From IMG/VR virus record IMGVR_UViG_3300025889_000071: a stretch of 64,000 nt of DNA, one strand, 5' to 3'. Below, one piece after another: positions 1 to 64,000 of this stretch. The notes beneath the pieces were generated by a model. The model did not search any database and had not been told where the DNA came from. It worked only from the letters and a program-made list of their open reading frames with translations. Positions within the stretch are counted from its first letter, which is position 1. Each line of letters starts with the position of its first letter. The position numbers were made by a program, and so were the translations under genes. This DNA is from a virus (lineage: Duplodnaviria > Caudoviricetes).

Positions 1-1
1 G

Positions 2-109
2 AGGTCGGCCAACGGCACACAGAAGGAGCACATGGACATTGCAGAGGCATGTAAAAAAATTTTTGTGGAGCAATTCCCGACTGTTGCTGAAGCACTAGAA
101 TGGGTCTAA
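2..109 (+). CDS. thyX: Flavin-dependent thymidylate synthase, C-terminal fragment (cut by window edge)
   Basis: Frame 2 reads [35 protein letters not shown], the typical cyanophage ThyX C-terminus; usual position upstream of phoH. Confidence 0.75.
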
Positions 110-134
110 ATATCTTTATCTTGAATTTATAACT

Positions 135-380
135 ATGGCAACATATCCTGTTAAACACAAAGAAACTGGTGAAACCAAAGATGTAAAAATGAGCGTTCAT
201 GATTGGGATCAGTGGCGTAAAGATAACCCAGATTGGGAAAGATACTATACTCCAGAAAATGCTCCCAACTTTGGTGAAGTTGGTGAAGTATATGATAAAC
301 TCAAAAAATCTCATCCTGGTTGGAATGATGTTCTTCATAAAGCATCAAAAGTTCCAGGTTCAAAAGTAAAACCAGTCTAA
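135..380 (+). CDS. Conserved cyanophage hypothetical protein
   Basis: 81-aa ORF between thyX and phoH; late-promoter-like CTAAATA at ~106. Confidence 0.75.
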   Translation: MATYPVKHKETGETKDVKMSVHDWDQWRKDNPDWERYYTPENAPNFGEVGEVYDKLKKSHPGWNDVLHKASKVPGSKVKPV

Positions 381-385
381 AGTTT

Positions 386-1141
386 ATGCCAAGAAGAAAA
401 AAAGCATCTGATCAACCAATTGGTGTTGGGCTAACCGCAAAACAAATGAAGAGGAAAAAACCAATTAATCTCGATTTAATGCGAGATATTGAACCTCTCA
501 CAGAAAATCAAAAAATTCTATTTGATTCATATGATGACGAAAAAAATATCGTAGCCTATGGTGCTGCTGGAACAGGAAAAACATTCATTACACTTTATAA
601 TGCACTTCAAGATGTTCTAGATGAAACAACACCCTACGAAAAAATTTATATTGTAAGATCACTTGTTTCTACCCGTGAAATTGGGTTCCTTCCTGGAGAT
701 CATGAAGACAAGTCCTCTCTGTATCAGATTCCATATAAAAACATGGCAAAGTACATGTTTGAAATGCCTACAGATGCTGACTTTGAGATGCTTTATGGTA
801 ATCTCAAAACTCAAGGAACAATTAGTTTTTGGAGTACTTCATTCATTCGTGGAACCACATTGGATAGATGTATTGTAATCGTTGATGAATTTCAAAACTT
901 GAATTTTCACGAACTTGATAGTATTATTACAAGAGTTGGTGAAAACACCAAAATTATGTTCTGTGGAGATGCCACTCAAAGTGATTTGATCAAACAAAAT
1001 GAAAGAAATGGTGTGGTCGATTTTATGAAAATTTTGAGAGCTATGCCATCTTTCAATGTTATTGAATTTGGTGTTGAGGACATTGTAAGGTCTGGTCTCT
1101 GTAAGGAATATCTACTAACAAAACTGCAAATGAATCTATGA
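386..1141 (+). CDS. phoH: PhoH-family ATPase
   Basis: Walker A GAAGTGKT, SFIRGTTLD, IVDEFQN, GDATQSDL motifs. Confidence 0.95.
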   Translation: MPRRKKASDQPIGVGLTAKQMKRKKPINLDLMRDIEPLTENQKILFDSYDDEKNIVAYGAAGTGKTFITLYNALQDVLDETTPYEKIYIVRSLVSTREIGFLPGDHEDKSSLYQIPYKNMAKYMFEMPTDADFEMLYGNLKTQGTISFWSTSFIRGTTLDRCIVIVDEFQNLNFHELDSIITRVGENTKIMFCGDATQSDLIKQNERNGVVDFMKILRAMPSFNVIEFGVEDIVRSGLCKEYLLTKLQMNL

Positions 1142-1818
1142 ATTTTATTCATCATAATTATCTCGGTGAAATTGAACTTGAAAAAAAAGAAACTAATGGA
1201 ATGCGCCTATACCATCTTCCTGATGGTCAATGGGTGCCTTCTATTACATCAGTAACCTCTTTTTATAATCGACAAATTTTCGTAGAGTGGAGAAAACGAA
1301 TTGGTGTTGAAAAAGCAAATGCGATTACAAAAAAAGCAACTGCAAGAGGAACAGATTTTCACGAAGCAGCTCAGGCATATTTGATGAATTTGGAAATGGA
1401 CTGGAATGAGTTCATGCCAATGACTAAAATTATGTTCACTCATGCAAGACCCTATCTTGATAAGATAAATAATATACATGCCATTGAAAGAACGCTGTAT
1501 TCTAAATATCTTGGATTGGCAGGAAGAGTTGATTGTATTGCAGAATATGAGGGAGAACTTGCAGTAATCGACTTTAAGACATCTGATAAAATTAAACCAG
1601 AAAAGTGGATTGAAAACTATTTCGTGCAAGAAATGTTTTATGCATCTGCTTATTATGAGATGACTGGTATTCCTGTTAAAAAGTTAATTACTTTGATGGT
1701 CACTCCTGGTGGAGACGTAAAAGTATTTGACAAAAGAAACAAAGAGGATTATATTAGAATGCTAGTTCGGTATATTAAAGAATTTGTACATCACAATACT
1801 GGGTCAGATGGAGAATGA
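1138..1818 (+). CDS. PD-(D/E)XK (Cas4-like) phage exonuclease
   Basis: PSITSV, ARGTDFH, AGRVDCIAEYEGELAVIDFKTS; usual phoH-exonuclease-gp33 order. Confidence 0.9.
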   Translation: MNFIHHNYLGEIELEKKETNGMRLYHLPDGQWVPSITSVTSFYNRQIFVEWRKRIGVEKANAITKKATARGTDFHEAAQAYLMNLEMDWNEFMPMTKIMFTHARPYLDKINNIHAIERTLYSKYLGLAGRVDCIAEYEGELAVIDFKTSDKIKPEKWIENYFVQEMFYASAYYEMTGIPVKKLITLMVTPGGDVKVFDKRNKEDYIRMLVRYIKEFVHHNTGSDGE

Positions 1819-2065
1819 ATTAGAAAAGGTTTTAGAGCAAAAGTTTTTTTGCCCATCCCGCTTTGCACAAGAAATAGAAAAAATTGTTCTTGAGCAGGAG
1901 AATGTGAGTTATATTGATGCAATTATTTATTTTTGTGATCAGAATAAAATAGAATTAGAATCAGTACCAAAACTAATTTCAAAACCACTTAAAGAAAAAA
2001 TTAAGTGTGAAGCAATCGAATTGAATTTCATGAAAAAAAATTCCAAAGCAAAACTTCCTCTTTAA
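1808..2065 (+). CDS. 33: Late transcription coactivator gp33
   Basis: SYIDAIIYFCDQNKIELESVPKLISKPLKEKIKCEA; likely start is ATG 1808, not 1784. Confidence 0.9.
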   Translation: MENELEKVLEQKFFCPSRFAQEIEKIVLEQENVSYIDAIIYFCDQNKIELESVPKLISKPLKEKIKCEAIELNFMKKNSKAKLPL

Positions 2066-2066
2066 T

Positions 2067-2669
2067 ATGAAAGTGACTCCTTTCGAAACTTATAAGACGT
2101 ATTTGGCACTCAAAAATCATTTTTCGAAAGATAAGTATGATTATCATAAGTACTGTAAGAAAACGAGAGCTACCGTCCAATCGTTTTATAAGAGAAAAGA
2201 TAGATTCTGGTTTGAAAAAATATCCAGACAAAAAAGTGATAAAGAAATAGAACAATTTTTTGTTTCAAATTTTGTTGCTACCGACACCCCAGAAAATTTA
2301 TGGATTGGAGAGATTATCAATTCTGGCGAAAGAAATTACGTCGAATGGACAAAACGACATCAGAGTTTGACGTACTTGTTCAAAGAACAAAGCAGCGAAT
2401 TGTTCTTGGAAAACGAATTAGAGAGTGTTTTCGATTGTTCGAAAGGCCATCCTCCCATTCTAAAAAAGTTTTTAAGTGGAGAAATTTCAATCGAAACTCT
2501 GGTGATTTATGATAAAATATTTTCTTTCAAAAGCAAATTTGACAAGCAACTTTCAGACCCAGTGTGGGAAACCGTAAGTATGAAGATAAAAAAATATTCT
2601 TCTTTCATACATATAGATGTATTTCGTTATAAGAAAATTTTAAAACAAATTGTACTTGGAGAGGTATGA
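2067..2669 (+). CDS. 59: Helicase loader gp59
   Basis: YLALKNHF..DKYDYHKY N-terminus; position next to gp33 and gp32. Confidence 0.9.
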   Translation: MKVTPFETYKTYLALKNHFSKDKYDYHKYCKKTRATVQSFYKRKDRFWFEKISRQKSDKEIEQFFVSNFVATDTPENLWIGEIINSGERNYVEWTKRHQSLTYLFKEQSSELFLENELESVFDCSKGHPPILKKFLSGEISIETLVIYDKIFSFKSKFDKQLSDPVWETVSMKIKKYSSFIHIDVFRYKKILKQIVLGEV

Positions 2670-3010
2670 GTTTTTTCGAGTCTAAAATGGTTCAAGATGA
2701 ATTAAAAAGCATCAATGACCTACAAGAAATTGTGTATGCAGGGATTTTTAAATTTCCTGCTATGGATCGTTCTGAAAAATTGAATCATATTAAAATGCTG
2801 GAAGAACTTTTAGAAAAACAAAAAGTTCTTTATATGAGATTGTCATTATCCGATGATCCTGATGCTAAATTGATGAAAGAAAGAATTCAAGAATCAGCCG
2901 CTCTTATGGGTATAACAAAAGGTGATGACATTGCAAGTCATCTGAATGGGATGTCCGAAGTTCTAGAAAAATTCAAGCAAACGCTTGACATTTCAGAGTC
3001 TGACGACTAA
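2666..3010 (+). CDS. Conserved cyanophage hypothetical protein
   Basis: 114-aa helical ORF (MSFFESKMVQDEL...LSLSDDPDA) between gp59 and gp32. Confidence 0.75.
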   Translation: MSFFESKMVQDELKSINDLQEIVYAGIFKFPAMDRSEKLNHIKMLEELLEKQKVLYMRLSLSDDPDAKLMKERIQESAALMGITKGDDIASHLNGMSEVLEKFKQTLDISESDD

Positions 3011-3013
3011 AAT
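2985..3013 (+). promoter_or_regulatory. Sigma70-like promoter upstream of gp32
   Basis: TTGACA-N17-TAAAAT. Confidence 0.65.
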
Positions 3014-3059
3014 AACGAAGTACACAAAAGCCAAATCTAAACAATCCGAGGTAATCCGA

Positions 3060-3995
3060 ATGTCATTCGCAAATCTTAAGAAGCAATCTTCTCTTGGTTC
3101 TCTCACTTCTAAACTTGTCAAAGAAGTTGAGAAAATGAACACTACTTCAGGTGGCGCTGATGAGCGTCTCTGGAAACCAGAAATGGATAAAAGTGGTAAT
3201 GGTTATGCAGTTATCCGTTTTCTTCCTGCACCTGATGGAGAAGAACTTCCTTGGGCAAAGATGTACTCTCATGCCTTTCAAGGCCCTGGTGGTTGGTACA
3301 TTGAGAACTCCCTGACCACTCTGGGTCAAAAAGATCCTGTTTCCGAGCACAATCGTGAACTCTGGAATAGTGGTAACGAAGCAGATAAAGATACTGTACG
3401 TAAGCAAAAGCGTAAACTTTCTTACTATGCTAACATCTATGTTGTAAAGGATGCTGCAAATCCTCACAATGAGGGTCAGGTCTTCCTTTATAAGTTTGGT
3501 AAGAAAATCTTCGACAAAATCATGGAAGCAATGCAACCTGAATTTGAAGATGAAACTCCTATCAATCCTTTCGACTTCTGGCAAGGTGCAAACTTCAAAC
3601 TGAAACTGAAGAAAGTTCAAGGTTACTGGAACTATGATTCTTCAGAGTTTGATCGTCCTGCTCCTCTGTTGGATGATGATGATGCACTTGAAGCTGTCTG
3701 GAAGAAGCAATATTCTCTGACTGCACTGACTGCTGCTGATCAGTTTAAGGACTATGATCAACTTGCAAAACGTCTTGCAATGGTTCTTGGTCAGAAGTCT
3801 CCTTCACGTCGTTATGATGAAGAAACTGATAATGAAGATACTGGTCGTGGTTCTTTCACTCCAGAATTTTCTTCTCGTCAGCAAAAGAGTGAACTTCCTG
3901 AAGAATTGAGCAATCAACTCAATAATATCTCATCTTCAAAAGATGAAGATGAGGATGATGCACTGTCTTATTTCCAAAAACTGGCAGAAAGTTAA
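3060..3995 (+). CDS. 32: Single-stranded DNA-binding protein gp32
   Basis: GNGYAVIRFLPA, HAFQGPGGWYIENSLTT, YKFGKKIFDKI, NPFDFWQGANFKLK, acidic tail; start MSFANLKK at 3060. Confidence 0.97.
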   Translation: MSFANLKKQSSLGSLTSKLVKEVEKMNTTSGGADERLWKPEMDKSGNGYAVIRFLPAPDGEELPWAKMYSHAFQGPGGWYIENSLTTLGQKDPVSEHNRELWNSGNEADKDTVRKQKRKLSYYANIYVVKDAANPHNEGQVFLYKFGKKIFDKIMEAMQPEFEDETPINPFDFWQGANFKLKLKKVQGYWNYDSSEFDRPAPLLDDDDALEAVWKKQYSLTALTAADQFKDYDQLAKRLAMVLGQKSPSRRYDEETDNEDTGRGSFTPEFSSRQQKSELPEELSNQLNNISSSKDEDEDDALSYFQKLAES

Positions 3996-4666
3996 GTATA
4001 AAGTCTGATATTATCAGCTCTTTGAAGGGTTTCACTCACATACTGGGTGGAACCCTCTTTATATTTCATAAGTTCTTCCATATCATCAAGAACAACAGGA
4101 AGATACCTGTCTTTCAAAAGAAAAATTACTCTTTTATCATTATTCAATTTTTCTTCATATTCATAGTTTGTGACTGGTGATGATATATTTGCTAACTCAA
4201 CTTGAGCAGGAACACCTGAATCATAGAAACTTAAACTTTGAGTTTCATCAACTTTTATTCCTTTCGGAAAAATAATTCTTCCCTCACTATCTTTTACTTC
4301 AACTGATTCGTAATGATGTACTCCATTATATAATTCGTTATAATTTCCATATTTTCCAAGGAGATATTTTTCAAAATCATCGTTTCTTAAAGGCCATTCA
4401 TCATAGATATTTAAAATATTATTGCAAGTCAAAACAACCCAATCCAGAAAAGGATTTCCATATACTTTATCTGCAACAATGTCTGGACGATCATCACCTT
4501 CAATAATATATTTGTCAAAAAATACTAGATTTTCAAAAATATCATCTCTTATTTTTCCTTTTTTAAATAAATTTTTTACTCTTGTAAAATCACTAAGTGC
4601 TGATTTGTCACTTTTGCGATCAATGTATTCAATATCTGGAAGTTTGCGGAAGTATGAGTTTGACAT
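3992..4666 (-). CDS. 53: Baseplate wedge subunit gp53
   Basis: YF..LPDIEY start; RPDIVADKVYGNPFLDWVVL..NNI.N..DEWP LysM-like region; HHYE. Confidence 0.9.
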   Translation of the reverse strand: MSNSYFRKLPDIEYIDRKSDKSALSDFTRVKNLFKKGKIRDDIFENLVFFDKYIIEGDDRPDIVADKVYGNPFLDWVVLTCNNILNIYDEWPLRNDDFEKYLLGKYGNYNELYNGVHHYESVEVKDSEGRIIFPKGIKVDETQSLSFYDSGVPAQVELANISSPVTNYEYEEKLNNDKRVIFLLKDRYLPVVLDDMEELMKYKEGSTQYVSETLQRADNIRLYT

Positions 4667-4667
4667 T

Positions 4668-6170
4668 TTAGTATCCTATACTGTAATCTGGTGAAGTTTC
4701 GTCATTACCTAGTTCTGTATAATCATCATTAAAGATTGGTTCTAATTCTTGGAATTCGAAAGAAAGTTCGTAAGAAACCATAGAACTATCCCAGTGTGTA
4801 GCATATGTTCCATCAGGAGTATAATTTACATTGAAAGAAAGTAAAGCACACTCTTTTATTCGTGGAAGATATTTGTGTGGGTTATCACCTCCTTTATCAG
4901 CATTTGTATTTCGTCTTCCATCAACAAATGTTAATCTGTATAGATTGGGAGATTGGAGGAATAGGTTGGTTGTTGTTCGTTGAACTGCCATAGATTGCTT
5001 AAACATTCTGATTATCATCAGAGCTCTTTTAGCTTCTTCAGGACTCCTTGGACTTAATTTATATGTAAAATTAAATGGTCTCAATGTGGGACCTTGAAAC
5101 AAAAGTTCTAAATTTGGATTTAATACTCCACCACCAGTTCTTGCTAAAAGACCACTAACTCCTGTTGCTTGCTCTGAAAAATATATAGAAGCTGCAGTTT
5201 GTAAATCTTTACCGGCGGCCATAAGGTTATTTTTTATAGTACTAATTGCATCAGCAGCACCTGATCCACCAGAAATGTAATTTTTTGTTGCGTTTGCTAT
5301 CTGTAATGCAATGGCATTGTCCTCTTTTCCTCCCCAATTGACCCTATTATTATCTCTGATTGCCCCTGGTGCAGGTAAAATAACTCCACCAAGTTCTTGA
5401 TCGATTCTGATTCTATCTCTACTACGGGTATCATATAACCTTGTTACATTTGTTGTTGAGGTATTAATGTCTCTTGGTTGTGATTTGTATATTTTTATTT
5501 TGAGTTGATCCTGACTATTTGAGAGATTCTCTGGATATCTTACGAGACTAGCACCTGGAATCGCGTAAGTTCCTATTTCATTTCTACTTCCATCAACTGC
5601 TTTTCCTGCGTCCAATCCGGTTAGTTGTAAATTCTTAACAGTCGGATCTGTCGGATCTGGATTGCCATCCGGATTTTGCCCGTTTGGAGGAGGAACCGAT
5701 CCTCGCTTAAAGTTTTTAGCAAATATGGCGTTTACTTGGGCATTACTTAAATTGTTTCCCGCTCTGTTTAATAAAGTTCTATATGTTTTTTTAGCATTAT
5801 TAACTGCCATTACATTTAGAGAACTTGGTCCTGAATCACGTAGATCTTTCAATATATTATCACTTAAAACATTTCCCGAAAGACCTGAAGCATTTACAAA
5901 CTTTTTGTCAGAGTTATCATAGTATTGAGAGTCCTCATATGTAATTGGGGCCCATCGTCCATCAGGATTTAATTGTGCTGCTTTGTAAAATTGATTTGAT
6001 GATCTTTCATACAATAACCATGTTGTCAGGGTTTTAGTGTCTGTGTTCAGTTCAGTATAGGTTGAAAAATAAAGTTTATTTCCATTTGGATCGCGATTCC
6101 CATTGCTGTCATATTTAAGATCAAACACTCCCTCTCTTTGAAGAACACCATTAATTCCTATTATTGCCAT
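4668..6170 (-). CDS. 48: Baseplate tail-tube cap gp48
   Basis: LNPNLELLFQGPTLRPFNFTYKLSPRS..EA..II..FK, P....L; long N-terminal extension. Confidence 0.85.
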   Translation of the reverse strand: MAIIGINGVLQREGVFDLKYDSNGNRDPNGNKLYFSTYTELNTDTKTLTTWLLYERSSNQFYKAAQLNPDGRWAPITYEDSQYYDNSDKKFVNASGLSGNVLSDNILKDLRDSGPSSLNVMAVNNAKKTYRTLLNRAGNNLSNAQVNAIFAKNFKRGSVPPPNGQNPDGNPDPTDPTVKNLQLTGLDAGKAVDGSRNEIGTYAIPGASLVRYPENLSNSQDQLKIKIYKSQPRDINTSTTNVTRLYDTRSRDRIRIDQELGGVILPAPGAIRDNNRVNWGGKEDNAIALQIANATKNYISGGSGAADAISTIKNNLMAAGKDLQTAASIYFSEQATGVSGLLARTGGGVLNPNLELLFQGPTLRPFNFTYKLSPRSPEEAKRALMIIRMFKQSMAVQRTTTNLFLQSPNLYRLTFVDGRRNTNADKGGDNPHKYLPRIKECALLSFNVNYTPDGTYATHWDSSMVSYELSFEFQELEPIFNDDYTELGNDETSPDYSIGY

Positions 6171-6184
6171 TACATTTATGGTTT

Positions 6185-6556
6185 TTATTTATTTAGTTTA
6201 AATTTTGCATAAGGTATTGTTAGAAGTTCATCAAGTTCATCCCATTGAACCTCATACAATTGGCCTGCAAGTTCTTCCCATGTATAATTTCTGATTGGAG
6301 ACTCTGATTCCATCTGATATTCTCTCCAATGAAAGTTGAATGCTTTAAATCCCCATCTTTGCAATTCAATACAAGCAATCAAAGGATGTTGATCATAATT
6401 AATATTTGGTGTTTTTGGATTATAGACAAAGGTATAATATTTTCCTGGTTCTGGAATAGGTTCAACTGTATCATTCAATAATTGCATAATTTCCAACATC
6501 ATATCTTCTGGATCGTTTGTTCTAAGATTGATGTCGTTTCCTTGCAATCTGCTCAT
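6185..6556 (-). CDS. gp2-like DNA end-protector / conserved hypothetical protein
   Basis: PEPGKYYTFVYNPKTP...YDQHPLI motif; lies between gp4 and gp48. Confidence 0.5.
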   Translation of the reverse strand: MSRLQGNDINLRTNDPEDMMLEIMQLLNDTVEPIPEPGKYYTFVYNPKTPNINYDQHPLIACIELQRWGFKAFNFHWREYQMESESPIRNYTWEELAGQLYEVQWDELDELLTIPYAKFKLNK

Positions 6557-6996
6557 TTGATTCCTAGTTCGTTTTCGGTGATGATTTTAAATTCTATTTT
6601 TCGATCAGCACACCATTCTCTTGCAGCTTTCCATTTTGCCTGATTTATAGAATAGGTAACACATTCATAAAGATATGATTTAGTTTGTCGTTTTGGTTGT
6701 TTTGGTGGAACAGTTTGTTTCTTTGGTTTTACTTCAACAACATATGTTTTTATTGATCCGTTTGTTTCTTTTACTTTAACCAAGTAATCTGGAAAATAAC
6801 GATGAATTCTATTATCTGCAGGAGATACATATGGAATACAAAATTCTTCTGAAGCCCAAGAAATTATATTTTCATTTGTATCACACCACTTACAGAATCT
6901 TCTTTCCCAAGAACTTCTACAGATAATGTTTTTCCAATCTCCTTTATATTTTTGTGGATTTGAAGGAATATATTTGCTTTTAATACTTTCTGCCAT
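6553..6996 (-). CDS. 4: Head completion nuclease gp4
   Basis: IICRSSWERRFCKWCD, WASEE, YFPDY, EVKPKKQT, NQAKWKAA. Confidence 0.92.
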   Translation of the reverse strand: MAESIKSKYIPSNPQKYKGDWKNIICRSSWERRFCKWCDTNENIISWASEEFCIPYVSPADNRIHRYFPDYLVKVKETNGSIKTYVVEVKPKKQTVPPKQPKRQTKSYLYECVTYSINQAKWKAAREWCADRKIEFKIITENELGIK

Positions 6997-7029
6997 TATC
7001 TTGCCTACATAATATACAAGATCAAAAAG

Positions 7030-7037
7030 TATTTATA
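7030..7037 (-). promoter_or_regulatory. T4-type late promoter for the gp4-gp53 operon
   Basis: TATTTATA on + strand is TATAAATA on - strand, in the divergent intergenic gap. Confidence 0.7.
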
Positions 7038-7038
7038 G

Positions 7039-8139
7039 ATGTCTTTAACGGGACCACAATCAATTAGTAAGATCAAATCAACCCTGTTGTCACCAGCAAC
7101 AACTTCTCATTTTGTGGTATCTATACAGAAACCAAATGAACTCAATTCAGATAAAGAAACGGTGGTAGAAACGGGAACTGGTTCAATAGCTAGAGATTTT
7201 GCAAGTTATTTGGCTCAACAAGGAATTACTAGAGATATTAATTCTATAGAATATTTAAATTTAGCTTGTTCTGATGCTTCTTTACCAGGTTCTAGTCTTG
7301 CGACTAGTGAAATAACCGGAGATTATCACGGAGTTACTGAAAGACATGCATATCGTAGAATTTATGATGATAGAATTGACTTAACTTTTTATGTTGATGC
7401 AAAAAAATACTATGCAATTCGCTTTTTTGAAGCATGGATAAGATATATTATGTCCGAAACATATACGGGGACTGCAGATCAACAAGGAAGAAGTGATGAT
7501 GAGAAGAATTTATTTTATAGGTCTAGATATCCCAGTCAGTATACAACAAATCTAGAAATTACGAAATTTGAGAAGGATAATATTTCAGGCAATAAACCAA
7601 GTTTAAAGTATAGACTTTACAATACATATCCCGTGTCTATTGCATCAATGCCAGTTTCTTATGATGCAAGTTCTCTTTTAAAATGTACAGTTTCAATGAA
7701 CTACAGTCGGTATTCTCTTATTCCTACTAACAGTAGTTTTGGAACATTTGGAGGAAATGCCAAATCAGCAAACGAAAATCCCAATTCCCCAGAAGGAACT
7801 GGGGATAATAGTAATCAGTCTGAATTTAGGACTGTACCTAATAATATAGATTTTGGAAGAACAATACCTGCTGATCGGATTAGTGCAACTAATGCATTTA
7901 ATGCATCATTACCTGCTTACGATTTCAATCAATCATTGAACACTACTCCATTAAATATTACTAATACCAGAACTTTCGATCTCAATAAAGATTTTTACAC
8001 TGGAGGATATGGTAATCCAGAAGACGGTCCACCAGAACGACAATCAATTCAGAGTCAAATTGGTGAATTACAGGAAATGGCGGAAAGATCTCAACAACGC
8101 CAAGCTGCCAATTCTAGAGGTGGTGCATCTGCAGAATAA
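7039..8139 (+). CDS. Tail tube gp19/gp54-like protein with C-terminal extension
   Basis: CSDASLPG...AYRRIYDDRIDLTFYVD...FFEAW; YPVSIASMPVSYDAS..LKCTVSMNY. Confidence 0.75.
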   Translation: MSLTGPQSISKIKSTLLSPATTSHFVVSIQKPNELNSDKETVVETGTGSIARDFASYLAQQGITRDINSIEYLNLACSDASLPGSSLATSEITGDYHGVTERHAYRRIYDDRIDLTFYVDAKKYYAIRFFEAWIRYIMSETYTGTADQQGRSDDEKNLFYRSRYPSQYTTNLEITKFEKDNISGNKPSLKYRLYNTYPVSIASMPVSYDASSLLKCTVSMNYSRYSLIPTNSSFGTFGGNAKSANENPNSPEGTGDNSNQSEFRTVPNNIDFGRTIPADRISATNAFNASLPAYDFNQSLNTTPLNITNTRTFDLNKDFYTGGYGNPEDGPPERQSIQSQIGELQEMAERSQQRQAANSRGGASAE

Positions 8140-8223
8140 TATCAGAACAGCACTACTCTTCTAATAATAACTTCAAATCACTCAACTAAATAATATCAAC
8201 TGATTTTTTCATATTAGGACATT

Positions 8224-8943
8224 ATGCCTTTACCAAAAATTTCTACACCAACTTATGAACTTGAGTTGCCATCTACAGGTCAAACAATTGAATACAGACC
8301 CTTTCTAGTCAAGGAAGAGAAGGTATTAGTGATTGCTCTGGAAAGTGAAGATACTAAACAGATTACAAATTCAATTAAAACAGTTATTAGAAATTGTATT
8401 CTTACGAAAGGAATTAAAGTAGAGTCTTTACCAACTTTTGATATTGAATACTTGTTTCTGAATATTAGAGGTAAATCTGTTGGGGAAGATGTTGAAGTCA
8501 ATGTTATTTGTCCCGATGACCGTGAAACAAAGGTTATGGTAAACATCAATCTTGATGATATTAAGGTTCAAAAGGATGAAAATCATACAAATAGAATTAA
8601 ACTTGATAATTCTATTATGATGGAAATGAAATACCCATCTCTTGATGAGTTTATCAAAAACAATTTTGATTTCTCTAATGAATCTTCTATGGACCAATCA
8701 TTTACACTGATTTCTTCCTGTATTGATAAAATTTATACTGAAGAGGAAGTTTGGGCTGCAGGAGATTTTACAAAGAAAGAAGTTAATGAGTTTCTTGAGT
8801 CTATGAATTCTTCGCAATTCAAAGAAATTGAAAAGTTCTTTGAAACTATGCCCAAGTTATTACATAAAATTGAAGTTACAAATCCAAAAACGAAAGTAAA
8901 AAGTGAAGTTGTTTTAGAAGGGTTATCATCTTTTTTCTCATAA
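8224..8943 (+). CDS. 26: Baseplate hub subunit gp26
   Basis: MPLPKISTPTYELELPS, YRPFLVKEEK, DIEYLFLNIRGKSVGE, FFETMPKL. Confidence 0.92.
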   Translation: MPLPKISTPTYELELPSTGQTIEYRPFLVKEEKVLVIALESEDTKQITNSIKTVIRNCILTKGIKVESLPTFDIEYLFLNIRGKSVGEDVEVNVICPDDRETKVMVNINLDDIKVQKDENHTNRIKLDNSIMMEMKYPSLDEFIKNNFDFSNESSMDQSFTLISSCIDKIYTEEEVWAAGDFTKKEVNEFLESMNSSQFKEIEKFFETMPKLLHKIEVTNPKTKVKSEVVLEGLSSFFS

Positions 8944-8945
8944 GT

Positions 8946-9134
8946 ATGATTCATATGAATTTGGAGTCTTACTTCAAATTAAATTTTTCTTTGATGCAGT
9001 ATCATAAATATTCTTTGACTGAAATTGAAAATATGATTCCGTGGGAGAGAGACGTTTATGTTGGTCTTCTACAACAACACTTGGAAGAAGAACAGTTGAA
9101 ACAACAACAGCAGCAAAGAAATGCCAGGTTCTAA
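8946..9134 (+). CDS. 51: Baseplate hub assembly protein gp51
   Basis: YFKLNFSLMQYHKYSLTEIENMIPWERDVYV. Confidence 0.9.
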   Translation: MIHMNLESYFKLNFSLMQYHKYSLTEIENMIPWERDVYVGLLQQHLEEEQLKQQQQQRNARF

Positions 9135-11532
9135 AGCAGAAAAGTTAAGAAAGGCATATGAGTTTAAACTCGGAAAGAGCTTAGTATCTAAACTTTCCGA
9201 CGATCAAATTAACTTACTTTCTAAATTTTATAATTCTTTAAGTGAATCTGAACAGAGTGATATTGATAATAAAATTTTCAAGGGGCATACTGATACTGAT
9301 CTCCATGAAATGGCAGAGGCATTTTATCAGGAACAGGTAGAAAATAAGGAATCAAAAGAAACTCCAAAAGAAACTCCAAAAGAGACTCCAACAAAATCAT
9401 CTGCGATTGTTCCATCAAATTTTTTCGGAAAAGGTAGATATGAAAAATATCTTGAGGAGATTAATGCTCAAGGGACAATAGAGGGGCATCAATTAACATC
9501 ACAAGAAAGAAAAGAAGCATTTAAGAGTAGAAAAAATAAAATTAATTTTGAAACTTTTGTCGATAAAGTATTAGAAAAAAAAGTTGCAGCTGCATCAGTT
9601 TCAAACACAAATGTATCAAAGTCGTTGATGGGTGGAGGAACTCTTGCGACTGTTGAAAACATAAAAAATACTGTAAATCAGAGCGTATCTACGGGTGAAG
9701 ATTATACTGAAATTTTAGGGAAGATAGATGAAATAATAGATGTTCTTAAGAAAGAGCAGAAACTTAAAGAAAAGATTGAAAATACTAAAAGGAAAGAAAA
9801 AGAAAAACGCAAGAGAAAAGGTGCTGAATCTAATTTAGAAAAAGGATTTAAAGCAGCAAGGAAAGCAGTTGAAAAAGTTGTTGCTCCAGTAAAAGGTATT
9901 TTAGATAGAATTATAAATTTCTTCTTAACTGTTCTGATGGGAAGAGCAGTTGTTAAGTTGATTGATTGGTTCTCTGATGAAAAAAATAAATCAAAAGTAG
10001 ATTCTATTTTTAGATTTTTAGGTGAAAATTGGCCTAAACTTTTAGCTCTCTTTCTTGTCTTTAAAACTGGACTTGGAAAATTTGCAAGAAGTTTAATTAG
10101 ACTTGTAATTAAAGGAACTGCAAGATTAGTTGCTGCAACTGCAGCATTACTAGCAAAAGCAGTTGGTGGTAAAATTGGAGGAAAATTTGGGAAATTTAGC
10201 AAATTCCTTGGAGGAAGGAAAGGAAAACTTTTAACTGCTGGTCTTGAAGTTGCTGCTGTTACTGGTGGCACAATGTTACTAGGTAATCAAATTGAAAATG
10301 TATTTAAAGTTGACTCCCCACCAGAAGAAGGTGAAGAAACTAAAACTCAAAATTATAAAGGTGGGGGAATGGTTTTCCCACAATTTAAAATGCCATCATT
10401 TTTACATTTATTCAAAGGTTCAGAATATGATGGTGATGAAGAAAAACAAAGTTCAGAAAAACCTCAAGGTTATGTGAGTGGAGAGAAGGGCGTAGATAAA
10501 GTTCCTGCCATGCTTTCTGATGGCGAATTTGTGATGTCAACAGGTGCTGTTGAAAGATATGGAATTGATACTCTCGAATCAATGAATGCAGCTGGCGGTG
10601 GTGACAATAATCCAAAAATAAAAAGTGGAAAAATATTTGCTTCTGGTGGTGGTTTTATTAATTCTGCATTACATCATTTAAAGAAAGACGAAGCATTATC
10701 ATCGCTGACAAGGGGGAAAAATGACCATATTAAACCGGGAGGAATGAGTGTTGTTTCCAATACTAACTGGTCATCAATAACACCATCAACTCCAATATAC
10801 GCATATCATACTGGAATTTCTGGAGACCGTCCTACAATAGGATGGGGTTCTACATTCTATGATAGTATATTGAATGGAAAAAAACCAGTAAGGCCTGGGG
10901 ATCAAATTACAAAATCAAAAGCAGATGAAATTTTAAAGGAAAATATAACAGACCTTTATAATACATACAATAAAATAATTCCACTATTTAAACATTTTAG
11001 TGATAATCAAAAAGCAGGTCTTTTAGTATTAGGATACAATGCACCTTATGCTCCTATTGGTGGTTATCCAAATCTAACAAAGGCATTGTTAGACGGTAAT
11101 ATGGCGGCTGCTGCAAATAATATATACCGAGAAGGTCCGAATGCTGAAAGGATTGCATTAGAAAAAGGACTAATATTAAGTGGACCTCCAGTAGTAAAAG
11201 GTCCAAAAATAGTCGGTCCAAAAATAGTCGGTGAAAAAAAAGTTGGTTCTGGAATTCCATTTTTTCCAGATCTTACCATTCAAAATATGTTTAAACCAAA
11301 ACCTTATTTTAGTGGAGGATTAATTACTGGTGCGGGGTCTCAAAAAGGCCTCCCATCAATTCCACCACCAATGAGTTCAAATGTTCAGGTCGAATACGTT
11401 CCTATAGATGCAATGAAAGGAAATTCACCTCCAGTAGTAGCAAGTAGTTATGGTGGTTCTGATATTCCATCATTCTCTGCTTCAGCACCTGGACCTGATT
11501 ATAAGAGACAAACATTAGGTATTACTGCATAG
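9121..11532 (+). CDS. Large hub/tape-measure-like virion protein with GH24-like lysozyme domain
   Basis: Coiled-coil N-half; VPAMLSDGEFV motif; HLKKDEA...PTIGWGST...ITKSKADEIL...NQKAGLLVLGYN resembles phage lysozyme. Confidence 0.65.
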   Translation: MPGSKAEKLRKAYEFKLGKSLVSKLSDDQINLLSKFYNSLSESEQSDIDNKIFKGHTDTDLHEMAEAFYQEQVENKESKETPKETPKETPTKSSAIVPSNFFGKGRYEKYLEEINAQGTIEGHQLTSQERKEAFKSRKNKINFETFVDKVLEKKVAAASVSNTNVSKSLMGGGTLATVENIKNTVNQSVSTGEDYTEILGKIDEIIDVLKKEQKLKEKIENTKRKEKEKRKRKGAESNLEKGFKAARKAVEKVVAPVKGILDRIINFFLTVLMGRAVVKLIDWFSDEKNKSKVDSIFRFLGENWPKLLALFLVFKTGLGKFARSLIRLVIKGTARLVAATAALLAKAVGGKIGGKFGKFSKFLGGRKGKLLTAGLEVAAVTGGTMLLGNQIENVFKVDSPPEEGEETKTQNYKGGGMVFPQFKMPSFLHLFKGSEYDGDEEKQSSEKPQGYVSGEKGVDKVPAMLSDGEFVMSTGAVERYGIDTLESMNAAGGGDNNPKIKSGKIFASGGGFINSALHHLKKDEALSSLTRGKNDHIKPGGMSVVSNTNWSSITPSTPIYAYHTGISGDRPTIGWGSTFYDSILNGKKPVRPGDQITKSKADEILKENITDLYNTYNKIIPLFKHFSDNQKAGLLVLGYNAPYAPIGGYPNLTKALLDGNMAAAANNIYREGPNAERIALEKGLILSGPPVVKGPKIVGPKIVGEKKVGSGIPFFPDLTIQNMFKPKPYFSGGLITGAGSQKGLPSIPPPMSSNVQVEYVPIDAMKGNSPPVVASSYGGSDIPSFSASAPGPDYKRQTLGITA

Positions 11533-11536
11533 GACA

Positions 11537-14482
11537 ATGATTAATACTAAAAAACTCTTACCATCTAGTACAAGTTCTCTTGCAAAAATTTCCAATTCTG
11601 GTAATAGATATTCTAATTTTAACGTTGGTCCTGAAAAAAAATCTAATGGAGTATCAGAAGTTAGTGATAAATTAACCAATATTCATAAATTTTTAAAAGG
11701 TTCTGTTGCTTTTGATAAAAAAGTAGAAGATGATAGGAAAAAAGAAGATGAAGCAGGCAAAAGACAAAAAGAAGAAGAAAAACTAGAGAAGAAAGAAGAT
11801 AAACAAAAATCTAAAAAGAAAGTTAATCTACCAAAAATTGGATTTTTGGATAGAATTAAAAATTTCATTACCAATGTTCTTTTAGGATTTTTTGTTGTTC
11901 GTTTAATTGATCATCTTCCAGCAATACTAGAGTTTTCTAAAAATTTATTCTCAATTGGGGAGTTTGTTCTTGATTTTAGTGGAAAAATACTTGATGGATT
12001 AGTTTCATTTATTGATTGGGGATATAAAGCTAGCGATGGTACTGAAAAGTTTTTAAAGAGTTGGGGTGGTGATAATGCTGTAGAAGTATTTGAAGCATTT
12101 AATGGAGCAATAGGAAAACTGATTGATGTTGCCATCATTGCAGGTTTTGCGATGGCAGATCAAGGACAAGGTGGTGTTCTCGATATTGCTGGAGACATGA
12201 TCTCCGACAAACTTACACAAAGGGCAGGACAACAGGTTGCTGGTAAAGCAGTAGCAAAAGGTGCTGGTATTGGTGCAGGAACAGCAGCTGCTATTGTTGG
12301 TGGTGTTGGATTACTTGCTTCTGCATTAGGTGAAGGTGCTTTTCAACTCAGAGGAACTGGAAAAAATATTGAGAAAGCAGCAAAAAGTGAGTATGATAAA
12401 CATAAAGACAAATGGGCAGTAGATCCAAGAAGAATTGCTTCTTGGGGTATGTATAAATTGGCTCAATTTGGTAATATGTCACTTAGTACAGTTGGATTTT
12501 TACTTGATGTTGTTGGTGCTCCATTTAGATATGCAATAGAATTAATTCGTTATCCATTTTTAAGTGAGCAAGATAAAGAAAAACAAGCACATAATCTTGC
12601 AAAATTTGATGCAAGAATTCGTGAAGATGTGAGAGAAGCATTGAATATGGTGACTCTGGGCATGGCCTTTAAAGAGAAAGGTTCCTTCGGTAATATGTTT
12701 GGTAATGATGCAGCCCAGAAGGAAATGATGGGTAAAATGCAAGGAGGTGGTTCTTTAACTAGAAAAGGTAATAGGGTTACAAGAAAAATACCAAAAGCAA
12801 AACAAAAACAAATTGCAAGAAGACCTGCAAAGATTCAAGTTCCAAAAACACCTGGTGGAGACATTGGTGGCAAAGAAAAATATGCAACACATTTTCCAAA
12901 GTATGATCCAGAAAAACCAAGTGCAACCACAATAGTTACAAAAGCAAATGAAGGATTTAATAATGTAGATTATTTTGGACCTATTTTGAGCATTGCGTCT
13001 AAAATTATTCTTGGAGAGAGACCAAAAGCTGAAGATTATCGAAATGTTGGTCTAGGGATCAATAGAATGTTTGTTATGGGTATGAATGACGGTATTATCA
13101 ATATTACTCAAGTGAAAAAATTTGCTGGTGGAGGAGCAGTTAATAATTCTGGAATACCGATGGATCTTTCGAAATGGACTGAAAGAACGATTGAAAAATC
13201 TTTAACTAAAGAACTTTCAAGAACTTTTCAGAAAATGAATATTGCTGCTGGTCAATCTCCCTCTACGCCCCCAAGAAATCTTGATCCATCAGCGAGAGCG
13301 GGCGGATTGTATGGAGGATATCAAGTAAATCAGGGAATTCAAAAAGAAATATATGAGTATTTGATTAATGAGAAGAAATTGAATGACTATCAGGCTCTTG
13401 GTTTGATGGCAAATATCAGTAGGGAGAGTAGTTTTAATCCAGCGGTAAATACGGGAGATGGTGGAAATTCATGGGGATTATTTCAGTGGAATCATGGTGC
13501 TGGAAGAAGAGATCCATTTGTTGCCGCAGTACCTGATTGGCAAACGAATTGGAAAGCACAAATTGATTATGCTTTGGATGGTGAAGCAGCATATAGAAAC
13601 GTACAATTGAAATTTAAAACCACTCAATGGTCTAGTGCTTATGCTGCAGCAGAATATTGGATGAGAGAATTTGAAAATCCTGCAGACAAGGCAGGTGCTA
13701 ATGCATATCATCAACGTTATTTAGCTAGCGTTCCTAAAGGACCGACCGGATCTGCACAATTCAGAGCAAAAACTACAACTGGAGGTTCGGGCAGTTTTAA
13801 TGTTATTCAATATTTAACGGGTGATACCACATATAGGGCAGGTCCTGGGGTTGATTCAAATCAGTTTTACTATGATCCGGGTCATGGTGGTAATAATTAT
13901 CATGAACATTTTGGATTCAATAATGTTGACGATAAAATTATGGCAATGGAACACTTGGAAAACCAAGGTTTTGAAATTGGCAGTCAAAATCGAAGAAATG
14001 ATCCTGGTCTACATGGAAGCAATCTTGCTTTTGATGTTCCATTTTATAAACCAAGTGGTGGAACACAAAAAGGATTTTCTGATGACACTGCAGGAGAACA
14101 AGCATTTAGTGCAGCAGTTAGAGCATCTATGGGTATGTTTCATGGAGGATCAACAGGAAAAGGTGGTATTATATTCACCCATCCAGGTGAATACATAATA
14201 GATAAGGACAGTGTAGATTTACTTGGAACAGATTTTTTTGATATTATAAATCAAATTGAAAATGAAAGTCACCTTAAACAAAAGTCTGGTTTATTGATTT
14301 CACGATTGTCTCAATATGCTTCATATGACCAAAGAACAAAGAAAACCGTTGTAGTTCCAATACCGCAACCTCAACAACCAATTCCATATCCAGTTACTGG
14401 AAATTCATCTTCAGCAATGTCTGGTGTCTTACCAGTAGGAGGAACTGAAGATGCATTCAAGCAATTATACATGGGTAACTAA
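11537..14482 (+). CDS. Large hub/tape-measure-like virion protein with tail lysozyme and putative Zn-peptidase domains
   Basis: ALGLMANISRESSFNP...WGLFQWN (Phage_lysozyme2-like); GLHGSNLAFDV (H-x6-D, peptidase M15-like). Confidence 0.65.
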   Translation: MINTKKLLPSSTSSLAKISNSGNRYSNFNVGPEKKSNGVSEVSDKLTNIHKFLKGSVAFDKKVEDDRKKEDEAGKRQKEEEKLEKKEDKQKSKKKVNLPKIGFLDRIKNFITNVLLGFFVVRLIDHLPAILEFSKNLFSIGEFVLDFSGKILDGLVSFIDWGYKASDGTEKFLKSWGGDNAVEVFEAFNGAIGKLIDVAIIAGFAMADQGQGGVLDIAGDMISDKLTQRAGQQVAGKAVAKGAGIGAGTAAAIVGGVGLLASALGEGAFQLRGTGKNIEKAAKSEYDKHKDKWAVDPRRIASWGMYKLAQFGNMSLSTVGFLLDVVGAPFRYAIELIRYPFLSEQDKEKQAHNLAKFDARIREDVREALNMVTLGMAFKEKGSFGNMFGNDAAQKEMMGKMQGGGSLTRKGNRVTRKIPKAKQKQIARRPAKIQVPKTPGGDIGGKEKYATHFPKYDPEKPSATTIVTKANEGFNNVDYFGPILSIASKIILGERPKAEDYRNVGLGINRMFVMGMNDGIINITQVKKFAGGGAVNNSGIPMDLSKWTERTIEKSLTKELSRTFQKMNIAAGQSPSTPPRNLDPSARAGGLYGGYQVNQGIQKEIYEYLINEKKLNDYQALGLMANISRESSFNPAVNTGDGGNSWGLFQWNHGAGRRDPFVAAVPDWQTNWKAQIDYALDGEAAYRNVQLKFKTTQWSSAYAAAEYWMREFENPADKAGANAYHQRYLASVPKGPTGSAQFRAKTTTGGSGSFNVIQYLTGDTTYRAGPGVDSNQFYYDPGHGGNNYHEHFGFNNVDDKIMAMEHLENQGFEIGSQNRRNDPGLHGSNLAFDVPFYKPSGGTQKGFSDDTAGEQAFSAAVRASMGMFHGGSTGKGGIIFTHPGEYIIDKDSVDLLGTDFFDIINQIENESHLKQKSGLLISRLSQYASYDQRTKKTVVVPIPQPQQPIPYPVTGNSSSAMSGVLPVGGTEDAFKQLYMGN

Positions 14483-15804
14483 TGTCACAAACACCTATTA
14501 CATCTAGTTTATCACAACCAACCGCAGTTAAAAAACTTGATATTGTTTCAAACAAGGATGCAACATCAACTTCCTTATTAGGAGGTCTTTCTAGACTTGA
14601 ATATTTTGAAAGTATTCTTCAAGATACAATAAGAGCAGAGGTTTTTTATGCAGATACTGGAAATGCTGTAAACGGAAGATCTGTTCTTGAGGCATTACCT
14701 CTAGTTGGAACTGAAGAAGTTAAGTTAAAATTAAGTGATAATTTAAATAATAATATAGATTTAACTTTATATGTCAATAAAGTTACTCCATTTTATGAAG
14801 ATACTACCAAATCATTAGTTAATTTGAGTTTGGTTTCTGAAGAATTTATTACAAACGAAATGGGCAGATCTCGCTTGAATATTCGTTTTGATGGAAAAAT
14901 ATCTGATACAATAGAGAAAATTTTAACTCAATTTCTAAAGACAACCAAGAAAAGAGATATTGAAACTACATCAAACAATTATAATTTTATTGGAAACAAT
15001 AAAAAACCATTTTATACTATTAATTGGCTTTCTAAAAAATCGGTATCAACCACAAACAGTGCAATGGGTATGAGTGCTGGATATTTCTTGTTTGAAACAA
15101 CAGAAGGATATAAATTTAAATCTATTGATACATTATTTGCACAGAAACAAAAGAAATCATTTATTTTTACAAATACTTCAGATAGAGGCGGAAAAATTCC
15201 TGCAGGTTATGATGGAAAAATATTGAGTCATAGACAAGACAATAGAATTCAAGCACAAGAAAAATATCAGATTGGTGCATTTGGAACTCGTCTTGTTACT
15301 TTTGACCCCTTTAATTGTTTTTATGATGTAAAAGTGCAGACATCGGAGGAGGCAAAATCTGGAGTAAAATTGGCTGGAAAAGAACTGCCAAAGTTTAATG
15401 ATAAGTTTTCTACGGAAGAGTTATTTACGAGAACAACATATATGCTTATTGATAAAGGCACTTTACCAACAGGGGACACCAATCAACAAATTGAAAAGTC
15501 ACAATTGCAGAATTTTGACGTTCAAAATATATTAAATCAATCAATACGTCGATATAATCAAGTCTTTAGTAATATGGAAACAATTACTATTGCTGCAGAT
15601 TTTAGTTTACATGCAGGAGATGCAATTTACATAGATATACCAAGTGTTCAGCAAGATAAAGGTTCTGATGTAAATCGACAGACTGGTGGTCTATATATTA
15701 TAGCTGAATTATGTCATTACATATCTCCACGAAATACTTTCACTAAATTAAATTTAATACGGGATTCTTTCGGTAGAAAAGGTAATCACACAACAACGTT
15801 ATAA
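14482..15804 (+). CDS. Baseplate hub / tail protein (gp27- or GpD-like)
   Basis: YLFETTEGYKFKSIDTLF, ITIAADFSLHAGD, GGLYIIAELCHY...LIRDSFG; lies before gp5. Confidence 0.6.
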   Translation: MSQTPITSSLSQPTAVKKLDIVSNKDATSTSLLGGLSRLEYFESILQDTIRAEVFYADTGNAVNGRSVLEALPLVGTEEVKLKLSDNLNNNIDLTLYVNKVTPFYEDTTKSLVNLSLVSEEFITNEMGRSRLNIRFDGKISDTIEKILTQFLKTTKKRDIETTSNNYNFIGNNKKPFYTINWLSKKSVSTTNSAMGMSAGYFLFETTEGYKFKSIDTLFAQKQKKSFIFTNTSDRGGKIPAGYDGKILSHRQDNRIQAQEKYQIGAFGTRLVTFDPFNCFYDVKVQTSEEAKSGVKLAGKELPKFNDKFSTEELFTRTTYMLIDKGTLPTGDTNQQIEKSQLQNFDVQNILNQSIRRYNQVFSNMETITIAADFSLHAGDAIYIDIPSVQQDKGSDVNRQTGGLYIIAELCHYISPRNTFTKLNLIRDSFGRKGNHTTTL

Positions 15805-15806
15805 AA

Positions 15807-16025
15807 ATGGAAAAAAAATCTTTACAGCAACATATCAATGACGACAAAGATATGTTGGATGATTCAACTTTGTCACCACAAATGCGTCGTCATGTAGAAG
15901 ATGAGTTAGATCATCTGGAACTTTATCAAGCAAATCATCCTGATGATGATCATGACCCAACTCCTCTTGAAATATATTGTGATGAAAATCCAGATGCTGA
16001 TGAATGTAGAATATATGAGGATTGA
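15807..16025 (+). CDS. cp12: Calvin-cycle inhibitor CP12 (auxiliary metabolic gene)
   Basis: C-terminal DPTPLEIYCDENPDADECRIYED with the C-x8-C pair; no N-terminal Cys pair, as in picocyanobacterial and phage CP12. Confidence 0.88.
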   Translation: MEKKSLQQHINDDKDMLDDSTLSPQMRRHVEDELDHLELYQANHPDDDHDPTPLEIYCDENPDADECRIYED

Positions 16026-16029
16026 TTAG

Positions 16030-18693
16030 ATGGAAGGAGGTGCATTATTTAATCCTGGATTTTTAGGTGGCAATTTTTTATGGTGGGTAGGCCAAGTTGC
16101 TGATGATAGAACTTGGAGAGAAAACGTAAAATCAGAAAAATATGAGAATCCAAAAGATAATAAAGGATGGGGATACCGGTATAAAGTAAGAATTATTGGT
16201 CTTCATGACAAACAAGAAACTTTAATACCATCAGACCAATTGCCTTGGGCTCAGGTCATGTATCCCATTACTGCTGGTGGTGGTCAAGGTGGTTCATTTC
16301 AAACACCTGGAATTAAGCAAGGAATGTTTGTGTTTGGATTTTTCTTGGATGGTCAGGATCAGCAGGTTCCTGTTATTATGGGTGTTCTTGGAAATAATGC
16401 ACAAACACCTTTAAGTTTAACGACATCACTGTCTGGTTCTGAAAATTTCACTGCTCAAAGTGGCCATGCAAATTCTTATGATGATCAAACAAAACTTACA
16501 GCAGACAAAAATCTTGCAGTAACACCTCCAGAAGAAGAAAAGGCACCAACTAAAGAAAGCACTGATCCACATCAAAAAACTGTAGCAGATGAAAAAAAAG
16601 ATAGACAATTAAAGAAGAAAAAACCCTTAAAATGTCCTGATAAGAAACAAAAGAGTGGATTAAAATCCATTCAAACTATTCTTGAAGAACTTACAAAAGA
16701 TATACAAGAAGCACAAAAAGCATTTAAAAACTTTAAGGATGCTGCTTCTTTGAGATTGAAAAAAGGATATGTACAAGTACAAAAATGGATAAAATTAAAG
16801 ATGCAAGAAGCATCTAGGGAAATTGCAAAACATGCAAAGGAAATATACATCAATGTTCAGAATTGGATATCTGATCAGTATAATAAAACATTAAAACCAC
16901 TTCTAAAAAATCTTCCAGGTTCTTCTTTAATAGAAGCCTTTAAATTAAAGATGAAAGGTTTAGAAGCAATTGCATGTAAATTTAATGCATTAATGAAAGG
17001 TCTTGGACCATTGATTAATCAATTTTTAAATGATAAAAATTCTCAAGCACATTCTAATTCTAAAAATTCAGCAAGTTCTGGGGGTACTGGAGGTTCTGAT
17101 TCACCATATTTACAATATCAACAAGCACTTCGTGATGCTGGAGGAAATCAAAACTTAACTGGAGGAAATCAAAATTTACCTGACGCAAGAATTATTAGTG
17201 CGCCAACAGAAGAGTTAATTCGTAGTGGATTGATAGAAGATGAAGATGCAAGAACACCTTTAGATGATATAGTTGCACCAGCTCTTCCCATAGATGGATA
17301 TGGAACACCAACTCCAATATGCACCACTGAAGAATTAATGGCATTTCTTTTGGGACAGCATCTTAATGATATAATGACCACTTTTAATGAAGCAGTTAGA
17401 CCAATTGCAGATCAAGTTAGAACTACAGTTGATCAGGCAGATACTACAGAAGCCAATACATTGGCACAATCTAGTGGAAAGACAACTATTAATGATTTTG
17501 CATATACCGTAACATCTGAAAATGTTGATAGAGCACGAAAATCTGGAGATCTTGTAGATGCTTTAGCACGAACTCTTGCATCAAATGGTCTTGGGATGAG
17601 TCAAACACACCCAATTGAACAGGCAAAGGATTATTTTCAATCTAAAAATTATTATGGTGGATTAGTTACATTAAAGGCAAATCAAATAGTAGGACCACAA
17701 CGTTCTAGTGATAATTCTGGTACAATTTCTTCTTTAGTTGGTTCGAAAGGCGATCTTCGATCAACTTTTGTAGATACTGTTGGAGTTTATTTATTAGGAC
17801 AAAATCTTACTAGTCCGCTGATTCAAGAAGGAAAACAACTTTTAGATGAAGTTATTTCATATCTCATACAAAATGACCCAGGAATCACTACAACTTCTGA
17901 GCCAGGAAGGGAGGGACAAACTACTAGCACTACAACGCCAACCCCATTACCTACAATTTTTAATAAAGCATTAAAAGTATTATCTGGTGCACTAACTTTA
18001 GGGGCAGCGGTATCGCCACCCACTGCAGTTGTTGGTGGCATTGTCAATCTTGCCAATACTCTTATTTCTACTGGTTTTAACCTTAATAATATTCCTGGCA
18101 CATTAAAATCTGCTTTTGGAGCTTCTTTTCCTGCAATAGGAATTGCTTCTGATTTTGTTAGTGTAGCAGCCAATTTGGCAAGCGGAAATATGGCAGCAGC
18201 TATCAATTCAATTACTGGAATGCTACCTGGTGTTGGAAATCAGGTGGCAAATGTATTTAATGCTTTAAAAGATGGAAACCTTGGAAAGTTAACTTATGAA
18301 GTTGGTCTTCTTTCGAGAGTGAATCCTAGAATTTTAGATGCAATCATAAAGAATGTAATTCAAGTTGATATGATTAATCCAGAAAATGTACAAAATGTGC
18401 TAAATTCTCTTGGAGTTAATTTTGATATTGGTGCGGCATTAGGATTTATTAGTTCCATTAGTGAATTTTTTGCATGTGATCCAAAACCAAAGTGTTCTCC
18501 AAATACTGATCATACTCTTCAAGAGGGTGGAAATGCAAGACCAGGAAAAGAACAACCAAATCTATCACAAATTGCAAATTTAGCATCTCAAACTGCAACT
18601 GCGTTGGGAAGTGAAGGTGTTTCCGATGCTATTCAAACTGCAAGTGATGTAACAGGAGTTGTTACGAAGTTCCGAACACCATCAACAACTTAA
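16030..18693 (+). CDS. 5: Baseplate hub/spike protein gp5 (N-terminal OB fold, no visible lysozyme domain)
   Basis: WWVGQV..D, RYKVRIIGLH, QLPWAQVMYP, VFGFFLDGQDQQVPVIMG. Confidence 0.85.
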   Translation: MEGGALFNPGFLGGNFLWWVGQVADDRTWRENVKSEKYENPKDNKGWGYRYKVRIIGLHDKQETLIPSDQLPWAQVMYPITAGGGQGGSFQTPGIKQGMFVFGFFLDGQDQQVPVIMGVLGNNAQTPLSLTTSLSGSENFTAQSGHANSYDDQTKLTADKNLAVTPPEEEKAPTKESTDPHQKTVADEKKDRQLKKKKPLKCPDKKQKSGLKSIQTILEELTKDIQEAQKAFKNFKDAASLRLKKGYVQVQKWIKLKMQEASREIAKHAKEIYINVQNWISDQYNKTLKPLLKNLPGSSLIEAFKLKMKGLEAIACKFNALMKGLGPLINQFLNDKNSQAHSNSKNSASSGGTGGSDSPYLQYQQALRDAGGNQNLTGGNQNLPDARIISAPTEELIRSGLIEDEDARTPLDDIVAPALPIDGYGTPTPICTTEELMAFLLGQHLNDIMTTFNEAVRPIADQVRTTVDQADTTEANTLAQSSGKTTINDFAYTVTSENVDRARKSGDLVDALARTLASNGLGMSQTHPIEQAKDYFQSKNYYGGLVTLKANQIVGPQRSSDNSGTISSLVGSKGDLRSTFVDTVGVYLLGQNLTSPLIQEGKQLLDEVISYLIQNDPGITTTSEPGREGQTTSTTTPTPLPTIFNKALKVLSGALTLGAAVSPPTAVVGGIVNLANTLISTGFNLNNIPGTLKSAFGASFPAIGIASDFVSVAANLASGNMAAAINSITGMLPGVGNQVANVFNALKDGNLGKLTYEVGLLSRVNPRILDAIIKNVIQVDMINPENVQNVLNSLGVNFDIGAALGFISSISEFFACDPKPKCSPNTDHTLQEGGNARPGKEQPNLSQIANLASQTATALGSEGVSDAIQTASDVTGVVTKFRTPSTT

Positions 18694-18704
18694 GGTATCA
18701 TAAA

Positions 18705-19925
18705 ATGCCCATAGCACCTACTCCACGCGAACGTATTACAGTTAATTATATTAGTCCTACTATGGGATTAGTAACTGATATTACTATAGAAGAAGCGAAT
18801 GCATATGAAAAAAATAATCCAGGAACAATTTTTATTTTTGTTGATGGTGAGGGAGATATTAACTATTTGGGAATAGAACAGGTTAATCTTCTTACGGTCA
18901 ATAGTTTACTTCGTGTGAGTCCTTGTGATGTGACTCCCAGAAAATGTGGACCTCCAGTGGTTAATATTTACGGAGGTGGAGGAATTGGTGCAATAGCAAA
19001 CCCAATTATTGATCCAAATGGTGTTTTAATTGCAGTTGATCTGGTTTCTGGTGGGTTTGGTTATACTTCTGCTCCAAGAGTTGCAATTATTGATGAATGT
19101 GATCTTGGAAGTGGAGCTGTTGTAAATGCAGAAATTGACGATGGAGGTTCAGTATCTAATATCATTATTTTTGATGGAGGAACTGGATATGTACCAGGAA
19201 CTATATCAGTTGATGCAACACCACAAATAAATCCATCGGATCCAGATTATCCAGTTGTTTTACAATTAGATGATGTAATAGTTGAAAAACCAGGTATTAA
19301 CTACAATTGTTCTGAAGATAATATCGTAATTACCCCCAGTAATGGAACTGAATTAGCATATACATGTGATCCATTTGGAAGAATCAACGGAGTAACTGTA
19401 AAAACTGGAGGTTATTTCACTGAAATTCCTACAATTGGAATTGAAAGTAATACTGGGGTAAATGCAAAATTTATTCCTACGTTCAAAATTATTAGAGAAG
19501 TTGAAGAAATTGTAGAAAGAGGTGCTGTAAAGGTTGTTTATGTAAAGGATTTGGTTGGCCTTACTATAAATGGTTATTTGGATGGAAAACCATTTTATGG
19601 AAAAGTATTTTTTGAAGATGGTATTAAATATGCGGGAGTTTCTGGCCAAGGTGGTGCAAAAATAAGAGTTTATGATACTAGGATTGAAAGTATCAATAAG
19701 GAAAATATAGTGAGAGTAGATGAGGTTGTTCTTTCTAGAGGACAAACAGAAGGAACAGTTGCTTTTATTCAGGAACAAGCATCTACGGAAACTTCCACCA
19801 ATCAAGTTAATTATGGTTATATAACAGAATCACCTTCTCCTTCTCCAGCACCTTCTCCAGCACCTTCTCCAGCACCTTCACCTTCACCACCACCATCTGG
19901 AGGAGATTATGGTGGCGGTTACTAA
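18705..19925 (+). CDS. Virion structural protein with G-x-G-Y repeats and Pro/Ser tail
   Basis: GGGGIGAIA, SGGFGYTSAP, GGTGY; ends (PSPA)n-SGGDYGGGY. Confidence 0.7.
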   Translation: MPIAPTPRERITVNYISPTMGLVTDITIEEANAYEKNNPGTIFIFVDGEGDINYLGIEQVNLLTVNSLLRVSPCDVTPRKCGPPVVNIYGGGGIGAIANPIIDPNGVLIAVDLVSGGFGYTSAPRVAIIDECDLGSGAVVNAEIDDGGSVSNIIIFDGGTGYVPGTISVDATPQINPSDPDYPVVLQLDDVIVEKPGINYNCSEDNIVITPSNGTELAYTCDPFGRINGVTVKTGGYFTEIPTIGIESNTGVNAKFIPTFKIIREVEEIVERGAVKVVYVKDLVGLTINGYLDGKPFYGKVFFEDGIKYAGVSGQGGAKIRVYDTRIESINKENIVRVDEVVLSRGQTEGTVAFIQEQASTETSTNQVNYGYITESPSPSPAPSPAPSPAPSPSPPPSGGDYGGGY

Positions 19926-19952
19926 TAAATATTAAAAAGTAATTCTCATTAT

Positions 19953-20480
19953 ATGTCAAAAAAAGAAAATTTTTGGACACAAGTGATTGCTGCAATGAAT
20001 GGTGCAATGACTTTTGGTGGCCTTAGTCCATCAGGAGATGTGCGTTCTAGCATTGAACTTCAAGGTGCTGATGGAAGACATTTTATAGATTTGTCTGAAG
20101 ATGGTGTTCGTGAAGGATGGACCACTATAAATGCTCCAGGTGCAATTCAAATTAATGCAGGAGAAGATTTAGAGAAGGACCAACATGGTATTTTTATTAA
20201 TACTGAAAATGGTGATATTATTCTTCGAGCAAAAGATGGAAGAATAAGAATTGAAGGAACTGATGTTGAAATTGTAGCATCTAATAATTTTTTGGTAAAT
20301 GCAGTTGAAGCTGTCAAGATAGATTCAAAAAATATTACAATTGATGCAGTACAATCACTTAAACTTTTGACAACAGGTGCATTAACAATTGATGGTAAAT
20401 TAGCTACACAAATTTTATCACCAATAGTTCATGCAATAACATGTGCTACAGACCCAGAGAAAAAACCAGGAGAAATTTGA
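19953..20480 (+). CDS. Hypothetical protein resembling gp5 C-terminal beta-helix
   Basis: Beta-rich I.I.A repeats; baseplate context. Confidence 0.55.
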   Translation: MSKKENFWTQVIAAMNGAMTFGGLSPSGDVRSSIELQGADGRHFIDLSEDGVREGWTTINAPGAIQINAGEDLEKDQHGIFINTENGDIILRAKDGRIRIEGTDVEIVASNNFLVNAVEAVKIDSKNITIDAVQSLKLLTTGALTIDGKLATQILSPIVHAITCATDPEKKPGEI

Positions 20481-20492
20481 GGAGAAAATAAA

Positions 20493-21311
20493 ATGGCATT
20501 TCAAGCAGATGAATTTTGGGCTTATGGTGGACAACTTCTTTGTTCAGAACCAAATAAAATACCAATTGCTCTTGGTGTAGGACCAAGTAAAATTATTGGT
20601 TCTTCTTACATTCAGGGTCCAGCAATGGTAGGAAGTCCAGATAGATTTCCTAATGTGTATGCAACGATGATGATTGGACCACCAGCACATTCTGGTCCTC
20701 AACCTGTTATTCCAGGTGCATTATGTTATGGAGTTAATAATCCATATTCACTAGCAGTTTCAGGACCCTCTGCACTTATGGGTCCGGTAGATGCGAATGG
20801 TAATATAAGTGCTCAAGGTAATGTTCAGGCACAGTCTGATGTATTGGCTAAGTGTGGAACAGTATCTTTAACAGAGACATATGCAATTGCAAAGTCCAAA
20901 AAAAGTTTTGATATTCCTCATCCATCAAAAGAAGGATGGAGATTGAGGCATGTTTGTCCGGAAGGTCCATCTAGTGATGTATATTTTAGAGGAAGAGTTA
21001 CAAATAAAAAAGAAATTCAACTTCCATTATATTGGGAAGAACTTGTTGATCCAACAACAATAACGGTCAATTTAACACCAATTGGAGCTCATCAGAATGT
21101 AATTGTAAAAAGAATTGCTGATAATAAAATTTATCTACAAGCAAATGGTGGGATGCCAATCAATTGCTTCTTTCATGTTTATGCAACTCGTATTGATGGC
21201 GAGAGATTAATTCCCGAATATGAAGGAACTTCACCTGCAGATTATCCAGGTGATAATAGTGGATATTCTATTGCTAGTTACACTTACGACATTCCATCTG
21301 GAGAACAATAA
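20493..21311 (+). CDS. Structural protein with chaperone-like C-terminal module
   Basis: KSFDIPHPSKEGWRLRHVCPEGP..DVYFRG, ITVNLTPIG. Confidence 0.6.
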   Translation: MAFQADEFWAYGGQLLCSEPNKIPIALGVGPSKIIGSSYIQGPAMVGSPDRFPNVYATMMIGPPAHSGPQPVIPGALCYGVNNPYSLAVSGPSALMGPVDANGNISAQGNVQAQSDVLAKCGTVSLTETYAIAKSKKSFDIPHPSKEGWRLRHVCPEGPSSDVYFRGRVTNKKEIQLPLYWEELVDPTTITVNLTPIGAHQNVIVKRIADNKIYLQANGGMPINCFFHVYATRIDGERLIPEYEGTSPADYPGDNSGYSIASYTYDIPSGEQ

Positions 21312-22949
21312 ATGGCAGATCCTAATTTAGAGTTTATTAAACTAGATGTATCACCATTACCAGTGATAGAAGATGGTGCTCCTGGTGTTGATATTGACTC
21401 ATCTGGAATAGCTGTTGTTGGAATTATCACTGCAACAACTTTTGTTGGTGATGATATTACAATTGGAACTGGTGTTACTATTAATGACTCTGGAATACAT
21501 GTAACAGGAGTCATCACTGCAACATCTTTTGTTGGTGATGGTTCTAATGTAACAGGTATTTCAACACTTAACATCACAGGTTATAGTGGTGGTGGAGGAG
21601 GAGCATTTTCGTATGATAACACCACAAATGTCTTTACAACAAATCTAACATCATTACCAGATAGAGATACTGGTTCTAATAATTTCTTTGTAGGGGCAAA
21701 TGCGGGAAATCGTATTACAACGGGTTCTCATAATATAGGAATAGGAACCTCTGCCGGAAATCAACTTACTACTGGAAGTTGTAATAACTTCTTTGGTAAT
21801 TGTGCAGGAAGATGCAACACCACTGGATGCAACAATAACTTCTTTGGTAATCAGGCAGGATACAATAACACCTGTGGATGTCATAATAACTTCTTTGGTT
21901 GTTGTGCAGGACACTGCAACACCACTGGATGCAACAATAACTTCTTTGGTCGTTATGCAGGATGTCTCAACACCTCTGGAAGTCATAATAACTTCTTTGG
22001 TTGTTGTGCAGGAAGATGCACTACCGTTGGAAGTTCAAATAACTTCTTTGGTTATCAGGCAGGATATAGAAACTGTAGTGGAGTATTTAATAACTTCTTT
22101 GGATATTGTGCAGGATACAACAGCACCACTGGATGTGGTAATAACTACCTTGGTTATTGGGCAGGAAGATTAAACAGTTGTGGAAAATTTAATAACTTCT
22201 TTGGATATCTTGCAGGATGCAGGAACAGCACTGGATGTTGTAATAACTTCTTTGGATATCAGGCAGGATACAACAACACCACTGGATTTGAAAACAACTT
22301 TATTGGTGCTCATGCGGGATGTAATAATACCTTTGGGGATTATAATAACTTCCTTGGTACATGTGCAGGAAGATGTAATACCAGTGGAAACCATAATACT
22401 GCCATTGGTTGTAATTCAGGATACAACAACAGCACTGGAAACAATAATGTTTCAATAGGCCAAAGTGCAGGATGTTTAGTAACCGGTTCCAATAATATTA
22501 TGATTGGTTGTGGAACTGGTATTGGTGTGAATGGAATGGGAGACCATACTGGTAGTGATACAATCTATATGGGTAATACTAGTCATACAAAGGCTTGTAT
22601 TCAAATTGCATGGACAACAAACTCTGATGTTCGTAACAAGTGTATTTGGGGTAATGTTTCACATGGAAGAGATTTCTTGAGAAACGTAAATCCAATTAAG
22701 TATTCATTTAAGAGTAGAGATACAGATGAACTTATTGATGAAAAAATGAGATATGGTTTCTGTGCTCAAGAAATTTTATCTCTTGAACTTCCAGAAAATC
22801 CAGTTATTACTAATGTAGATAATGCAGATAATTATGGTGTCACCCATGAGTATTTGATTCCTATCTTGGTAAATGCTATTAAAGAACTTGATGCAGAAAA
22901 CAAAGCAATTCTTGCTCGCTTGGAGGCCCTAGAGAAAGAAAGCCCTTGA
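21312..22949 (+). CDS. Tail fibre-like protein 1 with 17-aa Cys/Asn repeats and peptidase S74 chaperone
   Basis: 12 canonical GxxNN(F/Y)(F/L/I)GxxAG units; SDVRNK...VNPIKY..GFCAQEI...coiled-coil end. Confidence 0.8.
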   Translation: MADPNLEFIKLDVSPLPVIEDGAPGVDIDSSGIAVVGIITATTFVGDDITIGTGVTINDSGIHVTGVITATSFVGDGSNVTGISTLNITGYSGGGGGAFSYDNTTNVFTTNLTSLPDRDTGSNNFFVGANAGNRITTGSHNIGIGTSAGNQLTTGSCNNFFGNCAGRCNTTGCNNNFFGNQAGYNNTCGCHNNFFGCCAGHCNTTGCNNNFFGRYAGCLNTSGSHNNFFGCCAGRCTTVGSSNNFFGYQAGYRNCSGVFNNFFGYCAGYNSTTGCGNNYLGYWAGRLNSCGKFNNFFGYLAGCRNSTGCCNNFFGYQAGYNNTTGFENNFIGAHAGCNNTFGDYNNFLGTCAGRCNTSGNHNTAIGCNSGYNNSTGNNNVSIGQSAGCLVTGSNNIMIGCGTGIGVNGMGDHTGSDTIYMGNTSHTKACIQIAWTTNSDVRNKCIWGNVSHGRDFLRNVNPIKYSFKSRDTDELIDEKMRYGFCAQEILSLELPENPVITNVDNADNYGVTHEYLIPILVNAIKELDAENKAILARLEALEKESP

Positions 22950-22974
22950 CGACCCCATCGCTCTCTGTTATACT
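22946..22974 (+). promoter_or_regulatory. Sigma70-like promoter upstream of small ORFs and the tRNA cluster
   Basis: TTGACG-N17-TATACT. Confidence 0.75.
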
Positions 22975-23001
22975 ATATGAGTAATCAAGGAAACCCACCG
23001 A

Positions 23002-23184
23002 ATGCAAGACGAGTTTCTCACCCGTTGTGTTGTTGATCCTACTAAAAGGAAGTTCTATTTGTTTTCAAACGAAGGTGACGAGAAAGTGATTGATTGTGAA
23101 ACAATGGAACAATTCATGAGCGTTCTTCAATTTGTTCGTGCTACTTGTAGTGAAGATGTTCTTGCATATTCCAATCCTCTTTGA
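23002..23184 (+). CDS. Conserved cyanophage hypothetical protein
   Basis: VVDPTKRKFYLFSNEGDEKVIDCETMEQFMSVL; downstream of the promoter. Confidence 0.7.
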   Translation: MQDEFLTRCVVDPTKRKFYLFSNEGDEKVIDCETMEQFMSVLQFVRATCSEDVLAYSNPL

Positions 23185-23406
23185 TAAGATGAATGCATAT
23201 TCTCCAGAGCTTTACAAAGATATCCTAGAATGCTATAATTATGAGACCAGAAACCCGACAGTCTATGGAAATGTTATTTGCAGCAAAATGGAATTTACCA
23301 AAAGCAGCGAAAAACGCAGGACTGACCAACAAGGAGATGAAAATTACATTTAACGAGTATTGTACTTTTCATCCACCAACATATAAACCTGAATAAGGTT
23401 TTTCTT

Positions 23407-23478
23407 GGGAGTGTCGCATATTGGTTAATGCCCATGCCTTATAAGCGTGTGAACCGAGTTCAATTCTCGGCATTCCCA
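23407..23478 (+). tRNA. trnI: tRNA-Ile (UAU)
   Basis: Acceptor GGGAGTG/CATTCCC; anticodon arm CATGC-CTTATAA-GCGTG; T arm CCGAG-TTCAATT-CTCGG. Confidence 0.85.
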
Positions 23479-23481
23479 CTT

Positions 23482-23554
23482 GCTCCTTTAGCTCTCTGGT
23501 GAAAGCTCTCTGCTCATAACAGAAGAAAGGTCAGTTCGATCCTGACAAGGAGCA
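23482..23554 (+). tRNA. tRNA with CAU anticodon (Met or Ile2)
   Basis: Acceptor GCTCCTT/AAGGAGC; loop CTCATAA; T arm GTCAG-TTCGATC-CTGAC. Confidence 0.85.
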
Positions 23555-23557
23555 CTC

Positions 23558-23629
23558 GGGTGATTGGCGCAGAGGTAGCGCAGTAGATTTACATTCTATT
23601 GGTCACTGGTTCGAATCCAGTATCACCCA
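23558..23629 (+). tRNA. trnV: tRNA-Val (UAC)
   Basis: Acceptor GGGTGAT/ATCACCC; anticodon arm GTAGA-TTTACAT-TCTAT; T arm ACTGG-TTCGAAT-CCAGT. Confidence 0.9.
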
Positions 23630-23633
23630 CCTT

Positions 23634-23916
23634 GCGAGTATGGTGGAATCGGTAGACACACCAGACTTATGAAAATTGAGCCTCATTTGAGAAATCTTAT
23701 GAGTGTAACTCCTCAAATTCGGGGAAACCTGTAAAATGGCAATCCCGAGCCAAGCATCGCAAGATGAAGGTGTAGAGACTAGACGGGGAGCACCTAAACC
23801 GAAAGGTATGGTGAAGGGATAGTCCAGACCACAAACCGTAAGGGCAAGGAAACTTGTAGTGGTAAGAAAATCTGTTGACCATTGCGGTCGTGGGAGTTCA
23901 AGTCTCCCTACTCGCA
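23634..23916 (+). tRNA. trnL: tRNA-Leu (UAA), intron-containing (exons 23634-23668 and 23867-23916)
   Basis: Acceptor GCGAGTA/TACTCGC; joining the exons gives CCAGA-CTTAAAA-TCTGT, a long variable arm and T loop TTCAAGT. Confidence 0.92.
23669..23866 (+). ncRNA. Group I intron (IC3-like, cyanobacterial trnL type), 198 nt, no ORF
   Basis: P1 exon CUU pairs with GAG (U.G at splice site); P AAATTCGGGGAAAC, Q AATCCCGAGC, R GTAGAGACTAGA, S ATAGTCC; GNRA-capped P2, P8, P9; terminal G. Confidence 0.92.
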
Positions 23917-23946
23917 TTAAAATAAATAAGACAAAACGGTAAGTAT

Positions 23947-24258
23947 ATGTCTTATCAATACAAAATCACCAGTTCATATTGTTGGTATAATAATGGCAGT
24001 ATGATTGTGAAAATGTATTTCATAAATGGCCTTCCATTTACTTTTGATGAACTTCCAGATGGACATTTACGCGATAAAGAATTAATTAAAGAAGCAAATA
24101 AATCAATATCTTATGAACCAGATGAAATGTATCGATATTCATTTTATCTGATTGATGAAGAAATGCATCCGATGCTTTTTCCTGTTGATTTGGAAAATCC
24201 GGAAGATATGCCAGACCAAGAAATAGAACTTTGTGATGAGCAAGATTTTATGCGATAA
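23947..24258 (+). CDS. Conserved cyanophage hypothetical protein
   Basis: IVKMYFINGLPFTFDEL motif, acidic. Confidence 0.7.
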   Translation: MSYQYKITSSYCWYNNGSMIVKMYFINGLPFTFDELPDGHLRDKELIKEANKSISYEPDEMYRYSFYLIDEEMHPMLFPVDLENPEDMPDQEIELCDEQDFMR

Positions 24259-24291
24259 ATAAAATATAAGGAATTACTTGCAGAAAATAAA

Positions 24292-27200
24292 ATGGGTCTC
24301 TCAAGATTAGAGAATTTTATCAAGAATGTTCGTGGCAATATTTTGTATGTGAGTCCCAATGATTTGGACTCTACTGATAGTATTGAAAATAGTGGAAATT
24401 CACTCACTCGACCATTCAAAACAATACAAAGAGCACTGGTTGAAGCATCTAGATTTTCATATCAAAAAGGATTGAATAATGATAGATTCAATCAAACAAC
24501 TATTTTAGTATATCCTGGTGAGCATACTATTGATAATAGGCCTGGATATATTCCTGATGGTTTGGGTACATTTAAAACTAGAAGTGGATTTAACGCTGAA
24601 GATTTTACAGCATGGGATGGAAACACTGTATATGATTTAAATACCGAGAACAATGCACTATACAAATTAAATAGTGTTCATGGTGGTGTTATTGTTCCTC
24701 GTGGTGTATCAATTATTGGTATTGATTTAAGAAAAACGAAAATAAGACCAAAATATATTCCAAATCCAACTGATAGTAATATTCCAAGTTCTGCCGTGTT
24801 CAGATTAACCGGTGGTTCTTATGTACAAAATTTTACTATTTTAGATGGTGATCCAAATAGCACATCATATAGAGATTATTTGAACAGTGACTTTATTCCT
24901 AATTTTTCTCACCATAAATTAACCTGTTTTGAATATGTTGATGGTACAAATAATGTAAAAATAAGTGATACTTTCTTAACATATGAATCAACCAGAACAG
25001 ACCTTGATATGTATTATGAAAAGGTCGGATTGGTCTATGGTACTGCAAGCGGAAGAGAAATTCAACCAGATTATCCGTCCACTGGTTTAGACATTGAACC
25101 TAAAGTTGATGAGTATCGTCTTGTTGGTCCTACTGGCCAATCTGTAGAAATTTCTGCCATACAAGCAGGTAATGGTGTTGTTGCCACAACAACTATCACA
25201 GTTACAACGGCAACTGCAATTGATGGTTTAGATGTAGATAATGTTATAGTTATTGATGGATTAGCAGATACAGAATATAATGGAAGATATACTGTTACTG
25301 AAAAAATTAATTCAACACAATTTAAATATATTACAAATAATCCTCCTGTAGACCCAAATCCATCATCAACTGCAACTGCAACAGCATCTATTGTCGTTGA
25401 TAATATAACATCAGCATCTCCGTATATCAATACAATCACATTGAAATCTGTTTATGGAATGTGTGGTGTTCTTGCAGATGGATCAAAATCTTCAGGATTT
25501 AAATCAATTGTTATTTCGGAATTTTCAGGTATCTCTCTTCAGAAAGATGAAAATGCCTTTGTAAAATTTAATAAGACCAGTGGTGTATACGAAGATACTA
25601 CAATTCCTGGTAATGAGAACTTAAGTTCTGATATAGATGCAGTTTATAAACCAGCATATTCAAATTTCCATATTAAAGGAACTGGAGATACTTATATTCA
25701 AGCAGTATCTTGTTTTGCTATCGGTTTTTCAGAGCAATTTGTTTCTATTGATGGAGCAAATTTATCGTTAAGTAATTGTAATTCAAATTTTGGAGCTAAA
25801 TCATTATCTTCATCTGGTTTCAAAAATACTGCAACAAGTACTGAAGATTTAGGATACATTTCTCATATTCTTCCACCAAGAGAAGTGGATGAAGATGAAA
25901 TTAGTGTATCTTTTGCTCCAATTGATATTAAAACCACTATTGGAATTGGTACAACTAATGAAAGATTATATTTGTATGATCAAAAAAATGTAGACTCTAT
26001 ACCATCAAGTGAGTTCAATGGATATAAAATTGGTGCAAAAGCATCTGATAAACTTTATATTTTAACCTCAAATGGTGAGCAAAAGGTAGAGCATTTTTCA
26101 AGAATTGTAATGTCTAATTCTCAGTCTAGTTCTGAAAAAGTATTTAATGTTCTCAAAACAAATGTTGGTATCAATAGTATTGTTTCTAATACCATTACAT
26201 TAACAGAAAATCATACTTTCCAGAATGCAGAATCGGTGAGAGTTATCAGTGAAGATGGTTCTCTTCCAGATGGAATAGAATCAAACACCGTATATTATGC
26301 AATTACCTCTGGAGTAGATCCTGACGAGATTAAACTTGCGAGTAGTGAAGCTAATGCAAGAACTTTAAGTGCGATTTCATTTAATAATTTTGGAGGTTCT
26401 TTAAAGATTGTCAGTAGGGTATCTGATAAAAAATCTGGTGATGTTGGCCACCCAATCCAATATGATACTGGTTCTAGTCAATGGTATATTAAGGTAGCAA
26501 CTGCTAATACAGAGAACTTAATTTATTCAAATGTAATTGTTGGTTTAGGAACAACTGCATTTAATAATGACGCATCACCTAAAACATATGTGAAGAGAAC
26601 ACCTGATAATAGGCAATTAAAGGATTCAATTTATCGTCTTCGTTATGTTATACCTGAAGTTGATTCAACAGTGGCAAAACCACCATCTATTGGAGCAGTT
26701 ATTCAAGAATCAAGTACTTCAATTGGTAGCACAGCAATAGAAGTAGGAAAATATTTTGGTTCCGGCACACTGACTAATTCAAATCAATTAAGAAATTTTA
26801 AAATTATATCTGATGTTTCATGGGATACTGAATTAGCATATTTCACAACAGAAGTTCCACACAAGTTGAATGTGGGATCACAAGTTCAAATTAATAATGT
26901 AAAGAGCACCTTGAATGTTGCTGGAGTAGGAAATTCAGGATTTAATAGAACTTATTCTGTTGTTGGGGTAGGAAGTGCTAAACAATTTAGTGTAGGATTA
27001 TCAACAGATCCAGGATCTTTTACGAGTGATATTACAGTAAGAGATACAAATCTTCCAAACTTCTCAAGAAAAAGATATAGAAATACTTATTATGTGCAAA
27101 ATGTTGAAGAAGTTCAAGAATATATTAGTGGAGTTCAACCTGGAGTTTATTATCTAACAGTTTTGAATTCTACTAATTCTCCATCAATATCACCATTCAC

Positions 27201-30117
27201 TGGAGAAAGTTTCTCTCAACCAATACAGAATCTTTATCCAGAAATTGATAGAGATAATTTATTGTCTGACATAAATGCTACAATTTCTGTAGCTTCACCA
27301 TCTCCAATTGGAAAAGTTACTGTTGATGATTCGAAAAATAGCATTACAAGAGAAACATCTGATAAATTTATATCCGATATCAATATTGGTGTGGGATTAA
27401 CTGATATTTTAACAAATGTTGTCGGTACTGGTGGAACTATTCATGAATTACGTACAAAAATTGACCATGGACTTAATGGTGCAATAAAAGTTAGCATTGC
27501 TTCCAGTGGTGCAAATTATGGTACGGGTTCTGCTTCTGAAGTCATTTATTATGGCGCAAAACTAGTTGCATCTGCATCATCAACTGGACCAACAGGAAAA
27601 CATGCATCTGCTAGAGTTACTGTAGATGCAAATGATGGCGGAATTACTGAAGTATTAATAACTGATGGTGGAAGTGGATATTTCCCAGGAAATCAATGCA
27701 AAATTGTTAGTGTAGCAACTACAACAGGACATAGTGCGGCAGAAGTAGTAATTGAAAAAGTCAATGATAATGTTGGAGATGTTGTTAAGATTGTAGGAGT
27801 TTCTTCCGATACTTATGAACCATATAATACATTATACAGAATTACTTCTGTTGGTATTGGTTCCGAAAAAGATTTTAGAGCCGAGTCTATTTCTGAAATT
27901 AGTGGGGTTACAACCACCGGAATTGGTGCAACTGTTCTATCAAATGCAGTTTTATATAATGTTGGAAAATCTGTTGGCATTTCAAGTATCAATTATTTTT
28001 CAAGCACTGGTATTGCAACAGTCACAACAAATTCTAATCATGGATTTGGCGTAAACAATAAAGTTAGAATTGTTACTGGTATTGCAACAATGCCAGAATT
28101 TGATGGTGAATTTATCATCAAAAAAGATGAAAGTCTTACATCATTCTCATTTAATTTGGGTATTGGTGTCACAGACCAACCTGTTGCTATGGGTTCATCT
28201 ATGTTTGTACTTCCAACAGGATGGACATCAAATGCAGGGACACTTGGTGAAAAGGATAGTAGTGTTAATGCTAGAATGGTTTCAAATTATGCTGGAATTA
28301 CAACAACACTTTCATCTGGTATTGCCAATGCCACAACCGATGAAGTATCATTAACAAACGTTGGTGATTTAAATCTTGCCGCAGGTGATTATCTATCCAT
28401 TGATAATGAAATAGTAAGAATCAAAACAAATCCATCAAATCCGTTAAGCAATCCACTTTTAGTCTTTAGAGGGGTTCTTGGATCAAAAGCAACATCTCAT
28501 GATTCTGGATCAATTGTTCGTAAAATACAACCACTTCCAATTGAATTTAGAACACCATCTAAAAATGTAGCTCAAAGTCATGTTTGGGAACATGTTGGTT
28601 TTGGACCAGGAAATTATTCTACAGGTCTTCCTAGTAATCAAACTCGTGGAAAAACACCTGAAGAAGAAATATTATCACAGTCATATAAGAAGGATGGTGG
28701 TCTTAATTTCTTTGATGGAATTGATAATGAAGGATCTAGTTACTTTGGAAATAAGAAAATTAATAATATTTCTGGAGAAGAGGAAGTATTTGATGGACCA
28801 AATCTTAATAGTGAAACTGTAATCAATACAAAATCAACTACATTTGAAGGAAAATTAACTTCAACTTCAGATGAAGGTGTTGAGGCAAAAAATATACTAT
28901 TAAAAGGAAATGTAGACCTTGCCAAAAAACATACTGTAGAAAAAGAAGCACCATCATATACAGGAAATCCTGGCGACATTGTTTATTCGGATCTTCCAAT
29001 TGAGGGTCAAAATTCTGCCTGGATATATGCAAATGATAAGAGTTGGAAGAGAACAGGACCAATAGCATTGTCAGCTGACACCGATTCTTACCTATTCAGT
29101 AGTGTAGGTATTGGAACTACAACGTTATCTCTAAAAGATCATATTGTGCAAATTGGTTCTGGTTCAAGTATTGTTACCATTGGACCAAATGGAAGTGTTG
29201 GTGTTGGATCAACAGGGCATATATTTAAGTTCAGAGTAGAAGGTACATCACATTTCTCCGGTAGTGTTTCTGCAGGTGATGCTATTACTGCGAGTAGCTT
29301 TATTGGTGATGGCTCTGGTCTAACAAATCTGAACGTATCGGCAACTGGATGGGCACAAGTTGAAGCTGGACTTGGAACTGGTATTTACAATACTCAACTA
29401 AACAGAGTTGGTATTAATACTGCTGCTCCACAAGTTGTTCTTGATGTTGGTAGTCCCACATCTGGTGTTGGTGGAACAGATTTAAGAGTACGTAACATTG
29501 CAAAATTTGATAGTTCAGTAGTTGCACAAAATATTAGTGTAGGTGGTATTCTTACGTCAACAAATTATCGTCTTGATAGTACGTTATCTAGAATTAGATC
29601 AGGGATTGTAACTACATCCACATTAGTTGTTGGTACTGCTGGAACTGTTATTACAACAAACTCTTCCCAGAATATTGGTATTGGAACACTTGCAGCAAGA
29701 ACTAAATTGGATGTTGAAGGAAGATTGAGAACTAAATCTCATTCCGAAAATATTGAAGTCGTATCTGTTTCTGCTGGAAACGTTAATATTGATTTGAACA
29801 AAGCAACAATATTTGATTTAGATCTTTCAACTTCTGGCACTGATGTTACCCAATTTACCCTTCTTGGAACTCCAGATTCTGCAGCTTCTTCGGAGTTTGT
29901 TATTAGAATTAAATCAAATGGTTCTAATTCTGTTGGTATCAATACATTCAAGAATCAATCTGGAACTAATTTGAGAGTATATTGGCCATCATCTGTTCCC
30001 AATGTTTCAATATCTACAGATAAGTATGATTTCTATAGATTTAGAACTTTCTCAAGGTCTGGAGCGATTGACGTATTTGGTTTTGTTGATGGACAAAACA
30101 TGGGATATCAATACTGA
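24292..30117 (+). CDS. Very large virion structural/fibre protein
   Basis: MGLSRLENF..N..G.ILYV.P.DLD.TDSI.N.GNS..RPFKTIQRAL N-terminus typical of cyanomyovirus fibre proteins; many GIGT and VGVG motifs. Confidence 0.8.
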   Translation: MGLSRLENFIKNVRGNILYVSPNDLDSTDSIENSGNSLTRPFKTIQRALVEASRFSYQKGLNNDRFNQTTILVYPGEHTIDNRPGYIPDGLGTFKTRSGFNAEDFTAWDGNTVYDLNTENNALYKLNSVHGGVIVPRGVSIIGIDLRKTKIRPKYIPNPTDSNIPSSAVFRLTGGSYVQNFTILDGDPNSTSYRDYLNSDFIPNFSHHKLTCFEYVDGTNNVKISDTFLTYESTRTDLDMYYEKVGLVYGTASGREIQPDYPSTGLDIEPKVDEYRLVGPTGQSVEISAIQAGNGVVATTTITVTTATAIDGLDVDNVIVIDGLADTEYNGRYTVTEKINSTQFKYITNNPPVDPNPSSTATATASIVVDNITSASPYINTITLKSVYGMCGVLADGSKSSGFKSIVISEFSGISLQKDENAFVKFNKTSGVYEDTTIPGNENLSSDIDAVYKPAYSNFHIKGTGDTYIQAVSCFAIGFSEQFVSIDGANLSLSNCNSNFGAKSLSSSGFKNTATSTEDLGYISHILPPREVDEDEISVSFAPIDIKTTIGIGTTNERLYLYDQKNVDSIPSSEFNGYKIGAKASDKLYILTSNGEQKVEHFSRIVMSNSQSSSEKVFNVLKTNVGINSIVSNTITLTENHTFQNAESVRVISEDGSLPDGIESNTVYYAITSGVDPDEIKLASSEANARTLSAISFNNFGGSLKIVSRVSDKKSGDVGHPIQYDTGSSQWYIKVATANTENLIYSNVIVGLGTTAFNNDASPKTYVKRTPDNRQLKDSIYRLRYVIPEVDSTVAKPPSIGAVIQESSTSIGSTAIEVGKYFGSGTLTNSNQLRNFKIISDVSWDTELAYFTTEVPHKLNVGSQVQINNVKSTLNVAGVGNSGFNRTYSVVGVGSAKQFSVGLSTDPGSFTSDITVRDTNLPNFSRKRYRNTYYVQNVEEVQEYISGVQPGVYYLTVLNSTNSPSISPFTGESFSQPIQNLYPEIDRDNLLSDINATISVASPSPIGKVTVDDSKNSITRETSDKFISDINIGVGLTDILTNVVGTGGTIHELRTKIDHGLNGAIKVSIASSGANYGTGSASEVIYYGAKLVASASSTGPTGKHASARVTVDANDGGITEVLITDGGSGYFPGNQCKIVSVATTTGHSAAEVVIEKVNDNVGDVVKIVGVSSDTYEPYNTLYRITSVGIGSEKDFRAESISEISGVTTTGIGATVLSNAVLYNVGKSVGISSINYFSSTGIATVTTNSNHGFGVNNKVRIVTGIATMPEFDGEFIIKKDESLTSFSFNLGIGVTDQPVAMGSSMFVLPTGWTSNAGTLGEKDSSVNARMVSNYAGITTTLSSGIANATTDEVSLTNVGDLNLAAGDYLSIDNEIVRIKTNPSNPLSNPLLVFRGVLGSKATSHDSGSIVRKIQPLPIEFRTPSKNVAQSHVWEHVGFGPGNYSTGLPSNQTRGKTPEEEILSQSYKKDGGLNFFDGIDNEGSSYFGNKKINNISGEEEVFDGPNLNSETVINTKSTTFEGKLTSTSDEGVEAKNILLKGNVDLAKKHTVEKEAPSYTGNPGDIVYSDLPIEGQNSAWIYANDKSWKRTGPIALSADTDSYLFSSVGIGTTTLSLKDHIVQIGSGSSIVTIGPNGSVGVGSTGHIFKFRVEGTSHFSGSVSAGDAITASSFIGDGSGLTNLNVSATGWAQVEAGLGTGIYNTQLNRVGINTAAPQVVLDVGSPTSGVGGTDLRVRNIAKFDSSVVAQNISVGGILTSTNYRLDSTLSRIRSGIVTTSTLVVGTAGTVITTNSSQNIGIGTLAARTKLDVEGRLRTKSHSENIEVVSVSAGNVNIDLNKATIFDLDLSTSGTDVTQFTLLGTPDSAASSEFVIRIKSNGSNSVGINTFKNQSGTNLRVYWPSSVPNVSISTDKYDFYRFRTFSRSGAIDVFGFVDGQNMGYQY

Positions 30118-30160
30118 TAAATAATAAAAAAAGTAGTATTCTGGGGGAGAGTGAACCCAA

Positions 30161-33100
30161 ATGGCAGGAATTAATAAGAATTTTGTTATTAAGAATGGCA
30201 TTGAGGTCAACACTAATTTAATTGTAGGTAATACTGAATTAGGTCGAGTTGGTATTGGAACCACTCAACCTCTTCAAAATTTACATGTTGTCGGTGGTAT
30301 TGGTGCAACATCCATCGATGTTACTGGGGTTGCAACCATTCGAACATTGAATGTCCTTGGAGTTACAACTCTCCCACAATTGGTTCTTGGTGCTGGAGAT
30401 CCTGTCATAACAGGAACACCAAATCAGATATTAGCTGTTTATGATGGTGTACATATTGAGGGAAATACTGGTATTGGTATCACCTTACCAAATGCCAGAT
30501 TAGATGTTGTTCCACCATCAGATAAAAGTGCAGGTATATTTTCAGGATCATCTTCTGAAGGGATGGTTCATATTGTTCAGAAAGGTGAGGGGGATGCATT
30601 AAGAGTTGAGAGTATTCCTGCAGGTATCAACACAACTGCTTTTGTCGTAACAGGAGTCGGAACAGTTGGTGTAGGAACCACTAATCCAGATGTTAAACTT
30701 ACTGTTTGGACATCAGTATCTACAGGAACCACTGCAATTTATGCAAGAGGTGATGTTGTTGGCACTGGTATTGGTTCCTTTATTAGTTTGCAATCAGAGA
30801 CTGCAAATGTTGCTATTGGAACGATTGGTAAATTAGTAGGTCAGTCTTTAAATTATAGTGGAATTAATACATTAACAAGCATTGAATCTACAGAACTAAC
30901 AGTAAGTGGATTCTCTACGTTAGGTAGTGCCAAGTTATCAAATACAATTCTTGCTGGTGTTAATACTGGATTGTATGCTCCAGGTATTTCTACATTAACT
31001 TATCTAACAGGTCAATCTGCAAACTATAGTGGAATTTCTACATTAACTTCTCTTGATGGAGTATCATTAAATTATACTGGTATTTCTACTATTAGTCATG
31101 TAAGTGGAACAACTTTGGTTGTTTCTGGATTCTCTACATTAGGTAGTGCCAAGTTATCAAATACAATTCTTGCTGGTGTTAATACTGGCCTCTATGCTCC
31201 AGGTATTTCTACATTAACTTATCTAACAGGTCAATCTGCAAACTATAGCGGTATCAATACTCTTGGTTTTGTCGAGTCAATAACCTTAAATGTTTCTGGA
31301 TTTAGTACTCTTGGTGCTACTTCTGCATCATTATTAAGTGTTTCTGGTGTCTCTACACTTACTGGAGGTGTTAATGCTGATGCAGGTATTAAGGCCGCAA
31401 GATTAAGTGTTGCTGGAATTTCTACATTAGGACAAACCACAACTGCAGGTCTCAAGAACACTGGAATTTCTACATTAGGTAATGCAACAGCAGACACATT
31501 AGTTGTTTCTGGATTTAGTACTCTTGGTGCTACTTCTGCATCATTATTAAGTGTTTCTGGTGTTTCTACACTTACTGGTGGAGTAAATGCTGATGAAGGT
31601 ATTAAGGCCGCAAGATTAAGTGTTACTGGAATTTCAACATTAAGTGATGCAACATCAACTAACCTTGTTGTATCTGGATTTAGTACTCTTGGTGGTTCAT
31701 CTGCAACATTATTGAGTGTTTCTGGTGTCTCTACACTCACTGGTGGAGTAAACGCCGATGAAGGTATTAAGGCCGCAAGATTAAGTGTTACCGGTATTAC
31801 TACATTAGGTCAAACTACAGCAACAGGATTAAAAGTTACTGGAATTTCTACATTAGATCAAACTACCACAACTGGTCTTAAGAACACTGGAATTTCTACA
31901 TTAGGGAATGCAACAGCAGACACTTTAGTTGTTTCTGGATTTAGTACTCTTGGTGGTTCATCTGCAACATTATTAAATGTATCTGGATTTAGTACTTTTG
32001 GATCTATTAGTGCAATAAATGCAAACTTCACGGGCGTTACCAGTATAACATCACTTGCTCTTGGTGAACAATTAGCATTAAGTTCTTTCAGTGTAAGTTC
32101 AGAATTTGTTAGTACTGCAGGTGTTAGTACACTTTCTGCCACACAAATATCAACATTAGAAGTCACTGGCATTTCCACATTAGGTCAAACCACAACTGCA
32201 GGTCTTAAGAATACTGGAATTTCAACATTAGGTAATGCAACAGCAGACACTTTAGTTGTCTCTGGATTTAGTACTTTTGGTGGTTCATCTGCAACTTTAC
32301 TTAACATTTCTGGTGTCTCTACACTTACTGGAGGTGTTAATGCTGATGCAGGTATTAAGGCCGCAAGATTAAGTGTTACCGGTATTACTACATTAGGTCA
32401 AACTACAACTACTGGCTTTAAGAACACTGGAATTTCTACATTAGGGAATGCAACAGCAGACACTTTAGTTGTTTCTGGTGTCTCTACACTCACTGGTGGA
32501 GTAAATGCTGATGCTGGAATTAAGGCTGCCAGATTAAACGTTACTGGTATTACTACTTTAGGTCAAACTACAGCATCAGGATTAAATGTTGCTGGTATTA
32601 CTACATTAGGTCAAACCACAACTGCAGGTCTTAAGAACACTGGCATTTCCACTTTAGGTAATGCTACGTCAGATACTTTAGTTGTTACCGGTATTACTAC
32701 ATTAGGTCAAACCACAACTGTTGGTCTCAAGAACACAGGCATTTCTACATTAGGAAATGCAACAGCAGATACATTATCTGTCTCTGGTGTTGCTACTGCA
32801 AGTTCCTTCAGTGGTTCTGGTTCTGGTTTAAGTGATGGAACTGTACCAATTGCATCTCTTGATATTGATGGTGGTACAGAACTATCATCTCTGGCTAATG
32901 AAGATTTATTCATTGTTGATGATGGTGCAGGTGGAACTAATCGTAAAATTACTGCAAGCAACGTAAGTGCATATGTTCTTGGTGGTGCATCAGGAAGTGT
33001 TAATTTCCAGAACTTGAATGTGAGTGGTATTGGTACAATAGTTAATCTTATATCAACTAATGCAAATATTAGTGGAGTATTAACAGCTACTAATATTGAA

Positions 33101-36100
33101 GGTAATGGTGATGGAATTACTTCAATTCGTGCAGGTATTCTGACCGGTTCTCTTCCTCCGATTGATGGAAGTCAACTGACAGGAATTGTTGCAACTGGTA
33201 CTGGTGTTCAAATATTTGATGGATATGGTGGTTCTTATGGATATGGTGCTGTTTATTCGGGTATTGGTATTACTTTTGTATATAATACTGATAACGTTAC
33301 TGTAGATTTCAATGCAGGAATAACAACAATTGGCCTTTCAACCTCTGTGAGCATTGGAGGTTCAATGACTGCAACATCATTCCATGGTGATGGTGCGGGT
33401 CTTACAAATGCTGGTGCTTTCAACTATGATAACACCACAAATATTTTTGCACAAAATATTACATCATTACCAAATAGAACTGATGGTGCTGATAACTTCT
33501 TTGCAGGTAGATCTGCAGGACATAATATTACTAGTGCAGACAACAATATTGCAATAGGATCTTCTAGTGGTTTAAACCTTACATCCGGACACAATAATAT
33601 ATTCCTTGGTGCTTGTGCAGGATGTAATACTGATACTGCATATCATAATGTATTCCTTGGTGCATGTGCAGGATGTAACAATAGCGGTGGCGATTATAAT
33701 ACCTTCATTGGTCAGCATTCGGGACGTGATAACACATCTGGAAATTATAATACTTTCATTGGTCGTTCTGCAGGATACAACAACAATACTGGCGATTATA
33801 ATACCTTCATTGGATATTGTGCAGGATATGACAATTGCAATGCTTCAAACAATACCTTCATTGGATATCTTGCAGGAAGGTGCAACAGCACTGGAGCTGG
33901 TAATTTCTTCGTTGGTCAGTGTGCAGGACATTTCAGTTGTAGTGGATTTTACAATAACTTCCTTGGTGATAGTGCAGGATATTGCAACACCTCTGGAACC
34001 AATAATAACTTCCTTGGTAGATGTGCAGGATGTAGTAATACCTCCGGATCTTATAATAACTTCTTTGGACATGATGCAGGATGCAAAAACACCACTGGAA
34101 GTTGTAATAACTTCATAGGCGAGTGTGCAGGATTCTGCAACACCGATACTAATGGCTCAGTAGCAATTGGACAATCAGCAGGATATCATAATGATGCTTC
34201 TGATAATGTCTTCTTGGGAAGAAATGCTGGATTTACTACTGTTACTCGTTCTTCAAGTGACCTTATTACGGGTTCTCATAACTTCATATCGGGTGTTGGA
34301 GCTGGTTCCTCATTAACCACTGGATGCAATAATACCTTCATTGGTAATAGAGTAGGAAGATACAACACCACTGGAGATTACAATAACTTTCTTGGCAATT
34401 TTGCAGGAGGAAATAACACCACTGGAGGTTGTAATAACTTCTTTGGTAATCAGGCAGGATACTACAATACCACTGCAAATAATAATAACTTCCTTGGTAG
34501 TTCTGCCGGATACAAAAACACCACTGGAAGTCATAATAACTTCCTTGGTGATAGTGCAGGATATTGCAACAATTCTGGAAGTAATAATAACTTCATTGGT
34601 GAGCGTGCAGGATTCTGCAGCGTCGATGGATGTCACAACAACTTCTTTGGTTGTCGAGCAGGATGCAAAACCACTGGAGTTTGTAATAACTTCTTTGGTG
34701 CAGCTGCAGGTGTAAGTAACACCTCTGGAAGTAATAATAACTTCTTTGGTAATGCAGGAGGAAATAATACCACTGGAAGTTATAATAACTTCTTTGGTCA
34801 GTCTGCAGGATGGGTCAACTCTTGTGGATGCCATAATAACTTCTTTGGTTGTTGTGCAGGATACAGCAACAGCACTGGATGTTATAATAACTTCTTTGGT
34901 CCTTTTGCAGGAAGATGCAACACCACTGGTTATGATAACGTAGCAATTGGCCGATGTGCAGCACATTGCAGAACCACTGGTCATAGTAATGTTTCTATAG
35001 GTAATTCTGCAGGTTACTTTAGTACTGGTAATAATAATACCTTTATTGGTGTCCTTGCAGGTTCAGGTTTTGCTAGTGCATCTGGTTCGTATAACATATT
35101 CTTTGGACATTGTTCAGGTCGTTCAAATACTAGTGGAGCATGTAACCTTTTTGCAGGTTTAAGAAGTGGTGCATGTAATACAACAGGAGAATTCAATATC
35201 TTCTTTGGACATTGTGCAGGACATTGCAACACTGATGGAGATTGCAACATTGTTGCTGGTTATAAGGCAGGTTTCTCAAATGAAACAGGTTGTCATAATG
35301 TCTTCCTTGGTTGGTGTGCTGGTGCCACAAGCACTAAAGGAGAACAGGTTGCAATTGGATATAATGCAAGAGTTGCTGCACCTACAGAAAGCACCCAATT
35401 AGCAATTGGTATTGGTAATACAAATTGGATTGATGGTAATGAGTCATACTTTGTTGGATTTGGAATTACTAATCCAACACAAAGAGTTGATGTTGGTGGA
35501 AACATAAAGGTTTCTGGAGAACTTCATGGTCCAACTAACTTCGTCATTGATCCAGCGGCAGTTGGTGATAATACTGGTTCGGTAAGAATTAAAGGAGACC
35601 TTTATGTTGATGGTGATAACTTTGTTGTCAATTCGGAAACAATTACTCTTGGTGATTTTGTAGTTGGTATCGCATCCACAGTTCCAAATCGCACTGAATT
35701 GGATGGTGCAGGAATTGGAATTGGCAGTGATGTTACTTTCCTTTATGATGATACAAATACTGCACTTAAATCTAATGTAAATCTGAATCTTTCTTCTGCT
35801 GATAAAACATATAAGATTAATGGAACTGATGTTCTGTCTGCAACAACGCTTGGATCTGGAGTTGTTAATTCTTCACTAACATCTGTTGGAAATCTTACAT
35901 CATTAACTGTTAGTGGGGATGTTAGTGTCAATGGTAGTGGAGGTATTTCGGTTGTCGGTGTTGTAACTGCATCTGACTTCAATTCAACTTCTGATCAAAA
36001 ACTGAAGACAAACATACAGAGAGTTGAAAATGCAGTTGATAAGGTACAACAAATTGATGGTGTATCATTCAATTGGATTGAAAATAATAAACCTTCTATG

Positions 36101-36265
36101 GGTGTTATTGCTGACCAGGTTGAAAAAGTTCTGCCTGAACTGGTAAGTAATACCGATCCGAAGACGGTTAATTACAACGGATTGATAGGTCTTCTGATTG
36201 AGGTTGTAAAAGAACAACAAACACAAATTAATGATTTGAACGAAAGACTATCAAGACTTGAGTGA
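30161..36265 (+). CDS. Tail fibre-like protein 2: Ser/Thr/Gly repeats, 17-aa Cys/Asn repeats, C-terminal peptidase S74
   Basis: KNFVIKNGI start; VSGFSTLG and TGISTLG repeats; NNFFG repeats; SDQKLKTNI...GVIADQVEKVLPELV..VNYNGLIGLLIE. Confidence 0.85.
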   Translation: MAGINKNFVIKNGIEVNTNLIVGNTELGRVGIGTTQPLQNLHVVGGIGATSIDVTGVATIRTLNVLGVTTLPQLVLGAGDPVITGTPNQILAVYDGVHIEGNTGIGITLPNARLDVVPPSDKSAGIFSGSSSEGMVHIVQKGEGDALRVESIPAGINTTAFVVTGVGTVGVGTTNPDVKLTVWTSVSTGTTAIYARGDVVGTGIGSFISLQSETANVAIGTIGKLVGQSLNYSGINTLTSIESTELTVSGFSTLGSAKLSNTILAGVNTGLYAPGISTLTYLTGQSANYSGISTLTSLDGVSLNYTGISTISHVSGTTLVVSGFSTLGSAKLSNTILAGVNTGLYAPGISTLTYLTGQSANYSGINTLGFVESITLNVSGFSTLGATSASLLSVSGVSTLTGGVNADAGIKAARLSVAGISTLGQTTTAGLKNTGISTLGNATADTLVVSGFSTLGATSASLLSVSGVSTLTGGVNADEGIKAARLSVTGISTLSDATSTNLVVSGFSTLGGSSATLLSVSGVSTLTGGVNADEGIKAARLSVTGITTLGQTTATGLKVTGISTLDQTTTTGLKNTGISTLGNATADTLVVSGFSTLGGSSATLLNVSGFSTFGSISAINANFTGVTSITSLALGEQLALSSFSVSSEFVSTAGVSTLSATQISTLEVTGISTLGQTTTAGLKNTGISTLGNATADTLVVSGFSTFGGSSATLLNISGVSTLTGGVNADAGIKAARLSVTGITTLGQTTTTGFKNTGISTLGNATADTLVVSGVSTLTGGVNADAGIKAARLNVTGITTLGQTTASGLNVAGITTLGQTTTAGLKNTGISTLGNATSDTLVVTGITTLGQTTTVGLKNTGISTLGNATADTLSVSGVATASSFSGSGSGLSDGTVPIASLDIDGGTELSSLANEDLFIVDDGAGGTNRKITASNVSAYVLGGASGSVNFQNLNVSGIGTIVNLISTNANISGVLTATNIEGNGDGITSIRAGILTGSLPPIDGSQLTGIVATGTGVQIFDGYGGSYGYGAVYSGIGITFVYNTDNVTVDFNAGITTIGLSTSVSIGGSMTATSFHGDGAGLTNAGAFNYDNTTNIFAQNITSLPNRTDGADNFFAGRSAGHNITSADNNIAIGSSSGLNLTSGHNNIFLGACAGCNTDTAYHNVFLGACAGCNNSGGDYNTFIGQHSGRDNTSGNYNTFIGRSAGYNNNTGDYNTFIGYCAGYDNCNASNNTFIGYLAGRCNSTGAGNFFVGQCAGHFSCSGFYNNFLGDSAGYCNTSGTNNNFLGRCAGCSNTSGSYNNFFGHDAGCKNTTGSCNNFIGECAGFCNTDTNGSVAIGQSAGYHNDASDNVFLGRNAGFTTVTRSSSDLITGSHNFISGVGAGSSLTTGCNNTFIGNRVGRYNTTGDYNNFLGNFAGGNNTTGGCNNFFGNQAGYYNTTANNNNFLGSSAGYKNTTGSHNNFLGDSAGYCNNSGSNNNFIGERAGFCSVDGCHNNFFGCRAGCKTTGVCNNFFGAAAGVSNTSGSNNNFFGNAGGNNTTGSYNNFFGQSAGWVNSCGCHNNFFGCCAGYSNSTGCYNNFFGPFAGRCNTTGYDNVAIGRCAAHCRTTGHSNVSIGNSAGYFSTGNNNTFIGVLAGSGFASASGSYNIFFGHCSGRSNTSGACNLFAGLRSGACNTTGEFNIFFGHCAGHCNTDGDCNIVAGYKAGFSNETGCHNVFLGWCAGATSTKGEQVAIGYNARVAAPTESTQLAIGIGNTNWIDGNESYFVGFGITNPTQRVDVGGNIKVSGELHGPTNFVIDPAAVGDNTGSVRIKGDLYVDGDNFVVNSETITLGDFVVGIASTVPNRTELDGAGIGIGSDVTFLYDDTNTALKSNVNLNLSSADKTYKINGTDVLSATTLGSGVVNSSLTSVGNLTSLTVSGDVSVNGSGGISVVGVVTASDFNSTSDQKLKTNIQRVENAVDKVQQIDGVSFNWIENNKPSMGVIADQVEKVLPELVSNTDPKTVNYNGLIGLLIEVVKEQQTQINDLNERLSRLE
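30907..31251 (+). repeat. Near-identical 126-bp direct repeat within fibre 2 (30907-31032 and 31126-31251)
   Basis: Both encode GFSTLGSAKLSNTILAGVNTGLYAPGISTLTYLTGQSANYSG; only a few synonymous differences. Confidence 0.9.
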
Positions 36266-36309
36266 TTACTAAATAATAAAAAACTACCCAGTATATACGA
36301 GGACGGTAG

Positions 36310-39300
36310 ATGGCTATTAAAATTTCCAATTCTACTATTATCGATGATAATAGAGATATTCTAAATGCTGGAACCACGGGTGTTGGAACTATAACCGTTG
36401 GTTCTGGCGTTACAATTTACAATGAGGGTGGTGGTAGTGCATACATTGGATTTGCAACTCATAATGTTAGAATTGGAGATAGCACAACAGGTCAATCATT
36501 AACAAGCGGAAAAAATAATACTTTTATTGGTGTTGGTGCAGGACGTAGCAACACCTCTGGAACTAATAATATCTTCTTTGGTCAACAATCAGGATTCTGT
36601 AATACTTATTCTAATGGTTCTGTAGCAATTGGTGCATCAGCAGGATATCATAATAATGGTGATGACAATGTTTTTATTGGCCGAAATGCTGGATTTACTA
36701 CTGCTACTCGTTTTTCAGGTAATCTCATTTCAGGTTCTAATAATTTTATATCAGGTGTTGGAGCTGGTTCATCATTAACCTTTTCAAACCATAATGTCTT
36801 TATTGGTCTTTGTGCAGGACACTATACCACTACCGGAAGTTATAATATATTCCTTGGAAAATTTTCAGGATGTAGCAACACTACCGGAGGATATAATAAT
36901 TTCTTTGGGGCATGTGCAGGATATTCTAACACTAGTGGATGTCATAATAACTTCTTTGGACACTATGCAGGATGTTCTAACACCAGTGGAAAGTATAACA
37001 ATTTCCTAGGCCTCAGTGCAGGATGTAATAATACCGAAGGATGGTATAACAACTTCCTTGGTATTTGTGCAGGATTCAAAAACACCACTGGATGTGATAA
37101 CAACTTCCTTGGTCAGTGTGCAGGAGTTTGTAACACCACTGGATGTAATAACAACTTCCTTGGTGAGTGTGCAGGATTAAAAAACACCACTGGATGTGAT
37201 AATAACTTCCTTGGTCTTCGTGCAGGAGTTTGTAACACTGAAGGATGTCATAATAACTTCCTTGGTGAGTGTGCAGGATTCAAAAACACTACCGGATCAT
37301 ATAATAACTTCCTTGGTCCCTCTGCAGGCAAATGTAATACTACTGGAGGTTCAAATAATTTCTTCGGAGTTCTTGCAGGATTCCGTAATACTGTTGAGTG
37401 TGGAAATGTTTATATTGGGGAATGTGCAGGATATAATTCACAGGGACATACTGCATGGGATAGTGTTGATGCAAGTGAGCAATATAACACCTTTATAGGA
37501 TATAGAGCTGGATTCTCTACAGCATCTCCATATGGATTTTCGCGTAGAAACGTTGCAATCGGATATTGTGCAGCTGGTTCTATAGGAGTAGCTTTCCCTC
37601 AACAAGGTGGAATAGATTATTGCCCAATTTCCAACATATTCATTGGAGAATGTGCTGGTTATAATGCTAATGGCGACATGTATGATAACGTTTTCCTTGG
37701 AAGATATGCAGGGGAAAAAGCTTCAGGTTGTGTCACCAATAACGTTGCTATTGGACGTAGTGCTCTTGGTTATGCTGAAAATAATTTATGGAATGCCTTG
37801 TCCAAATCCGAGCATAATATAGCAATTGGATATTTTGCTGGTTATTTATCTCGTGATGGATGTTATAATAACTTCCAGGGATATCAGGCAGGATGTAGTA
37901 ACACTACTGGATGGCATAATAACTTCTTTGGACAACAAGCAGGATTGTGCAACACCACTGGATGCTATAATAACTTCCTTGGACGATGGGCAGGATGCTT
38001 CAACACCACTGGAAGTGTTAATAACTTCATTGGTTATTGTGCAGGATGTAGCAACACCACTGGATCCAATAATAACTTTCTTGGACAAGGTGCAGGAAAG
38101 TGCAACACCTGTGGAGGTTGTAATAACTTCATTGGATGTGCTGCAGGACGGTCCAACACCACTGGATGTTATAATAACTTCTTTGGCAGAAGGGCAGGAT
38201 ACGGTAACACCACTGGATTCCATAATAATTTTATTGGTCATATGGCAGGATGTAATAACCTCTCTGGAAATTCCAATAACTTCATTGGATATCAGGCAGG
38301 CCTGAACAACACCTCTGGAGATTGTAATAACTTCTTTGGATCTATGGCAGGAAGAGCCAACACCACTGCATGTCATAATAACTTCATTGGTTCATGTGCA
38401 GGATGCAGAGTCAACACCGGAGGTTATAATAATTTCTTTGGTAATTTTGCAGGAAGGTATATCACTACTGGATGTCATAATAACATCCTTGGCCATTGTG
38501 CAGGACATGGCACCTTTGCAATTGGAGAAACAATAAATGGATGCCATAACAACTTCTTTGGACAATATGCAGGGATCTCGATTACTTCCGCAAGTTATAA
38601 TAACTTTATTGGTTTTCGTGCAGGTGAAGGTCAGAAAAATGTATTATTTTACAGTAATTGTGCGACAGGGTGCCATAATAACTTCTTTGGAAGTTATGCT
38701 GGTCGTTATAATCTCTCTGGTTCTAGCAATATTTTCCTAGGTCAATGTGCAGGTAACACAAATACCACTGGTTCTTGTAATATTGCCATTGGTAGGGATG
38801 TAGAGCTTCCATCTGCAACTGGTGACAAACAACTTGCAATCGGTGATGGAACTGATCGTTGGATTAGTGGTGATAGTGATTTCATTGTAACTGCAAATGT
38901 AAGAGGATCCACACGTCAGATTGTTGGTTATAGCACTGATGCTACTTTTACACAACCAATAACTGCAGCCCAATTTAACACTATTGATGATATGGCTATT
39001 GAGATTACTCTTAACAGTGCTTCAAATAAAGTTCTTGTTACTTTTGATCTTACTGGAGAATTTGCTAATACCGCTAGTAATTATGATACTGGCATTTCTA
39101 TTCAAAGACATAGTGGCAATTATGCAGGTGGATTCATAGATGTGGCACCAGGAGAGACCGCTGCCGGATATCATAATTCTGCTGGAAGCAGAAATCGTGG
39201 AATAACAACACCAGTTGTGAATTATTCTCAAGACGCTGCCAGCACTGCAGAAAAACTATCAATTATCAATTTCCTGGATAGTCCAAATACAACTGGTATT

Positions 39301-39432
39301 GTGACATATTACCCAACAATTTATCCAAGAATCACCGACACTTGGTATGGTAATAGAACGGTCGCTGATACTGACGGCAATCAACATGAAAGATTTATTT
39401 CATACATCACTCTTCAAGAAATTGTTGGTTGA
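36310..39432 (+). CDS. Tail fibre-like protein 3 with 17-aa Cys/Asn repeats
   Basis: MAIKISNSTIIDD start; dozens of GCxNNF(F/L/I)GxxAG units; beta-rich C-terminal domain. Confidence 0.8.
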   Translation: MAIKISNSTIIDDNRDILNAGTTGVGTITVGSGVTIYNEGGGSAYIGFATHNVRIGDSTTGQSLTSGKNNTFIGVGAGRSNTSGTNNIFFGQQSGFCNTYSNGSVAIGASAGYHNNGDDNVFIGRNAGFTTATRFSGNLISGSNNFISGVGAGSSLTFSNHNVFIGLCAGHYTTTGSYNIFLGKFSGCSNTTGGYNNFFGACAGYSNTSGCHNNFFGHYAGCSNTSGKYNNFLGLSAGCNNTEGWYNNFLGICAGFKNTTGCDNNFLGQCAGVCNTTGCNNNFLGECAGLKNTTGCDNNFLGLRAGVCNTEGCHNNFLGECAGFKNTTGSYNNFLGPSAGKCNTTGGSNNFFGVLAGFRNTVECGNVYIGECAGYNSQGHTAWDSVDASEQYNTFIGYRAGFSTASPYGFSRRNVAIGYCAAGSIGVAFPQQGGIDYCPISNIFIGECAGYNANGDMYDNVFLGRYAGEKASGCVTNNVAIGRSALGYAENNLWNALSKSEHNIAIGYFAGYLSRDGCYNNFQGYQAGCSNTTGWHNNFFGQQAGLCNTTGCYNNFLGRWAGCFNTTGSVNNFIGYCAGCSNTTGSNNNFLGQGAGKCNTCGGCNNFIGCAAGRSNTTGCYNNFFGRRAGYGNTTGFHNNFIGHMAGCNNLSGNSNNFIGYQAGLNNTSGDCNNFFGSMAGRANTTACHNNFIGSCAGCRVNTGGYNNFFGNFAGRYITTGCHNNILGHCAGHGTFAIGETINGCHNNFFGQYAGISITSASYNNFIGFRAGEGQKNVLFYSNCATGCHNNFFGSYAGRYNLSGSSNIFLGQCAGNTNTTGSCNIAIGRDVELPSATGDKQLAIGDGTDRWISGDSDFIVTANVRGSTRQIVGYSTDATFTQPITAAQFNTIDDMAIEITLNSASNKVLVTFDLTGEFANTASNYDTGISIQRHSGNYAGGFIDVAPGETAAGYHNSAGSRNRGITTPVVNYSQDAASTAEKLSIINFLDSPNTTGIVTYYPTIYPRITDTWYGNRTVADTDGNQHERFISYITLQEIVG

Positions 39433-39518
39433 TCTCTTTTTATAGAGAATGTTATAGTGTAATTGAGGTTATTGATTAAGAACTAAATACAGTATGATTG
39501 ATTGAGTTGTATTATTCT

Positions 39519-40427
39519 ATGGCATTTCTTTCACAATTGAGCAACAAGAATAAGTCAGGTTCAGAAAGAAAGTTTTACTTTATGGCAGGTCTTCCACGTT
39601 CTGGAAGTAGTTTATTATCTGCACTATTGAATCAAAATCCAAGATTTTATTCTGGACCTTCAAGTCCTGTTCTTTCAACAATGTATTCAATTGAAAATCA
39701 TCTGGCAAATGATGAATTATATCATGGTTATCCAAAAGAACAACAGGCATTTGAATTGATTTCTAGTGTCATTCATCACTTCTATAGTGATGTATCTGAC
39801 CCAGTGATTATAGATAAAAATCGTGCATGGCCTGCAAGAGTATCATATATTGAAGGGTATATTGGACATAAAGCAAAGATTATTTGTCCTGTAAGAGACA
39901 TTGATGAGATTCTGACATCAATGATTACGATGATTCGTCGTAATCCTTACAAAGAGGGACAATCAAGAATTAACTTTATTGATGAACAATTGGTTAAACT
40001 CAATATTCCAATCAGTGATGATAATCGTTGCGAGTATATTGCAGGTCCTGAAGGTATTTTGGGACAATCACTCAATGCAATGATGGAAGGTGTAAATCAA
40101 GGATTTGCAGATAGATTGCATTTTGTAGAGTATAAAGACCTCGTAAATAAACCTCAAGAAACACTTAATCAAGTGTATGAATTTCTTGAAGAAGAACCAT
40201 TTGAGCACACATTTGATAATCTTAAGAATGAAAATCAAGAGAATGATTTGAATACTTATGGGCTTGCAGATATGCACCATGTTCGTGCAGAACTTAAATC
40301 AACAGCATCAAATCCAGAAGAGATTCTTTCTCTAGATGTTAGAAAAAGATGTGAAGGCATGGACATTTGGCGTCAAATCAATTATAATCAGAATGAACAA
40401 GTTGTACCTAATGTAATTAAGATATAA
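39519..40427 (+). CDS. Sulfotransferase (PAPS-dependent, Sulfotransfer_3-like)
   Basis: 5'-PSB loop AGLPRSGSSLL; IIDKNRAW; VRDIDEILTS; VEYKDLVNKPQETL. Confidence 0.85.
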   Translation: MAFLSQLSNKNKSGSERKFYFMAGLPRSGSSLLSALLNQNPRFYSGPSSPVLSTMYSIENHLANDELYHGYPKEQQAFELISSVIHHFYSDVSDPVIIDKNRAWPARVSYIEGYIGHKAKIICPVRDIDEILTSMITMIRRNPYKEGQSRINFIDEQLVKLNIPISDDNRCEYIAGPEGILGQSLNAMMEGVNQGFADRLHFVEYKDLVNKPQETLNQVYEFLEEEPFEHTFDNLKNENQENDLNTYGLADMHHVRAELKSTASNPEEILSLDVRKRCEGMDIWRQINYNQNEQVVPNVIKI

Positions 40428-40428
40428 A

Positions 40429-41343
40429 ATGAAAGAAAAGTATTGTATTTTTCATGTTCAAGGTGGACTTGGAAAGCACATTGCATCTACAGCAGTTGCA
40501 AAGTGTATTAAAAATAATTATCCAGAACGAAAACTCATCGTAGTTGCCGTTTATACTGACGTATATCTTAATCTTCCCTTCATTGATAGGGTATATCAAT
40601 TAGGAAATACGAATTATTTTTACCAAAACTATATTGAAAATAAGGACTCTTTGATTTTTCATAATGAGCCTTATTTTACAACAGATCATGTTCATAAACG
40701 TCTTCCACTAATTCAAACTTGGTGCAAGATGTATGGTTTGAATTATCGTGGAGAGATGCCACAAATTAAATTCAATCCACTACAAAAGAAAATTTCCAAA
40801 GATGTATGGAAAAAAGGTGATAAACCAATGATGGTTATTCACACTAATGGTGGATTGATTGAACCAAATGCAAGACCATATCTATGGGCACGAGATATGC
40901 CCATAGATATTGCACAAGAAATTGTTGACAAATACCATAAAGATTATACGATTTATCAGTGCACAAAGGTCAATTCAGAAAAATGTATCAATGCCGAAAT
41001 CATTGAATTCGGATTTGAACAAGGTAGTATGCAGTTAGGAATCCTTGAGTTTTTGAGTATTATTTTACATAGTGACAAGAGGATTCTGATTGATAGTTCA
41101 CTACAACATGCTGCAGCTGCACTGAAACTTCCATCATTGGTTCTTTGGAATGGAACAAGTCCAAAGGTATTTGGATATGATATGCACACAAACCTTGAAA
41201 CTATCAAACCACAAAACTTCAAACTTCCCGGAAGTTATTTGTTTGATTTTGATTTCAATGGTCCAGAGCATGAATATCCATTTGATGAGGATGAGAAGTT
41301 ATTTGATACTGACAAAATTTTTCAATACATAGAAGAGAAGTAA
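40429..41343 (+). CDS. Glycosyltransferase, GT9 (heptosyltransferase)-like
   Basis: HVQGGLGKHIA...IKNNYP; IDSSLQHAAAALKLPSLVLWNGT. Confidence 0.75.
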   Translation: MKEKYCIFHVQGGLGKHIASTAVAKCIKNNYPERKLIVVAVYTDVYLNLPFIDRVYQLGNTNYFYQNYIENKDSLIFHNEPYFTTDHVHKRLPLIQTWCKMYGLNYRGEMPQIKFNPLQKKISKDVWKKGDKPMMVIHTNGGLIEPNARPYLWARDMPIDIAQEIVDKYHKDYTIYQCTKVNSEKCINAEIIEFGFEQGSMQLGILEFLSIILHSDKRILIDSSLQHAAAALKLPSLVLWNGTSPKVFGYDMHTNLETIKPQNFKLPGSYLFDFDFNGPEHEYPFDEDEKLFDTDKIFQYIEEK

Positions 41344-41355
41344 AGGAGTAAAGTT

Positions 41356-41589
41356 ATGCCTTCAGAAGAAATGACCCCAGAAGAAATCGCAGGAACATAC
41401 AATGCTGCGATGGACAGTGTAAATCTCATCAATAGAATTGTAGAGCAAGAAATTCTTTCAGAAGATGATGAAGATACTGTTAGTCGTAATGTAGAACATC
41501 TTAAGATTCAAGTAGGAAAAGATTTTTGGACTACAGAAGATCTAACACCATTCAATGATGCGATCACAGCTGGTGAAGCAGTTCTCTGA
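41356..41589 (+). CDS. Small acidic hypothetical protein ending the fibre operon
   Basis: 77 aa; SD-like AAGGAG upstream; terminator follows. Confidence 0.7.
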   Translation: MPSEEMTPEEIAGTYNAAMDSVNLINRIVEQEILSEDDEDTVSRNVEHLKIQVGKDFWTTEDLTPFNDAITAGEAVL

Positions 41590-41610
41590 TTATCATTCGT
41601 AACAACACTT

Positions 41611-41642
41611 ACCTCTTGAACTTTTGTTTCAGGAGGTTTTTT
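41611..41642 (+). terminator. Rho-independent terminator
   Basis: ACCTCTTGAA..TTCAGGAGGT hairpin followed by a T run. Confidence 0.8.
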
Positions 41643-41647
41643 AATGC

Positions 41648-41676
41648 TTGACAAACACTTAAAATATGTGTACAAT
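41648..41676 (+). promoter_or_regulatory. Sigma70-like promoter
   Basis: TTGACA-N17-TACAAT. Confidence 0.7.
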
Positions 41677-41729
41677 TACCTTTGTGGAGGTTGATAAAAA
41701 TAAAAGCTAAATATTTCTTTTAGATACTT

Positions 41730-42209
41730 ATGAAAACGATTGAAAGACACAGATACAAAGACAAGGAGATATTTGAGACACGCACTCTAAAGTTTAGACC
41801 ATTTGAATATAAAGATATTGATTTGGTGATGTTAATGATTGCAGAGAATCTCACACCAAAGATGGTATCAAAAAAATATAGAGAAGAGAATAAAGATAAT
41901 CCAATGTTTGGACATTGCTATCATTCTTCTCAAGCATTATATTATCTTATGAATACAGATGTATTGGAACAAATGAGTGCAATTGATTATCATGATGAAG
42001 CACATTGGTGGTTAAGAGATAAGTATACGCATGAAGTGTATGATATTACTGCAGATCAATACTATTCAGTCAATCAAGTTCCACCATATGCACAAGGTAA
42101 AAAGAAAGCTTGGTATGGATGGAAACAGAGACCACATCAAAGAACATTAGATTTGATGGTAAAGGTTTTAAGTAATAGACTTATTTCAGATGAAGTGTTG
42201 ACATATTAA
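41730..42209 (+). CDS. Hypothetical protein with possible Cys-His-Asp (transglutaminase/papain-like) triad
   Basis: GHCYHSSQAL...HWWL...YDITADQY. Confidence 0.55.
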   Translation: MKTIERHRYKDKEIFETRTLKFRPFEYKDIDLVMLMIAENLTPKMVSKKYREENKDNPMFGHCYHSSQALYYLMNTDVLEQMSAIDYHDEAHWWLRDKYTHEVYDITADQYYSVNQVPPYAQGKKKAWYGWKQRPHQRTLDLMVKVLSNRLISDEVLTY

Positions 42210-42269
42210 ACTGGGCCCTGTAAAGTGTCCTAGTGATGTGAGGGAGAGCAATCAACTTCACAACACCAG

Positions 42270-42298
42270 TTGACAACGGTTCTCCGATTTGTTATACT
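42270..42298 (+). promoter_or_regulatory. Sigma70-like promoter for the DUF262 gene
   Basis: TTGACA-N17-TATACT with a TG extended -10 element. Confidence 0.8.
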
Positions 42299-42358
42299 GA
42301 CCTCATCAAACGAAACACTGTTTGATCTCGTATCCTTCTTCTAACATATTGAAGAAGT

Positions 42359-43597
42359 ATGCAAAAACCCACACTTTTTCAAACTTCAATTATGCAGACC
42401 AATCAAAATTTTATGATCCCGCTCAAGGAGCCTATTAGTCTTCTTGAATATGCTTACCTTCTGCTTAAGACCCGTAAGTTTTGTGCTCCAGAGCAATTCC
42501 AACGCCCTGAAGCATGGCAAGTAAAGGATCGTAAATCATTTTTTCAATCAGTGTTGATGAATCGTGCAGAAGGCACTCTTGTCTTGGTTGATATTCAACA
42601 ATGTATCGAACGTATGGAATATGGCGGAGATACAAGTAGCGATACTTATAAATTTTTCAAAAAATACTTTAATGAAGGGTTCAAGTATTTTGTTCTAGAT
42701 GGTAACAACCGTCTGTGCTTTATCACTTCTCTTCTAGAAGATAATTATCTTATTCCCGAAGGGACTTACGAATTTATCAGTGATGAAGTCAACGGAAACA
42801 TTTCATCATTTACTGTTCGCAAGGGAAAGCAAAAGTTCTCTGACCTGCCTACACGAGTTCAACGTGTTATTCAATCTCGAAAGTCTGTGTTGAGTGTCTA
42901 TACTCAAATTACCTTGGAAGGTATGTCTGAAGTGTTCCAAAATGTGAACTCTGGTGTTCCTCTTAACGCACAAGAACTTCGCAACGCATATTCTTCTCCT
43001 TGGGCTGAGTTTTTTCGCGATCTTTCAAAGGAGGTTGCACCTCTTCTTGGTTACACTCACAAAGACCCCATTTTCCGTCTTAAGGGTCAAGAATGGTTGG
43101 TTGATTGTATTGCCATGGCAATTGATGGAATTGCAATCAATGAAGTTACTGGAGAACTTCAATTTACTGGAGTTACACAAACATCTAAAAACAAACTGTA
43201 TAAGAGCACTTTCTTTACTCAAGAGGAGCAAAACTTCTATACTAATAAATTCATTGAATTGATGGATTTCATTTCTCAAATGCTCCATGATGAAATTCTT
43301 GAAGAAAAATCTCTCAAGCAAAAATCTAAAATCCAAAATCTTTATTGGATGATGACAACTGTTGATGGAATTGAGACCTATGATCAAGCAGTTGCAGCTG
43401 TTGAAAAGCAAGAAATTGCTTATCTTGACAAGCAACGTAAGTTTGGTGAAGAGGACAAAACCTTCCGTCAATGTTGTGAAGGCATGAATGCTGAAAACTT
43501 GGAGGTTCGATACACAATTCTTACCGAAATTCTTACCGAAGTGGTCGGTGAGCGCAATGATTTCTCTACTCTCAATGAAGTTTTTGAAAGTGTCTGA
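42359..43597 (+). CDS. DUF262 (ParB-like / GmrSD N-terminal) domain protein
   Basis: FQRPEAW...SFFQSVL, VLDGNNRL, EVFQNVNSGVPLNAQELRNA. Confidence 0.8.
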   Translation: MQKPTLFQTSIMQTNQNFMIPLKEPISLLEYAYLLLKTRKFCAPEQFQRPEAWQVKDRKSFFQSVLMNRAEGTLVLVDIQQCIERMEYGGDTSSDTYKFFKKYFNEGFKYFVLDGNNRLCFITSLLEDNYLIPEGTYEFISDEVNGNISSFTVRKGKQKFSDLPTRVQRVIQSRKSVLSVYTQITLEGMSEVFQNVNSGVPLNAQELRNAYSSPWAEFFRDLSKEVAPLLGYTHKDPIFRLKGQEWLVDCIAMAIDGIAINEVTGELQFTGVTQTSKNKLYKSTFFTQEEQNFYTNKFIELMDFISQMLHDEILEEKSLKQKSKIQNLYWMMTTVDGIETYDQAVAAVEKQEIAYLDKQRKFGEEDKTFRQCCEGMNAENLEVRYTILTEILTEVVGERNDFSTLNEVFESV

Positions 43598-44008
43598 ACC
43601 TTGCGTTAGTTAGGAAGGAGTTTCAAGGGTTCTTTGAGTAATCATTGGGCCCTTCAAAGTGTTTTAGTTCTGTAACCATCTATTCTATGAAACGAGAATT
43701 TATCTGCGTTCAACCAAAATCCAATAAAGCAAAGAATCGTTTTGCTAATGAGATGGATAAACTTCATTCTTGTGTTGTTGAACAACGCACAGGAGGAAAG
43801 GTGTTTCTATCTTCTATCAGTGGAAAATACTCTTTTTGGATGAGTGAATCCTCTGATGATAACTGGGACGTTATTTAGCACTAGGCATAAATTTTTGTTG
43901 CCAAATGTCCTGATTTTCACACATTTTTGATAAATAGTGATAGAATTATGAGGTACACCCATGAATCCGTATTCTACATTATGATGTTCAATGTGCTTGG
44001 AGGATATT

Positions 44009-44185
44009 ATGCACAATCTTATTTCTTACAATCAACTTGCGGGTTGGAAGCAATTTGAAACGACACTGAATCATTTCAATGAGCAAAGCGATGTCATCAA
44101 TGATTACTACCAATGTTTAATAGAATGTGATGACAAACAGCATATCTGCAAAAAAATTTGTAAGGAGGTGCTCAATCAAGAATAA
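44009..44185 (+). CDS. Small Cys-containing conserved hypothetical protein
   Basis: MHNLISYNQLAGW...DYYQCLIECDDKQHICKKIC; GGAGG SD upstream. Confidence 0.7.
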   Translation: MHNLISYNQLAGWKQFETTLNHFNEQSDVINDYYQCLIECDDKQHICKKICKEVLNQE

Positions 44186-44201
44186 TAATAATACATAGCC
44201 C

Positions 44202-44230
44202 TTGACGTAACCCGTCAGGGGTTTTATACT
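44202..44230 (+). promoter_or_regulatory. Sigma70-like promoter overlapped by an inverted repeat
   Basis: TTGACG-N17-TATACT; CCCTTGACG/CGTCAGGGG stem. Confidence 0.65.
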
Positions 44231-44238
44231 AAAACTGG

Positions 44239-44676
44239 ATGGTAAATCTCATGAAACTGCAACCTCTTCTTCTGGCATTAACTGTTTTTTGTTCTGCTGC
44301 TCCTGCAAGTGCAGAGGTTTATATGTATCATGAATCATATTGCTATGAGAATATAGAAGAATATGTGCCAGGGTATCGTAATCGTTGGGGAAGATATGTT
44401 GGTGGTTATGTAAAGACAACTAGATCTAGAGTTCCATGCCACAGACATAGAAGTTATAGATCTGAACATCATCACTATCATTCCAATAACAACAATAATC
44501 AAAGCAAATCTAATGGAAAGAAAGACGATAATTCATGTATTGAAGGAAGTATATTAGGTGGTATTGCTGGTGGTGGTGCCGGTGCAGCTTTGTCTAGAGG
44601 AGATGGACGCTTTTGGGCGATTCCTACAGGCATTGTAGCTGGTGCATTAGTTGGATGTCAAATTGATGGCGGCTAA
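44239..44676 (+). CDS. Signal-peptide, glycine-zipper membrane protein
   Basis: Hydrophobic leader; GSILGGIAGGGAGAALS...GIVAGALVGC. Confidence 0.7.
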   Translation: MVNLMKLQPLLLALTVFCSAAPASAEVYMYHESYCYENIEEYVPGYRNRWGRYVGGYVKTTRSRVPCHRHRSYRSEHHHYHSNNNNNQSKSNGKKDDNSCIEGSILGGIAGGGAGAALSRGDGRFWAIPTGIVAGALVGCQIDGG

Positions 44677-44940
44677 ACAAAAAAACATAGTCACTTATGT
44701 AACCATGAATCTGGGGCAAGACAATACGTTTTGCAAATATCCTGGTAAAATGGTTACTATAGGAACGATGTCAATTGCACTATACTGGTTAGTAATGCTT
44801 GGTATGGTTGTAAACGCATATTATCATCATCACATCAACGTTGATATTGTTACAAAGTGTTAAGCAAATAAAAAGAGAATCTTAAAAAAACGGATCAGGT
44901 CAAAAATTCATAGTAAAATATTTTGAATCACACATAATCA

Positions 44941-46931
44941 ATGACCCGACCATCAAAATCCACCGAACTCACTCAAGAAGAGTGGAACGATATGAAAGCA
45001 ATCCGAAATGCTATCAAAGAAAGACCACATTCAGTTCATCCTGATAAGATGGAGGCATTTACAGAGTATTTGATTCGTAGCATGAGGGGAATGGATTGTT
45101 GAAACTGGGCCCTTCAAAGTGTTCTGTTAATGTAAGCACCATTCCAATGTAGCATGATAGATTTAGATAAACTTTCGCACGAAGAAAAGGAAGCCCTTGC
45201 AGAAGATTGTGAGGACTATCTTTTACATCGTAACATTCCTCTCTTTTCGCATTCATATGATAACATCATTTTACATGCGTTAAGAGAGGGTTATCAGATA
45301 AAAAAGTTCGATCGTTTCACGAATAAACCACAATGAACAATAAAAAAACAAACAAATCAAATCGTCAAGAAGAAAAATTTTGGAATCAAATTGAAAAGGA
45401 AGCTTCAAAGTATGAAGTAACCGTTGATTATTATTTGGATGAATTTGTTATTGATAATCAATACTTCATGAAAGATTGACAAGGACTTCATTTTTTATTA
45501 TACTTTTGAGGTAATCTAACCAAATCAATGACAAAGTATTTCTACACTGTTGACCACTTCATTCCCTTTCCCCGTTCTGAATATGGTGGAGTGTGGGTTG
45601 TTGTTGCCGAAAATGATGAAGAATGTTTTGATCTGATCACTGCTGAAGATGAAGGAGCGAACGATGACTATTATGGTCGTCTTCGTGAAAACATCATGAA
45701 GGCACCAACATATGCTCTTGCTGAAGAGTATGATTCTGGTATTGTGGAGCAATTTACGACATGAATCTCAAAGATATTGAATTTGGTCATAAACCACCAA
45801 AAGGATTTCGGTATGAGGTAAGAGATTTCAAACGTAATGTTATTTCTATTTGGTTATGTCATCCAAATGTATACACATACAAATCTGAACCCATAAAAAC
45901 AATCTGGGGATTTTATGATACCAAGAAAAAACAATATCTTGCTCCTAAAGATTGTAAAACTGTAGGTAAAGTTGTAGATTTTGCAGATACAAGAAATTAT
46001 ACTGCGATGCAACTCAATCTAAATCCTCTAGAGAGAGCTTTTTTATGACATATACGCCAAAGGTTAATGATTATGTAAAATGGCATCATGGCGAATTTAT
46101 TGATGAAGGATGGGTTTATTTTCGATGTAGTGATTACATCACAATTGAAGTTGGAACAAAGGATAAACCAGATACATTAGTTGATATTCACAAGAAGACT
46201 CACATTCTTGTTGTATGTCAAAACTGGTATTGGCACGAGTTAGAGTATCTCCACAGTCGTGGGGATATTGGTGTAAGTGAGTATAAATCTCAAGAACATA
46301 GACCCATTGACCCTTAAATCATGTATCAAGTGAATTATCTTAAACCTAAAAAGAAAGGTTTTGCAAATCATTCAGCATCTTTCATCAAAATTGAAGATGC
46401 TATTTTTTGGGAGAAACTCAAAAAGACAGAGGGATGTAAGGATTTTCAAATTCTGGTTAAGTAAAACTGGGCCCTCTAAAGTGTTCCACTATTGTAATCA
46501 ACGATTCACACAAAATGGATTGGTTCGACGACATTCAAATTGAAGAACTTTCTAACTTTGATTATCAAGAAGATCCTCTCGAAGAGGAACTCTTTGAAGA
46601 AAACAATGATGAGAAAGCTTTTCAAGCATTTCTAAAGTCTAACTGGGATTTTTGATCTAAACATTTATAACTTTTCACCTCAACTGTACTCAAAATGAAC
46701 TCTTCTAGCACTCTTTACGAACTCCAAGAACTCAAGAAACTCTGGAGGAATCAATCTTTCTACTTTTCTCAAGAGCAAAAGAAACGTTATGAAGAACTTA
46801 CGAAACTTCGTCATGCTCGTGTCAAAGAATTGTATGAAAATGATATGGTCTTCAAACCTGGAGTAACTAAATAATCTGAATATATGTGGGCAGTCAACGC
46901 TGCAGGGGTGTAATGTTGACGTAAGTCCCAC
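44941..46931 (+). CDS. Cluster of small early-type hypothetical ORFs (e.g. 44941-45102, 45154-45336, 45333-45479, 45528-45764, 45761-46048, 46045-46317)
   Basis: Tightly packed ORFs, several with ATGA overlaps; promoter TTGACA-N17-TATACT at 45476-45504. Confidence 0.65.
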
Positions 46932-46938
46932 TTTATGT

Positions 46939-46946
46939 TATAAATA
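46939..46946 (+). promoter_or_regulatory. T4-type late promoter inside a potential hairpin/pseudoknot
   Basis: TATAAATA between complementary arms 46901-46914 and 46947-46960. Confidence 0.7.
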
Positions 46947-46968
46947 ATGATACCCCTGCAAAAGAATT

Positions 46969-47277
46969 ATGAAAGATGTATTCGCGTCCCTGCAAGAAAT
47001 GGAGTGGGACGACTATATCCCACCCGAAGATATTATCTCCATTCATGATACCGACTTCACAAAACTTCCACGCTGCGAATGGAAGACTAAAAGGTATTGG
47101 TGGAATAATGGAGTTGATGAAACATTGCAAGAAAAATGTCCTCCTGGATGGAAAAGGGGCAGGGCAATGAGTGAAGAGCATAAAAATAAATTTAAATGTC
47201 AACCTGGCAGGCAAAAAGGTATCCCAAAAAATACAAACAGAAAAAGAGACAGTAAAGGGAGAGTTTGTGGCAGTTGA
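46969..47277 (+). CDS. Protein resembling the DNA-binding tail of homing endonucleases (NUMOD3-like), no nuclease domain
   Basis: WWNNGVDE....CPPGWKRGR and MSEEHKNKF motifs. Confidence 0.55.
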   Translation: MKDVFASLQEMEWDDYIPPEDIISIHDTDFTKLPRCEWKTKRYWWNNGVDETLQEKCPPGWKRGRAMSEEHKNKFKCQPGRQKGIPKNTNRKRDSKGRVCGS

Positions 47278-47344
47278 AGAGGTGTCCCTGACCCCTTGAC
47301 TTCTAGCGGCAATAAATATAAGATATGAGTAGTCAAGAACACCA

Positions 47345-47914
47345 ATGAAAACCTTTTCTTCTTTTTTAGCAGAAGTTTATGATCGTGATGTCATGGGTTC
47401 TTCACAAATTCGCAAACAAGGCGAAGGTGGAAGAGTTGGAGCTGATCGTAGAAAGACAGAAGCTGAAAAGCGTCGCACCAAGTTAGGACCAGGAGGAACA
47501 AGAGTTCCTGCTAAATCTTACAAACCAAGAAAAGATATTGGTACGCAAAGACAAGCATCTACAAGATTGCAGCAACCAGAGAAAGAAAGAGGTGCTGCTG
47601 ATGTAAAAGCAAGAGCAGCTGCAGCAGCAAAGGAAGAAAGAAAGAAAGCAGCACAGGCAAGAATTGCTGCAAGAAAAGCAGGCAAACCTGCACCAACAGC
47701 ACAAAAACCAAAATCAAAAGATGCTGAAAAGGAAGGCACTAAATTACTCTCAAAAAAAGGGACTACTCAAAAGAAAACTGGTGAGAAAATTGAAAGAACA
47801 ACTTCACGCCAATACACCAGAGATGAAAAGAAAAGAATGGTAAGAGCTGGCAAGAGATTGCAAAAAGATTTGCAAAAAGGAGTTGATAGACCTGCTTCAC
47901 ATTACCAACCATAA
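47345..47914 (+). CDS. Basic, Lys/Ala/Arg-rich conserved cyanophage hypothetical protein
   Basis: MKTFSSFLAE start; promoter TTGACT-N17-TAAGAT at 47296-47324. Confidence 0.7.
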   Translation: MKTFSSFLAEVYDRDVMGSSQIRKQGEGGRVGADRRKTEAEKRRTKLGPGGTRVPAKSYKPRKDIGTQRQASTRLQQPEKERGAADVKARAAAAAKEERKKAAQARIAARKAGKPAPTAQKPKSKDAEKEGTKLLSKKGTTQKKTGEKIERTTSRQYTRDEKKRMVRAGKRLQKDLQKGVDRPASHYQP

Positions 47915-48022
47915 TCTCACTGGGCCCTTCAAAGTGTCCTTGTAGTGAGTCCATAATCGTCCATAACACCCTTGACACTGACGTTGAGGGTGTTATACTA
48001 TCTTTATCGTAATTCTATTTTG

Positions 48023-49213
48023 ATGGTCACACTTCGTCCTCATCAGCAACGTATTCTTGATCGTATGCTTGCCTATGATAAGGGTCAAATTATTGTGCCT
48101 ACTGGTGGTGGCAAAACTATCTGTATGATTCAAGATGTTGCAGAGAATTGTAAGCACATTGATAACGGAATGACCACGGTTGTGGTTGCTCCTCGTATTC
48201 TTCTTGCAGAACAACTTTGCAGCGAGTTTCTGGAGATTATTGATACAAATTACAATCACATTATGCACGTTCATAGTGGTGAGACACATCACTTCTCTAC
48301 CACTAATCCAGAGAAGATTGCATTGTTTGCTAACACTGCTCGCACAGCTGGTGAGAATGTAATCATCTTCACCACCTATCATTCTCTGGACAGAGTTCGT
48401 CAAGCAGATATTGAAGTTAATAACATTTACTTTGATGAAGCACACAATTCTGTTCAACGAAACTTCTTTCCTTCTACAGAGTTTTTCTCTCATGATGCTG
48501 ATCGTTGCTATTTCTTTACTGCGACTCCGAAACATTCTCTTACGGTGAGCAAACCAGGGATGAATGACCCAGAAGTTTATGGTCAAGTCCTGGTCAATGT
48601 TCCTGCTCCAGAGCTTGTTGATGGTGGATACATTCTCCCTCCCAAAGTTGTTGTAAAGCAACTTGATATGGTTCAGGATAAGTTCAAGATTTGGTCTCGT
48701 GATTGTGACTTTCTGATGCAGACCATTGATGACCAGCAAACTGATAAAGTTCTGGTCTGTGCTCGCACTACCAAACAGATTGTTGGTCTTATCGGTGAGA
48801 GTGATTTTGCACTTGAATGTGCCAAACGTGGCATGTCTTGGATGACAATCACCAGCAAGACTGGTGCTATCATTGACGGTCAGAAAGTGAACCGTGAGGT
48901 ATTTTTTGACACTCTCAATGCTTGGGGTAAAGATTCCAACAAGAAGTTTGTGGTTCTTCATCACTCTATTCTATCTGAAGGTATCAACGTAAATGGTTTA
49001 GAGTCGGTAATTTTCCTCCGCAACATGGACTTTATAGGTATTAGCCAGTCTATTGGACGAGTTATACGTCTAGGAGGCAGCCACAAGACCTTTGGATTGG
49101 TCTGTGTGCCCGTTTATGACTCTGTGGGTATCTCTACCTCCCGCAAGGTTCAGGCAGTCGTTGACACCGTATTTGAGCAAGGTTTGCCAGCAGTTTCGGA
49201 GATCCGCAGATGA
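48023..49213 (+). CDS. SF2 (DEAD/DEAH-like) helicase
   Basis: LRPHQQ, VPTGGGKT, FDEAHNS, FTATPK, LSEGINV, QSIGRVIR; promoter TTGACA-N16-TATACT at 47972. Confidence 0.88.
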   Translation: MVTLRPHQQRILDRMLAYDKGQIIVPTGGGKTICMIQDVAENCKHIDNGMTTVVVAPRILLAEQLCSEFLEIIDTNYNHIMHVHSGETHHFSTTNPEKIALFANTARTAGENVIIFTTYHSLDRVRQADIEVNNIYFDEAHNSVQRNFFPSTEFFSHDADRCYFFTATPKHSLTVSKPGMNDPEVYGQVLVNVPAPELVDGGYILPPKVVVKQLDMVQDKFKIWSRDCDFLMQTIDDQQTDKVLVCARTTKQIVGLIGESDFALECAKRGMSWMTITSKTGAIIDGQKVNREVFFDTLNAWGKDSNKKFVVLHHSILSEGINVNGLESVIFLRNMDFIGISQSIGRVIRLGGSHKTFGLVCVPVYDSVGISTSRKVQAVVDTVFEQGLPAVSEIRR

Positions 49214-49452
49214 GTTATCAACCAACAAATTCTTATATTCTTGAACCACAACAATCCCCACTAGGTTTTATTGTTGGTAACTGGAATGACCCTAATGTTT
49301 ATGCAGCAGTGCCATTGTCTGGTAGTAAAACACAATTAGTTGTTATACATCGCGGGAGACAAATTAAAACATGTCGCAATCGCCAATCAGCAATCAACTT
49401 TATTGAAAAACATAGAAAAGGTAAAAGTGTAGCAAAACTGCCCATTGATTGA
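49210..49452 (+). CDS. Small hypothetical protein
   Basis: ATGA overlap with the helicase stop. Confidence 0.65.
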   Translation: MSYQPTNSYILEPQQSPLGFIVGNWNDPNVYAAVPLSGSKTQLVVIHRGRQIKTCRNRQSAINFIEKHRKGKSVAKLPID

Positions 49453-49481
49453 TAGTGGGCCCTTCAAAGTGTCCTTATAGT

Positions 49482-50381
49482 ATGCAGAACAAACACATCG
49501 AACACCCCGAAGATTTTATTCTCACTGGTGACTTATCTGTTTTGGATTGGTTTTGTGAGGATGACAGTTATGTTTCTCTCAAGATTGATGGTGCTCCCGC
49601 TATTGTTTGGGGTATCAATCCTGCCACCAATCAATTCTTTGTAGGAACCAAATCAGTTTTCAACAAGAAACTAATTAAAATCAATGAAACGCATGATGAC
49701 ATTGATCAGAATCATTCTGGCAATGTTGCTAACATATTACACCATTGTTTTGATTACCTTCCTCGTATCAACGGGATTATTCAAGGTGATTTTATTGGGT
49801 TCGGTGGTAGTGATACTTTTCAGCCCAATACGATTACTTACAAGTTTCCGGAGACGATAACTCAAAACATTATCATTGCTCCACACACTTTTTATACGGC
49901 AGAGCATGATCTTCGAGATGCTATTGCACAACCATTGAAGTTCACTATCACTGACACAATGTATTGTAAGATTGTGCATCCTGATGCGTGGATTCTTGAT
50001 GACATTGATTTGCACAAGTCTGCACGATTTGCACGTCAGATGTCAACTCTGGTTGAATTTGCGACACCAAAGCAACTTCCACTCATCAAGAAAGTTCTCA
50101 ATACCTACTTCAAGATTGGTGCAGAGATTGATGAGGATGAAATTGCATATATTGCACAATGTGATGTCAACCTGATTCGGCTTTGGAAGTTGGTAAGGTC
50201 TATCAAACAGGATATGCTTTACATGTGTCAGAATGATTCTGATATGCAATGTGAAATCAATGATGAAGAAGTTGATCATGAAGGTTATGTTTGCACAAAT
50301 CAGTTTGGTACATACAAACTGGTAGATCGCGAGGTCTTTAGTCGCCAAAATTTTATTAACGATAAAGTATGGGCCCCTTAA
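49482..50381 (+). CDS. Conserved hypothetical protein with a KxDG ligase/nucleotidyltransferase-like motif
   Basis: MQNKHIEHPED...SLKIDGAPAIVWG...FFVGTKSVFN...IIQGDF...HEGYV...YKLVDR..FS. Confidence 0.6.
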   Translation: MQNKHIEHPEDFILTGDLSVLDWFCEDDSYVSLKIDGAPAIVWGINPATNQFFVGTKSVFNKKLIKINETHDDIDQNHSGNVANILHHCFDYLPRINGIIQGDFIGFGGSDTFQPNTITYKFPETITQNIIIAPHTFYTAEHDLRDAIAQPLKFTITDTMYCKIVHPDAWILDDIDLHKSARFARQMSTLVEFATPKQLPLIKKVLNTYFKIGAEIDEDEIAYIAQCDVNLIRLWKLVRSIKQDMLYMCQNDSDMQCEINDEEVDHEGYVCTNQFGTYKLVDREVFSRQNFINDKVWAP

Positions 50382-50410
50382 AGTGTCCTATTGATGAGAA
50401 CGAAATTATC

Positions 50411-50986
50411 ATGAATCTAACTGCAATCGTTGAACTCTATGAGACTGAAGTTGATCAACTTCCCCAGACTCATTTTGAGTTAGGTGGTGGTGCTGCTCGT
50501 TCTGAATCTGGTTTGGTTTATGAGAACCTGATTGAACGTACTTGTAATGAACTGGCTTTAGATGCCCGCAAAAATGATTACAAAAGCACTGAAGTAGTTG
50601 ATGGCACTTGCCTGAAGAATCTTCAAGTTGATAAGCACATCTATCGTAATGGTGTGATGGTAAAAGCAGTAGAATCTAAAACATATTTGGATGCTTGCTA
50701 TCTGAAACGTGCTGTAATGGATTTCATCGAACTGGAGCAATCTCCTGAAGTTCCTGAATGGGTAGAGTACGCAATCTTTGCAGGACAAAATGCTTGTGGT
50801 AAAGATGCTTTTGCATACTATCAAGCATTTTTCAAAAAGATTACTGGCAAAGAAGTAAAGATCTTCTTTGTGAATCCTTCCCGCAAGCGTTCATCTTCTC
50901 GCCCCATCTACAAGGAAGAGTATCGTGAAGATTTTAAGCTTGACTCTGTAGTGTATAATGAGTTTGTGGAATGGTTGAACAAGTGA
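50411..50986 (+). CDS. Putative PD-(D/E)XK (type II restriction-like) endonuclease
   Basis: YENL...QVDKHI...AVESKTYLD catalytic spacing; coupled to the methyltransferase by TGATG overlap. Confidence 0.6.
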   Translation: MNLTAIVELYETEVDQLPQTHFELGGGAARSESGLVYENLIERTCNELALDARKNDYKSTEVVDGTCLKNLQVDKHIYRNGVMVKAVESKTYLDACYLKRAVMDFIELEQSPEVPEWVEYAIFAGQNACGKDAFAYYQAFFKKITGKEVKIFFVNPSRKRSSSRPIYKEEYREDFKLDSVVYNEFVEWLNK

Positions 50987-51723
50987 TGCTGTATAACGAT
51001 GATATGTTCAATGTTCTGGGCAATCTTGAACCCCAGAGCATTGATCTTTTGCTGACAGATTTTCCCTATGGCACACTCAACAAGTCCCGTAATCAATGGG
51101 ATCGTGTGATTGATTATGAAAAGTTCTGGGAGATTGTTGATATTATCTGCAAACCAAATTGTGCTATCATTTCTACAGCAGCACAACCATTTACATCGGT
51201 ATTGATCTCTACAAATTATAGGGATTTTAAGTATTGCTTGGTATGGGAAAAAAGTAAAGCAACTGGATACCTGAATGCTAAAAAGCAACCGATGAGAGCA
51301 CATGAAGATATTGTAGTTTTTTACAAGAAACAACCAATCTACAATCCCCAGATGACAAAAGGTACTCCATATGATAAGGGTAAAGCTGTGAGGGATGCAG
51401 AACAATATGGAAAGCAAACTAAAGCTGTGCATGTCAAAAATGAAGATGGGACAAGATACCCTCGCAGTGTACTATATTTTAAGACAGCAGAAGATGAGGG
51501 TAAATTGCATCCTACACAGAAACCTGTTGCACTCTATGAATATCTGATTCGCACATATTCTAATGAAGGTGATACTGTGCTCGATCCTTGTATGGGTAGT
51601 GGCACCACTGGAATTGCTGCTTTTAATACTAATAGAAACTTTATTGGAATTGAACGTGAAAAGAAATACTTTGATGCTGCACAGGAAAGGTTAAATCTAC
51701 CACTATTGAATGCGATGGCATAA
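50986..51723 (+). CDS. N4-C/N6-A DNA methyltransferase (beta class)
   Basis: IDLLLTDFPY (motif IV variant), HPTQKPVAL, VLDPCMGSGTTG (motif I), FIGIE. Confidence 0.92.
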   Translation: MLYNDDMFNVLGNLEPQSIDLLLTDFPYGTLNKSRNQWDRVIDYEKFWEIVDIICKPNCAIISTAAQPFTSVLISTNYRDFKYCLVWEKSKATGYLNAKKQPMRAHEDIVVFYKKQPIYNPQMTKGTPYDKGKAVRDAEQYGKQTKAVHVKNEDGTRYPRSVLYFKTAEDEGKLHPTQKPVALYEYLIRTYSNEGDTVLDPCMGSGTTGIAAFNTNRNFIGIEREKKYFDAAQERLNLPLLNAMA

Positions 51724-51763
51724 TTGGGCCCCTTAAAGTGTCCTATTGATGTAGGTAAAGATT

Positions 51764-52279
51764 ATGATTTCACTTCCTAACCCAAACAGAACCATGATTG
51801 TTGAATCTACCAATTCTGAAACTTTTTCTGATTTCTGTGCTCAACGTGATGCACAGAATACCATTCAGTTGAATGTCACCAAGTATTGTTTTATGCTTTG
51901 TGATGCACTGCTGAAGAATTTCATTGATTACAGCATCAAGTCTCATCAACGTGCGATTGCTAACTACAACTACACTTATGGTAATGATGATTCAACTCAA
52001 TCAAATTATCATCAGGCATGTATTGAAGACCTGAAGAATGGTCAATGTGGTTATGAGTTCACTGTAGAGTCTGGTCGTAAGTATCACAAAATTATGATGA
52101 GTGCCAATGGTTCTCGTTCCGTTCATGCTTTTGTTGATAGAAAGACTGGCGAAGTTTACAAACCTGCCAGTATCAAAGCTCCTGCCAAAGGTGTTCGTTA
52201 TGACTTGCGATTGATTGAACAACGTGAATGGTTGTTTGAAAATGCAGATTGGGCAGGAGGGTATCTTTATAAGAGGTAA
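51764..52279 (+). CDS. Conserved cyanophage early hypothetical protein
   Basis: GRKYHKI...SVHAFVDRKTGEVYKPAS.KAPAKGVRYDL...ADWAGGYLY. Confidence 0.75.
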   Translation: MISLPNPNRTMIVESTNSETFSDFCAQRDAQNTIQLNVTKYCFMLCDALLKNFIDYSIKSHQRAIANYNYTYGNDDSTQSNYHQACIEDLKNGQCGYEFTVESGRKYHKIMMSANGSRSVHAFVDRKTGEVYKPASIKAPAKGVRYDLRLIEQREWLFENADWAGGYLYKR

Positions 52280-52734
52280 TGTGCTATACTGAACATGTTC
52301 AATTAAGAGGTTATTATGAACGATCAACGTCATTATCATACTGAAAGTGAGCGTAAACAACTTGATGGAGTTGTCACTGATTCTGATATAAATGGGTGGA
52401 ACATTTCTAAATTGAATCGCATGAAAGTTCGTGCAAACAATCTTCCTGATGACTCTCTGATTATTGATGATGAACTACACTAAACAACAACTTGTTGATG
52501 CACTTCAACATGAATATGAGTACATGATTCATGATGATTATGATCCTGATGTTGATATGACTCTGGAAGAACATCTTGAATGGTTACATACACTGACCAT
52601 TCAAGAATTGGTTGAAGAAACATCAACCGATGAAGATTATTATACGCTTGATCAATTCATGTATAATCATTCATGACAAGTAAAGAAAAACTTCTGTTCA
52701 TTTCATCATTCGTTTGGTTTCTACACTGGGGAAC

Positions 52735-53157
52735 ATGTCTAGCATCTACACTTCTGGATACGGTTATTCTAAAAAGCTCTGTGAGAGTGTTACCTCTTGG
52801 TTTTTGAAGAAGTATTATCCACGTCATAAGATTGATGTGGATATTTTACATCGTGGATTGAGACGTGAAAATGTACTGGGGTATTGTGATGTAGTTGGTC
52901 CTTCTTATCGACCAAGACATTTCCTGATTGAACTTCAGACCGATATGTGTAAGGAGTTGTATATAAAAACTCTTTTACATGAATTGACTCATCTTGCACA
53001 ATGGGTAAGAGGTGATCTACGACACCGATATGGAAAATTGTGTTATTCACAAGAACCAGTGGAAATCTATGACTATGAAGATCAACCACATGAAATTGAA
53101 GCACGAGAGGAAGAAGAAAGACTCTACAATCTGTACTGTAATGAAATCTTAACATAG
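52735..53157 (+). CDS. HEXXH zinc metallopeptidase-like protein
   Basis: TLLHELTHLAQW...QPHEIEAR. Confidence 0.7.
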   Translation: MSSIYTSGYGYSKKLCESVTSWFLKKYYPRHKIDVDILHRGLRRENVLGYCDVVGPSYRPRHFLIELQTDMCKELYIKTLLHELTHLAQWVRGDLRHRYGKLCYSQEPVEIYDYEDQPHEIEAREEEERLYNLYCNEILT

Positions 53158-53194
53158 TTGCACTTAAGAATTTCTTCAACTACAATAAAGAAAA

Positions 53195-56100
53195 ATGGAA
53201 AATGGTCAAGAGATGCAAGCTATCAGGGACTTTCTAACAGATGAGCAGTGGCACATTGTGATTGATGCTATCGAACAAGAAGCATTTTTATTGGATGAAA
53301 GTGAGGAGTATTTTGATAAGTGTGAGGACATTATAAACAGAATCCATTCATTGCTTCACATTACTGGGCCCTCTAAAGTGTCCTAGTTGTATGAAGACCA
53401 CTATGAAAGAAAACAAGATGACAACACTTTTCCGTCAAGGAATCAAATTTGAAGAGTATTGGGGCACTGAAGTTCGTGCTCATCATATGAACACTCGTTC
53501 TGTTTATCGTCTGCTGGAAGATGATGACATTGCGATCACACATTCCGCACCATATGTTGATGGTGAAAGTGTTGATCAATTTGCTGTAACTTTCACCGAA
53601 GTTACTGCATATCATGAGAATGGAAATGTGTTATCATCAACCACAAAAACACTTGGAGTTTATGATAACTGGTTGGATGCTTATTACCGAGCATTCTCTA
53701 TTCTAAACAAGAAAACATTAGCACAACTTGTGTGATCATGAGAATTGACATTGTAGGTCGAATTATCGGAAGCTTTCTGGTTGTTTCTGCTTATTTTGTT
53801 GTTTTACATGTAAATGTAACATTTGGAGTTCTGATGCACTTCATTGCCGATGCAATTTCCATTCCATTCTTTATACGAACAAAGTCATGGGATGTTGTAA
53901 TTATGTTGGCATTTCTTTTAATCATTTCAACTAGCAAACTGTTCAATTTGGGAGGAATCGTATCATGAAATGGGATGTGAAACTGTATGTTGCCGGAAAG
54001 GTATTTACCGAAGAAGTTTATGCCCGAGATGCACAAGATGCAAGGGAGACAGCATTAGCACGAAATCCCACTGCTAAAGTTATTGGAGTGAATGGGAGTT
54101 TCAAATAGTGGGCCCCTTAAAGTGTCTCATTAGTGTAAGCACAGTTCAGAAAAATGCAAGAATCAAAGTTCCTTCTTCACGGTCAACATCATCGTTCTAA
54201 TGGTTGGGTGATGAATGATTGTTTAGGTTACATCAAAGAAACAAAAGAGGATGCGATTGCTACATGTAATCGACTCAATCCTAACTTTGTGATTCACTCT
54301 ATCACTGTTGAAGAATGACCAAAGCAACACACAAACGATTCACACACATCTTTTGATTATGAACGAAACTGAACTCGAAGCTCTTGAAGTGATGGAAACC
54401 ATTGAGGATTCCGTTGAATATATTTGTAATGAGTATATGTTAAGTGGAGAGAAAGTTTGGACTATGATTGCAGCACTTGCTGATGCAAAGATTGCACAAT
54501 TTCCTGATTGATAATGAGTGGGCCCTTGAAAGTGTTTCAGTAGTGTAAGTCGTTCGTTATTTCAGTCATGCAACTCACTTCCAAAGATGGTAACATGGTT
54601 GTTGATTTCTATCCCGTCAAATTTGCAGACGGTGGGATTCACAATCGTTTGATGCTCAAAGTTGTGACTTTTATTGGTGCAACTCAATCCAAATCTTACA
54701 TCAACAAGAAAGATTTTCAGCATGAGGTTGATTCTCGTGTGAAGGGTTATGGTTATCAAGTCACTGATGATTCGATGATTCCACAACTCTTTAACTCTGC
54801 AATGTGTCTTGCTTGCTGATGTCAATTATTCAATCTTATCTTCACAATAAAATGATGGATCGTCTTGAAATGCTTTCTCAACGTGAACAATTGATGGAGG
54901 ACATTGATTGTATTGTATCGGCACAATATGGTCAAGGAAATGAAGAACTTGCTGATGAAATGATTAAGTTGTTATGTGATGCTGTTTGCAAAAACTTTCC
55001 TGCTAACTGATGTCATTTGTTTCCACCTTTGATCATACTAATTCCATGACTGACAACATCATCAACCGTGACGAATTGCAGGACAATCTTATTCATCAGA
55101 TTCTGGATGATATGGATTTGAAGACGATGTATGCTTGCTTATATGATTACATGTCTGAAAGCTATGACAAGTATTCAGTTGATGAAATTGTCGAAGAAGT
55201 CGAAGAGTATTACCCACAATTGTTGGAGGATGCAGATAACTCTTAAAACATGTCAATTTACAAAGATTACTGGACTAAACCAAAACCAACGAAAGAACCC
55301 AAATCAAAAGAATCCAAATGAAAACATCATTTTGTAATGGCAATTCATGGTCTAAATTTGATGCTTACTATCATGATGATAGTGAACAATGGACTTATGA
55401 ATTGATTGATGGACATCACCGCACAAGTTTAATTTACGAGGATAATGATGATGAAATTCTACAAGATTACTGATATTGAGTTTGATTTTGATTATGAAGA
55501 CATTACATTGGAGGAACAGAATGAAGTGATCGAAGGTGCCAAAGCTTGTCTATGGGATGCAACAAATGAGGATGATCTTTGTGATGTCATTAGTGACAAC
55601 ACCGGATGGTTTGTGAAGTCATTCTCTTATGATGTTATTCGATAACAAACACTGGGCCCCTTAAAGTGTTTCAGTAGTGTAGAAACGAAACAACTCTCTC
55701 AAATGTCTCAACAACTCAATGCTTCTATCTATCGTCAACTCTTCACTGATTGTGAGTGGGATGCTATCTCTTCTGCAATGAAAGATTATGCTGATTATGG
55801 TGACGAAGAAGCAAACATTGCTGATTCGATTGATGCAAAGATCACTCAAATTTTCAAACTTACTGCCTGATTATGTTACATCAACTCCCTAACGGTAAAA
55901 TCATCATGCACGATGGATTAATCCGTGAACTTGCTATTCAACGAATGGAAACTTATGATCGTTGGATACAAGACAATCGTGAACAATTAAAGATCGAATC
56001 TCAACAACTTTTCGATGATATGTTCGGAGGTTAATTCTTTCAATGACTCCGAAATCTTCCGAGGTTTTCCGAGTCGAGTCACGCCCCTAATTTTATCAAA

Positions 56101-56708
56101 AAACTATGATTCTTCTGACATCTGATTCTCACGGTTGTGTGTATACTATTGACAGTGAAGGTTGTTTATACTATATGCCCAAACATCTTGATGGATCAAT
56201 TAACTTTGAAGAACTTGCAGAAGTTGAATCTGTTGATGAATTAGATGATGAAGATACTTCTCAAATTCATTCTCAATTGATTACAATGTCCAAATCAATT
56301 GGTCATTACTTCTGTTAGTGGGCCCCTGAAAGTGTTTCAATAGTATAGGATACCATTTCTCTCATGCGTAAGATCGAACAACAAATGAACAATGCCATTT
56401 CTAACAACAAGTCCTGGCAATCTGCAAACACCAGTGTTGTTTGTGATGACAATGGTGTCTCTCATGTGTATCTTCATGGCAACAAGATTGCAGAGGTTGG
56501 TGATGACTTTGTTCAGATCTTTGATGGTGGTTGTCAATCCAATACCACCAAATCCCGTCTGAATGCTATTCTCAAAGAACATGCAATTGATGGTGAGTGT
56601 GTGTATCAAAAGAACTTCAAATGGTATGTTGATAAGTTCATTGGATGTGCCGGAACTTTCAAGGTTTATAACACTTTCGAGTTCACTGATGGTTTCATGT
56701 TTGCCTGA
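53195..56708 (+). CDS. Cluster of small, mostly acidic early-type ORFs (53195-53386, 53391-53735, 53732-53968, 53965-54108, 54568-54819, 55010-55246, 55445-55645, 56106-56318, 56364-56708 and others)
   Basis: Dense co-oriented ORFs punctuated by the TGGGCCC repeat. Confidence 0.65.
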
Positions 56709-56713
56709 TTGAT

Positions 56714-57517
56714 TTAACTCTCTTCTCTATACCATCTGCAACCCTTCCAACTATATCTGGAAGGGTTTTTTAATGCCTTCGTTACACCTGTAGCTTTGCC
56801 GCTACCTAACACTCTACCCGCTTCTCTTATACTATCAAAGTGATATATGATTTTCCCGTCTAATATACGCTTGCCATAGATTTTATGGGAGTAAGGTCTA
56901 TTATCTAATTTCTCCCACTTATATCCATATGCCACAATCTTCTGTTTGATTGCTCTACTGATGTTGCCAGAACCTCCTTTGATTCCTATACTCTTCCGCG
57001 CTTCAGTTATGCTATCAAATTCAAGAACTTCTCCCGTCTCGACATTAGTTGCTCTGACTTTTCTCCTAGCATGTTTACCATCACCGCTCTTATCTCCGAA
57101 TGGATTAACCCCTTGATATTTGTCTTTTAGAGTATTACGTATTGAAGCAATATGTTCAGGAGACTTTTCTTTCCCTTGCATAGTTGTTGATATTCTATCC
57201 CGAACTTCTTCGCTTATCTCTTTTGCTTGTTCTCCGCCTGTTGTTAGATTGTATCCGTTGTTAAATGTATCAAACTGTTCTATCCAATATCTCTCCCTAT
57301 CCGAGAGTTGCGCCGCTGGGATATTAGTTTCTATTTCACGGACAGTAAACATAGAGACGCCATATTTCTTGATTGCTCTATACAATGGTCTGTGTGATTT
57401 ACTCTTCGATTCTGTTATATGATGCCGCCATCTTTCGCCCACGGTCTTGATAGTCTGACCGATATATCTCTTGCCATTTACCTTACAAATGATTGAGTAG
57501 ATTGTCCCAGTTGTCAT
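56714..57517 (-). mobile_element. Free-standing GIY-YIG (Seg-like) homing endonuclease with NUMOD DNA-binding repeats
   Basis: IYSIICKVNGKRYIGQT...RW..H...ERYWI....TFNNGYN; KSPEHIASI (NUMOD3); FDSITEA and FDSIREAGR (NUMOD1). Confidence 0.88.
56741..56771 (+). terminator. Rho-independent terminator ending the early cluster
   Basis: ACCCTTCCA-loop-TGGAAGGGT followed by T run. Confidence 0.75.
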
Positions 57518-57794
57518 AAGATAGCGTGTGATAGAAGGCTTTACTATGTATGATAAAATGCCCCGCTAAATGGTGTCTATATAAAGGTTTAGCGAATTTA
57601 TTGTTAGTAACTCCGAATGCACTGTGTAGTTACTTTGGGGCGTATTTACAGTGTTTTTAATGTGTCTAGGAGTAGTGATTTTAGACTGCCCCAGCTTATC
57701 ACACCACCGAGAAATTGTCAACCCCCCGATGTCAGAATTTCCAGAAATAAGACTTACAAAAATCACACTGATTCTGATAAATACCTGCAATGAC

Positions 57795-57823
57795 TTGACA
57801 GAAATGCTCTGTTAGATTATACT
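57795..57823 (+). promoter_or_regulatory. Sigma70-like promoter
   Basis: TTGACA-N17-TATACT, upstream of the small ORF starting at 57853. Confidence 0.8.
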
Positions 57824-58104
57824 ATAAAAGTCACTCAAATCCCCCCAAAGATATGTCAGTTGCTTATCGCCAGGCACAGAAACAGCGTTATCGCATTACT
57901 CTTGAGCTTGATGTAATGCATGACTTCGACCCGCACCAGCTTGATTGGGAGAAACTCTTTGAGCTGGAACCGGCAGAGAAGGTGACAGCTTATGTGGAGG
58001 ACTTGAGCACACCGGACTTTTGGTGAGTTATAAACAGTGGGCCCTGTAAAGTGTTCTAGTAGTATAAGGGACGCAATCGGACGGACCCACTGACACCTCA
58101 CCGA

Positions 58105-58431
58105 TTGAATCTCAAGATCAGATCTGATCATCAGTCAACGTTAATCATCAGTCTTATGACATCAACTTTGCAGTCTAATCTCACCGATACCACTTACAAC
58201 GGGTGGGCGAATTATGAGACCTGGAACGTATCACTCTGGATCGGTAATGATGAGTTTCTTTATAACACTGCCAAGGCATGTGTAAAGTACGTGAGTGATA
58301 ACGAAACACCCTACGATAGGTTCGTTCGTTGTATGCACAATAACGAAGATTTCGTCACTGGTGATAACGTGCGTTGGGATGATGATAACATCGACCGTGA
58401 TGAAATTATGGAGATGATGGAAGAACTCTGA
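58105..58431 (+). CDS. Conserved phage hypothetical protein
   Basis: YNGWANYETWNVSLWIGNDE motif; true start is probably the internal Met. Confidence 0.7.
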   Translation: MNLKIRSDHQSTLIISLMTSTLQSNLTDTTYNGWANYETWNVSLWIGNDEFLYNTAKACVKYVSDNETPYDRFVRCMHNNEDFVTGDNVRWDDDNIDRDEIMEMMEEL

Positions 58432-58513
58432 TCCGTCAGCTACCAGTCTAACAAATTGACCTGGAGATGTCAATAAACTCTCTGTCAGTTCTTTACACTT
58501 TTCTCTCGTTATT

Positions 58514-58669
58514 ATGTCTCGCGAAGTTGCACTCGGTCTTCTCCGTCAAGGTAACACTGGCAGTGAAATTCTGTCGATTCTGGATGTGATCGTCTCTGAT
58601 ATTGAAGATGCTAATATTCAGGATTGTGCAGAGCATTATGCTGCTATCAGTGCTGATTTTGCGTTCTGA
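58514..58669 (+). CDS. Small hypothetical protein (not in ORF track)
   Basis: MSREVALGLLRQGNTGSEILSILDV..., 51 aa. Confidence 0.55.
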   Translation: MSREVALGLLRQGNTGSEILSILDVIVSDIEDANIQDCAEHYAAISADFAF

Positions 58670-58691
58670 TTGATAGTTACCGTGCGGGGAG

Positions 58692-58720
58692 TTGACATCA
58701 GTCTCTTCCCGTATTATAAT
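58692..58720 (+). promoter_or_regulatory. Perfect-consensus sigma70 promoter with no downstream ORF
   Basis: TTGACA-N17-TATAAT. Confidence 0.85.
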
Positions 58721-58726
58721 GAGTTT

Positions 58727-58891
58727 ATATCAGTGAATGAGCAGTGTTTTGCGCGGTTCGTTGATATCGCCCGGCGGGCGTTGTCCCCGTATATAAAAAT
58801 CCATCACTACCCTAACCTACAGAGGTGACAAAATGCGAGCTAAATATAAAAACTGAAAAAAAATTTTGAGGGGCTGAGAAGTCCCTTTTTT
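58727..58891 (+). ncRNA. Candidate ~165-nt non-coding transcript (sRNA or origin primer)
   Basis: Bounded by the consensus promoter and terminator AGGGGCT-GAGA-AGTCCCT-TTTTT; GC-rich core; no ORF. Confidence 0.45.
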
Positions 58892-58936
58892 AGTTTTTTA
58901 TAAAATTTGATATATAATTTTAAGATGTAAAACAAA

Positions 58937-59182
58937 TTGAGTAAAAAAATTTCCGAAAAAATTTTTGAGGACCCTATGGAAAAAATATATCACATATATG
59001 CAAAGAATAAATGTATATTTCATTCATTAAAGGAAGAGGAGTTTCGAAGGACTTGGAATCAATTGAATAGTATGGTAGGATTAATGAAGACAGATTATAC
59101 AACGGAAGATTTAAGTTATGAGGAGGCTGTATTTTTAAGTGAACATGGTGGAGGAGGATCTTTCGAATCACCTTCGTATTGA
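58937..59182 (+). CDS. Conserved cyanophage hypothetical protein
   Basis: YHIYAKNKCIFHSLKEEEF...LNSMVGLMKTDY. Confidence 0.65.
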   Translation: MSKKISEKIFEDPMEKIYHIYAKNKCIFHSLKEEEFRRTWNQLNSMVGLMKTDYTTEDLSYEEAVFLSEHGGGGSFESPSY

Positions 59183-59246
59183 CGCCCTTGGGTATTGACT
59201 GAACATATATAATCTGTTAGAATTGAACTGAAAGTTTATTTCCATT

Positions 59247-60017
59247 ATGGCAAAAGGATTTACTGTAAAAACTGTAGCACCAAAGAAGGAATCAAAACCT
59301 GATTTTGACATTCCTGCGATTAAGGAACGTATGAAAGGGAAGACGATTGTATTTTGTCTTCCAGGAAGGGGATGTTCATATATCTTTCTGAAGAACTTTG
59401 TACAACTATGTTTTGATATGGTACAGAATGGTATGGCCATTCAGATCAGTCAAGATTATAGTTCAATGGTTAACTTTGCACGTTGCAAGGTATTGGGAGC
59501 AAATGTACTTCGTGGACCAAAGCAAATTCCTTGGGATGGTAAGTTGGAGTATGACTATCAGTTATGGATTGATAGTGATATTGTATTTGACACTAACAAG
59601 TTCTGGCAGTTGTGTGATCTTGCATTATCTGAAGATGGCACAGAACGAGAGATTACTGCTGGGTGGTATGCCACAGAGGATGGTCAAACTACATCTGTCG
59701 CACACTGGTTAGAAGAGGATGATTTCCGTAAGAATGGTGGAGTGATGAATCACGAAACTGTCGAATCAATGTCCAAGCGTAAGAAGCCATTCACGGTGGA
59801 CTACACAGGATTTGGATGGGTATTGATTAAGAAGGGAGTTTTTGAGAATCTTGAGTATCCATGGTTTGCACCGAAGATGCAAGTCTTTGAATCTGGAAAT
59901 GTACAAGACATGTGTGGTGAGGATGTCTCATTCTGTCTTGATGCAAAGGATGAAGGATTTGAGATTTGGTGTGATCCTCGAATTCGTGTTGGACATGAAA
60001 AAACTCGTATTATTTGA
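59247..60017 (+). CDS. GT-A fold glycosyltransferase-like protein
   Basis: VNFARC, QLWIDSDIVF (DxD), TGFGWVLI, GEDVSFC, VGHEK; promoter TTGACT-N17-TAGAAT at 59195. Confidence 0.8.
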   Translation: MAKGFTVKTVAPKKESKPDFDIPAIKERMKGKTIVFCLPGRGCSYIFLKNFVQLCFDMVQNGMAIQISQDYSSMVNFARCKVLGANVLRGPKQIPWDGKLEYDYQLWIDSDIVFDTNKFWQLCDLALSEDGTEREITAGWYATEDGQTTSVAHWLEEDDFRKNGGVMNHETVESMSKRKKPFTVDYTGFGWVLIKKGVFENLEYPWFAPKMQVFESGNVQDMCGEDVSFCLDAKDEGFEIWCDPRIRVGHEKTRII

Positions 60018-60041
60018 TTTTTATTTACAGGAGAAAGTATT

Positions 60042-60176
60042 ATGGCAATGATGAAAGGTGGTTCTTATGTTGAAGGTAAGCCTAAAAAAACTCGTCAAGG
60101 CTCGTCTCAATATACTAAACTCGCAGCGTCTTCTCGTAATGGTAAAAAGAAGAGGTATAGGGGTCAAGGAAAATGA
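60042..60176 (+). CDS. Small basic protein (not in ORF track)
   Basis: MAMMKGGSYVEGKPKKTRQG...RNGKKKRYRGQGK*; AGGAG SD; overlaps the next ATG. Confidence 0.7.
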   Translation: MAMMKGGSYVEGKPKKTRQGSSQYTKLAASSRNGKKKRYRGQGK

Positions 60177-60937
60177 GTGAGTTAATTGTAAATCTACCTG
60201 CACAAAAAGTATGGGTTCGTAAGGAATACTTACGTGATTTACAAGATGGACATGGTGAATTTGTAGAAGGCGTTTGGGTATCGGCAAAGTCCATACCTGG
60301 ACGCACTTTTTATTTTGAGACTTATTTACCAGAGTATGCGGCAATGTTTGATAAATTGCCTATCAGTGCCTTCTGTAGTCGCCCTGAGCTGCCTTCTCCT
60401 GACCTTGACTTACCCAACCTTCAGTTTTGGAATTGTATGGATTATGGAGTCACTAATATTCATAAGCAATTTACTGGTTCAATGCGTTGGGAAATTAGAA
60501 CAAGGAATTTTGGATCACTTAATGGGTCATATATTTGCACTTTAGACAATTATCATCATAGTGCGAATGAGATTGACTACAGTACAAGTGAGATTCCACA
60601 GGAACATAAGTCATTTAACCTCATTGAACTTGAAAATGGGCAATATGCACTATATCCAAACAACCGTTGTCGCATTTATGACATCTCATTAACACCATCA
60701 GAAGCTAAAATACCTGATTTTAAGGTATCTACGGAGTATTATGAGGTCGAAAATGATATTGACTGGGGTCGATTAGGTGATACTGATGAATATTTTTGGG
60801 AAACACCCGAAGAAAAGTTAAAAAAAGAAGTAGAAATGCTTGAAAATGGTCCAATTTCTTGTGGCCCGGGTCATTTTACTCAAGGATATGGATTTTTTGG
60901 AAAAACAAATCAAAATAATTCAGAATCTCAAAAATAA
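60173..60937 (+). CDS. Conserved hypothetical protein
   Basis: LIVNLP...WVRKEYL...QFWNCMDY...Y..TLD...EHKSFN.I.L.NGQYALYPNNR. Confidence 0.75.
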   Translation: MSELIVNLPAQKVWVRKEYLRDLQDGHGEFVEGVWVSAKSIPGRTFYFETYLPEYAAMFDKLPISAFCSRPELPSPDLDLPNLQFWNCMDYGVTNIHKQFTGSMRWEIRTRNFGSLNGSYICTLDNYHHSANEIDYSTSEIPQEHKSFNLIELENGQYALYPNNRCRIYDISLTPSEAKIPDFKVSTEYYEVENDIDWGRLGDTDEYFWETPEEKLKKEVEMLENGPISCGPGHFTQGYGFFGKTNQNNSESQK

Positions 60938-60990
60938 CTCAATAAATCCTTAATAAATAAGGTAAGATTTGCTGTAAAAACAACAAAAAA

Positions 60991-61401
60991 ATGCCATTAG
61001 AACGGGTCAGTCGGGGATTTAAGGATGTGAGTTTGGCTTTTTCGCCAAATCCAGTCACTAATGACTTGATTGTACTCAATAATGAAAGAGCAATTGCAAG
61101 ATCTATTCGTAATCTAATATTTACACAAACTGGGGAAAAATTTTTCAATCCAGATCTTGGCACTCATACATTAAATCCAAATTTTCCACTATTTGAAATC
61201 ATTGATAATATCAATGCGACCGAATTTAGGGAAAATCTTCTCAATTTGATACAAAATTATGAACCAAGGGTTTCTGTTATAAATGTATTAGTAGAACCTG
61301 ATTGGGATAATAATGGATATAATATTACAATTTCATACAGAATCATAGGAGCAGATATTGTTCCGCAGCAATTAGAATTTGCAATTTTACCAACAAGATA
61401 A
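60991..61401 (+). CDS. 25: Baseplate wedge subunit gp25
   Basis: FKDVSLAF..NPVTNDL, IARSIRNLIFT..GEKFFNPDLG, NYEPRV. Confidence 0.92.
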   Translation: MPLERVSRGFKDVSLAFSPNPVTNDLIVLNNERAIARSIRNLIFTQTGEKFFNPDLGTHTLNPNFPLFEIIDNINATEFRENLLNLIQNYEPRVSVINVLVEPDWDNNGYNITISYRIIGADIVPQQLEFAILPTR

Positions 61402-61410
61402 GTGCTTTAA

Positions 61411-63339
61411 ATGGCCCTCCAAAATTTTACTGGTCTAGATTTTGACCAAATAAAAACAACACTTATAGATTACATAAGATCAAATTCCAATTTTACGGAT
61501 TATGATTTTGAGGGATCTAATCTATCGACAATTATTGATCTGTTAGCATATAACACCTATATTACTTCATATAATGCCAATATGGTATCAAATGAGGTAT
61601 TTTTGGATAGTGCGACATTGAGAGAAAATGTTGTTTCACTTGCTAGAAATATTGGATATGTCCCAAGATCAAAGAAAGCTTCTAAAACAAATATAAATTT
61701 TTCAGTTGATACTACGTTAATATCACCAAAACCAACATCTTTGTTACTGAATAAAGGTGTGGTTGCAGTATCACAGAATCAATTTGCAAATCAATCATTT
61801 ACTTTTATAATTCCTGAAGATGTAACGGTTCCAGTAATAGATAACACTGCAAGATTTGATAATATTGAAATTTTTGAAGGCACATTACTTAAGCAATCTT
61901 TTACAGTAAATTATAGAAATCTCAAACAAAGATTTATATTACCAAATACGGGAATTGATATTGACACCTTGAGAGTAAAGGTAAGATCTAGTGAATCATC
62001 TAGTGTTGCGACAACTTATTATAAAAAGGATAATCTTTTTGATAATAATTTGAATAGCGTTTTAAATGAAGAATCGACCATATTTTTCCTTCAAGAAGTA
62101 GAAGGTGAGCAATATGAATTAATATTTGGCGATGGTGTATTTGGTAAAAAACTTGAAGATGGAAGTATTATAGATGTTACATATGCAGTAACATCTGGAG
62201 AATCTGCAAATGGTGTTAGTAATCTTGATTTTAGTGGAAAGTTATCTTATGTAAGAAATTCTATAGATTATACAGTTGTAAGTGGAATTAGTTTTTTAAC
62301 TTTAGATAATGTTACTACTGGTGGGGAATCTATCGAAAGTGTAGATTCTATTAGAAAATATGCTCCTCAAATATATTCAACTCAAAATAGAGCTTTAACT
62401 GCATCAGACTATGAAACTTTAATACCAAGAAAAATTTATACTGAAGCAGAATCAGTATCAGTATTTGGTGGTGAAGATCTTGTTCCACCACAATATGGAA
62501 AAGTTTTTATCAGTATAAAACCAAGAACTGGAGATTTTGTTCCCAATTCAATTAAACAAAATATCAAAAATCAACTTAGAAGTTATGCAGTAGCAGGAAT
62601 TGTCCCTGAAATTTTAGATTTAAAATATCTTTTCCTTGAAACAGATAGTAAAATTTATTATAATCCAAATTTAGTTGAAAGTTCTAGTTTTTTATCATCA
62701 TTAATCCAGTCAAATATCAATAAGTACGGAGAATCTGCAGAGTTAAATAGATATGGTGCAAGATTCAAATATAGTAAATTTTTAGGTATTATTGATCAAA
62801 GCCATGAAGCAGTTTCATCTAATATTACAAGTGTTAAGATGAGAAGAGACTTAGGTCTTGCTATTAATTCATTTGCCGAATATACAATTGACTTTGGAAA
62901 TGAATTTCACATTCAATCTATGAATGGTTTCAATATTAAGTCAAGTGCTTTTAGAGTTTTAAATATTTCTGATGATGTTTATCTTTATGATGTTCCATCT
63001 ACAAATAGAACAACTGGAACAATTTCTTTATATTCTGGCAAATTCACTGATCCGGTTATAAGAAGAAGAAATGTTGGTACAATTGACTATATGAAAGGCA
63101 GAATTACTCTTAGACCTATTAACATAGTTTCTGGAAAGAGTAAAAATGATCAACAAATTATGGAAATTACTGCTTGCCCACACTCCAATGATGTTATAGG
63201 ACTACAGGACTTGTTTATTCAACTAGATAGAGTTGATGTTGAAATGATTGCCGATCCAATTTCTTCTGGAAATGATCTTTCTGGTTCAACATTTACTTCA
63301 TCATCTAGTTATGTAAACGTAAACAATAATCCATATTAA
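61411..63339 (+). CDS. 6: Baseplate wedge subunit gp6
   Basis: LDFDQIK, FTDYDFEGSNLS, LAYNTY, DSATLRENVVSLARNIGY.PRS, QNRALTASDY, YGKVFISIKP. Confidence 0.95.
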   Translation: MALQNFTGLDFDQIKTTLIDYIRSNSNFTDYDFEGSNLSTIIDLLAYNTYITSYNANMVSNEVFLDSATLRENVVSLARNIGYVPRSKKASKTNINFSVDTTLISPKPTSLLLNKGVVAVSQNQFANQSFTFIIPEDVTVPVIDNTARFDNIEIFEGTLLKQSFTVNYRNLKQRFILPNTGIDIDTLRVKVRSSESSSVATTYYKKDNLFDNNLNSVLNEESTIFFLQEVEGEQYELIFGDGVFGKKLEDGSIIDVTYAVTSGESANGVSNLDFSGKLSYVRNSIDYTVVSGISFLTLDNVTTGGESIESVDSIRKYAPQIYSTQNRALTASDYETLIPRKIYTEAESVSVFGGEDLVPPQYGKVFISIKPRTGDFVPNSIKQNIKNQLRSYAVAGIVPEILDLKYLFLETDSKIYYNPNLVESSSFLSSLIQSNINKYGESAELNRYGARFKYSKFLGIIDQSHEAVSSNITSVKMRRDLGLAINSFAEYTIDFGNEFHIQSMNGFNIKSSAFRVLNISDDVYLYDVPSTNRTTGTISLYSGKFTDPVIRRRNVGTIDYMKGRITLRPINIVSGKSKNDQQIMEITACPHSNDVIGLQDLFIQLDRVDVEMIADPISSGNDLSGSTFTSSSSYVNVNNNPY

Positions 63340-63351
63340 TAGAAAAAAACA

Positions 63352-64000
63352 ATGGCAGAACAAAGAGTTAAGGTTAGTCAAATTGTTTCTAATCAACTTC
63401 CCGAATATGTAAGACTACAATATCCACAATTTGTTCAATTTTTGACGCAGTATTATCAGGGTCAGGAATATCCAGGAGCTCCTCTTGACTTAATACAAAA
63501 TATAGATTCATATATTAAAATAAATGAGAATGGAAATACTGTTGGTTTTACGTCTCTTTCTAATGATATTGATGTTATTGACAATTCCATTCAAGTAGAT
63601 AATACTAGTGGATTTCCTGAAAAATATGGATTATTAAAAATTAATGATGAAATTATCACATATTCTGGAACAACTTCAACTTCATTTACTGGTTGTGTAC
63701 GTGGATTTAGTGGTATTACTTCATTTACATCATCAGACAATATAGAAGATCTTGTATTTTCAAATTCAGAGGCATCTTCACATTCTGAGGGCGATAATGT
63801 TGAGAATTTAAGTAGATTATTCTTACAAGAATTTTTTAAAAAGATAAAAAAACAATATCTATATGGACTAGGTGATCAAAAATTAACGGATAATTTAAAT
63901 AAATCCCAATTTATCAGGAGTGCGAAAGATTTTTATTCAATAAAAGGAACTGATGCTTCGTTTAAAATTCTTTTTAAAGCACTTTTTGGCGAAAACGTTG
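63352..64000 (+). CDS. 7: Baseplate wedge initiator gp7, N-terminal part (runs off window)
   Basis: Open frame from ATG 63352: MAEQRVKVSQIVSNQLPEYV...FVQFLTQYY; later includes ..KDFYSIKGTDASFKILFKALFG; follows gp6. Confidence 0.8.
   Translation, partial: MAEQRVKVSQIVSNQLPEYVRLQYPQFVQFLTQYYQGQEYPGAPLDLIQNIDSYIKINENGNTVGFTSLSNDIDVIDNSIQVDNTSGFPEKYGLLKINDEIITYSGTTSTSFTGCVRGFSGITSFTSSDNIEDLVFSNSEASSHSEGDNVENLSRLFLQEFFKKIKKQYLYGLGDQKLTDNLNKSQFIRSAKDFYSIKGTDASFKILFKALFGENV

Follow-up and report, generated by a model that had tools for sequence, protein, structure and literature searches.

Introduction

Among the described counterparts of the element reported here are the introns of the cyanobacterial and plastid trnL genes, which lie in the tRNA-Leu(UAA) gene at the site CUU/AAAA (the slash marks the insertion point), show the U-1/omega-G arrangement, contain no ORF and have an IC3-type core with P, Q, R and S elements. 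These features, the IC3-type core by likeness, are shared by an intron in the window, as we call the whole 64,000-nt stretch of viral DNA that was analyzed (IMG/VR record IMGVR_UViG_3300025889_000071). The window intron differs in being carried by a phage rather than by a cell or plastid, in its length (198 nt against a cyanobacterial median of 276 nt), in a core identity of approximately 66% and in its position outside the cyanobacterial clade. Introns of the same class (Leu.3Ug) from other bacteria (Alphaproteobacteria, Acidobacteriota and others) have the site and the 20-nt R motif of the window intron but are longer (median 235 nt, minimum 202 nt). The intron of Azoarcus sp. BH72 tRNA-Ile(CAU), of about 205 nt, is the model IC3 ribozyme. 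Like it, the window intron is small and IC3-like, interrupts a tRNA in the anticodon loop and has a P1 of 3 bp between exon and guide, a GAAA-capped P2, a receptor-like P8 and near-identical R and S elements. The Azoarcus intron differs in its tRNA and site (Ile2.5Ug); in the window sequence, P5 has shrunk to 2-3 bp and P9 forms a three-way domain.

In bacteria, group I introns are found preferentially in genes for tRNA and rRNA (PMC3984707), and those in bacterial tRNA genes are all IC3 (Williams 2020, a survey of bacterial and archaeal genomes only). For phages, a 2014 review recorded that every intron then observed lay in a protein-coding gene, despite the many tRNA genes which phages carry (PMC3984707), in agreement with an earlier reading of this DNA from its letters alone (the sequence-only reading), which held that phage group I introns are best known from protein genes. 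Devoto et al. (2019) described phage tRNA introns as unreported before the Lak megaphages, whose 'enigmatic' introns likewise interrupt phage tRNA genes (PMC6784885); these are short, and that work did not place them in group I, whereas the window intron is a bona fide member of that family. In the open-access full-text literature we found no report of a phage tRNA gene interrupted by a group I intron. Collaborative or trans homing was first described for the S-PM2 psbA intron and the adjacent free-standing endonuclease F-CphI (Zeng et al. 2009, as relayed in PMC3984707). Relatives of the window match this layout in that their intron lacks an ORF and a free-standing endonuclease gene adjoins the split gene. 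The target here is a tRNA gene rather than a protein gene, and the nuclease of the relatives is a candidate HNH protein of about 155 aa which is missing from the window and is also found beside unsplit alleles.

Results

The split tRNA-Leu(UAA) gene

A tRNA-Leu(UAA) gene interrupted between U34 and A35 was located at 23634-23916 (+) of the window, downstream of three further tRNA genes with which it probably forms one transcription unit (cluster 23407-23631). The features of the locus are as follows.

23407-23479 (+) tRNA-Ile(UAU), upstream cluster
23482-23555 (+) tRNA Met-type(CAU), upstream cluster
23558-23631 (+) tRNA-Val(UAC), upstream cluster
23634-23668 (+) 5' exon, 35 nt: acceptor, D arm, 5' anticodon stem, C32 U33 U34
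23669-23866 (+) ORF-less group I intron, IC3-like, class Leu.3Ug, 198 nt; Rfam, covariation and MFE fold
23867-23916 (+) 3' exon: A35-A38, 3' anticodon stem, long variable arm, T arm, acceptor, A73; S-CAM4 alignment
23947-24258 (+) orf103 (phrog_4134), conserved downstream neighbour, starting 30 nt past the tRNA

The search with Rfam Intron_gpI (RF00028) that the sequence-only reading had proposed gave a single match across the 89-kb contig, at 23659-23848 (+), with 63.3 bits (E 1e-13) against a gathering cut-off of 50 bits. The match spanned the full model (1-253). The 3' exon (50 nt) begins with AAAA and does not encode CCA, and when the exons were joined they gave an 85-nt class II cloverleaf with the loop CUUAAAA, which ARAGORN called as tRNA-Leu(taa). 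Over its whole length the spliced tRNA aligned with the tRNA-Leu(TAA) that Synechococcus phage S-CAM4 carries without an intron, with 79 of 85 positions identical, the 5' exon being equal in length to its counterpart and identical at 33 of 35 positions. Differences between the two tRNAs were compensatory in the D stem (C-G to U-A) and in the variable arm, and the anticodon stem of the spliced product contained a C27.U43 mismatch.

Homology to intron-less alleles settled the insertion site as U34/A35, the classical tRNA-Leu(UAA) site that had been recognized from the letters. At default settings ARAGORN did not find the split gene, and the 'tRNA-Tyr(ata)' which it returned when introns were allowed was a mis-parse, the same homology giving tRNA-Leu(UAA). 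The 198-nt insertion after the wobble U ends in G (G23866, omega-G) and contains no plus-strand ORF, and its removal restores the CTTAAAA anticodon loop, all as proposed in the sequence-only reading. Judged by these comparisons, the insertion is a true group I intron, and the phage tRNA-Leu(UAA) gene which it interrupts looks functional.

Intron anatomy and predicted fold

A model of the fold was compared with an alignment of 19 non-identical relatives, and its helices are listed below.

23666-23680 (+) P1, exon C-U-U (23666-23668) with guide G-A-G (23678-23680); hand model
23682-23703 (+) P2 hairpin, GAAA cap 23691-23694; covariation of inner pairs (G-C/A-U, A-U/G-C), MFE fold
23709-23714 (+) P3 5' strand, partner 23785-23790; covariation
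23719-23748 (+) P4 (23719-23724 with 23743-23748) around a minimal P5 (23728-23739); covariation
23750-23770 (+) P6/P6a hairpin, GCAA loop; covariation
23775-23781 (+) P7 5' strand, R element, bulged A23776, partner 23820-23825; Rfam alignment
23785-23790 (+) P3 3' strand; covariation
23791-23813 (+) P8, GAAA loop and internal loop (CCUAAA/UAUGG); P8a pairs covary
23820-23825 (+) P7 3' strand, S element; Rfam alignment
23828-23863 (+) P9 domain, closing helix 23828-23832 with 23859-23863 and two hairpins (GUAA, GAAA); covariation, MFE fold

For the 60 proposed pairs, 98.2% of the pairings in the relatives were canonical and 14 pairs showed double compensatory changes, compared with 28%-37% and one or two pairs in controls with slid partners. 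The helices with double compensatory changes were P2a, P3, P4, P6a, P8a and P9b. In P3 a C-G to U-A change divided the sequences 9 to 10, in P4 a G-C to U-A change divided them 4 to 15, all four pairs of P9b covaried, and in two relatives (L047, L059) the whole P6/P6a hairpin was swapped with its pairing retained. The unconstrained MFE fold independently gave P2, P3, P4, P6a, P8 and P9 (z -2.4). P7, the putative guanosine-binding helix, was unchanged in the 19 relatives and is neutral as covariation evidence. Anticodon-stem pairs 28-42 and 29-41, which span the intron, also covaried (C-G/U-A/G-C and A-U/G-C), and the exons are therefore still under selection to form one tRNA.

The U.G splice pair noticed in the sequence-only reading corresponds to a wobble between U23668 and G23678 at the 5' splice site, within a short P1 which also contains A23669-U23677; U23676-U23677 could pair with the A residues at the start of the 3' exon as a putative P10. 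No P1 position varied across the 19 relatives, in all of which U23668.G23678 and G23866 were unchanged, and the U-1/omega-G arrangement was present in every mapped viral Leu copy. The GNRA caps that had been read on P2, P8 and P9 were borne out by the MFE fold, as GAAA on P2 and P8 and as GUAA plus GAAA in the P9 domain. The internal loop of P8, compared by eye with the Azoarcus motif, resembles an 11-nt tetraloop receptor. P5, at only 2-3 bp, is the main source of the size reduction and is too short for a canonical receptor. The features bearing on the subgroup are the P2 GAAA cap, the receptor-like P8 and the lack of P5abc, and the IC3 label is one of likeness to bacterial tRNA introns.

Carrier phage and likely host

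Proteins encoded in the window included a T4-like baseplate, tail tube and fibre, and their closest matches were to cyanomyoviruses at just 35%-41% identity. A psbA fragment at the start of the contig was 97%-98% identical to psbA of Synechococcus/Cyanobium picocyanobacteria. From the T4-like proteins and the psbA match we take the carrier to be a divergent cyanomyovirus-like phage (contig completeness approximately 42%), and the likely host family is that of the marine/freshwater picocyanobacteria Synechococcus/Cyanobium. The GC content was 36% in the window and 59%-67% in candidate-host DNA, and UUA was the commonest Leu codon of the window (33% of Leu codons, 23 per 1000). In cyanophage Syn9 infection of Synechococcus WH5701 the level of the Leu(UAA) tRNA is limiting and can decide the outcome (PMC11726456). 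The phage thus has a real use for tRNA-Leu(UAA), which argues that the intron must splice.

Occurrence and size of phage-borne copies

A 20-nt R-element string was found in at least 120 viral contigs, and among the 120 matches listed the core lay inside a split tRNA in 87. After re-mapping, 61 of the matches listed were Leu.3Ug, and others interrupted Arg(UCU), Lys(UUU), CAU-type and Thr(UGU) tRNAs, where the non-Leu classes may include mis-parses such as an Arg(CCU) read as 'ATG'. A total of 190 tRNA introns were precisely mapped by position-weighted stem scoring together with homology to intron-less alleles. In GenBank, unannotated split tRNA-Leu genes were present in the huge-phage records LR756501/LR756503 (735 kb) and in LR756511, and the cultured Gordonia phage Daredevil carried an unannotated tRNA-Lys(UUU) gene split by a similar intron, at 539-850 of L445. 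The cultured cyanophages in the collection had intron-less alleles only. The window intron itself recurred with 100% identity in a second contig from a different sample (L365).

Phage Leu.3Ug introns were consistently short, so that 198 nt is usual among them; they had a median length of 200 nt and a minimum of 185 nt, and introns in other phage tRNAs measured 162-187 nt; 20 sampled cyanobacterial trnL introns had a minimum of 212 nt. The observation in the sequence-only reading that 198 nt is shorter than the Azoarcus intron is correct as a length, but not as a record, since the smaller phage copies exist. For the loci L001-L003 there was no Rfam match at the gathering threshold, although L001 carries a clear homologous split tRNA-Leu, which indicates that the Rfam model is weak on such compact copies. 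The phage-borne lineage is common in uncultured phages and, as far as we have found, apparently never described. Since standard tRNA finders miss or mis-call the split genes, yet a 20-nt motif occurs in at least 120 viral contigs and lies inside a split tRNA in 87 of the 120 listed, the asymmetry in tRNA introns between bacteria and phages appears to be an annotation blind spot.

Probable mobility of the intron among phages

We infer that the intron, one of a phage-borne lineage, is selfish and mobile and would spread between co-infecting phages, and weighed this against an old, vertically inherited and non-mobile intron, near-invariant by constraint and repeatedly lost by precise deletion. 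Approximately 25 contigs shared a gene order of DUF7294, tRNAs, split tRNA-Leu, orf103 and a giant fibre protein, with proteins just 35%-70% identical. Between these contigs the split tRNA-Leu cassette was 90%-98% identical and the sequence directly outside it 65%-80%. The high identity of the intron could be partly due to strong structural constraint rather than recent transfer, and in favour of vertical inheritance the majority of intron positions are structurally or catalytically constrained; however, the neighbouring tRNA genes, likewise constrained, were far more diverged between the same relatives (68%-80% identical). The comparison of the window with contig L088 also speaks against vertical descent, in that the cassette was 98%-99% identical while orf103 was 45% and the fibre protein 37% identical. 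Further, in six contigs an intron 91%-93% identical to that of the window lay at the same CUU/AAAA site and locus inside a 73-nt class I tRNA(UAA), the exons of which were only 57%-61% identical to the class II (85-nt) exons of the window, so that the same intron occupies two unrelated tRNA bodies. The 39-nt exon of the class I tRNA had no match in GenBank phages.

Copies of the locus were collected by way of orf103, without regard to the intron. The 80 loci obtained comprised 8 split genes, 60 unsplit genes (of both body types) and 12 loci which lacked tRNA-Leu(UAA) or were truncated. On the orf103 tree the 9 carriers were scattered and required at least 6 changes of state, compared with a mean of 8.2 for shuffled states, and one set of identical orf103 sequences included both split and unsplit states, an observation which again weighs against vertical inheritance. 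Precise loss would be easy by recombination with the intron-less alleles of co-infecting phages, as vertical inheritance with repeated deletion proposes. The sequence GACUU/AAAAUC was kept in 63 of 63 split viral alleles and deviated in 15 of the 60 unsplit ones.

HNH nuclease genes were found at the locus in relatives of the window. In L057, L064, L032/L117, L059, L080 and L118 a gene for a protein of about 155 aa followed the split tRNA at a distance of approximately 35 nt, and the proteins beside split tRNAs formed one family with 53%-66% identity. NUMOD3 nuclease-like ORFs occurred near the locus in L028 and L049, and another HNH gene lay upstream in L102. The window had no free-standing HNH gene, and the 30-nt gap between the tRNA and orf103 leaves no room for one. 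The trans-acting endonuclease that the sequence-only reading had envisaged for an ORF-less intron finds support in the candidate directly after the split tRNA in relatives, but not in the window itself. HNH genes also adjoined 3 unsplit alleles, in 2 of which GACUU/AAAAUC deviates, and the link between intron and nuclease is thus loose and suggestive. The HNH proteins are likely to aid the spread of the intron by collaborative or trans homing. At 53%-66% identity they seem to have spread less recently than the intron, and their divergence, as great as that of other phage proteins, counts towards vertical inheritance. Taking the two tRNA bodies, the diverged neighbouring tRNAs, the L088 comparison and the mixed states beside identical orf103 sequences together with these opposing points, we consider an old, non-mobile intron unlikely, while granting it more weight than any other alternative below.

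A second alternative, to which we give a rather small chance, is that the intron is kept for a benefit to the phage. As the sequence-only reading had suggested, the gene or precursor might be shielded from anticodon nucleases because its anticodon loop is interrupted; the shielding might equally be directed at homing endonucleases which rival phages encode. Alternatively, the intron might couple the supply of tRNA-Leu to GTP/Mg2+ status or to the timing of infection. Defences which target tRNA exist and can be evaded by phage tRNAs (PMC10264068 and PMC11464382). Free-standing nuclease genes are frequent at the locus, and with the intron at the target site an allele would be immune to nuclease cutting there. 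Against a benefit, 60 of 68 related loci are without the intron, the mature tRNA is exposed in any case after splicing, and no defence or regulatory element was found nearby.

Relation to cellular introns

The sequence-only reading had supposed an exchange of the intron between the phage and a host lineage which itself bears it. A recent transfer of this kind, in which the tRNA-Leu gene or its intron was taken from a cyanobacterial host, would agree with the insertion site and intron class, which equal those of the cyanobacterial/plastid trnL intron, and with the occurrence of group I matches in 40 of 151 sampled genomes of the cyanobacterial phylum. In the likely host family, however, an Rfam group I match was obtained in just 1 of 151 sampled genomes, and that sole match (G076, L329) was unrelated to the window intron and outside any tRNA. 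The tRNA-Leu(taa) genes of Synechococcus WH7803 and Cyanobium BSA11S were unsplit and approximately 80% identical to the phage exons.

Phylogenetic analysis against cyanobacterial trnL introns, likewise suggested from the letters, placed the 20 sampled copies of the latter in a closed clade (100/100) on a long stem which excluded the window intron, and the window intron in a phage-only clade of 19 tRNA-Leu introns (99/84). A constrained tree uniting the window and cyanobacterial clades was not rejected and scored slightly better (p-AU 0.96 and 0.68), with a likelihood 106 units above that of the quick tree and 21 above that of the careful tree, which leaves some room for a host transfer. A clearly separate origin of the phage and cyanobacterial introns, for which the quick tree gave apparent support, was dropped, the constrained joint tree having the higher likelihood, and an ancient sister relationship or common origin of all Leu.3Ug introns is possible on these trees.

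Median core identity to the window intron over 190 columns was 66% for cyanobacterial introns, 71% for other bacterial Leu introns and 73% for other phage Leu introns, distances which are slightly biased because the viral and non-cyanobacterial sets were retrieved by window-derived core strings of 18-20 nt. The R motif reads GGUGUAGAGACUAGACGG in the window and GGUGCAGAGACUCGACGG in the cyanobacterial trnL introns. The string AUAGUCCAGACCACAAAC was considered as a clade-specific mark and rejected, because numerous introns of both bacteria and viruses contain it. In the 343 cellular loci that were fetched, alphaproteobacterial cores matched best (83%-88% over 130-164 nt) and no full-length match to the window intron reached 85%, a level attained or exceeded over 180 nt or more by 32 viral loci. 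By these measures the window intron is not nested within the cyanobacterial clade and is least similar to that clade. With the tRNA-Leu(taa) genes of two candidate hosts unsplit, cyanobacterial copies distant and viral matches closest, a recent capture from an intron-bearing host is unsupported, and we regard it as very improbable.

Discussion

The most probable interpretation, which we hold with considerable though not complete confidence, is that the tRNA-Leu(UAA) gene of a T4-like cyanophage works although it is split by a small IC3-type intron without an ORF, and that this intron belongs to a mobile, phage-borne lineage. Following transcription of the tRNA cluster the intron would fold (P1-P9) and bind free guanosine, cleavage would occur after U34 held in the U.G pair by the internal guide GAG, and the terminal G of the intron would direct exon ligation and so restore the CUUAAAA loop. 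The mature tRNA-Leu would then serve the heavy UUA use of the phage in a GC-rich host. The intron would spread between co-infecting phages into tRNA genes with GACUU/AAAAUC, likely aided by the HNH nucleases of relatives, and occasional reverse splicing or illegitimate recombination may carry it into a different tRNA body.

The anatomy, the family match, the conservation and covariation of ribozyme and exons, and the presence or absence of the intron among related phages are direct observations. Splicing is itself inferred from sequence comparisons, and with a P5 of 2-3 bp and the C27.U43 mismatch efficient splicing might need a cofactor. These same two features are what could suggest a dead element which no longer splices, in a tRNA pseudogene, a reading that we dismiss as scarcely credible given the compensatory changes which preserve tRNA and ribozyme helices across relatives, the invariant catalytic core (19 relatives), the identical intron of L365 from another sample and the heavy use of UUA by the phage.

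A wider proposal, plausible enough to state but to which we would not quite commit, is that there is an undescribed phage lineage of ultra-compact group I introns which homes into tRNA anticodon loops and travels with free-standing HNH nucleases, its targets being chiefly tRNA(UAA) whatever the body and also Arg, Lys, Met/Ile2 and Thr tRNAs. In its class and insertion site the window intron is of a familiar kind, but its carrier is new and its compact, apparently mobile phage lineage is distinctive. The phage copies (185-200 nt) can serve as naturally occurring minimal ribozymes of IC3 type in which covariation is abundant, and a single locus which varies in the intron, in the tRNA body (two) and in the presence of HNH is a natural experiment on homing into RNA genes. 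As the supply of tRNA-Leu(UAA) can decide infection, the ribozyme step is a possible control point and a possible vulnerability. If a phage lineage homing into tRNA genes is real, the textbook confinement of phage introns to protein genes would be overturned, and intron-driven exchange, possibly with co-conversion of the anticodon loop, would shape the evolution of phage tRNA sets.

Host, habitat and the tRNA cluster

The contig from which the window was taken starts within psbA (positions 1–543 of the 89-kb contig, outside the window), and the encoded protein is 97%–98% identical to Synechococcus/Cyanobium psbA. A relative, L053, was recovered from metagenome 3300044608, an identifier which also appears in the record name of a Cyanobium MAG, and part of the clade may therefore be freshwater. 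A search of 151 genomes of the Synechococcus/Prochlorococcus family returned a single group I intron match (L329, G076:C15:8605–8831, 94.7 bits), which lies outside any tRNA and is unrelated to the intron of the window.

All four of the clustered tRNAs at 23407–23916 decode A-ending codons (AUA, GUA and UUA, plus a CAU-type tRNA which may be Ile2), a preference which fits a phage of 36% GC in a host of 59%–67% GC. A promoter-like site with 11 of 12 matches was observed upstream of the cluster at 23211–23239; sites of this kind are no more frequent in the region than expected by chance.

The tRNA-Leu/orf103 locus in related phages

In some phages the usual 85-nt class II tRNA-Leu is replaced at the syntenic locus by a class I tRNA of 73–77 nt with anticodon UAA. 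The variable loop of this class I form is short and its D stem spans 3 bp; at the acceptor end it carries G1.U72 and A73. The form occurs with the intron (L053 2742–3013; also L080, L093, L102, L118 and L119) as well as unsplit (L368, L375, L385, L396, L402, L428, L432 and L443).

Additional free-standing nuclease-like ORFs, comprising NUMOD3-containing and other HNH types, are inserted near tRNA-Leu/orf103 in three relatives:
L028 3055–3603, one ORF
L049 2645–3001 and 3439–4062, two ORFs
L102 2127–2750, one ORF

The locus is a hotspot of homing-endonuclease genes.

Related introns in other phage genes

A number of introns in phage tRNA genes seem to be smaller than the 198-nt intron of the window and well under the 205 nt of the Azoarcus ribozyme. 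These were found in tRNA-Lys UUU of L044 and L120 (184–185 nt), in a tRNA-Leu of L095 (185 nt) and in phage tRNAs of L040 (187 nt) and L039 (162 nt, parse uncertain). Given correct boundaries, the smallest IC3 ribozymes in nature may be among them.

The core of the window's intron was also observed in protein-gene contexts, where it probably represents unannotated group I introns interrupting the genes:
L002 about 1464–1654, Pelagibacter phage HTVC120P (podovirus), flanked by a pair of ORFs that each bear the annotation 'capsid protein'
L446 about 672–857, uvDeep KM23-C739 (podovirus), likewise flanked by a pair of 'capsid protein' ORFs
L447 about 675–879, crAss-like cr116_1, immediately after a DNA polymerase I ORF

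Split tRNA genes were identified in three further phages:
L001 1494–1784, tRNA-Leu(UAA), 735-kb huge phage LR756501, unannotated record
L003 868–1654, tRNA-Leu(UAA), huge phage LR756511, unannotated record
L445 539–850, tRNA-Lys(UUU), Gordonia phage Daredevil (NC_048021, about 41.8–42.1 kb), unannotated gene

Both huge-phage introns occupy the same site as that of the window; one is 205 nt and the other, at about 700 nt, may contain an insert or ORF. The Daredevil gene carries a group I intron of approximately 238 nt at CUU|UUAA with the same core as the intron of the window, and an annotated HNH endonuclease gene lies approximately 450 nt away. Daredevil is a cultured actinophage and offers a tractable system in which to test splicing of phage tRNA introns.

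Follow-up and report, generated by a model that had tools for sequence, protein, structure and literature searches.

The window analysed here, a stretch of 64,000 nucleotides within an 89,134-bp record, belongs to the contig of a T4-like cyanomyovirus, in which an array of short repeats covers the small-gene region around uvsW. A pattern search of the window for the element, TGGGCCC-N3-AAAGTGT, gave 14 exact matches, all on the + strand, the first at 42212 and the last at 58038 (Table 1), as the first-pass annotation had claimed. Allowing two mismatches added no match in the window, the expectation from shuffled sequence being 0.00 for the exact pattern and 0.29 with two mismatches, and + strand TGGGCCC was confined to the 14 element sites. 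The claim that no copies lie beyond 42.2-58.1 kb held across the full 89,134-bp record, a search of which found no 15th copy. The copies head small genes in the fibre-to-baseplate module region and adjoin the gene before them: the upstream stop codon ends 0 to 11 nt 5' of the element in 11 of the 14 and is overlapped by it in two more (50370 and 53365), leaving 43646, at 48 nt, as the exception to the tight spacing noted earlier.

Table 1. Copies of the element and neighbouring features (+, strand as shown; ATG positions are counted along the element)
Feature	Position	Strand	N3	Remarks
Copy 1	42212..42239	+	TGT	TTGACA 17 bp 5' of TAAAGT (element positions 10-15); next long ORF at +148, with its own sigma70-type promoter
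Sigma70-consensus promoter TTGACA-N17-TATACT	42270..42298	+		For GmrSD_N-like gene; 3' of copy 1
Copy 2	43646..43673	+	TTC	ATG at 42
Copy 3	45106..45133	+	TTC	Upstream stop 3 nt away; ATG at 49
Copy 4	46468..46495	+	TCT	ATG at 48; end of conserved five-gene block 45333-46464
Syn9-type ("B-type") unit	47271..47324	+		Sole such unit of the record; upstream of basic-protein gene
Basic-protein gene	47345..47914	+		189 aa, very basic
Copy 5	47921..47948	+	TTC	Immediately 3' of basic-protein gene; followed by hairpin and sigma70-type promoter, then uvsW
Sigma70-consensus promoter TTGACA-N16-TATACT	47972..47999	+		Within 14-pair hairpin 47963-47996, 5' of uvsW
Copy 6	49456..49483	+	TTC	ATG at 27 is the start of the DUF6267 gene (49482-50381)
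Copy 7	50370..50397	+	CTT	Overlaps DUF6267 stop codon; 27 nt common with copy 8
Copy 8	51725..51752	+	CTT	3' of DNA methyltransferase gene; ATG at 40 (DUF7717 gene)
Copy 9	53365..53392	+	TCT	ATG at 27 opens 114-codon ORF 53391-53735
Copy 10	54109..54136	+	CTT	Upstream ORF stop adjoins; ATG at 46; counterpart in relative L063 matches the search pattern inexactly
Copy 11	54519..54546	+	TTG	ATG at 50
Copy 12	55653..55680	+	CTT	ATG at 51
Copy 13	56319..56346	+	CTG	Right end of 56094-56363, the segment replaced in relative L063
Copy 14	58038..58065	+	TGT	Final copy of the array

Neighbouring copies form the subfamilies previously proposed, with 27 nt common to 50370 and 51725 and a 19-mer common to 54519 and 55653. 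The first five intervals, which had been described as strikingly even, are nominally unusual (P ~0.007 against 419 intervals from relatives, in a post hoc test), but the evenness is not kept in L120, the nearest relative, whose corresponding intervals measure 1434, 1289, 1362, 1136, and 1535 bp, and we treat it as a coincidence.

The Syn9-type unit at 47271 consists of CAGTT-N4-AGGTGTCC followed by TTGACT-N17-TAAGAT, which overlaps a late-type ATAAATA. The older-type copy suspected near this position thus exists, and the cyanomyophage motif named at first pass, CCAGTT-N4-AAGTGTC, is that of the Syn9 element, which has just the AAGTGTCC core in common with the present one. The 189-aa basic protein encoded downstream of this unit matched no Pfam or PHROG family, and its AlphaFold2 model is of low confidence, with no compact fold. 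Its family (175-246 aa) co-occurs with the present element type and is a candidate partner of the element, as a lead only. In many genomes the gene stands behind a Syn9-type promoter plus a late-type promoter, and the protein may be carried in the virion. Farther downstream, the promoter and hairpin in front of uvsW (47963-47999) make up a unit resembling a promoter-early stem-loop (PeSL).

Each copy of the element is a two-part unit of ~28 bp, composed of a 7-bp left box and a right part. In the window, the looser tail noted after the two 7-bp halves proved real: every copy has T at element positions 23 and 26, so that the hexamer 23-28 reads T(A/G/T)nT(G/A)T. The consensus of 245 unique IMG/VR instances reads A-C-TGGGCCC-yTG-AAAGTGT-CCyar-TAGTAT-rA, followed by a G-poor leader, with a conserved rAgcA and a C/A-rich tract 3' of the 23-28 hexamer. 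The right part, AAAsTGT-N5-TAGTrT, is common to hundreds of uncultured contigs and to the isolates S-SM2, SynMITS9220M01, P-TIM68, and S-B05, which have 11 to 14 co-oriented copies each (12, 11, and 13 copies and, in S-B05, 12 in a single array plus 2 near the helicase). At 111 of 111 loci all copies lay on one strand, and in complete genomes the array was limited to a single co-oriented 9-16-kb stretch around uvsW, with 0 copies in controls. Comparison of the box classes revealed no ACTGGG/CCCAGT covariation, most classes being without a dyad, and the element had no Rfam match; judged by its sequence, it does not form an RNA or DNA hairpin. We conclude that the 14 copies are a two-part intergenic signal heading the small-gene (early-type, hyperplastic) transcription units of one subgroup of T4-like cyanophages.

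The 7-bp left box is uniform inside a genome and different among genomes. Among the 84 loci with at least three copies, 445 of 500 copies carried the majority box of their own locus, and 73 loci were box-homogeneous to within one mismatch. Orthologous junctions whose flanks are 80-98% identical bear different boxes, up to the case of L174 and L082, where the flanks are 95% and 98% identical and the box alone is swapped. Other genomes have ACTCACC, GGGGTCG, or AGTTACC at the same place, and none of these is palindromic, so that the GGGCCC palindrome, which the first reading had noted in the left half, is not the essence of the element. The N3 spacer varies among the window copies while the box is constant, which argues for selection on the box and not for mere gene conversion.

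On balance, we consider it more likely than not that the element is a compact promoter lacking a -35 box, in which a putative factor would read a specificity box. The shared right part would hold the core signals, namely, (T/G)AAAGT, which spans positions 10-15, and another hexamer, TAnnnT-like, at 23-28, and transcripts would probably start near positions 21-24, while the left box (TGGGCCC here) would be the specificity box for a trans-acting factor differing among phages. A gene with its ATG at position 27 would be leaderless or nearly so, and one with its ATG at 40-51 would have a short C/A-rich leader lacking a Shine-Dalgarno sequence. Transcription initiation, its start point, its timing in infection, and the identity of the factor we infer from sequence; the phage-specific promoter or operator suggested at first pass is supported by its context, through the fixed start-codon geometry, the replacement of canonical promoters at orthologous sites, and the co-orientation with the genes. 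ATG occupies position 27 in 216 of 446 unique instances, and 197 of these 216 open ORFs of at least 45 codons; a fixed promoter-to-ATG distance is a signature of leaderless genes and thus supports the promoter reading. In other lineages, the orthologous DUF6267 gene has a canonical -35/-10 promoter 6 nt 5' of its ATG, or a terminator hairpin whose loop contains TTGACA, and the element occupies the place of these sigma70-type signals. An intrinsic terminator just 5' of the element, seen in 17 of 446 instances, indicates that the downstream gene needs a start signal of its own. TTGACA-like hexamers lie exactly 17 bp 5' of positions 10-15 in six instances from three box classes, copy 1 included, against about one at each neighbouring offset. 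Overall, -35-like hexamers are rare among 443 instances, and copy 1 is the only one of the 14 with TTGACA at a usable distance.

Since upstream stop codons adjoin the element and a terminator is seldom present (17/446), read-through transcripts must carry the element too, a point against the compact promoter. This bears on an alternative, unlikely in our view, in which the element would act on RNA as a signal between the cistrons or at the 5' end of polycistronic early transcripts, for instance as a processing site making short-leader mRNAs or as a translational repressor's operator, the RegA homologue kept by cyanomyoviruses being one such repressor. In line with it, the element is strictly coding-strand, adjoins the upstream stop, and seldom has a terminator 5' of it, as expected if it is transcribed by read-through, and the start codon lies inside its 3' end in 197 of 446 instances. 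T4 RegA sites likewise overlap the AUG. In addition, regA is a core cyanomyovirus gene (PMC2984593). However, conserved pairing, covariation, and an Rfam match were not found, lineages with RegA and Syn9-type promoters have nothing similar around the DUF6267 start codon, and the position-27 ATG is included in just 2 of the 14 window copies. A genome-private 7-bp box is also hard to square with a conserved RegA, and the terminator-element-ATG arrangements require a promoter.

A promoter of classical geometry is a further alternative, which we also regard as unlikely. Here the left box would stand at -35, TAGTAT at 23-28 would be the -10, and a phage activator would replace the contacts of sigma region 4, as at the MotA box of T4 middle promoters. 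The 23-28 hexamer is the one that every box class keeps, P-TIM68 (TAATGT) and L141 among them, and no hexamer inside the middle box was found to fit TAnnnT in every class, which makes the core geometry of the compact promoter ambiguous. Moreover, the left box precedes the 23-28 hexamer by 16-17 bp, which fits classical -35/-10 spacing, the hexamer is followed by the conserved rAgcA and C/A-rich tract, and cyanomyoviruses lack motA and asiA, their early and middle control having been termed unclear (PMC2984593). Such geometry, however, places the start near position 35, 3' of the ATG at 27, so that genes with this ATG would be translated only from read-through transcripts. At least 86 instances, which have no other in-frame ATG within 10 codons, truly start at ATG 27, and some of these sit behind a terminator. 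The AAGGA ribosome-binding site of P-TIM68, at 33-37, would be lost, and just 8 of the 14 window copies have A at the hexamer's critical second position.

The two hexamers could also be combined, in that the promoter would be joined to a promoter-proximal, sigma-dependent pause site, with two -10-like hexamers 13 bp apart and the genome-specific box loading a processivity or antitermination factor, as Q does at lambda PR'. With hexamers at 10-15 and 23-28, a start near 22 would put the second at +2 to +7, which is where it lies at lambda PR'; a phage-specific DNA site next to the -10 and arrays that are almost free of terminators agree with this arrangement as well. We nevertheless hold it to be very unlikely, as its basis is purely geometric, no Q-like gene was seen, and there are 11 to 14 copies per genome against the single site of the Q system.

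Returning to the compact promoter, a more specific version of it is possible, although doubtful: the box could be each phage's private promoter code, a phage factor reading the 7 bp and directing the host RNA polymerase to 11 to 14 promoters without a -35. This version includes the basic 175-246-aa protein family of 47345-47914 as the candidate for the factor. If true, the code would be the functional counterpart of MotA in phages without motA and asiA, and box and factor would co-evolve, which would explain boxes swapped as units between near-identical junctions. It could also restrict the expression of genes from phages of other box classes.

The earlier suggestion of a recombination site holds in a weak, PeSL-like sense. 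Because 11 to 14 near-identical copies share one orientation, they could serve as patches of homology for the phage's general recombination system, and the gene blocks between them would be exchanged as with PeSLs. Between close relatives, the limits of replaced segments coincide exactly with element edges. Five contigs that are 95-99% identical show four alternative contents in one slot between two copies; homology is lost at element positions 23-31 and picks up again at -3 to +1, and one right-hand copy is a hybrid with a foreign left box. Comparison of the window with L063 showed a replaced unit that brings its own 3' element, and gene adjacency is kept at 11% of element junctions versus 35% of other junctions. 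The enrichment of gene-content breakpoints at the motif is weak: of 60 indels between close relatives, 10 had the element at both ends, 20 at one end, and 30 at neither, and ~33% of indel boundaries fell at the element, close to the ~28% of gene junctions that bear it.

The edge-exact replacements, the multi-allelic slot with its hybrid copy, and the unit replaced in L063 would also fit a dedicated, integron-like site at which single cassettes are captured or excised. We consider such a site extremely unlikely. No recombinase came up when the ten largest ORFs of 42-58 kb (at least 145 aa) were scanned against Pfam and PHROG, half of the indels have no element at either end, and not one of the six differences that separate the window from its nearest relative has the element on both sides, by which the dedicated site is largely refuted. 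Furthermore, the element has no hairpin, the cassettes between copies hold one to six genes, and the fixed distance to the start codon would be left without explanation. Recombination at the element thus looks PeSL-like rather than integron-like.

Taken together, these data make the element most likely a transcription start signal specific to the phage that doubles as a seam for gene-block swaps. T4-like cyanophages rank among the ocean's most abundant viruses, and the way in which their first genes are turned on is poorly understood to date; Alt, ModA/B, MotA, and AsiA of T4 are, to our knowledge, absent from them. A sizeable subgroup, including S-SM2, SynMITS9220M01, P-TIM68, and S-B05, would use a half-private compact signal and not the Syn9-type element, and its cultured members make both box reading and gene shuffling directly testable. 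For annotators, ATG at element position 27 offers a start-codon rule.

The element is neither a true PeSL nor a Syn9-type early element. Unlike integron attC sites, it has no imperfect palindrome that could fold as single-stranded DNA. CGRE1, the PlmA-type GntR site of picocyanobacterial yfr2 promoters, is a 21-22-nt palindrome with GTTG...CAAC flanks that begins 55-57 nt upstream of the start site (PMC6191309), whereas the present element lacks such a dyad and its variable half differs among phages. T4 middle promoters likewise have no -35 and a short specific box 5' of TAnnnT that a phage factor reads (a putative one here). Their MotA box, however, is centred at -30, 11-13 bp 5' of the -10, versus 15 bp in the present element, whose box is unrelated in sequence and varies among phages, and the position-27 start codons speak for initiation 5' of the site that a -10 at 23-28 would set. 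PeSL cassettes are known from the T4-like phages RB49/phi1, T4/PST, and KVP40/nt-1 (Arbiol 2010, PMC2839356; Comeau 2014, PMC4122927), and their setting is present here, in a hyperplastic region whose small orphan genes are separated by many co-oriented, short regulatory repeats. As in PeSL arrays, segments that differ between close relatives can stop at a repeat, a chimeric copy exists, and no dedicated recombinase was seen among the ten largest ORFs of the region. The present element differs in having no sigma70-consensus -35/-10, AT-rich upstream tract, or stem-loop terminator (an adjacent one was found at 0 of the 14 window copies, and an upstream terminator in 17 of 446 instances), in that half of the repeat is genome-private, and in its start codons at a fixed distance. 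The regulatory element of T4-like cyanophage early genes seen in Syn9, reportedly due to Doron et al. 2016, has the form CCAGTT-N4-A(A/G)GTGTCCAC followed by a -35/-10 promoter. Neither a CCAGTT-N4-AAGTG(T/G)CCAC box nor a separate -35/-10 promoter is part of the present element, in which a genome-specific GC-rich box replaces the CCAGTT half and the unit measures ~28 bp instead of ~60; conversely, the present type is absent from Syn9 and P-TIM40. The two nevertheless share the genome region, the strand logic, the kinds of genes, and the AAGTGTCC core, and one Syn9-type unit survives in the window itself, at 47271.

An exact pattern search of the window recovered 14 copies of TGGGCCC-N3-AAAGTGT, all on the + strand and just where the first-pass annotation had placed them; the looser tail behind AAAGTGT, the copies adjoining upstream stop codons and the two subfamilies that it had described likewise proved genuine. 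Allowing two mismatches gave no further copy in the window, and shuffled sequence gave none. The proposed confinement to this array held for the whole 89,134-bp record, which had zero extra copies and in which the + strand heptamer TGGGCCC is present solely within the 14 elements. GGGCCC is nearly absent otherwise, 14 of its 16 occurrences in 89 kb lying within the element.

Scanning IMG/VR with the same pattern matched at least 111 stretches. Among the matches listed, many stretches had 3 to 11 copies, always on a single strand per stretch, and 245 unique instances gave an extent of about 28 bp, A-C-TGGGCCC-yTG-AAAGTGT-CCyar-TAGTAT-rA, with a G-poor, C/A-rich tract behind it (positions are counted from the T of TGGGCCC). 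A weight matrix made from the right part alone (positions 11 to 30) found 554 sites in the fetched loci and none in shuffled sequence at the same threshold. At these sites the left 7 bp, hereafter the box, were variable and fell into the classes TGGGCCC, CCGGCC(C/T), GGGGACG, GGGGTCG, ACTCACC, TGTAGC(C/T) and TGAAGCC. Essentially one box class is used per genome: in the 84 loci with at least three copies, 445 of 500 copies had the majority box of their locus, and 73 loci were homogeneous to within one mismatch. Arrays were also found in cultured phages (table). The reversed-pattern control was 0 in the complete genomes of S-SM2, SynMITS9220M01 and P-TIM68; S-B05 was searched with two mismatches, for which the control gave 5 matches per strand, and all 14 counted copies are exact. 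S-B05 and SynMITS9220M01 have the ACTCACC box in common, while the middle box of S-B05 differs (AAAnGTC).

The array occupies a small-gene region that extends from the late fibre operon to the baseplate module, and the DNA-level similarity of this region to T4-like Synechococcus myoviruses is weak (uvsW, 73 to 77% identity). The region encodes GmrSD_N-like and cAMP-phosphodiesterase-like proteins, UvsW, DUF6267, an N6/N4 DNA methyltransferase and DUF7717, along with about 40 small ORFs and, on the strand opposite to the array, a GIY-YIG homing endonuclease. Terminators are nearly lacking, and seven sigma70-consensus promoters were found. Homologues of the 412-aa GmrSD_N protein occurred in 5 element-bearing loci and in 0 of 35 loci without the element.

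Arrays, genes, signals and differences from the nearest relative (loci L120 plus L063); coordinates are those of the window unless a phage is named
Feature	Location	Description
Array, S-SM2	42.7-58.5 kb	12 copies, GGGGTCG-N3-AAAG(T/C)GT
Array, SynMITS9220M01	38.9-50.0 kb	11 copies, ACTCACC-N3-AAAGTGT
Array, P-TIM68	47.1-56.1 kb	13 copies, AGTTACC-TCT-AAATTGA-N5-TAATGT
Array, S-B05 (MK799832)	31.7-40.3 kb (- strand); 156.0-157.0 kb (+ strand)	split, 12 + 2 copies, the 2 near helicase; ACTCACC-N3-AAAnGTC
Basic-protein gene	47345-47914	family also in L199 (S-SM2 SSM2_065), L202 (P-TIM68 gp045), L201 (SynMITS9220M01_053)
412-aa protein	42359-43597	GmrSD_N + DUF3843 matches; own sigma70-consensus promoter
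Homing endonuclease	56714-57517 (- strand)	GIY-YIG/NUMOD
102-codon ORF	46969-47277	no homologue in fetched loci
Sigma70-consensus promoters	42270, 44202, 45476, 47296, 47972, 57795, 58692	n = 7
Perfect sigma70 consensus	58692-58720	TTGACA-N17-TATAAT, right after last element copy
Hairpin	47963-47999	14 pairs around TTGACA, 3' arm entering TATACT, directly 5' of uvsW
Difference 1	44673-44839	168-bp indel
Difference 2	near 46663	about 130-bp indel
Difference 3	46875-47362	about 450-bp indel
Difference 4	near 54850	about 186 bp extra in L063
Difference 5	56709-57658	homing-endonuclease insertion
Difference 6	56094-56363	one gene + downstream element + leader replaced

Genomic context speaks for a promoter. 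Upstream of the orthologous DUF6267 gene, the lineages carry either the element, a Syn9-type unit (a CCAGTT-containing early element with a separate promoter) or a terminator hairpin with a TTGACA loop followed by a -10, and the element therefore takes the place of undoubted promoters. Since the -10 of the Syn9-type unit ends six bases before the ATG, the DUF6267 homologues behind such units are probably leaderless; the six-base gap was seen in loci L127, L156, L186, L189, L192, L195, L196 and others. Of 446 unique instances, 216 carry an ATG at position 27 of the element. From 197 of these ATGs an ORF of 45 codons or more begins, 86 of the 197 being without an in-frame rival within ten codons, and the position-27 ATG of DUF6267 is aligned with the conserved N terminus; in the remaining instances, the ATG is mostly at positions 42 to 51. 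So fixed a distance is the pattern of leaderless or near-leaderless genes and predicts that transcription starts no later than position 27. Good intrinsic terminators lie 10 to 20 nt upstream of 17 instances, 10 of which have the ATG at 27. In addition, a TTGACA-like hexamer stands exactly 17 bp upstream of positions 10 to 15 in copy 1 of the window and in five further instances, the six representing three box classes, compared with about one at each neighbouring offset. This spacing points to (T/G)AAAGT as a putative -10, with a start near positions 21 to 24, where a T-A step is conserved. The test for divergent genes offered one usable case among 398.

A separate, classical geometry would make a promoter of the left box and the hexamer at positions 23 to 28. 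This hexamer (TAGTAT, TAGTGT or TAATGT) is retained in every box class at the textbook spacing of 16 to 17 bp from the left box, and the middle box, AAAGTGT, contains no hexamer fitting TAnnnT across all classes. However, transcripts starting near position 35 would lose the ribosome-binding AAGGA that P-TIM68 carries at positions 33 to 37, and the position-27 ATGs imply an earlier start. In a third reading, the second hexamer would be a promoter-proximal pause signal. The element may also act at the RNA level, because read-through transcripts must carry it; its dyad does not covary, and no known RNA family in Rfam matches it. As for that dyad, a hairpin of ACTGGG...CCCAGT, in RNA or DNA, was rejected: the test pair was C-G as often as C-A, and most box classes lack the dyad.

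The box is invariant in all 14 window copies beside three bases that are free to vary, which argues for selection acting on the box rather than for simple homogenisation. At four orthologous junctions, the flanking genes are 80 to 98% identical and yet the boxes belong to different classes; between loci L174 and L082, whose flanks are 95% and 98% identical, about 12 bp differ (aaagg-GGGGACG versus attac-TGGGCCC). Box class did not follow UvsW phylogeny, as TGGGCCC was found at UvsW identities of 57 to 100%, with closer relatives having other classes or none. The simplest account is that different phages have different box readers. The reader could possibly be a host factor, but very different specificities would then be needed in related hosts. 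The DNA methyltransferase of the array was set aside as reader, since few related loci have a gene for it. The host PlmA/CGRE1 site does not match the element in sequence.

One gene of the window that is strongly tied to the element type encodes a very basic protein of 189 aa, without a Pfam or PHROG family, which is a candidate for the box reader. It was present in 17 of 24 uvsW-anchored loci with the element and in 2 of 35 apparently without it, and these two apparent exceptions carry a further element variant, ACTCAGC-tcc-TGATTGT-accag-TAGTGT. In 50,697 phage records, the family was found only in S-SM2, SynMITS9220M01, P-TIM68, the S-B05 group and two single-cell viruses, and all four tested isolates with the protein have element arrays. 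The family was seen only in phages with the present element type. Shared ancestry of the region could also lie behind the association; in S-B05, the main array is far from the basic-protein gene. Family members (175 to 246 aa) consist of a conserved 90-aa N-terminal part and variable C-terminal modules, and the C-terminal variants correlate partially with box class, TGGGCCC genomes having two C-terminal types. An AlphaFold2 model of low overall confidence (pLDDT 63.6, pTM 0.22) showed several helices, of which the C-terminal helix alone was confident. A conserved, late-promoter-like CTAAATA precedes the homologues, often together with a Syn9-type unit.

The first-pass annotation had offered, besides a promoter or operator, a recombination site through which single cassettes are gained or lost. 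Compared with the nearest relative (93 to 98% identical), the element copies are all in place, the 54109 copy alone being off the exact search pattern in L063, and none of the six differences has elements on both sides. The homing endonuclease is a recent insertion, given that some 950 bp of the window correspond to 266 bp in L063. The segments of differences 1 and 3 are missing from L120; the latter holds the 102-codon ORF and brings in the Syn9-type unit at 47271. The even spacing of the first five intervals, nominally unusual (P of about 0.007, post hoc), is broken by flanking small indels in the nearest relative, and we dropped it as a functional feature.

We then counted 60 distinct events between close pairs of element-bearing loci with flanks at least 88% identical. 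Breakpoints fell at the element at both ends in 10 events and at one end in 20, while 30 involved no element; the per-boundary share, about 33%, is near the share of gene junctions with an element in the window (14 of about 50). Where breakpoints are linked to the element they are exact, homology ending at positions 21 to 32 and resuming at -3 to +1. In five contigs that are 95 to 99% identical, one slot between two copies holds four unrelated contents. The right-hand copy of one such contig joins a foreign GGGGACG box to the resident right half, indicating a crossover inside the element. Gene adjacency was kept among relatives at 11% of element junctions versus 35% of others, but several element-free junctions were equally fluid, and HSP ends cluster at gene boundaries, around elements and other gene starts alike. 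Pfam and PHROG scans showed no recombinase among the larger ORFs. These comparisons are those expected of homologous exchange at repeated putative promoters, not of a dedicated site-specific system. Of the initial interpretation, the promoter is thus supported by context, whereas dedicated site-specific recombination is not. We lean slightly towards a predicted promoter whose private box would give it specificity and which would also serve as a seam for recombination.

The element resembles MotA-type promoters in logic only. Homologous exchange at repeated promoters of the PeSL (promoter-early stem-loop) type has been described (Arbiol et al., PMC2839356; Comeau et al., PMC4122927). The present element evolves alike, by exchange at repeats, but lacks both structural criteria of a PeSL, the sigma70-consensus promoter and the stem-loop terminator; the layout directly upstream of uvsW is truly PeSL-like. 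The CCAGTT-N4-AAGTGTC-like motif named in the first-pass annotation turned out to be the Syn9 unit, found upstream of the Syn9 small genes in the equivalent region as CCAGTT-N4-A(A/G)GTG(T/G)CCAC and a -35 box, with TATTCT after a 17-bp spacer and then a conserved leader, and the older-type copy suspected in the window is one true Syn9-type unit, at 47271. Identity with the Syn9 or P-TIM40 element was rejected, neither genome having an element of the present type. The literature searched contained no description of a two-part element or a genome-specific box. The Syn9 unit is, we presume, that of Doron et al. 2016, which lies outside that scope and reportedly calls its elements widespread. With the Syn9-type early element, the present one has in common the core octamer AAGTGTCC and the genomic niche; the Syn9-type unit is longer, with separate -35 and -10 boxes, and only the core is shared.

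Follow-up and report, generated by a model that had tools for sequence, protein, structure and literature searches.

Restriction enzymes related to BbvCI, namely Bsu36I, BlpI and Bpu10I, all cut sites with a C/TNAG core (PMC6326814). Restriction-modification (R-M) systems are seldom encoded by phages (nine systems in 831 phage genomes; PMC4176335), and methylase genes of cyanophages are mostly interpreted as stand-alone anti-restriction genes (e.g. PMC12801897). Among other viruses, the chlorella viruses carry an endonuclease together with a methyltransferase, modify their own DNA and can degrade host DNA. In T4-like phages (RB49/phi1, nt-1/KVP40 and PST/T4), copies of the so-called promoter-early stem-loops (PeSLs) recombine, and modules are inserted, deleted or swapped as a result (PMC2839356, PMC4122927); in cyanophage S-PM2, a role for PeSLs was considered unlikely (PMC4503421). 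The locus studied here lies in the early region of a T4-like marine cyanomyovirus, within a 64,000-nucleotide stretch of its DNA (the window). It is likely (about 0.7 in our estimate) a two-gene type II R-M system placed at a promoter-like motif, with CTNAG as the most likely target of its nuclease (ORF1); cleavage specificity, methylated base, promoter function and biological role are all inferred. Compared with other virus-encoded R-M systems, it is set apart by its marine picocyanobacterium host and virulent T4-like myovirus carrier, by a module that shifts between early-region slots and by related phages in which the nuclease occurs alone and CTNAG is almost absent from the genome.

The module measures 1355 bp and consists of one 27-bp motif copy, a short leader and two coupled genes (Table 1). 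A reading made from sequence alone had claimed that two identical 27-bp repeats enclose only a nuclease and a methyltransferase gene, and this held as an exact sequence match: the two copies of TGGGCCCCTTAAAGTGTCCTATTGATG show 0 mismatches, their identity stops at exactly 27 nt and extends on neither side, and ORF1 and the methyltransferase gene are the only plausible genes that they enclose. No 27-mer match is expected by chance (100 shuffles). The repeats directly abut the stop codon of the upstream gene, the final codons of the DUF6267 gene (W-A-P-stop) falling within the left copy. The claim of translational coupling also held, ORF1 and the methyltransferase gene overlapping in TGATG (TGA 50984-50986, ATG 50986-50988).

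Table 1. Coordinates of the module, its flanking genes and the motif array in the window
Feature	Coordinates	Strand	Remarks
Motif array, 14 co-oriented copies	42212..58071	+	early region; pattern TGGGCCC-N3-AAAGTGT-N5-TAnTrT
Left flanking gene, DUF6267 family	49482..50381	+	PF19782, E 2.7e-82
Left 27-bp repeat copy (promoter-like motif)	50370..50396	+	now upstream of nuclease gene
Leader, 14 nt, repeat to ORF1 start	50397..50410	+	
ORF1, 191 aa, type II restriction-endonuclease-like PD-(D/E)XK nuclease	50411..50986	+	
Beta-class N6/N4 DNA methyltransferase, 245 aa	50986..51723	+	motif IV DFPY
Right 27-bp repeat copy	51725..51751	+	upstream of DUF7717 gene, as in empty site
Right flanking gene, DUF7717 family	51764..52279	+	PF24835, E 6.2e-53

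The sequence-only reading had also held that the repeat was duplicated upon insertion, which must be corrected: the 27-mer belongs to a resident promoter-like motif with 14 copies and was not made by the cassette. The motif pattern occurs 14 times in forward orientation, 0 times in reverse and 0 times in a reversed-pattern control; all 14 copies sit shortly upstream of gene starts in the early region, and the focal 27-mers are copies 7 and 8. Among the 91 pairs that these copies form, the focal pair is the sole one identical at 27/27 positions, followed by three pairs at 25/27 (mode 20-21/27). It is the best pair in the family, yet no huge outlier, and the claim that it is the longest identical pair holds within the window's own family. 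In phage S-SM2, a 39-nt identical pair, in that phage's own version of the motif, surrounds other genes.

That the motif acts as a promoter is inferred from position and sequence only and is not secure. Its location upstream of 14 gene starts and its TAnnnT-like hexamer are compatible with such a function; a sigma-70 consensus scan did not call it as a promoter, and the -10-like hexamer of the left copy, TGATGA, misses the usual final T. A terminator scan found no stem-loop at the copies at 49456, 50370, 51725 and 53365. The motif resembles PeSLs in that both are short, repeated and co-oriented, and flank small modules in variable early regions, and the empty/filled pair described below has the exact PeSL-type structure. 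In contrast with PeSLs, TGGGCCC-N3-AAAGTGT is not a sigma-70 consensus and no stem-loop terminator accompanies the scanned copies; promoter activity and mini-circles could be attributed to it only by analogy.

ORF1 is a small PD-(D/E)XK endonuclease with a BbvCI/NgoMIV-like fold, a family assignment that rests on the fold and on one weak PADLOC hit (REase_II, E 6.5e-5, covering the catalytic core); that it cleaves DNA is inferred, in the absence of biochemical data. Its AF2 model (pLDDT 94.8, pTM 0.90) has the order alpha-beta-beta-beta-alpha-beta, and the top six Foldseek matches of this model are all BbvCI chains (E 3.6e-5). By VIA, ORF1 also matches BbvCI best (chain B, Z 13.3, 172 aa aligned, rmsd 3.1; chain A, Z 11.3; 170-172 residues aligned across both chains), followed by NucC (10.8), PspGI (10.0) and Bse634I (9.9) and, further down, by Cfr10I, SgrAI, BsaWI, PfoI, NgoMIV and EcoRII. 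Type II enzymes dominate the structural match list, the likeness reaching also NucC and the effector nucleases Can2/Card1. The putative catalytic residues E38, D74 and E88-x-K90 are invariant among ORF1 homologs, down to 29% identity. ORF1 shares with the BbvCI/Bpu10I/Bsu36I/BlpI group the fold, the PD-(D/E)XK core and the catalytic motif, and the C/TNAG core cut by the group is the very sequence depleted in genomes that carry this nuclease family (see below). There are nevertheless several differences: (i), ORF1 is smaller (191 aa against about 260-280); (ii), it is encoded by a single gene rather than as two subunits, without detectable sequence membership in the group; (iii), it is paired with a methyltransferase of the beta class, probably N6-adenine-specific; (iv), the depletion affects CTNAG as a whole, in favor of a 5-bp rather than a 7-bp site.

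The family has escaped annotation so far. Searches of ORF1 against Pfam (E up to 0.1) and NCBIfam assigned no family and, like sequence searches against the PDB (single protein, then profile), returned chance-level matches only. The PF09549 (RE_Bpu10I) profile has no significant match in ORF1, the only trace of it being an Atlas lead (0.89) that points to a cluster with PF09549 in 13% of its members. Over 300 homologs are without a name in any database source, and no bacterial carrier of an ORF1 relative was found in 185,579 species-representative genomes (profile, then protein scan). In ocean metagenomes the family comprises at least 227 clusters at 90% identity. The nuclease is under purifying selection (dN/dS = 0.125), and so is the methyltransferase (0.073).

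The methyltransferase matches PF01555 (E 3.6e-33, 115.8 bits for a cut-off of 26.7) and has the beta-class motif order, with TDFPYG at residues 24-29 and DPCMGSGTTG at 200-209, as had been claimed for a beta-class enzyme with DFPY. Its target base is probably N6-adenine, given the Asp of motif IV and the closer solved relatives (DpnA-like, 7.8e-21, CcrM, MboIIA and RsrI, against 3.5e-9 for N4C); NCBIfam adenine models scored under their cut-offs, and methylation itself is inferred without biochemical data. Orphan beta-class phage methylases (phrog_67; DpnA/YhdJ/CcrM-like) share the Pfam family and motif order, many with about 50% identity to the window's enzyme. In contrast to these orphans, the window's enzyme is consistently coupled to a nuclease gene, and the methyltransferases found in such pairs cluster more tightly (66-87% identity) and have DFPY or DLPY as motif IV.

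This linkage is directly observed, the two genes adjoining each other in all close relatives examined. A PF01555 gene lies directly downstream of the nuclease in 8/8 contexts read, which include four further slots in phages (L014, L015, L016-19 and L020-23) and three non-phage-like contexts (L024, L025 and L026-27); in phage copies, the nuclease stop and the methyltransferase start overlap or abut. In L025 the pair adjoins an NAD-dependent DNA ligase gene. Relative to the window's genes, the paired methyltransferases are 66-87% identical and their nucleases 33-45%. Since the pair occupies at least five different slots in cyanophage contigs, the proposal of an insertion at the repeat held in the sense of a mobile unit, likely a DdeI-like type II R-M system of virulent cyanophages, with cleavage, methylation and role inferred. 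Distant nuclease homologs (29% identity) in S-CAM1, S-CAM3 and AG-345-P14 are solitary, lacking a methyltransferase next to them, and the whole S-CAM1 genome is without a PF01555 gene, suggesting that the nuclease can exist outside the classical pair.

An exact empty site exists in a close relative, L109, where the same flanking genes (97% and 88% aa identity to those of the window) are joined via one copy of the same 27-mer. At the left junction, L109 and the window agree as far as the end of the 27-mer, and at the right junction they agree from its start; the filled sites (window, L029 and L030) differ from it exactly at the 27-mer. The more distant S-SM2 and SynMITS9220M01 join the same two genes by one copy of their own motif version. 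Both copies in the window equal the single copy of L109 at 27/27 positions, an outcome not expected from one crossover with a donor motif that had diverged, so that the original insertion mechanism is unresolved. DNA homology to the cassettes of other phages starts at 50406-50411, and the DNA common to these cassettes excludes the repeats. Exact-match IMG/VR scans with the left junction and the 27-mer retrieved two sibling contigs only and no donor. Gain versus loss at this site remains undecided.

An unbiased k-mer scan (all 4-6-mers, strand-merged) compared carriers with non-carriers of the nuclease. The words most depleted in carriers are the two classes composing CTNAG (z -5.8 and -5.7, the next word reaching -3.3), with a ratio of 0.21 against 0.92 in non-carriers. 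Counted as observed over Markov-expected, CTNAG is depleted in the window's own genome (38/160), in G011 (5/56) and in the carriers of a solitary homolog, S-CAM1 (3/447), S-CAM3 (4/462) and AG-345-P14 (1/83.5), as opposed to the non-carriers S-SM2 (615/584), SynMITS9220M01 (442/503), G001 (280/347) and G009 (243/270). The depletion extends to all carriers examined, which span several lineages, and is seen in the non-phage-like contexts too. From this depletion and the structural match, both of them indirect evidence, we infer that ORF1 probably cuts at or within CTNAG, like DdeI. A point against this target is that M.DdeI, the known methylase for CTNAG, belongs to the C5 enzymes rather than to the beta class. 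The nuclease was not found elsewhere in five cassette-less IMG/VR contigs with low local CTNAG, nor in five controls, in a search whose positive control worked. The largest of these contigs, G001, is not depleted genome-wide (0.81), meaning that its local dip is noise and that the contig search was uninformative.

The module sits between the DUF6267 and DUF7717 genes, at the motif copy usually found there. We propose that recombination within motif copies inserts or excises modules, to leave one copy when the site is empty and two when it is filled. The methyltransferase, probably acting on N6-adenine, would protect phage DNA, with the purging of CTNAG from the phage genome as an added protection. 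Expressed early, the nuclease would cut unmethylated host DNA as well as the DNA of co-infecting phages that lack the module. The earlier reading fares well on its testable parts: the PD-(D/E)XK fold is supported by the model, the BbvCI match and the conserved residues; the empty site in relatives exists, with its single copy of the same 27-mer; and the pair is a mobile unit, present in at least five slots. Its suggestion that the cassette was recently acquired is not secure because the contig and L109 are already CTNAG-depleted, and the roles it listed (restricting co-infecting phages, degrading host DNA, addiction) are still proposals without biochemical support.

Other explanations must be considered. 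It is all but excluded that a transposase or integrase produced the 27-bp repeats as a target-site duplication: an exact, sharp-edged duplication does flank the insert, but no gene for a transposase, integrase or homing endonuclease lies within it or next to it, neither cassette gene has a recombinase domain, the 27-mer belongs to a pre-existing 14-copy resident family and other phages' copies of the cassette are without such repeats. Moreover, 27 bp far exceeds usual target duplications. The transposon reading was dropped because no recombinase was found. The two genes might also not be cognate, an orphan anti-restriction methyltransferase travelling along with an unrelated nuclease for host DNA or recombination. 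Orphan enzymes with about 50% identity are widespread among phages that infect many different hosts, solitary nuclease homologs do occur in S-CAM1, S-CAM3 and AG-345-P14, and few virulent phages have a complete R-M system (PMC4176335). We nevertheless consider this hypothesis very unlikely, given that gene order is kept in eight independent contexts with nuclease divergence down to 33%, and that the paired methyltransferases group more tightly (66-87% identity) than the orphans (about 50%).

More serious are doubts about the target and the direction of change. A true R-M pair could recognize a site other than CTNAG, the depletion then reflecting host or competitor enzymes that these phages meet. 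This remains possible: S-CAM1 and S-CAM3 avoid other short palindromes equally (CCGG 0/141, GGCC 16/146, AGCT 223/554), a few cassette-less loci have low local CTNAG (4/121 at or below 0.36) and the empty-site relative L109 has 0 CTNAG for 7.8 expected. Against it, CTNAG is not depleted in four large non-carrier genomes whose GC content is the same, even though two of them strongly avoid other sites (AGCT 48/289 in G001, ACGT 8/138 in G009), and the best structural match points independently to a CTNAG-core enzyme family. As for L109, its empty site could be secondary, an old resident cassette having been lost by precise recombination between the 27-bp direct repeats, and here we see little to tip the balance either way. 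In favor of loss, the whole 89-kb contig and L109 are both CTNAG-depleted (38/160 and 0/7.8), which would need far more time than the 1-3% divergence of filled and empty alleles and suggests that the lineage was long exposed to this specificity; both window copies are identical to the L109 copy, as after deletion between identical repeats, and excision of PeSL repeats in the form of mini-circles has been described (PMC2839356). Conversely, the flanking genes are adjacent in outgroups (S-SM2, SynMITS9220M01 and six IMG/VR loci such as L058 and L063), and the nuclease occupies this slot in 0 of about 158 more distant DUF6267 loci, so that the slot was ancestrally empty. In addition, L109 is just 3.9 kb long and the cassette could be elsewhere in that genome.

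Retaining the mobile CTNAG-specific R-M module as the preferred reading, a bolder version can be formulated, which as one joint claim we would not quite bet on. ORF1 would represent an unnamed family of small DdeI-like (CTNAG) endonucleases that marine T4-like cyanophages use offensively, shredding host or rival DNA early in infection. Self-immunity would come from the coupled N6-adenine methyltransferase plus partial site loss, as in the window, or from near-complete purging of CTNAG from a genome of about 200 kb without a linked methylase, as in S-CAM1, S-CAM3 and AG-345-P14, amounting to a restriction that dispenses with modification. Recombination at the promoter-like motif would carry the module from genome to genome and from slot to slot, aided by the cutting of co-infecting genomes that lack the cassette.

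The reported near-absence of complete R-M systems in virulent phages makes it significant that a complete pair, with an endonuclease from an unannotated family, is common in ocean metagenomes. The empty/filled pair offers a clear-cut natural case of modules being shuffled through a motif in cyanophages, a process documented earlier only in T4-like phages of enterobacteria, Vibrio and Aeromonas. If ORF1 cuts unmethylated CTNAG, it would provide a testable mechanism by which phages tell their own DNA from that of the host during chromosome degradation, and also a mechanism to exclude competing phages, while the solitary homologs in almost CTNAG-free genomes point to another way for a phage to accommodate a restriction enzyme.

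The region from 49400 to 52400 of the window finds BLAST matches only in T4-like myoviruses of marine Synechococcus and Prochlorococcus (Kyanoviridae), and its parent IMG/VR contig (G000) is 89 kb long with a completeness rating of 42%. The sequence-only reading placed a nuclease gene and a methyltransferase gene between two identical 27-mers, which held when the sequence was checked, and interpreted them as a restriction-modification cassette, which is supported, with corrections. We consider the locus likely (about 0.7) to be a mobile type II restriction-modification module of virulent marine cyanophages, with an endonuclease family that is unannotated; cleavage and methylation are inferred.

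Positions of the cassette and of features in and around related loci
Feature	Sequence	Position	Remark
Left 27-mer	window	50370-50396	overlaps end of DUF6267 gene
Nuclease gene (ORF1)	window	50411-50986	+ strand, 191 aa
Methyltransferase gene	window	50986-51723	+ strand
Right 27-mer	window	51725-51751	before DUF7717 gene
In-frame ATG within left repeat	window	50369-50410	+14 residues for ORF1
DNA shared with other carriers	window	50406/50411 to 51675/51695	82-84% identity
Motif copies matching carrier slots	window	47921, 49456, 50370/51725
All 14 motif copies	window	42.2-58.1 kb	+ strand
Hairpin (14-bp stem) overlapping near-consensus TTGACA-N16-TATACT promoter	window	47963-47999	directly after motif copy 47921, ahead of helicase gene
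Arrays of 51-nt (17-codon) period	window	21600-22500, 33500-38800	within very large ORFs
Four ORFs between helicase and DUF6267	L109	192-1790	177, 80, 69, 189 aa
39-nt identical motif pair	S-SM2 (L001)	~2397-2435, 3331-3369
Split methyltransferase / shortened nuclease calls	L014	4561-5357	methyltransferase 155 + 110 aa, nuclease 168 aa (both loci together)
Split methyltransferase / shortened nuclease calls	L015	4001-4507	as for L014

By sequence, ORF1 has no match in Pfam, NCBIfam or PDB; it matches phrog_10849 (unknown function), and its core weakly matches a PADLOC type II endonuclease model (E 6.5e-5). A structure model from a 22-sequence alignment (pLDDT 94.8, pTM 0.90) shows the classical order of helix, three strands, helix and strand, and its top six Foldseek hits are all BbvCI chains. 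An independent structure search returned BbvCI B (Z 13.3, 172 residues, rmsd 3.1) and BbvCI A (11.3), then NucC (10.8), PspGI (10.0) and Bse634I (9.9), with Cfr10I, SgrAI, BsaWI, PfoI, NgoMIV, EcoRII-C and AgeI ranked below. E38, D74, E88 and K90 do not vary among close homologs or among relatives as distant as 29% identity; in the model D74 starts strand 2 and E88-x-K90 lies in strand 3, a predicted PD-(D/E)XK arrangement from which activity is only inferred. Atlas clusters of Bpu10I, MunI, ApaLI, BsaWI and HinfI, all below 0.9, are leads only. We set the start of ORF1 at 50411, not at the ATG in the repeat, because homolog conservation begins at 50411.

The methyltransferase gene, which overlaps ORF1 in TGATG, matches PF01555 (E 3.6e-33), and since motif IV (TDFPYG, N-terminal) precedes motif I (DPCMGSGTTG, C-terminal) it is beta-class. 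Most of its solved relatives and NCBIfam models are specific for adenine, making N6-adenine the probable target, which is not shown. Pairing was checked in nucleases that represent distant clusters (33-45% identity), namely one adjoining an integrase gene (L024), one adjoining an NAD-dependent ligase gene (L025), further homologs (L026/27) and those of another phage lineage (L020-23): all have a PF01555 gene directly downstream on the same strand. These paired methyltransferases share 66-87% identity with that of the window and have DFPY or DLPY in common, while unpaired phage methyltransferases are only ~50% identical. In comparison with L016, another carrier, the nuclease has a dN/dS of 0.125 and the methyltransferase one of 0.073, and the whole pattern probably reflects a co-inherited restriction-modification pair, whose function is inferred.

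Nuclease matches in marine metagenomes form at least 227 clusters (E<=1e-3), and close homologs (63-91% identity) are plentiful there. On longer contigs the pair occupies several slots: between DUF6267 and the small ORF following the helicase (L014), downstream of DUF7717 plus one small ORF (L015), ahead of the helicase (L016-19) or downstream of a 2OG-Fe(II) oxygenase gene (L020-23). Three of these match window positions holding a motif copy; the only DNA in common is that of both genes, repeats excluded, and the flanking motif is each genome's own version. In L014 and L015, both long-read 'pilon' assemblies, the methyltransferase is split and the nuclease is called as a shortened 168-aa ORF, possibly through assembly indels or because the copies are decaying.

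At the window's own slot, two IMG/VR contigs (L029, L030; flank 99% identical) carry the cassette in the same place with the same 27-mers. In the cyanophages S-SM2 and SynMITS9220M01, DUF6267 adjoins DUF7717 with a single motif copy between; they also adjoin in Bellamy, with a different spacer, and no nuclease occupies this slot among ~158 more distant DUF6267 loci. The metagenome contig L109, whose flank proteins share 97% and 88% identity with those of the window, runs from the DUF6267 gene through one exact 27-mer copy to the DUF7717 leader and start, agreeing with the left junction up to the end of the 27-mer and with the right junction starting at the 27-mer; the filled and empty alleles therefore differ by 1355 bp, made up of the cassette and one 27-mer. 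The slot next door is also variable, L109 having four ORFs in place of the window's single small ORF.

The two 27-mers have no mismatch (chance expectation none), and identity ends sharply at base 27 on both sides. They belong to a family, TGGGCCC-N3-AAAGTGT, with 14 copies in the contig and none on the opposite strand or for the reversed control pattern, each followed by a TAnTrT-like hexamer and a gene start ~10-35 nt away. Only the focal pair agrees at 27/27; three pairs reach 25/27 and the majority 20-21/27. Equivalent places hold GGGGTCGCCTAAAGCGTCCCTATAGTATG in S-SM2 and ACTCACCYCTAAAGTGTCCCTATAGTATG in SynMITS9220M01, the AAAG(T/C)GT core and hexamer being common and the 5' half specific to each genome. 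The 39-nt pair of S-SM2's own version brackets four small, unrelated genes, the DUF7717 homolog among them; long identical motif pairs thus occur beyond the cassette. A sigma-70 consensus scan did not call the motif, and a terminator scan found no stem-loop terminators at the cassette-region copies. We interpret the motif as an early regulatory element that resembles a promoter and is homogenised within genomes, its promoter function being inferred. In G000, 14 of the 16 GGGCCC sites fall inside motif copies; a hairpin overlapping a near-consensus promoter sequence precedes the helicase gene, and the ORFs with 51-nt arrays presumably encode fibre-like structural proteins.

In other T4-like phages, modules shuffle at repeated promoter cassettes and mini-circles are excised (PMC2839356, PMC4122927); shuffling at PeSLs (promoter-early stem-loops) was judged unlikely for cyanophage S-PM2 (PMC4503421). 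The window's locus would work as a PeSL module does but has neither stem-loop nor sigma-70 consensus, and for that reason we do not class it as one.

All 4-, 5- and 6-mers were scanned for under-representation against Markov expectation. The two strand-merged CTNAG classes top the 5-mer list of G000, each ~four-fold low, and stand at ~1.0 in S-SM2 and SynMITS9220M01. When five carrier lineages were pooled against 1.1 Mb of non-carrier sequence, the two CTNAG words showed the strongest depletion of any word (ratio 0.21 vs 0.92; z -5.8 and -5.7, next word -3.3).

CTNAG counts, observed/Markov-expected
Sequence	Status	CTNAG
G000 (window's contig)	pair	38/160
G011 (sibling contig)	pair	5/56
L016	pair	0/20
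L020	pair	0/16
L015	pair	4/20
L014	pair	7/20
L026	pair, non-phage-like context	1/9.3
L025	pair, non-phage-like context	5/14.8
S-SM2	non-carrier	615/584
SynMITS9220M01	non-carrier	442/503
G001	non-carrier	280/347
G009	non-carrier	243/270

Cassette-less loci (n=121) have a median ratio of 0.92, with 3.3% of them at <=0.36. The BbvCI relatives Bsu36I, BlpI and Bpu10I cut CTNAG-core sites (PMC6326814), so that fold and genome signature would converge on the same core, an inference rather than a measurement. Depletion extends to CTNAG in general rather than to 7-bp subsets alone, which makes a 5-bp DdeI-like site the best fit; ORF1's small size is consistent with this putative specificity, for which there are no cleavage data. 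In G000, GAATTC is also low (17 vs 43.6 expected; two further cyanophages have ratios of 0.91 and 0.69), as are CATG, GTAC and GATC, all three similarly in other cyanophages.

Nuclease homologs 29% identical, with all catalytic residues intact, occur in S-CAM1 and S-CAM3 (KU686196.1 and KU686199.1, together loci L212-L231) and in the single-cell virus AG-345-P14 (MH319765.1; L252). None has a methyltransferase beside it; S-CAM1 has no PF01555 gene anywhere, and S-CAM1 and S-CAM3 have a Dam-type gene ~95 kb away. CTNAG is nearly absent (3 vs 447 expected in S-CAM1, 4 vs 462 in S-CAM3, 1 vs 83.5 in AG-345-P14), which might reflect self-protection through site loss. Host-driven loss is not excluded, because these phages avoid GGCC and AGCT too, and CCGG is almost absent from S-CAM1 and S-CAM3 (0-1 vs 141-159 expected).

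How the two alleles arose remains undecided. Outgroups indicate that the DUF6267-DUF7717 slot was ancestrally empty. The cassette may have been gained by exchange with a sibling genome bearing the same motif; alternatively, adjacent motif copies could have been homogenised after its arrival, or L109 could have lost it through recombination between the repeats. Both window 27-mers equal the single L109 copy, a result that crossing over with a donor of divergent motif sequence would not produce. L109 itself has 0 CTNAG against 7.8 expected, and depletion of this and of the whole contig needs far longer than the small divergence between filled and empty alleles allows.

Complete restriction-modification systems are rare among phages, with almost none in virulent phages (PMC4176335). 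The specificity predicted for this likely module can be put to the test.
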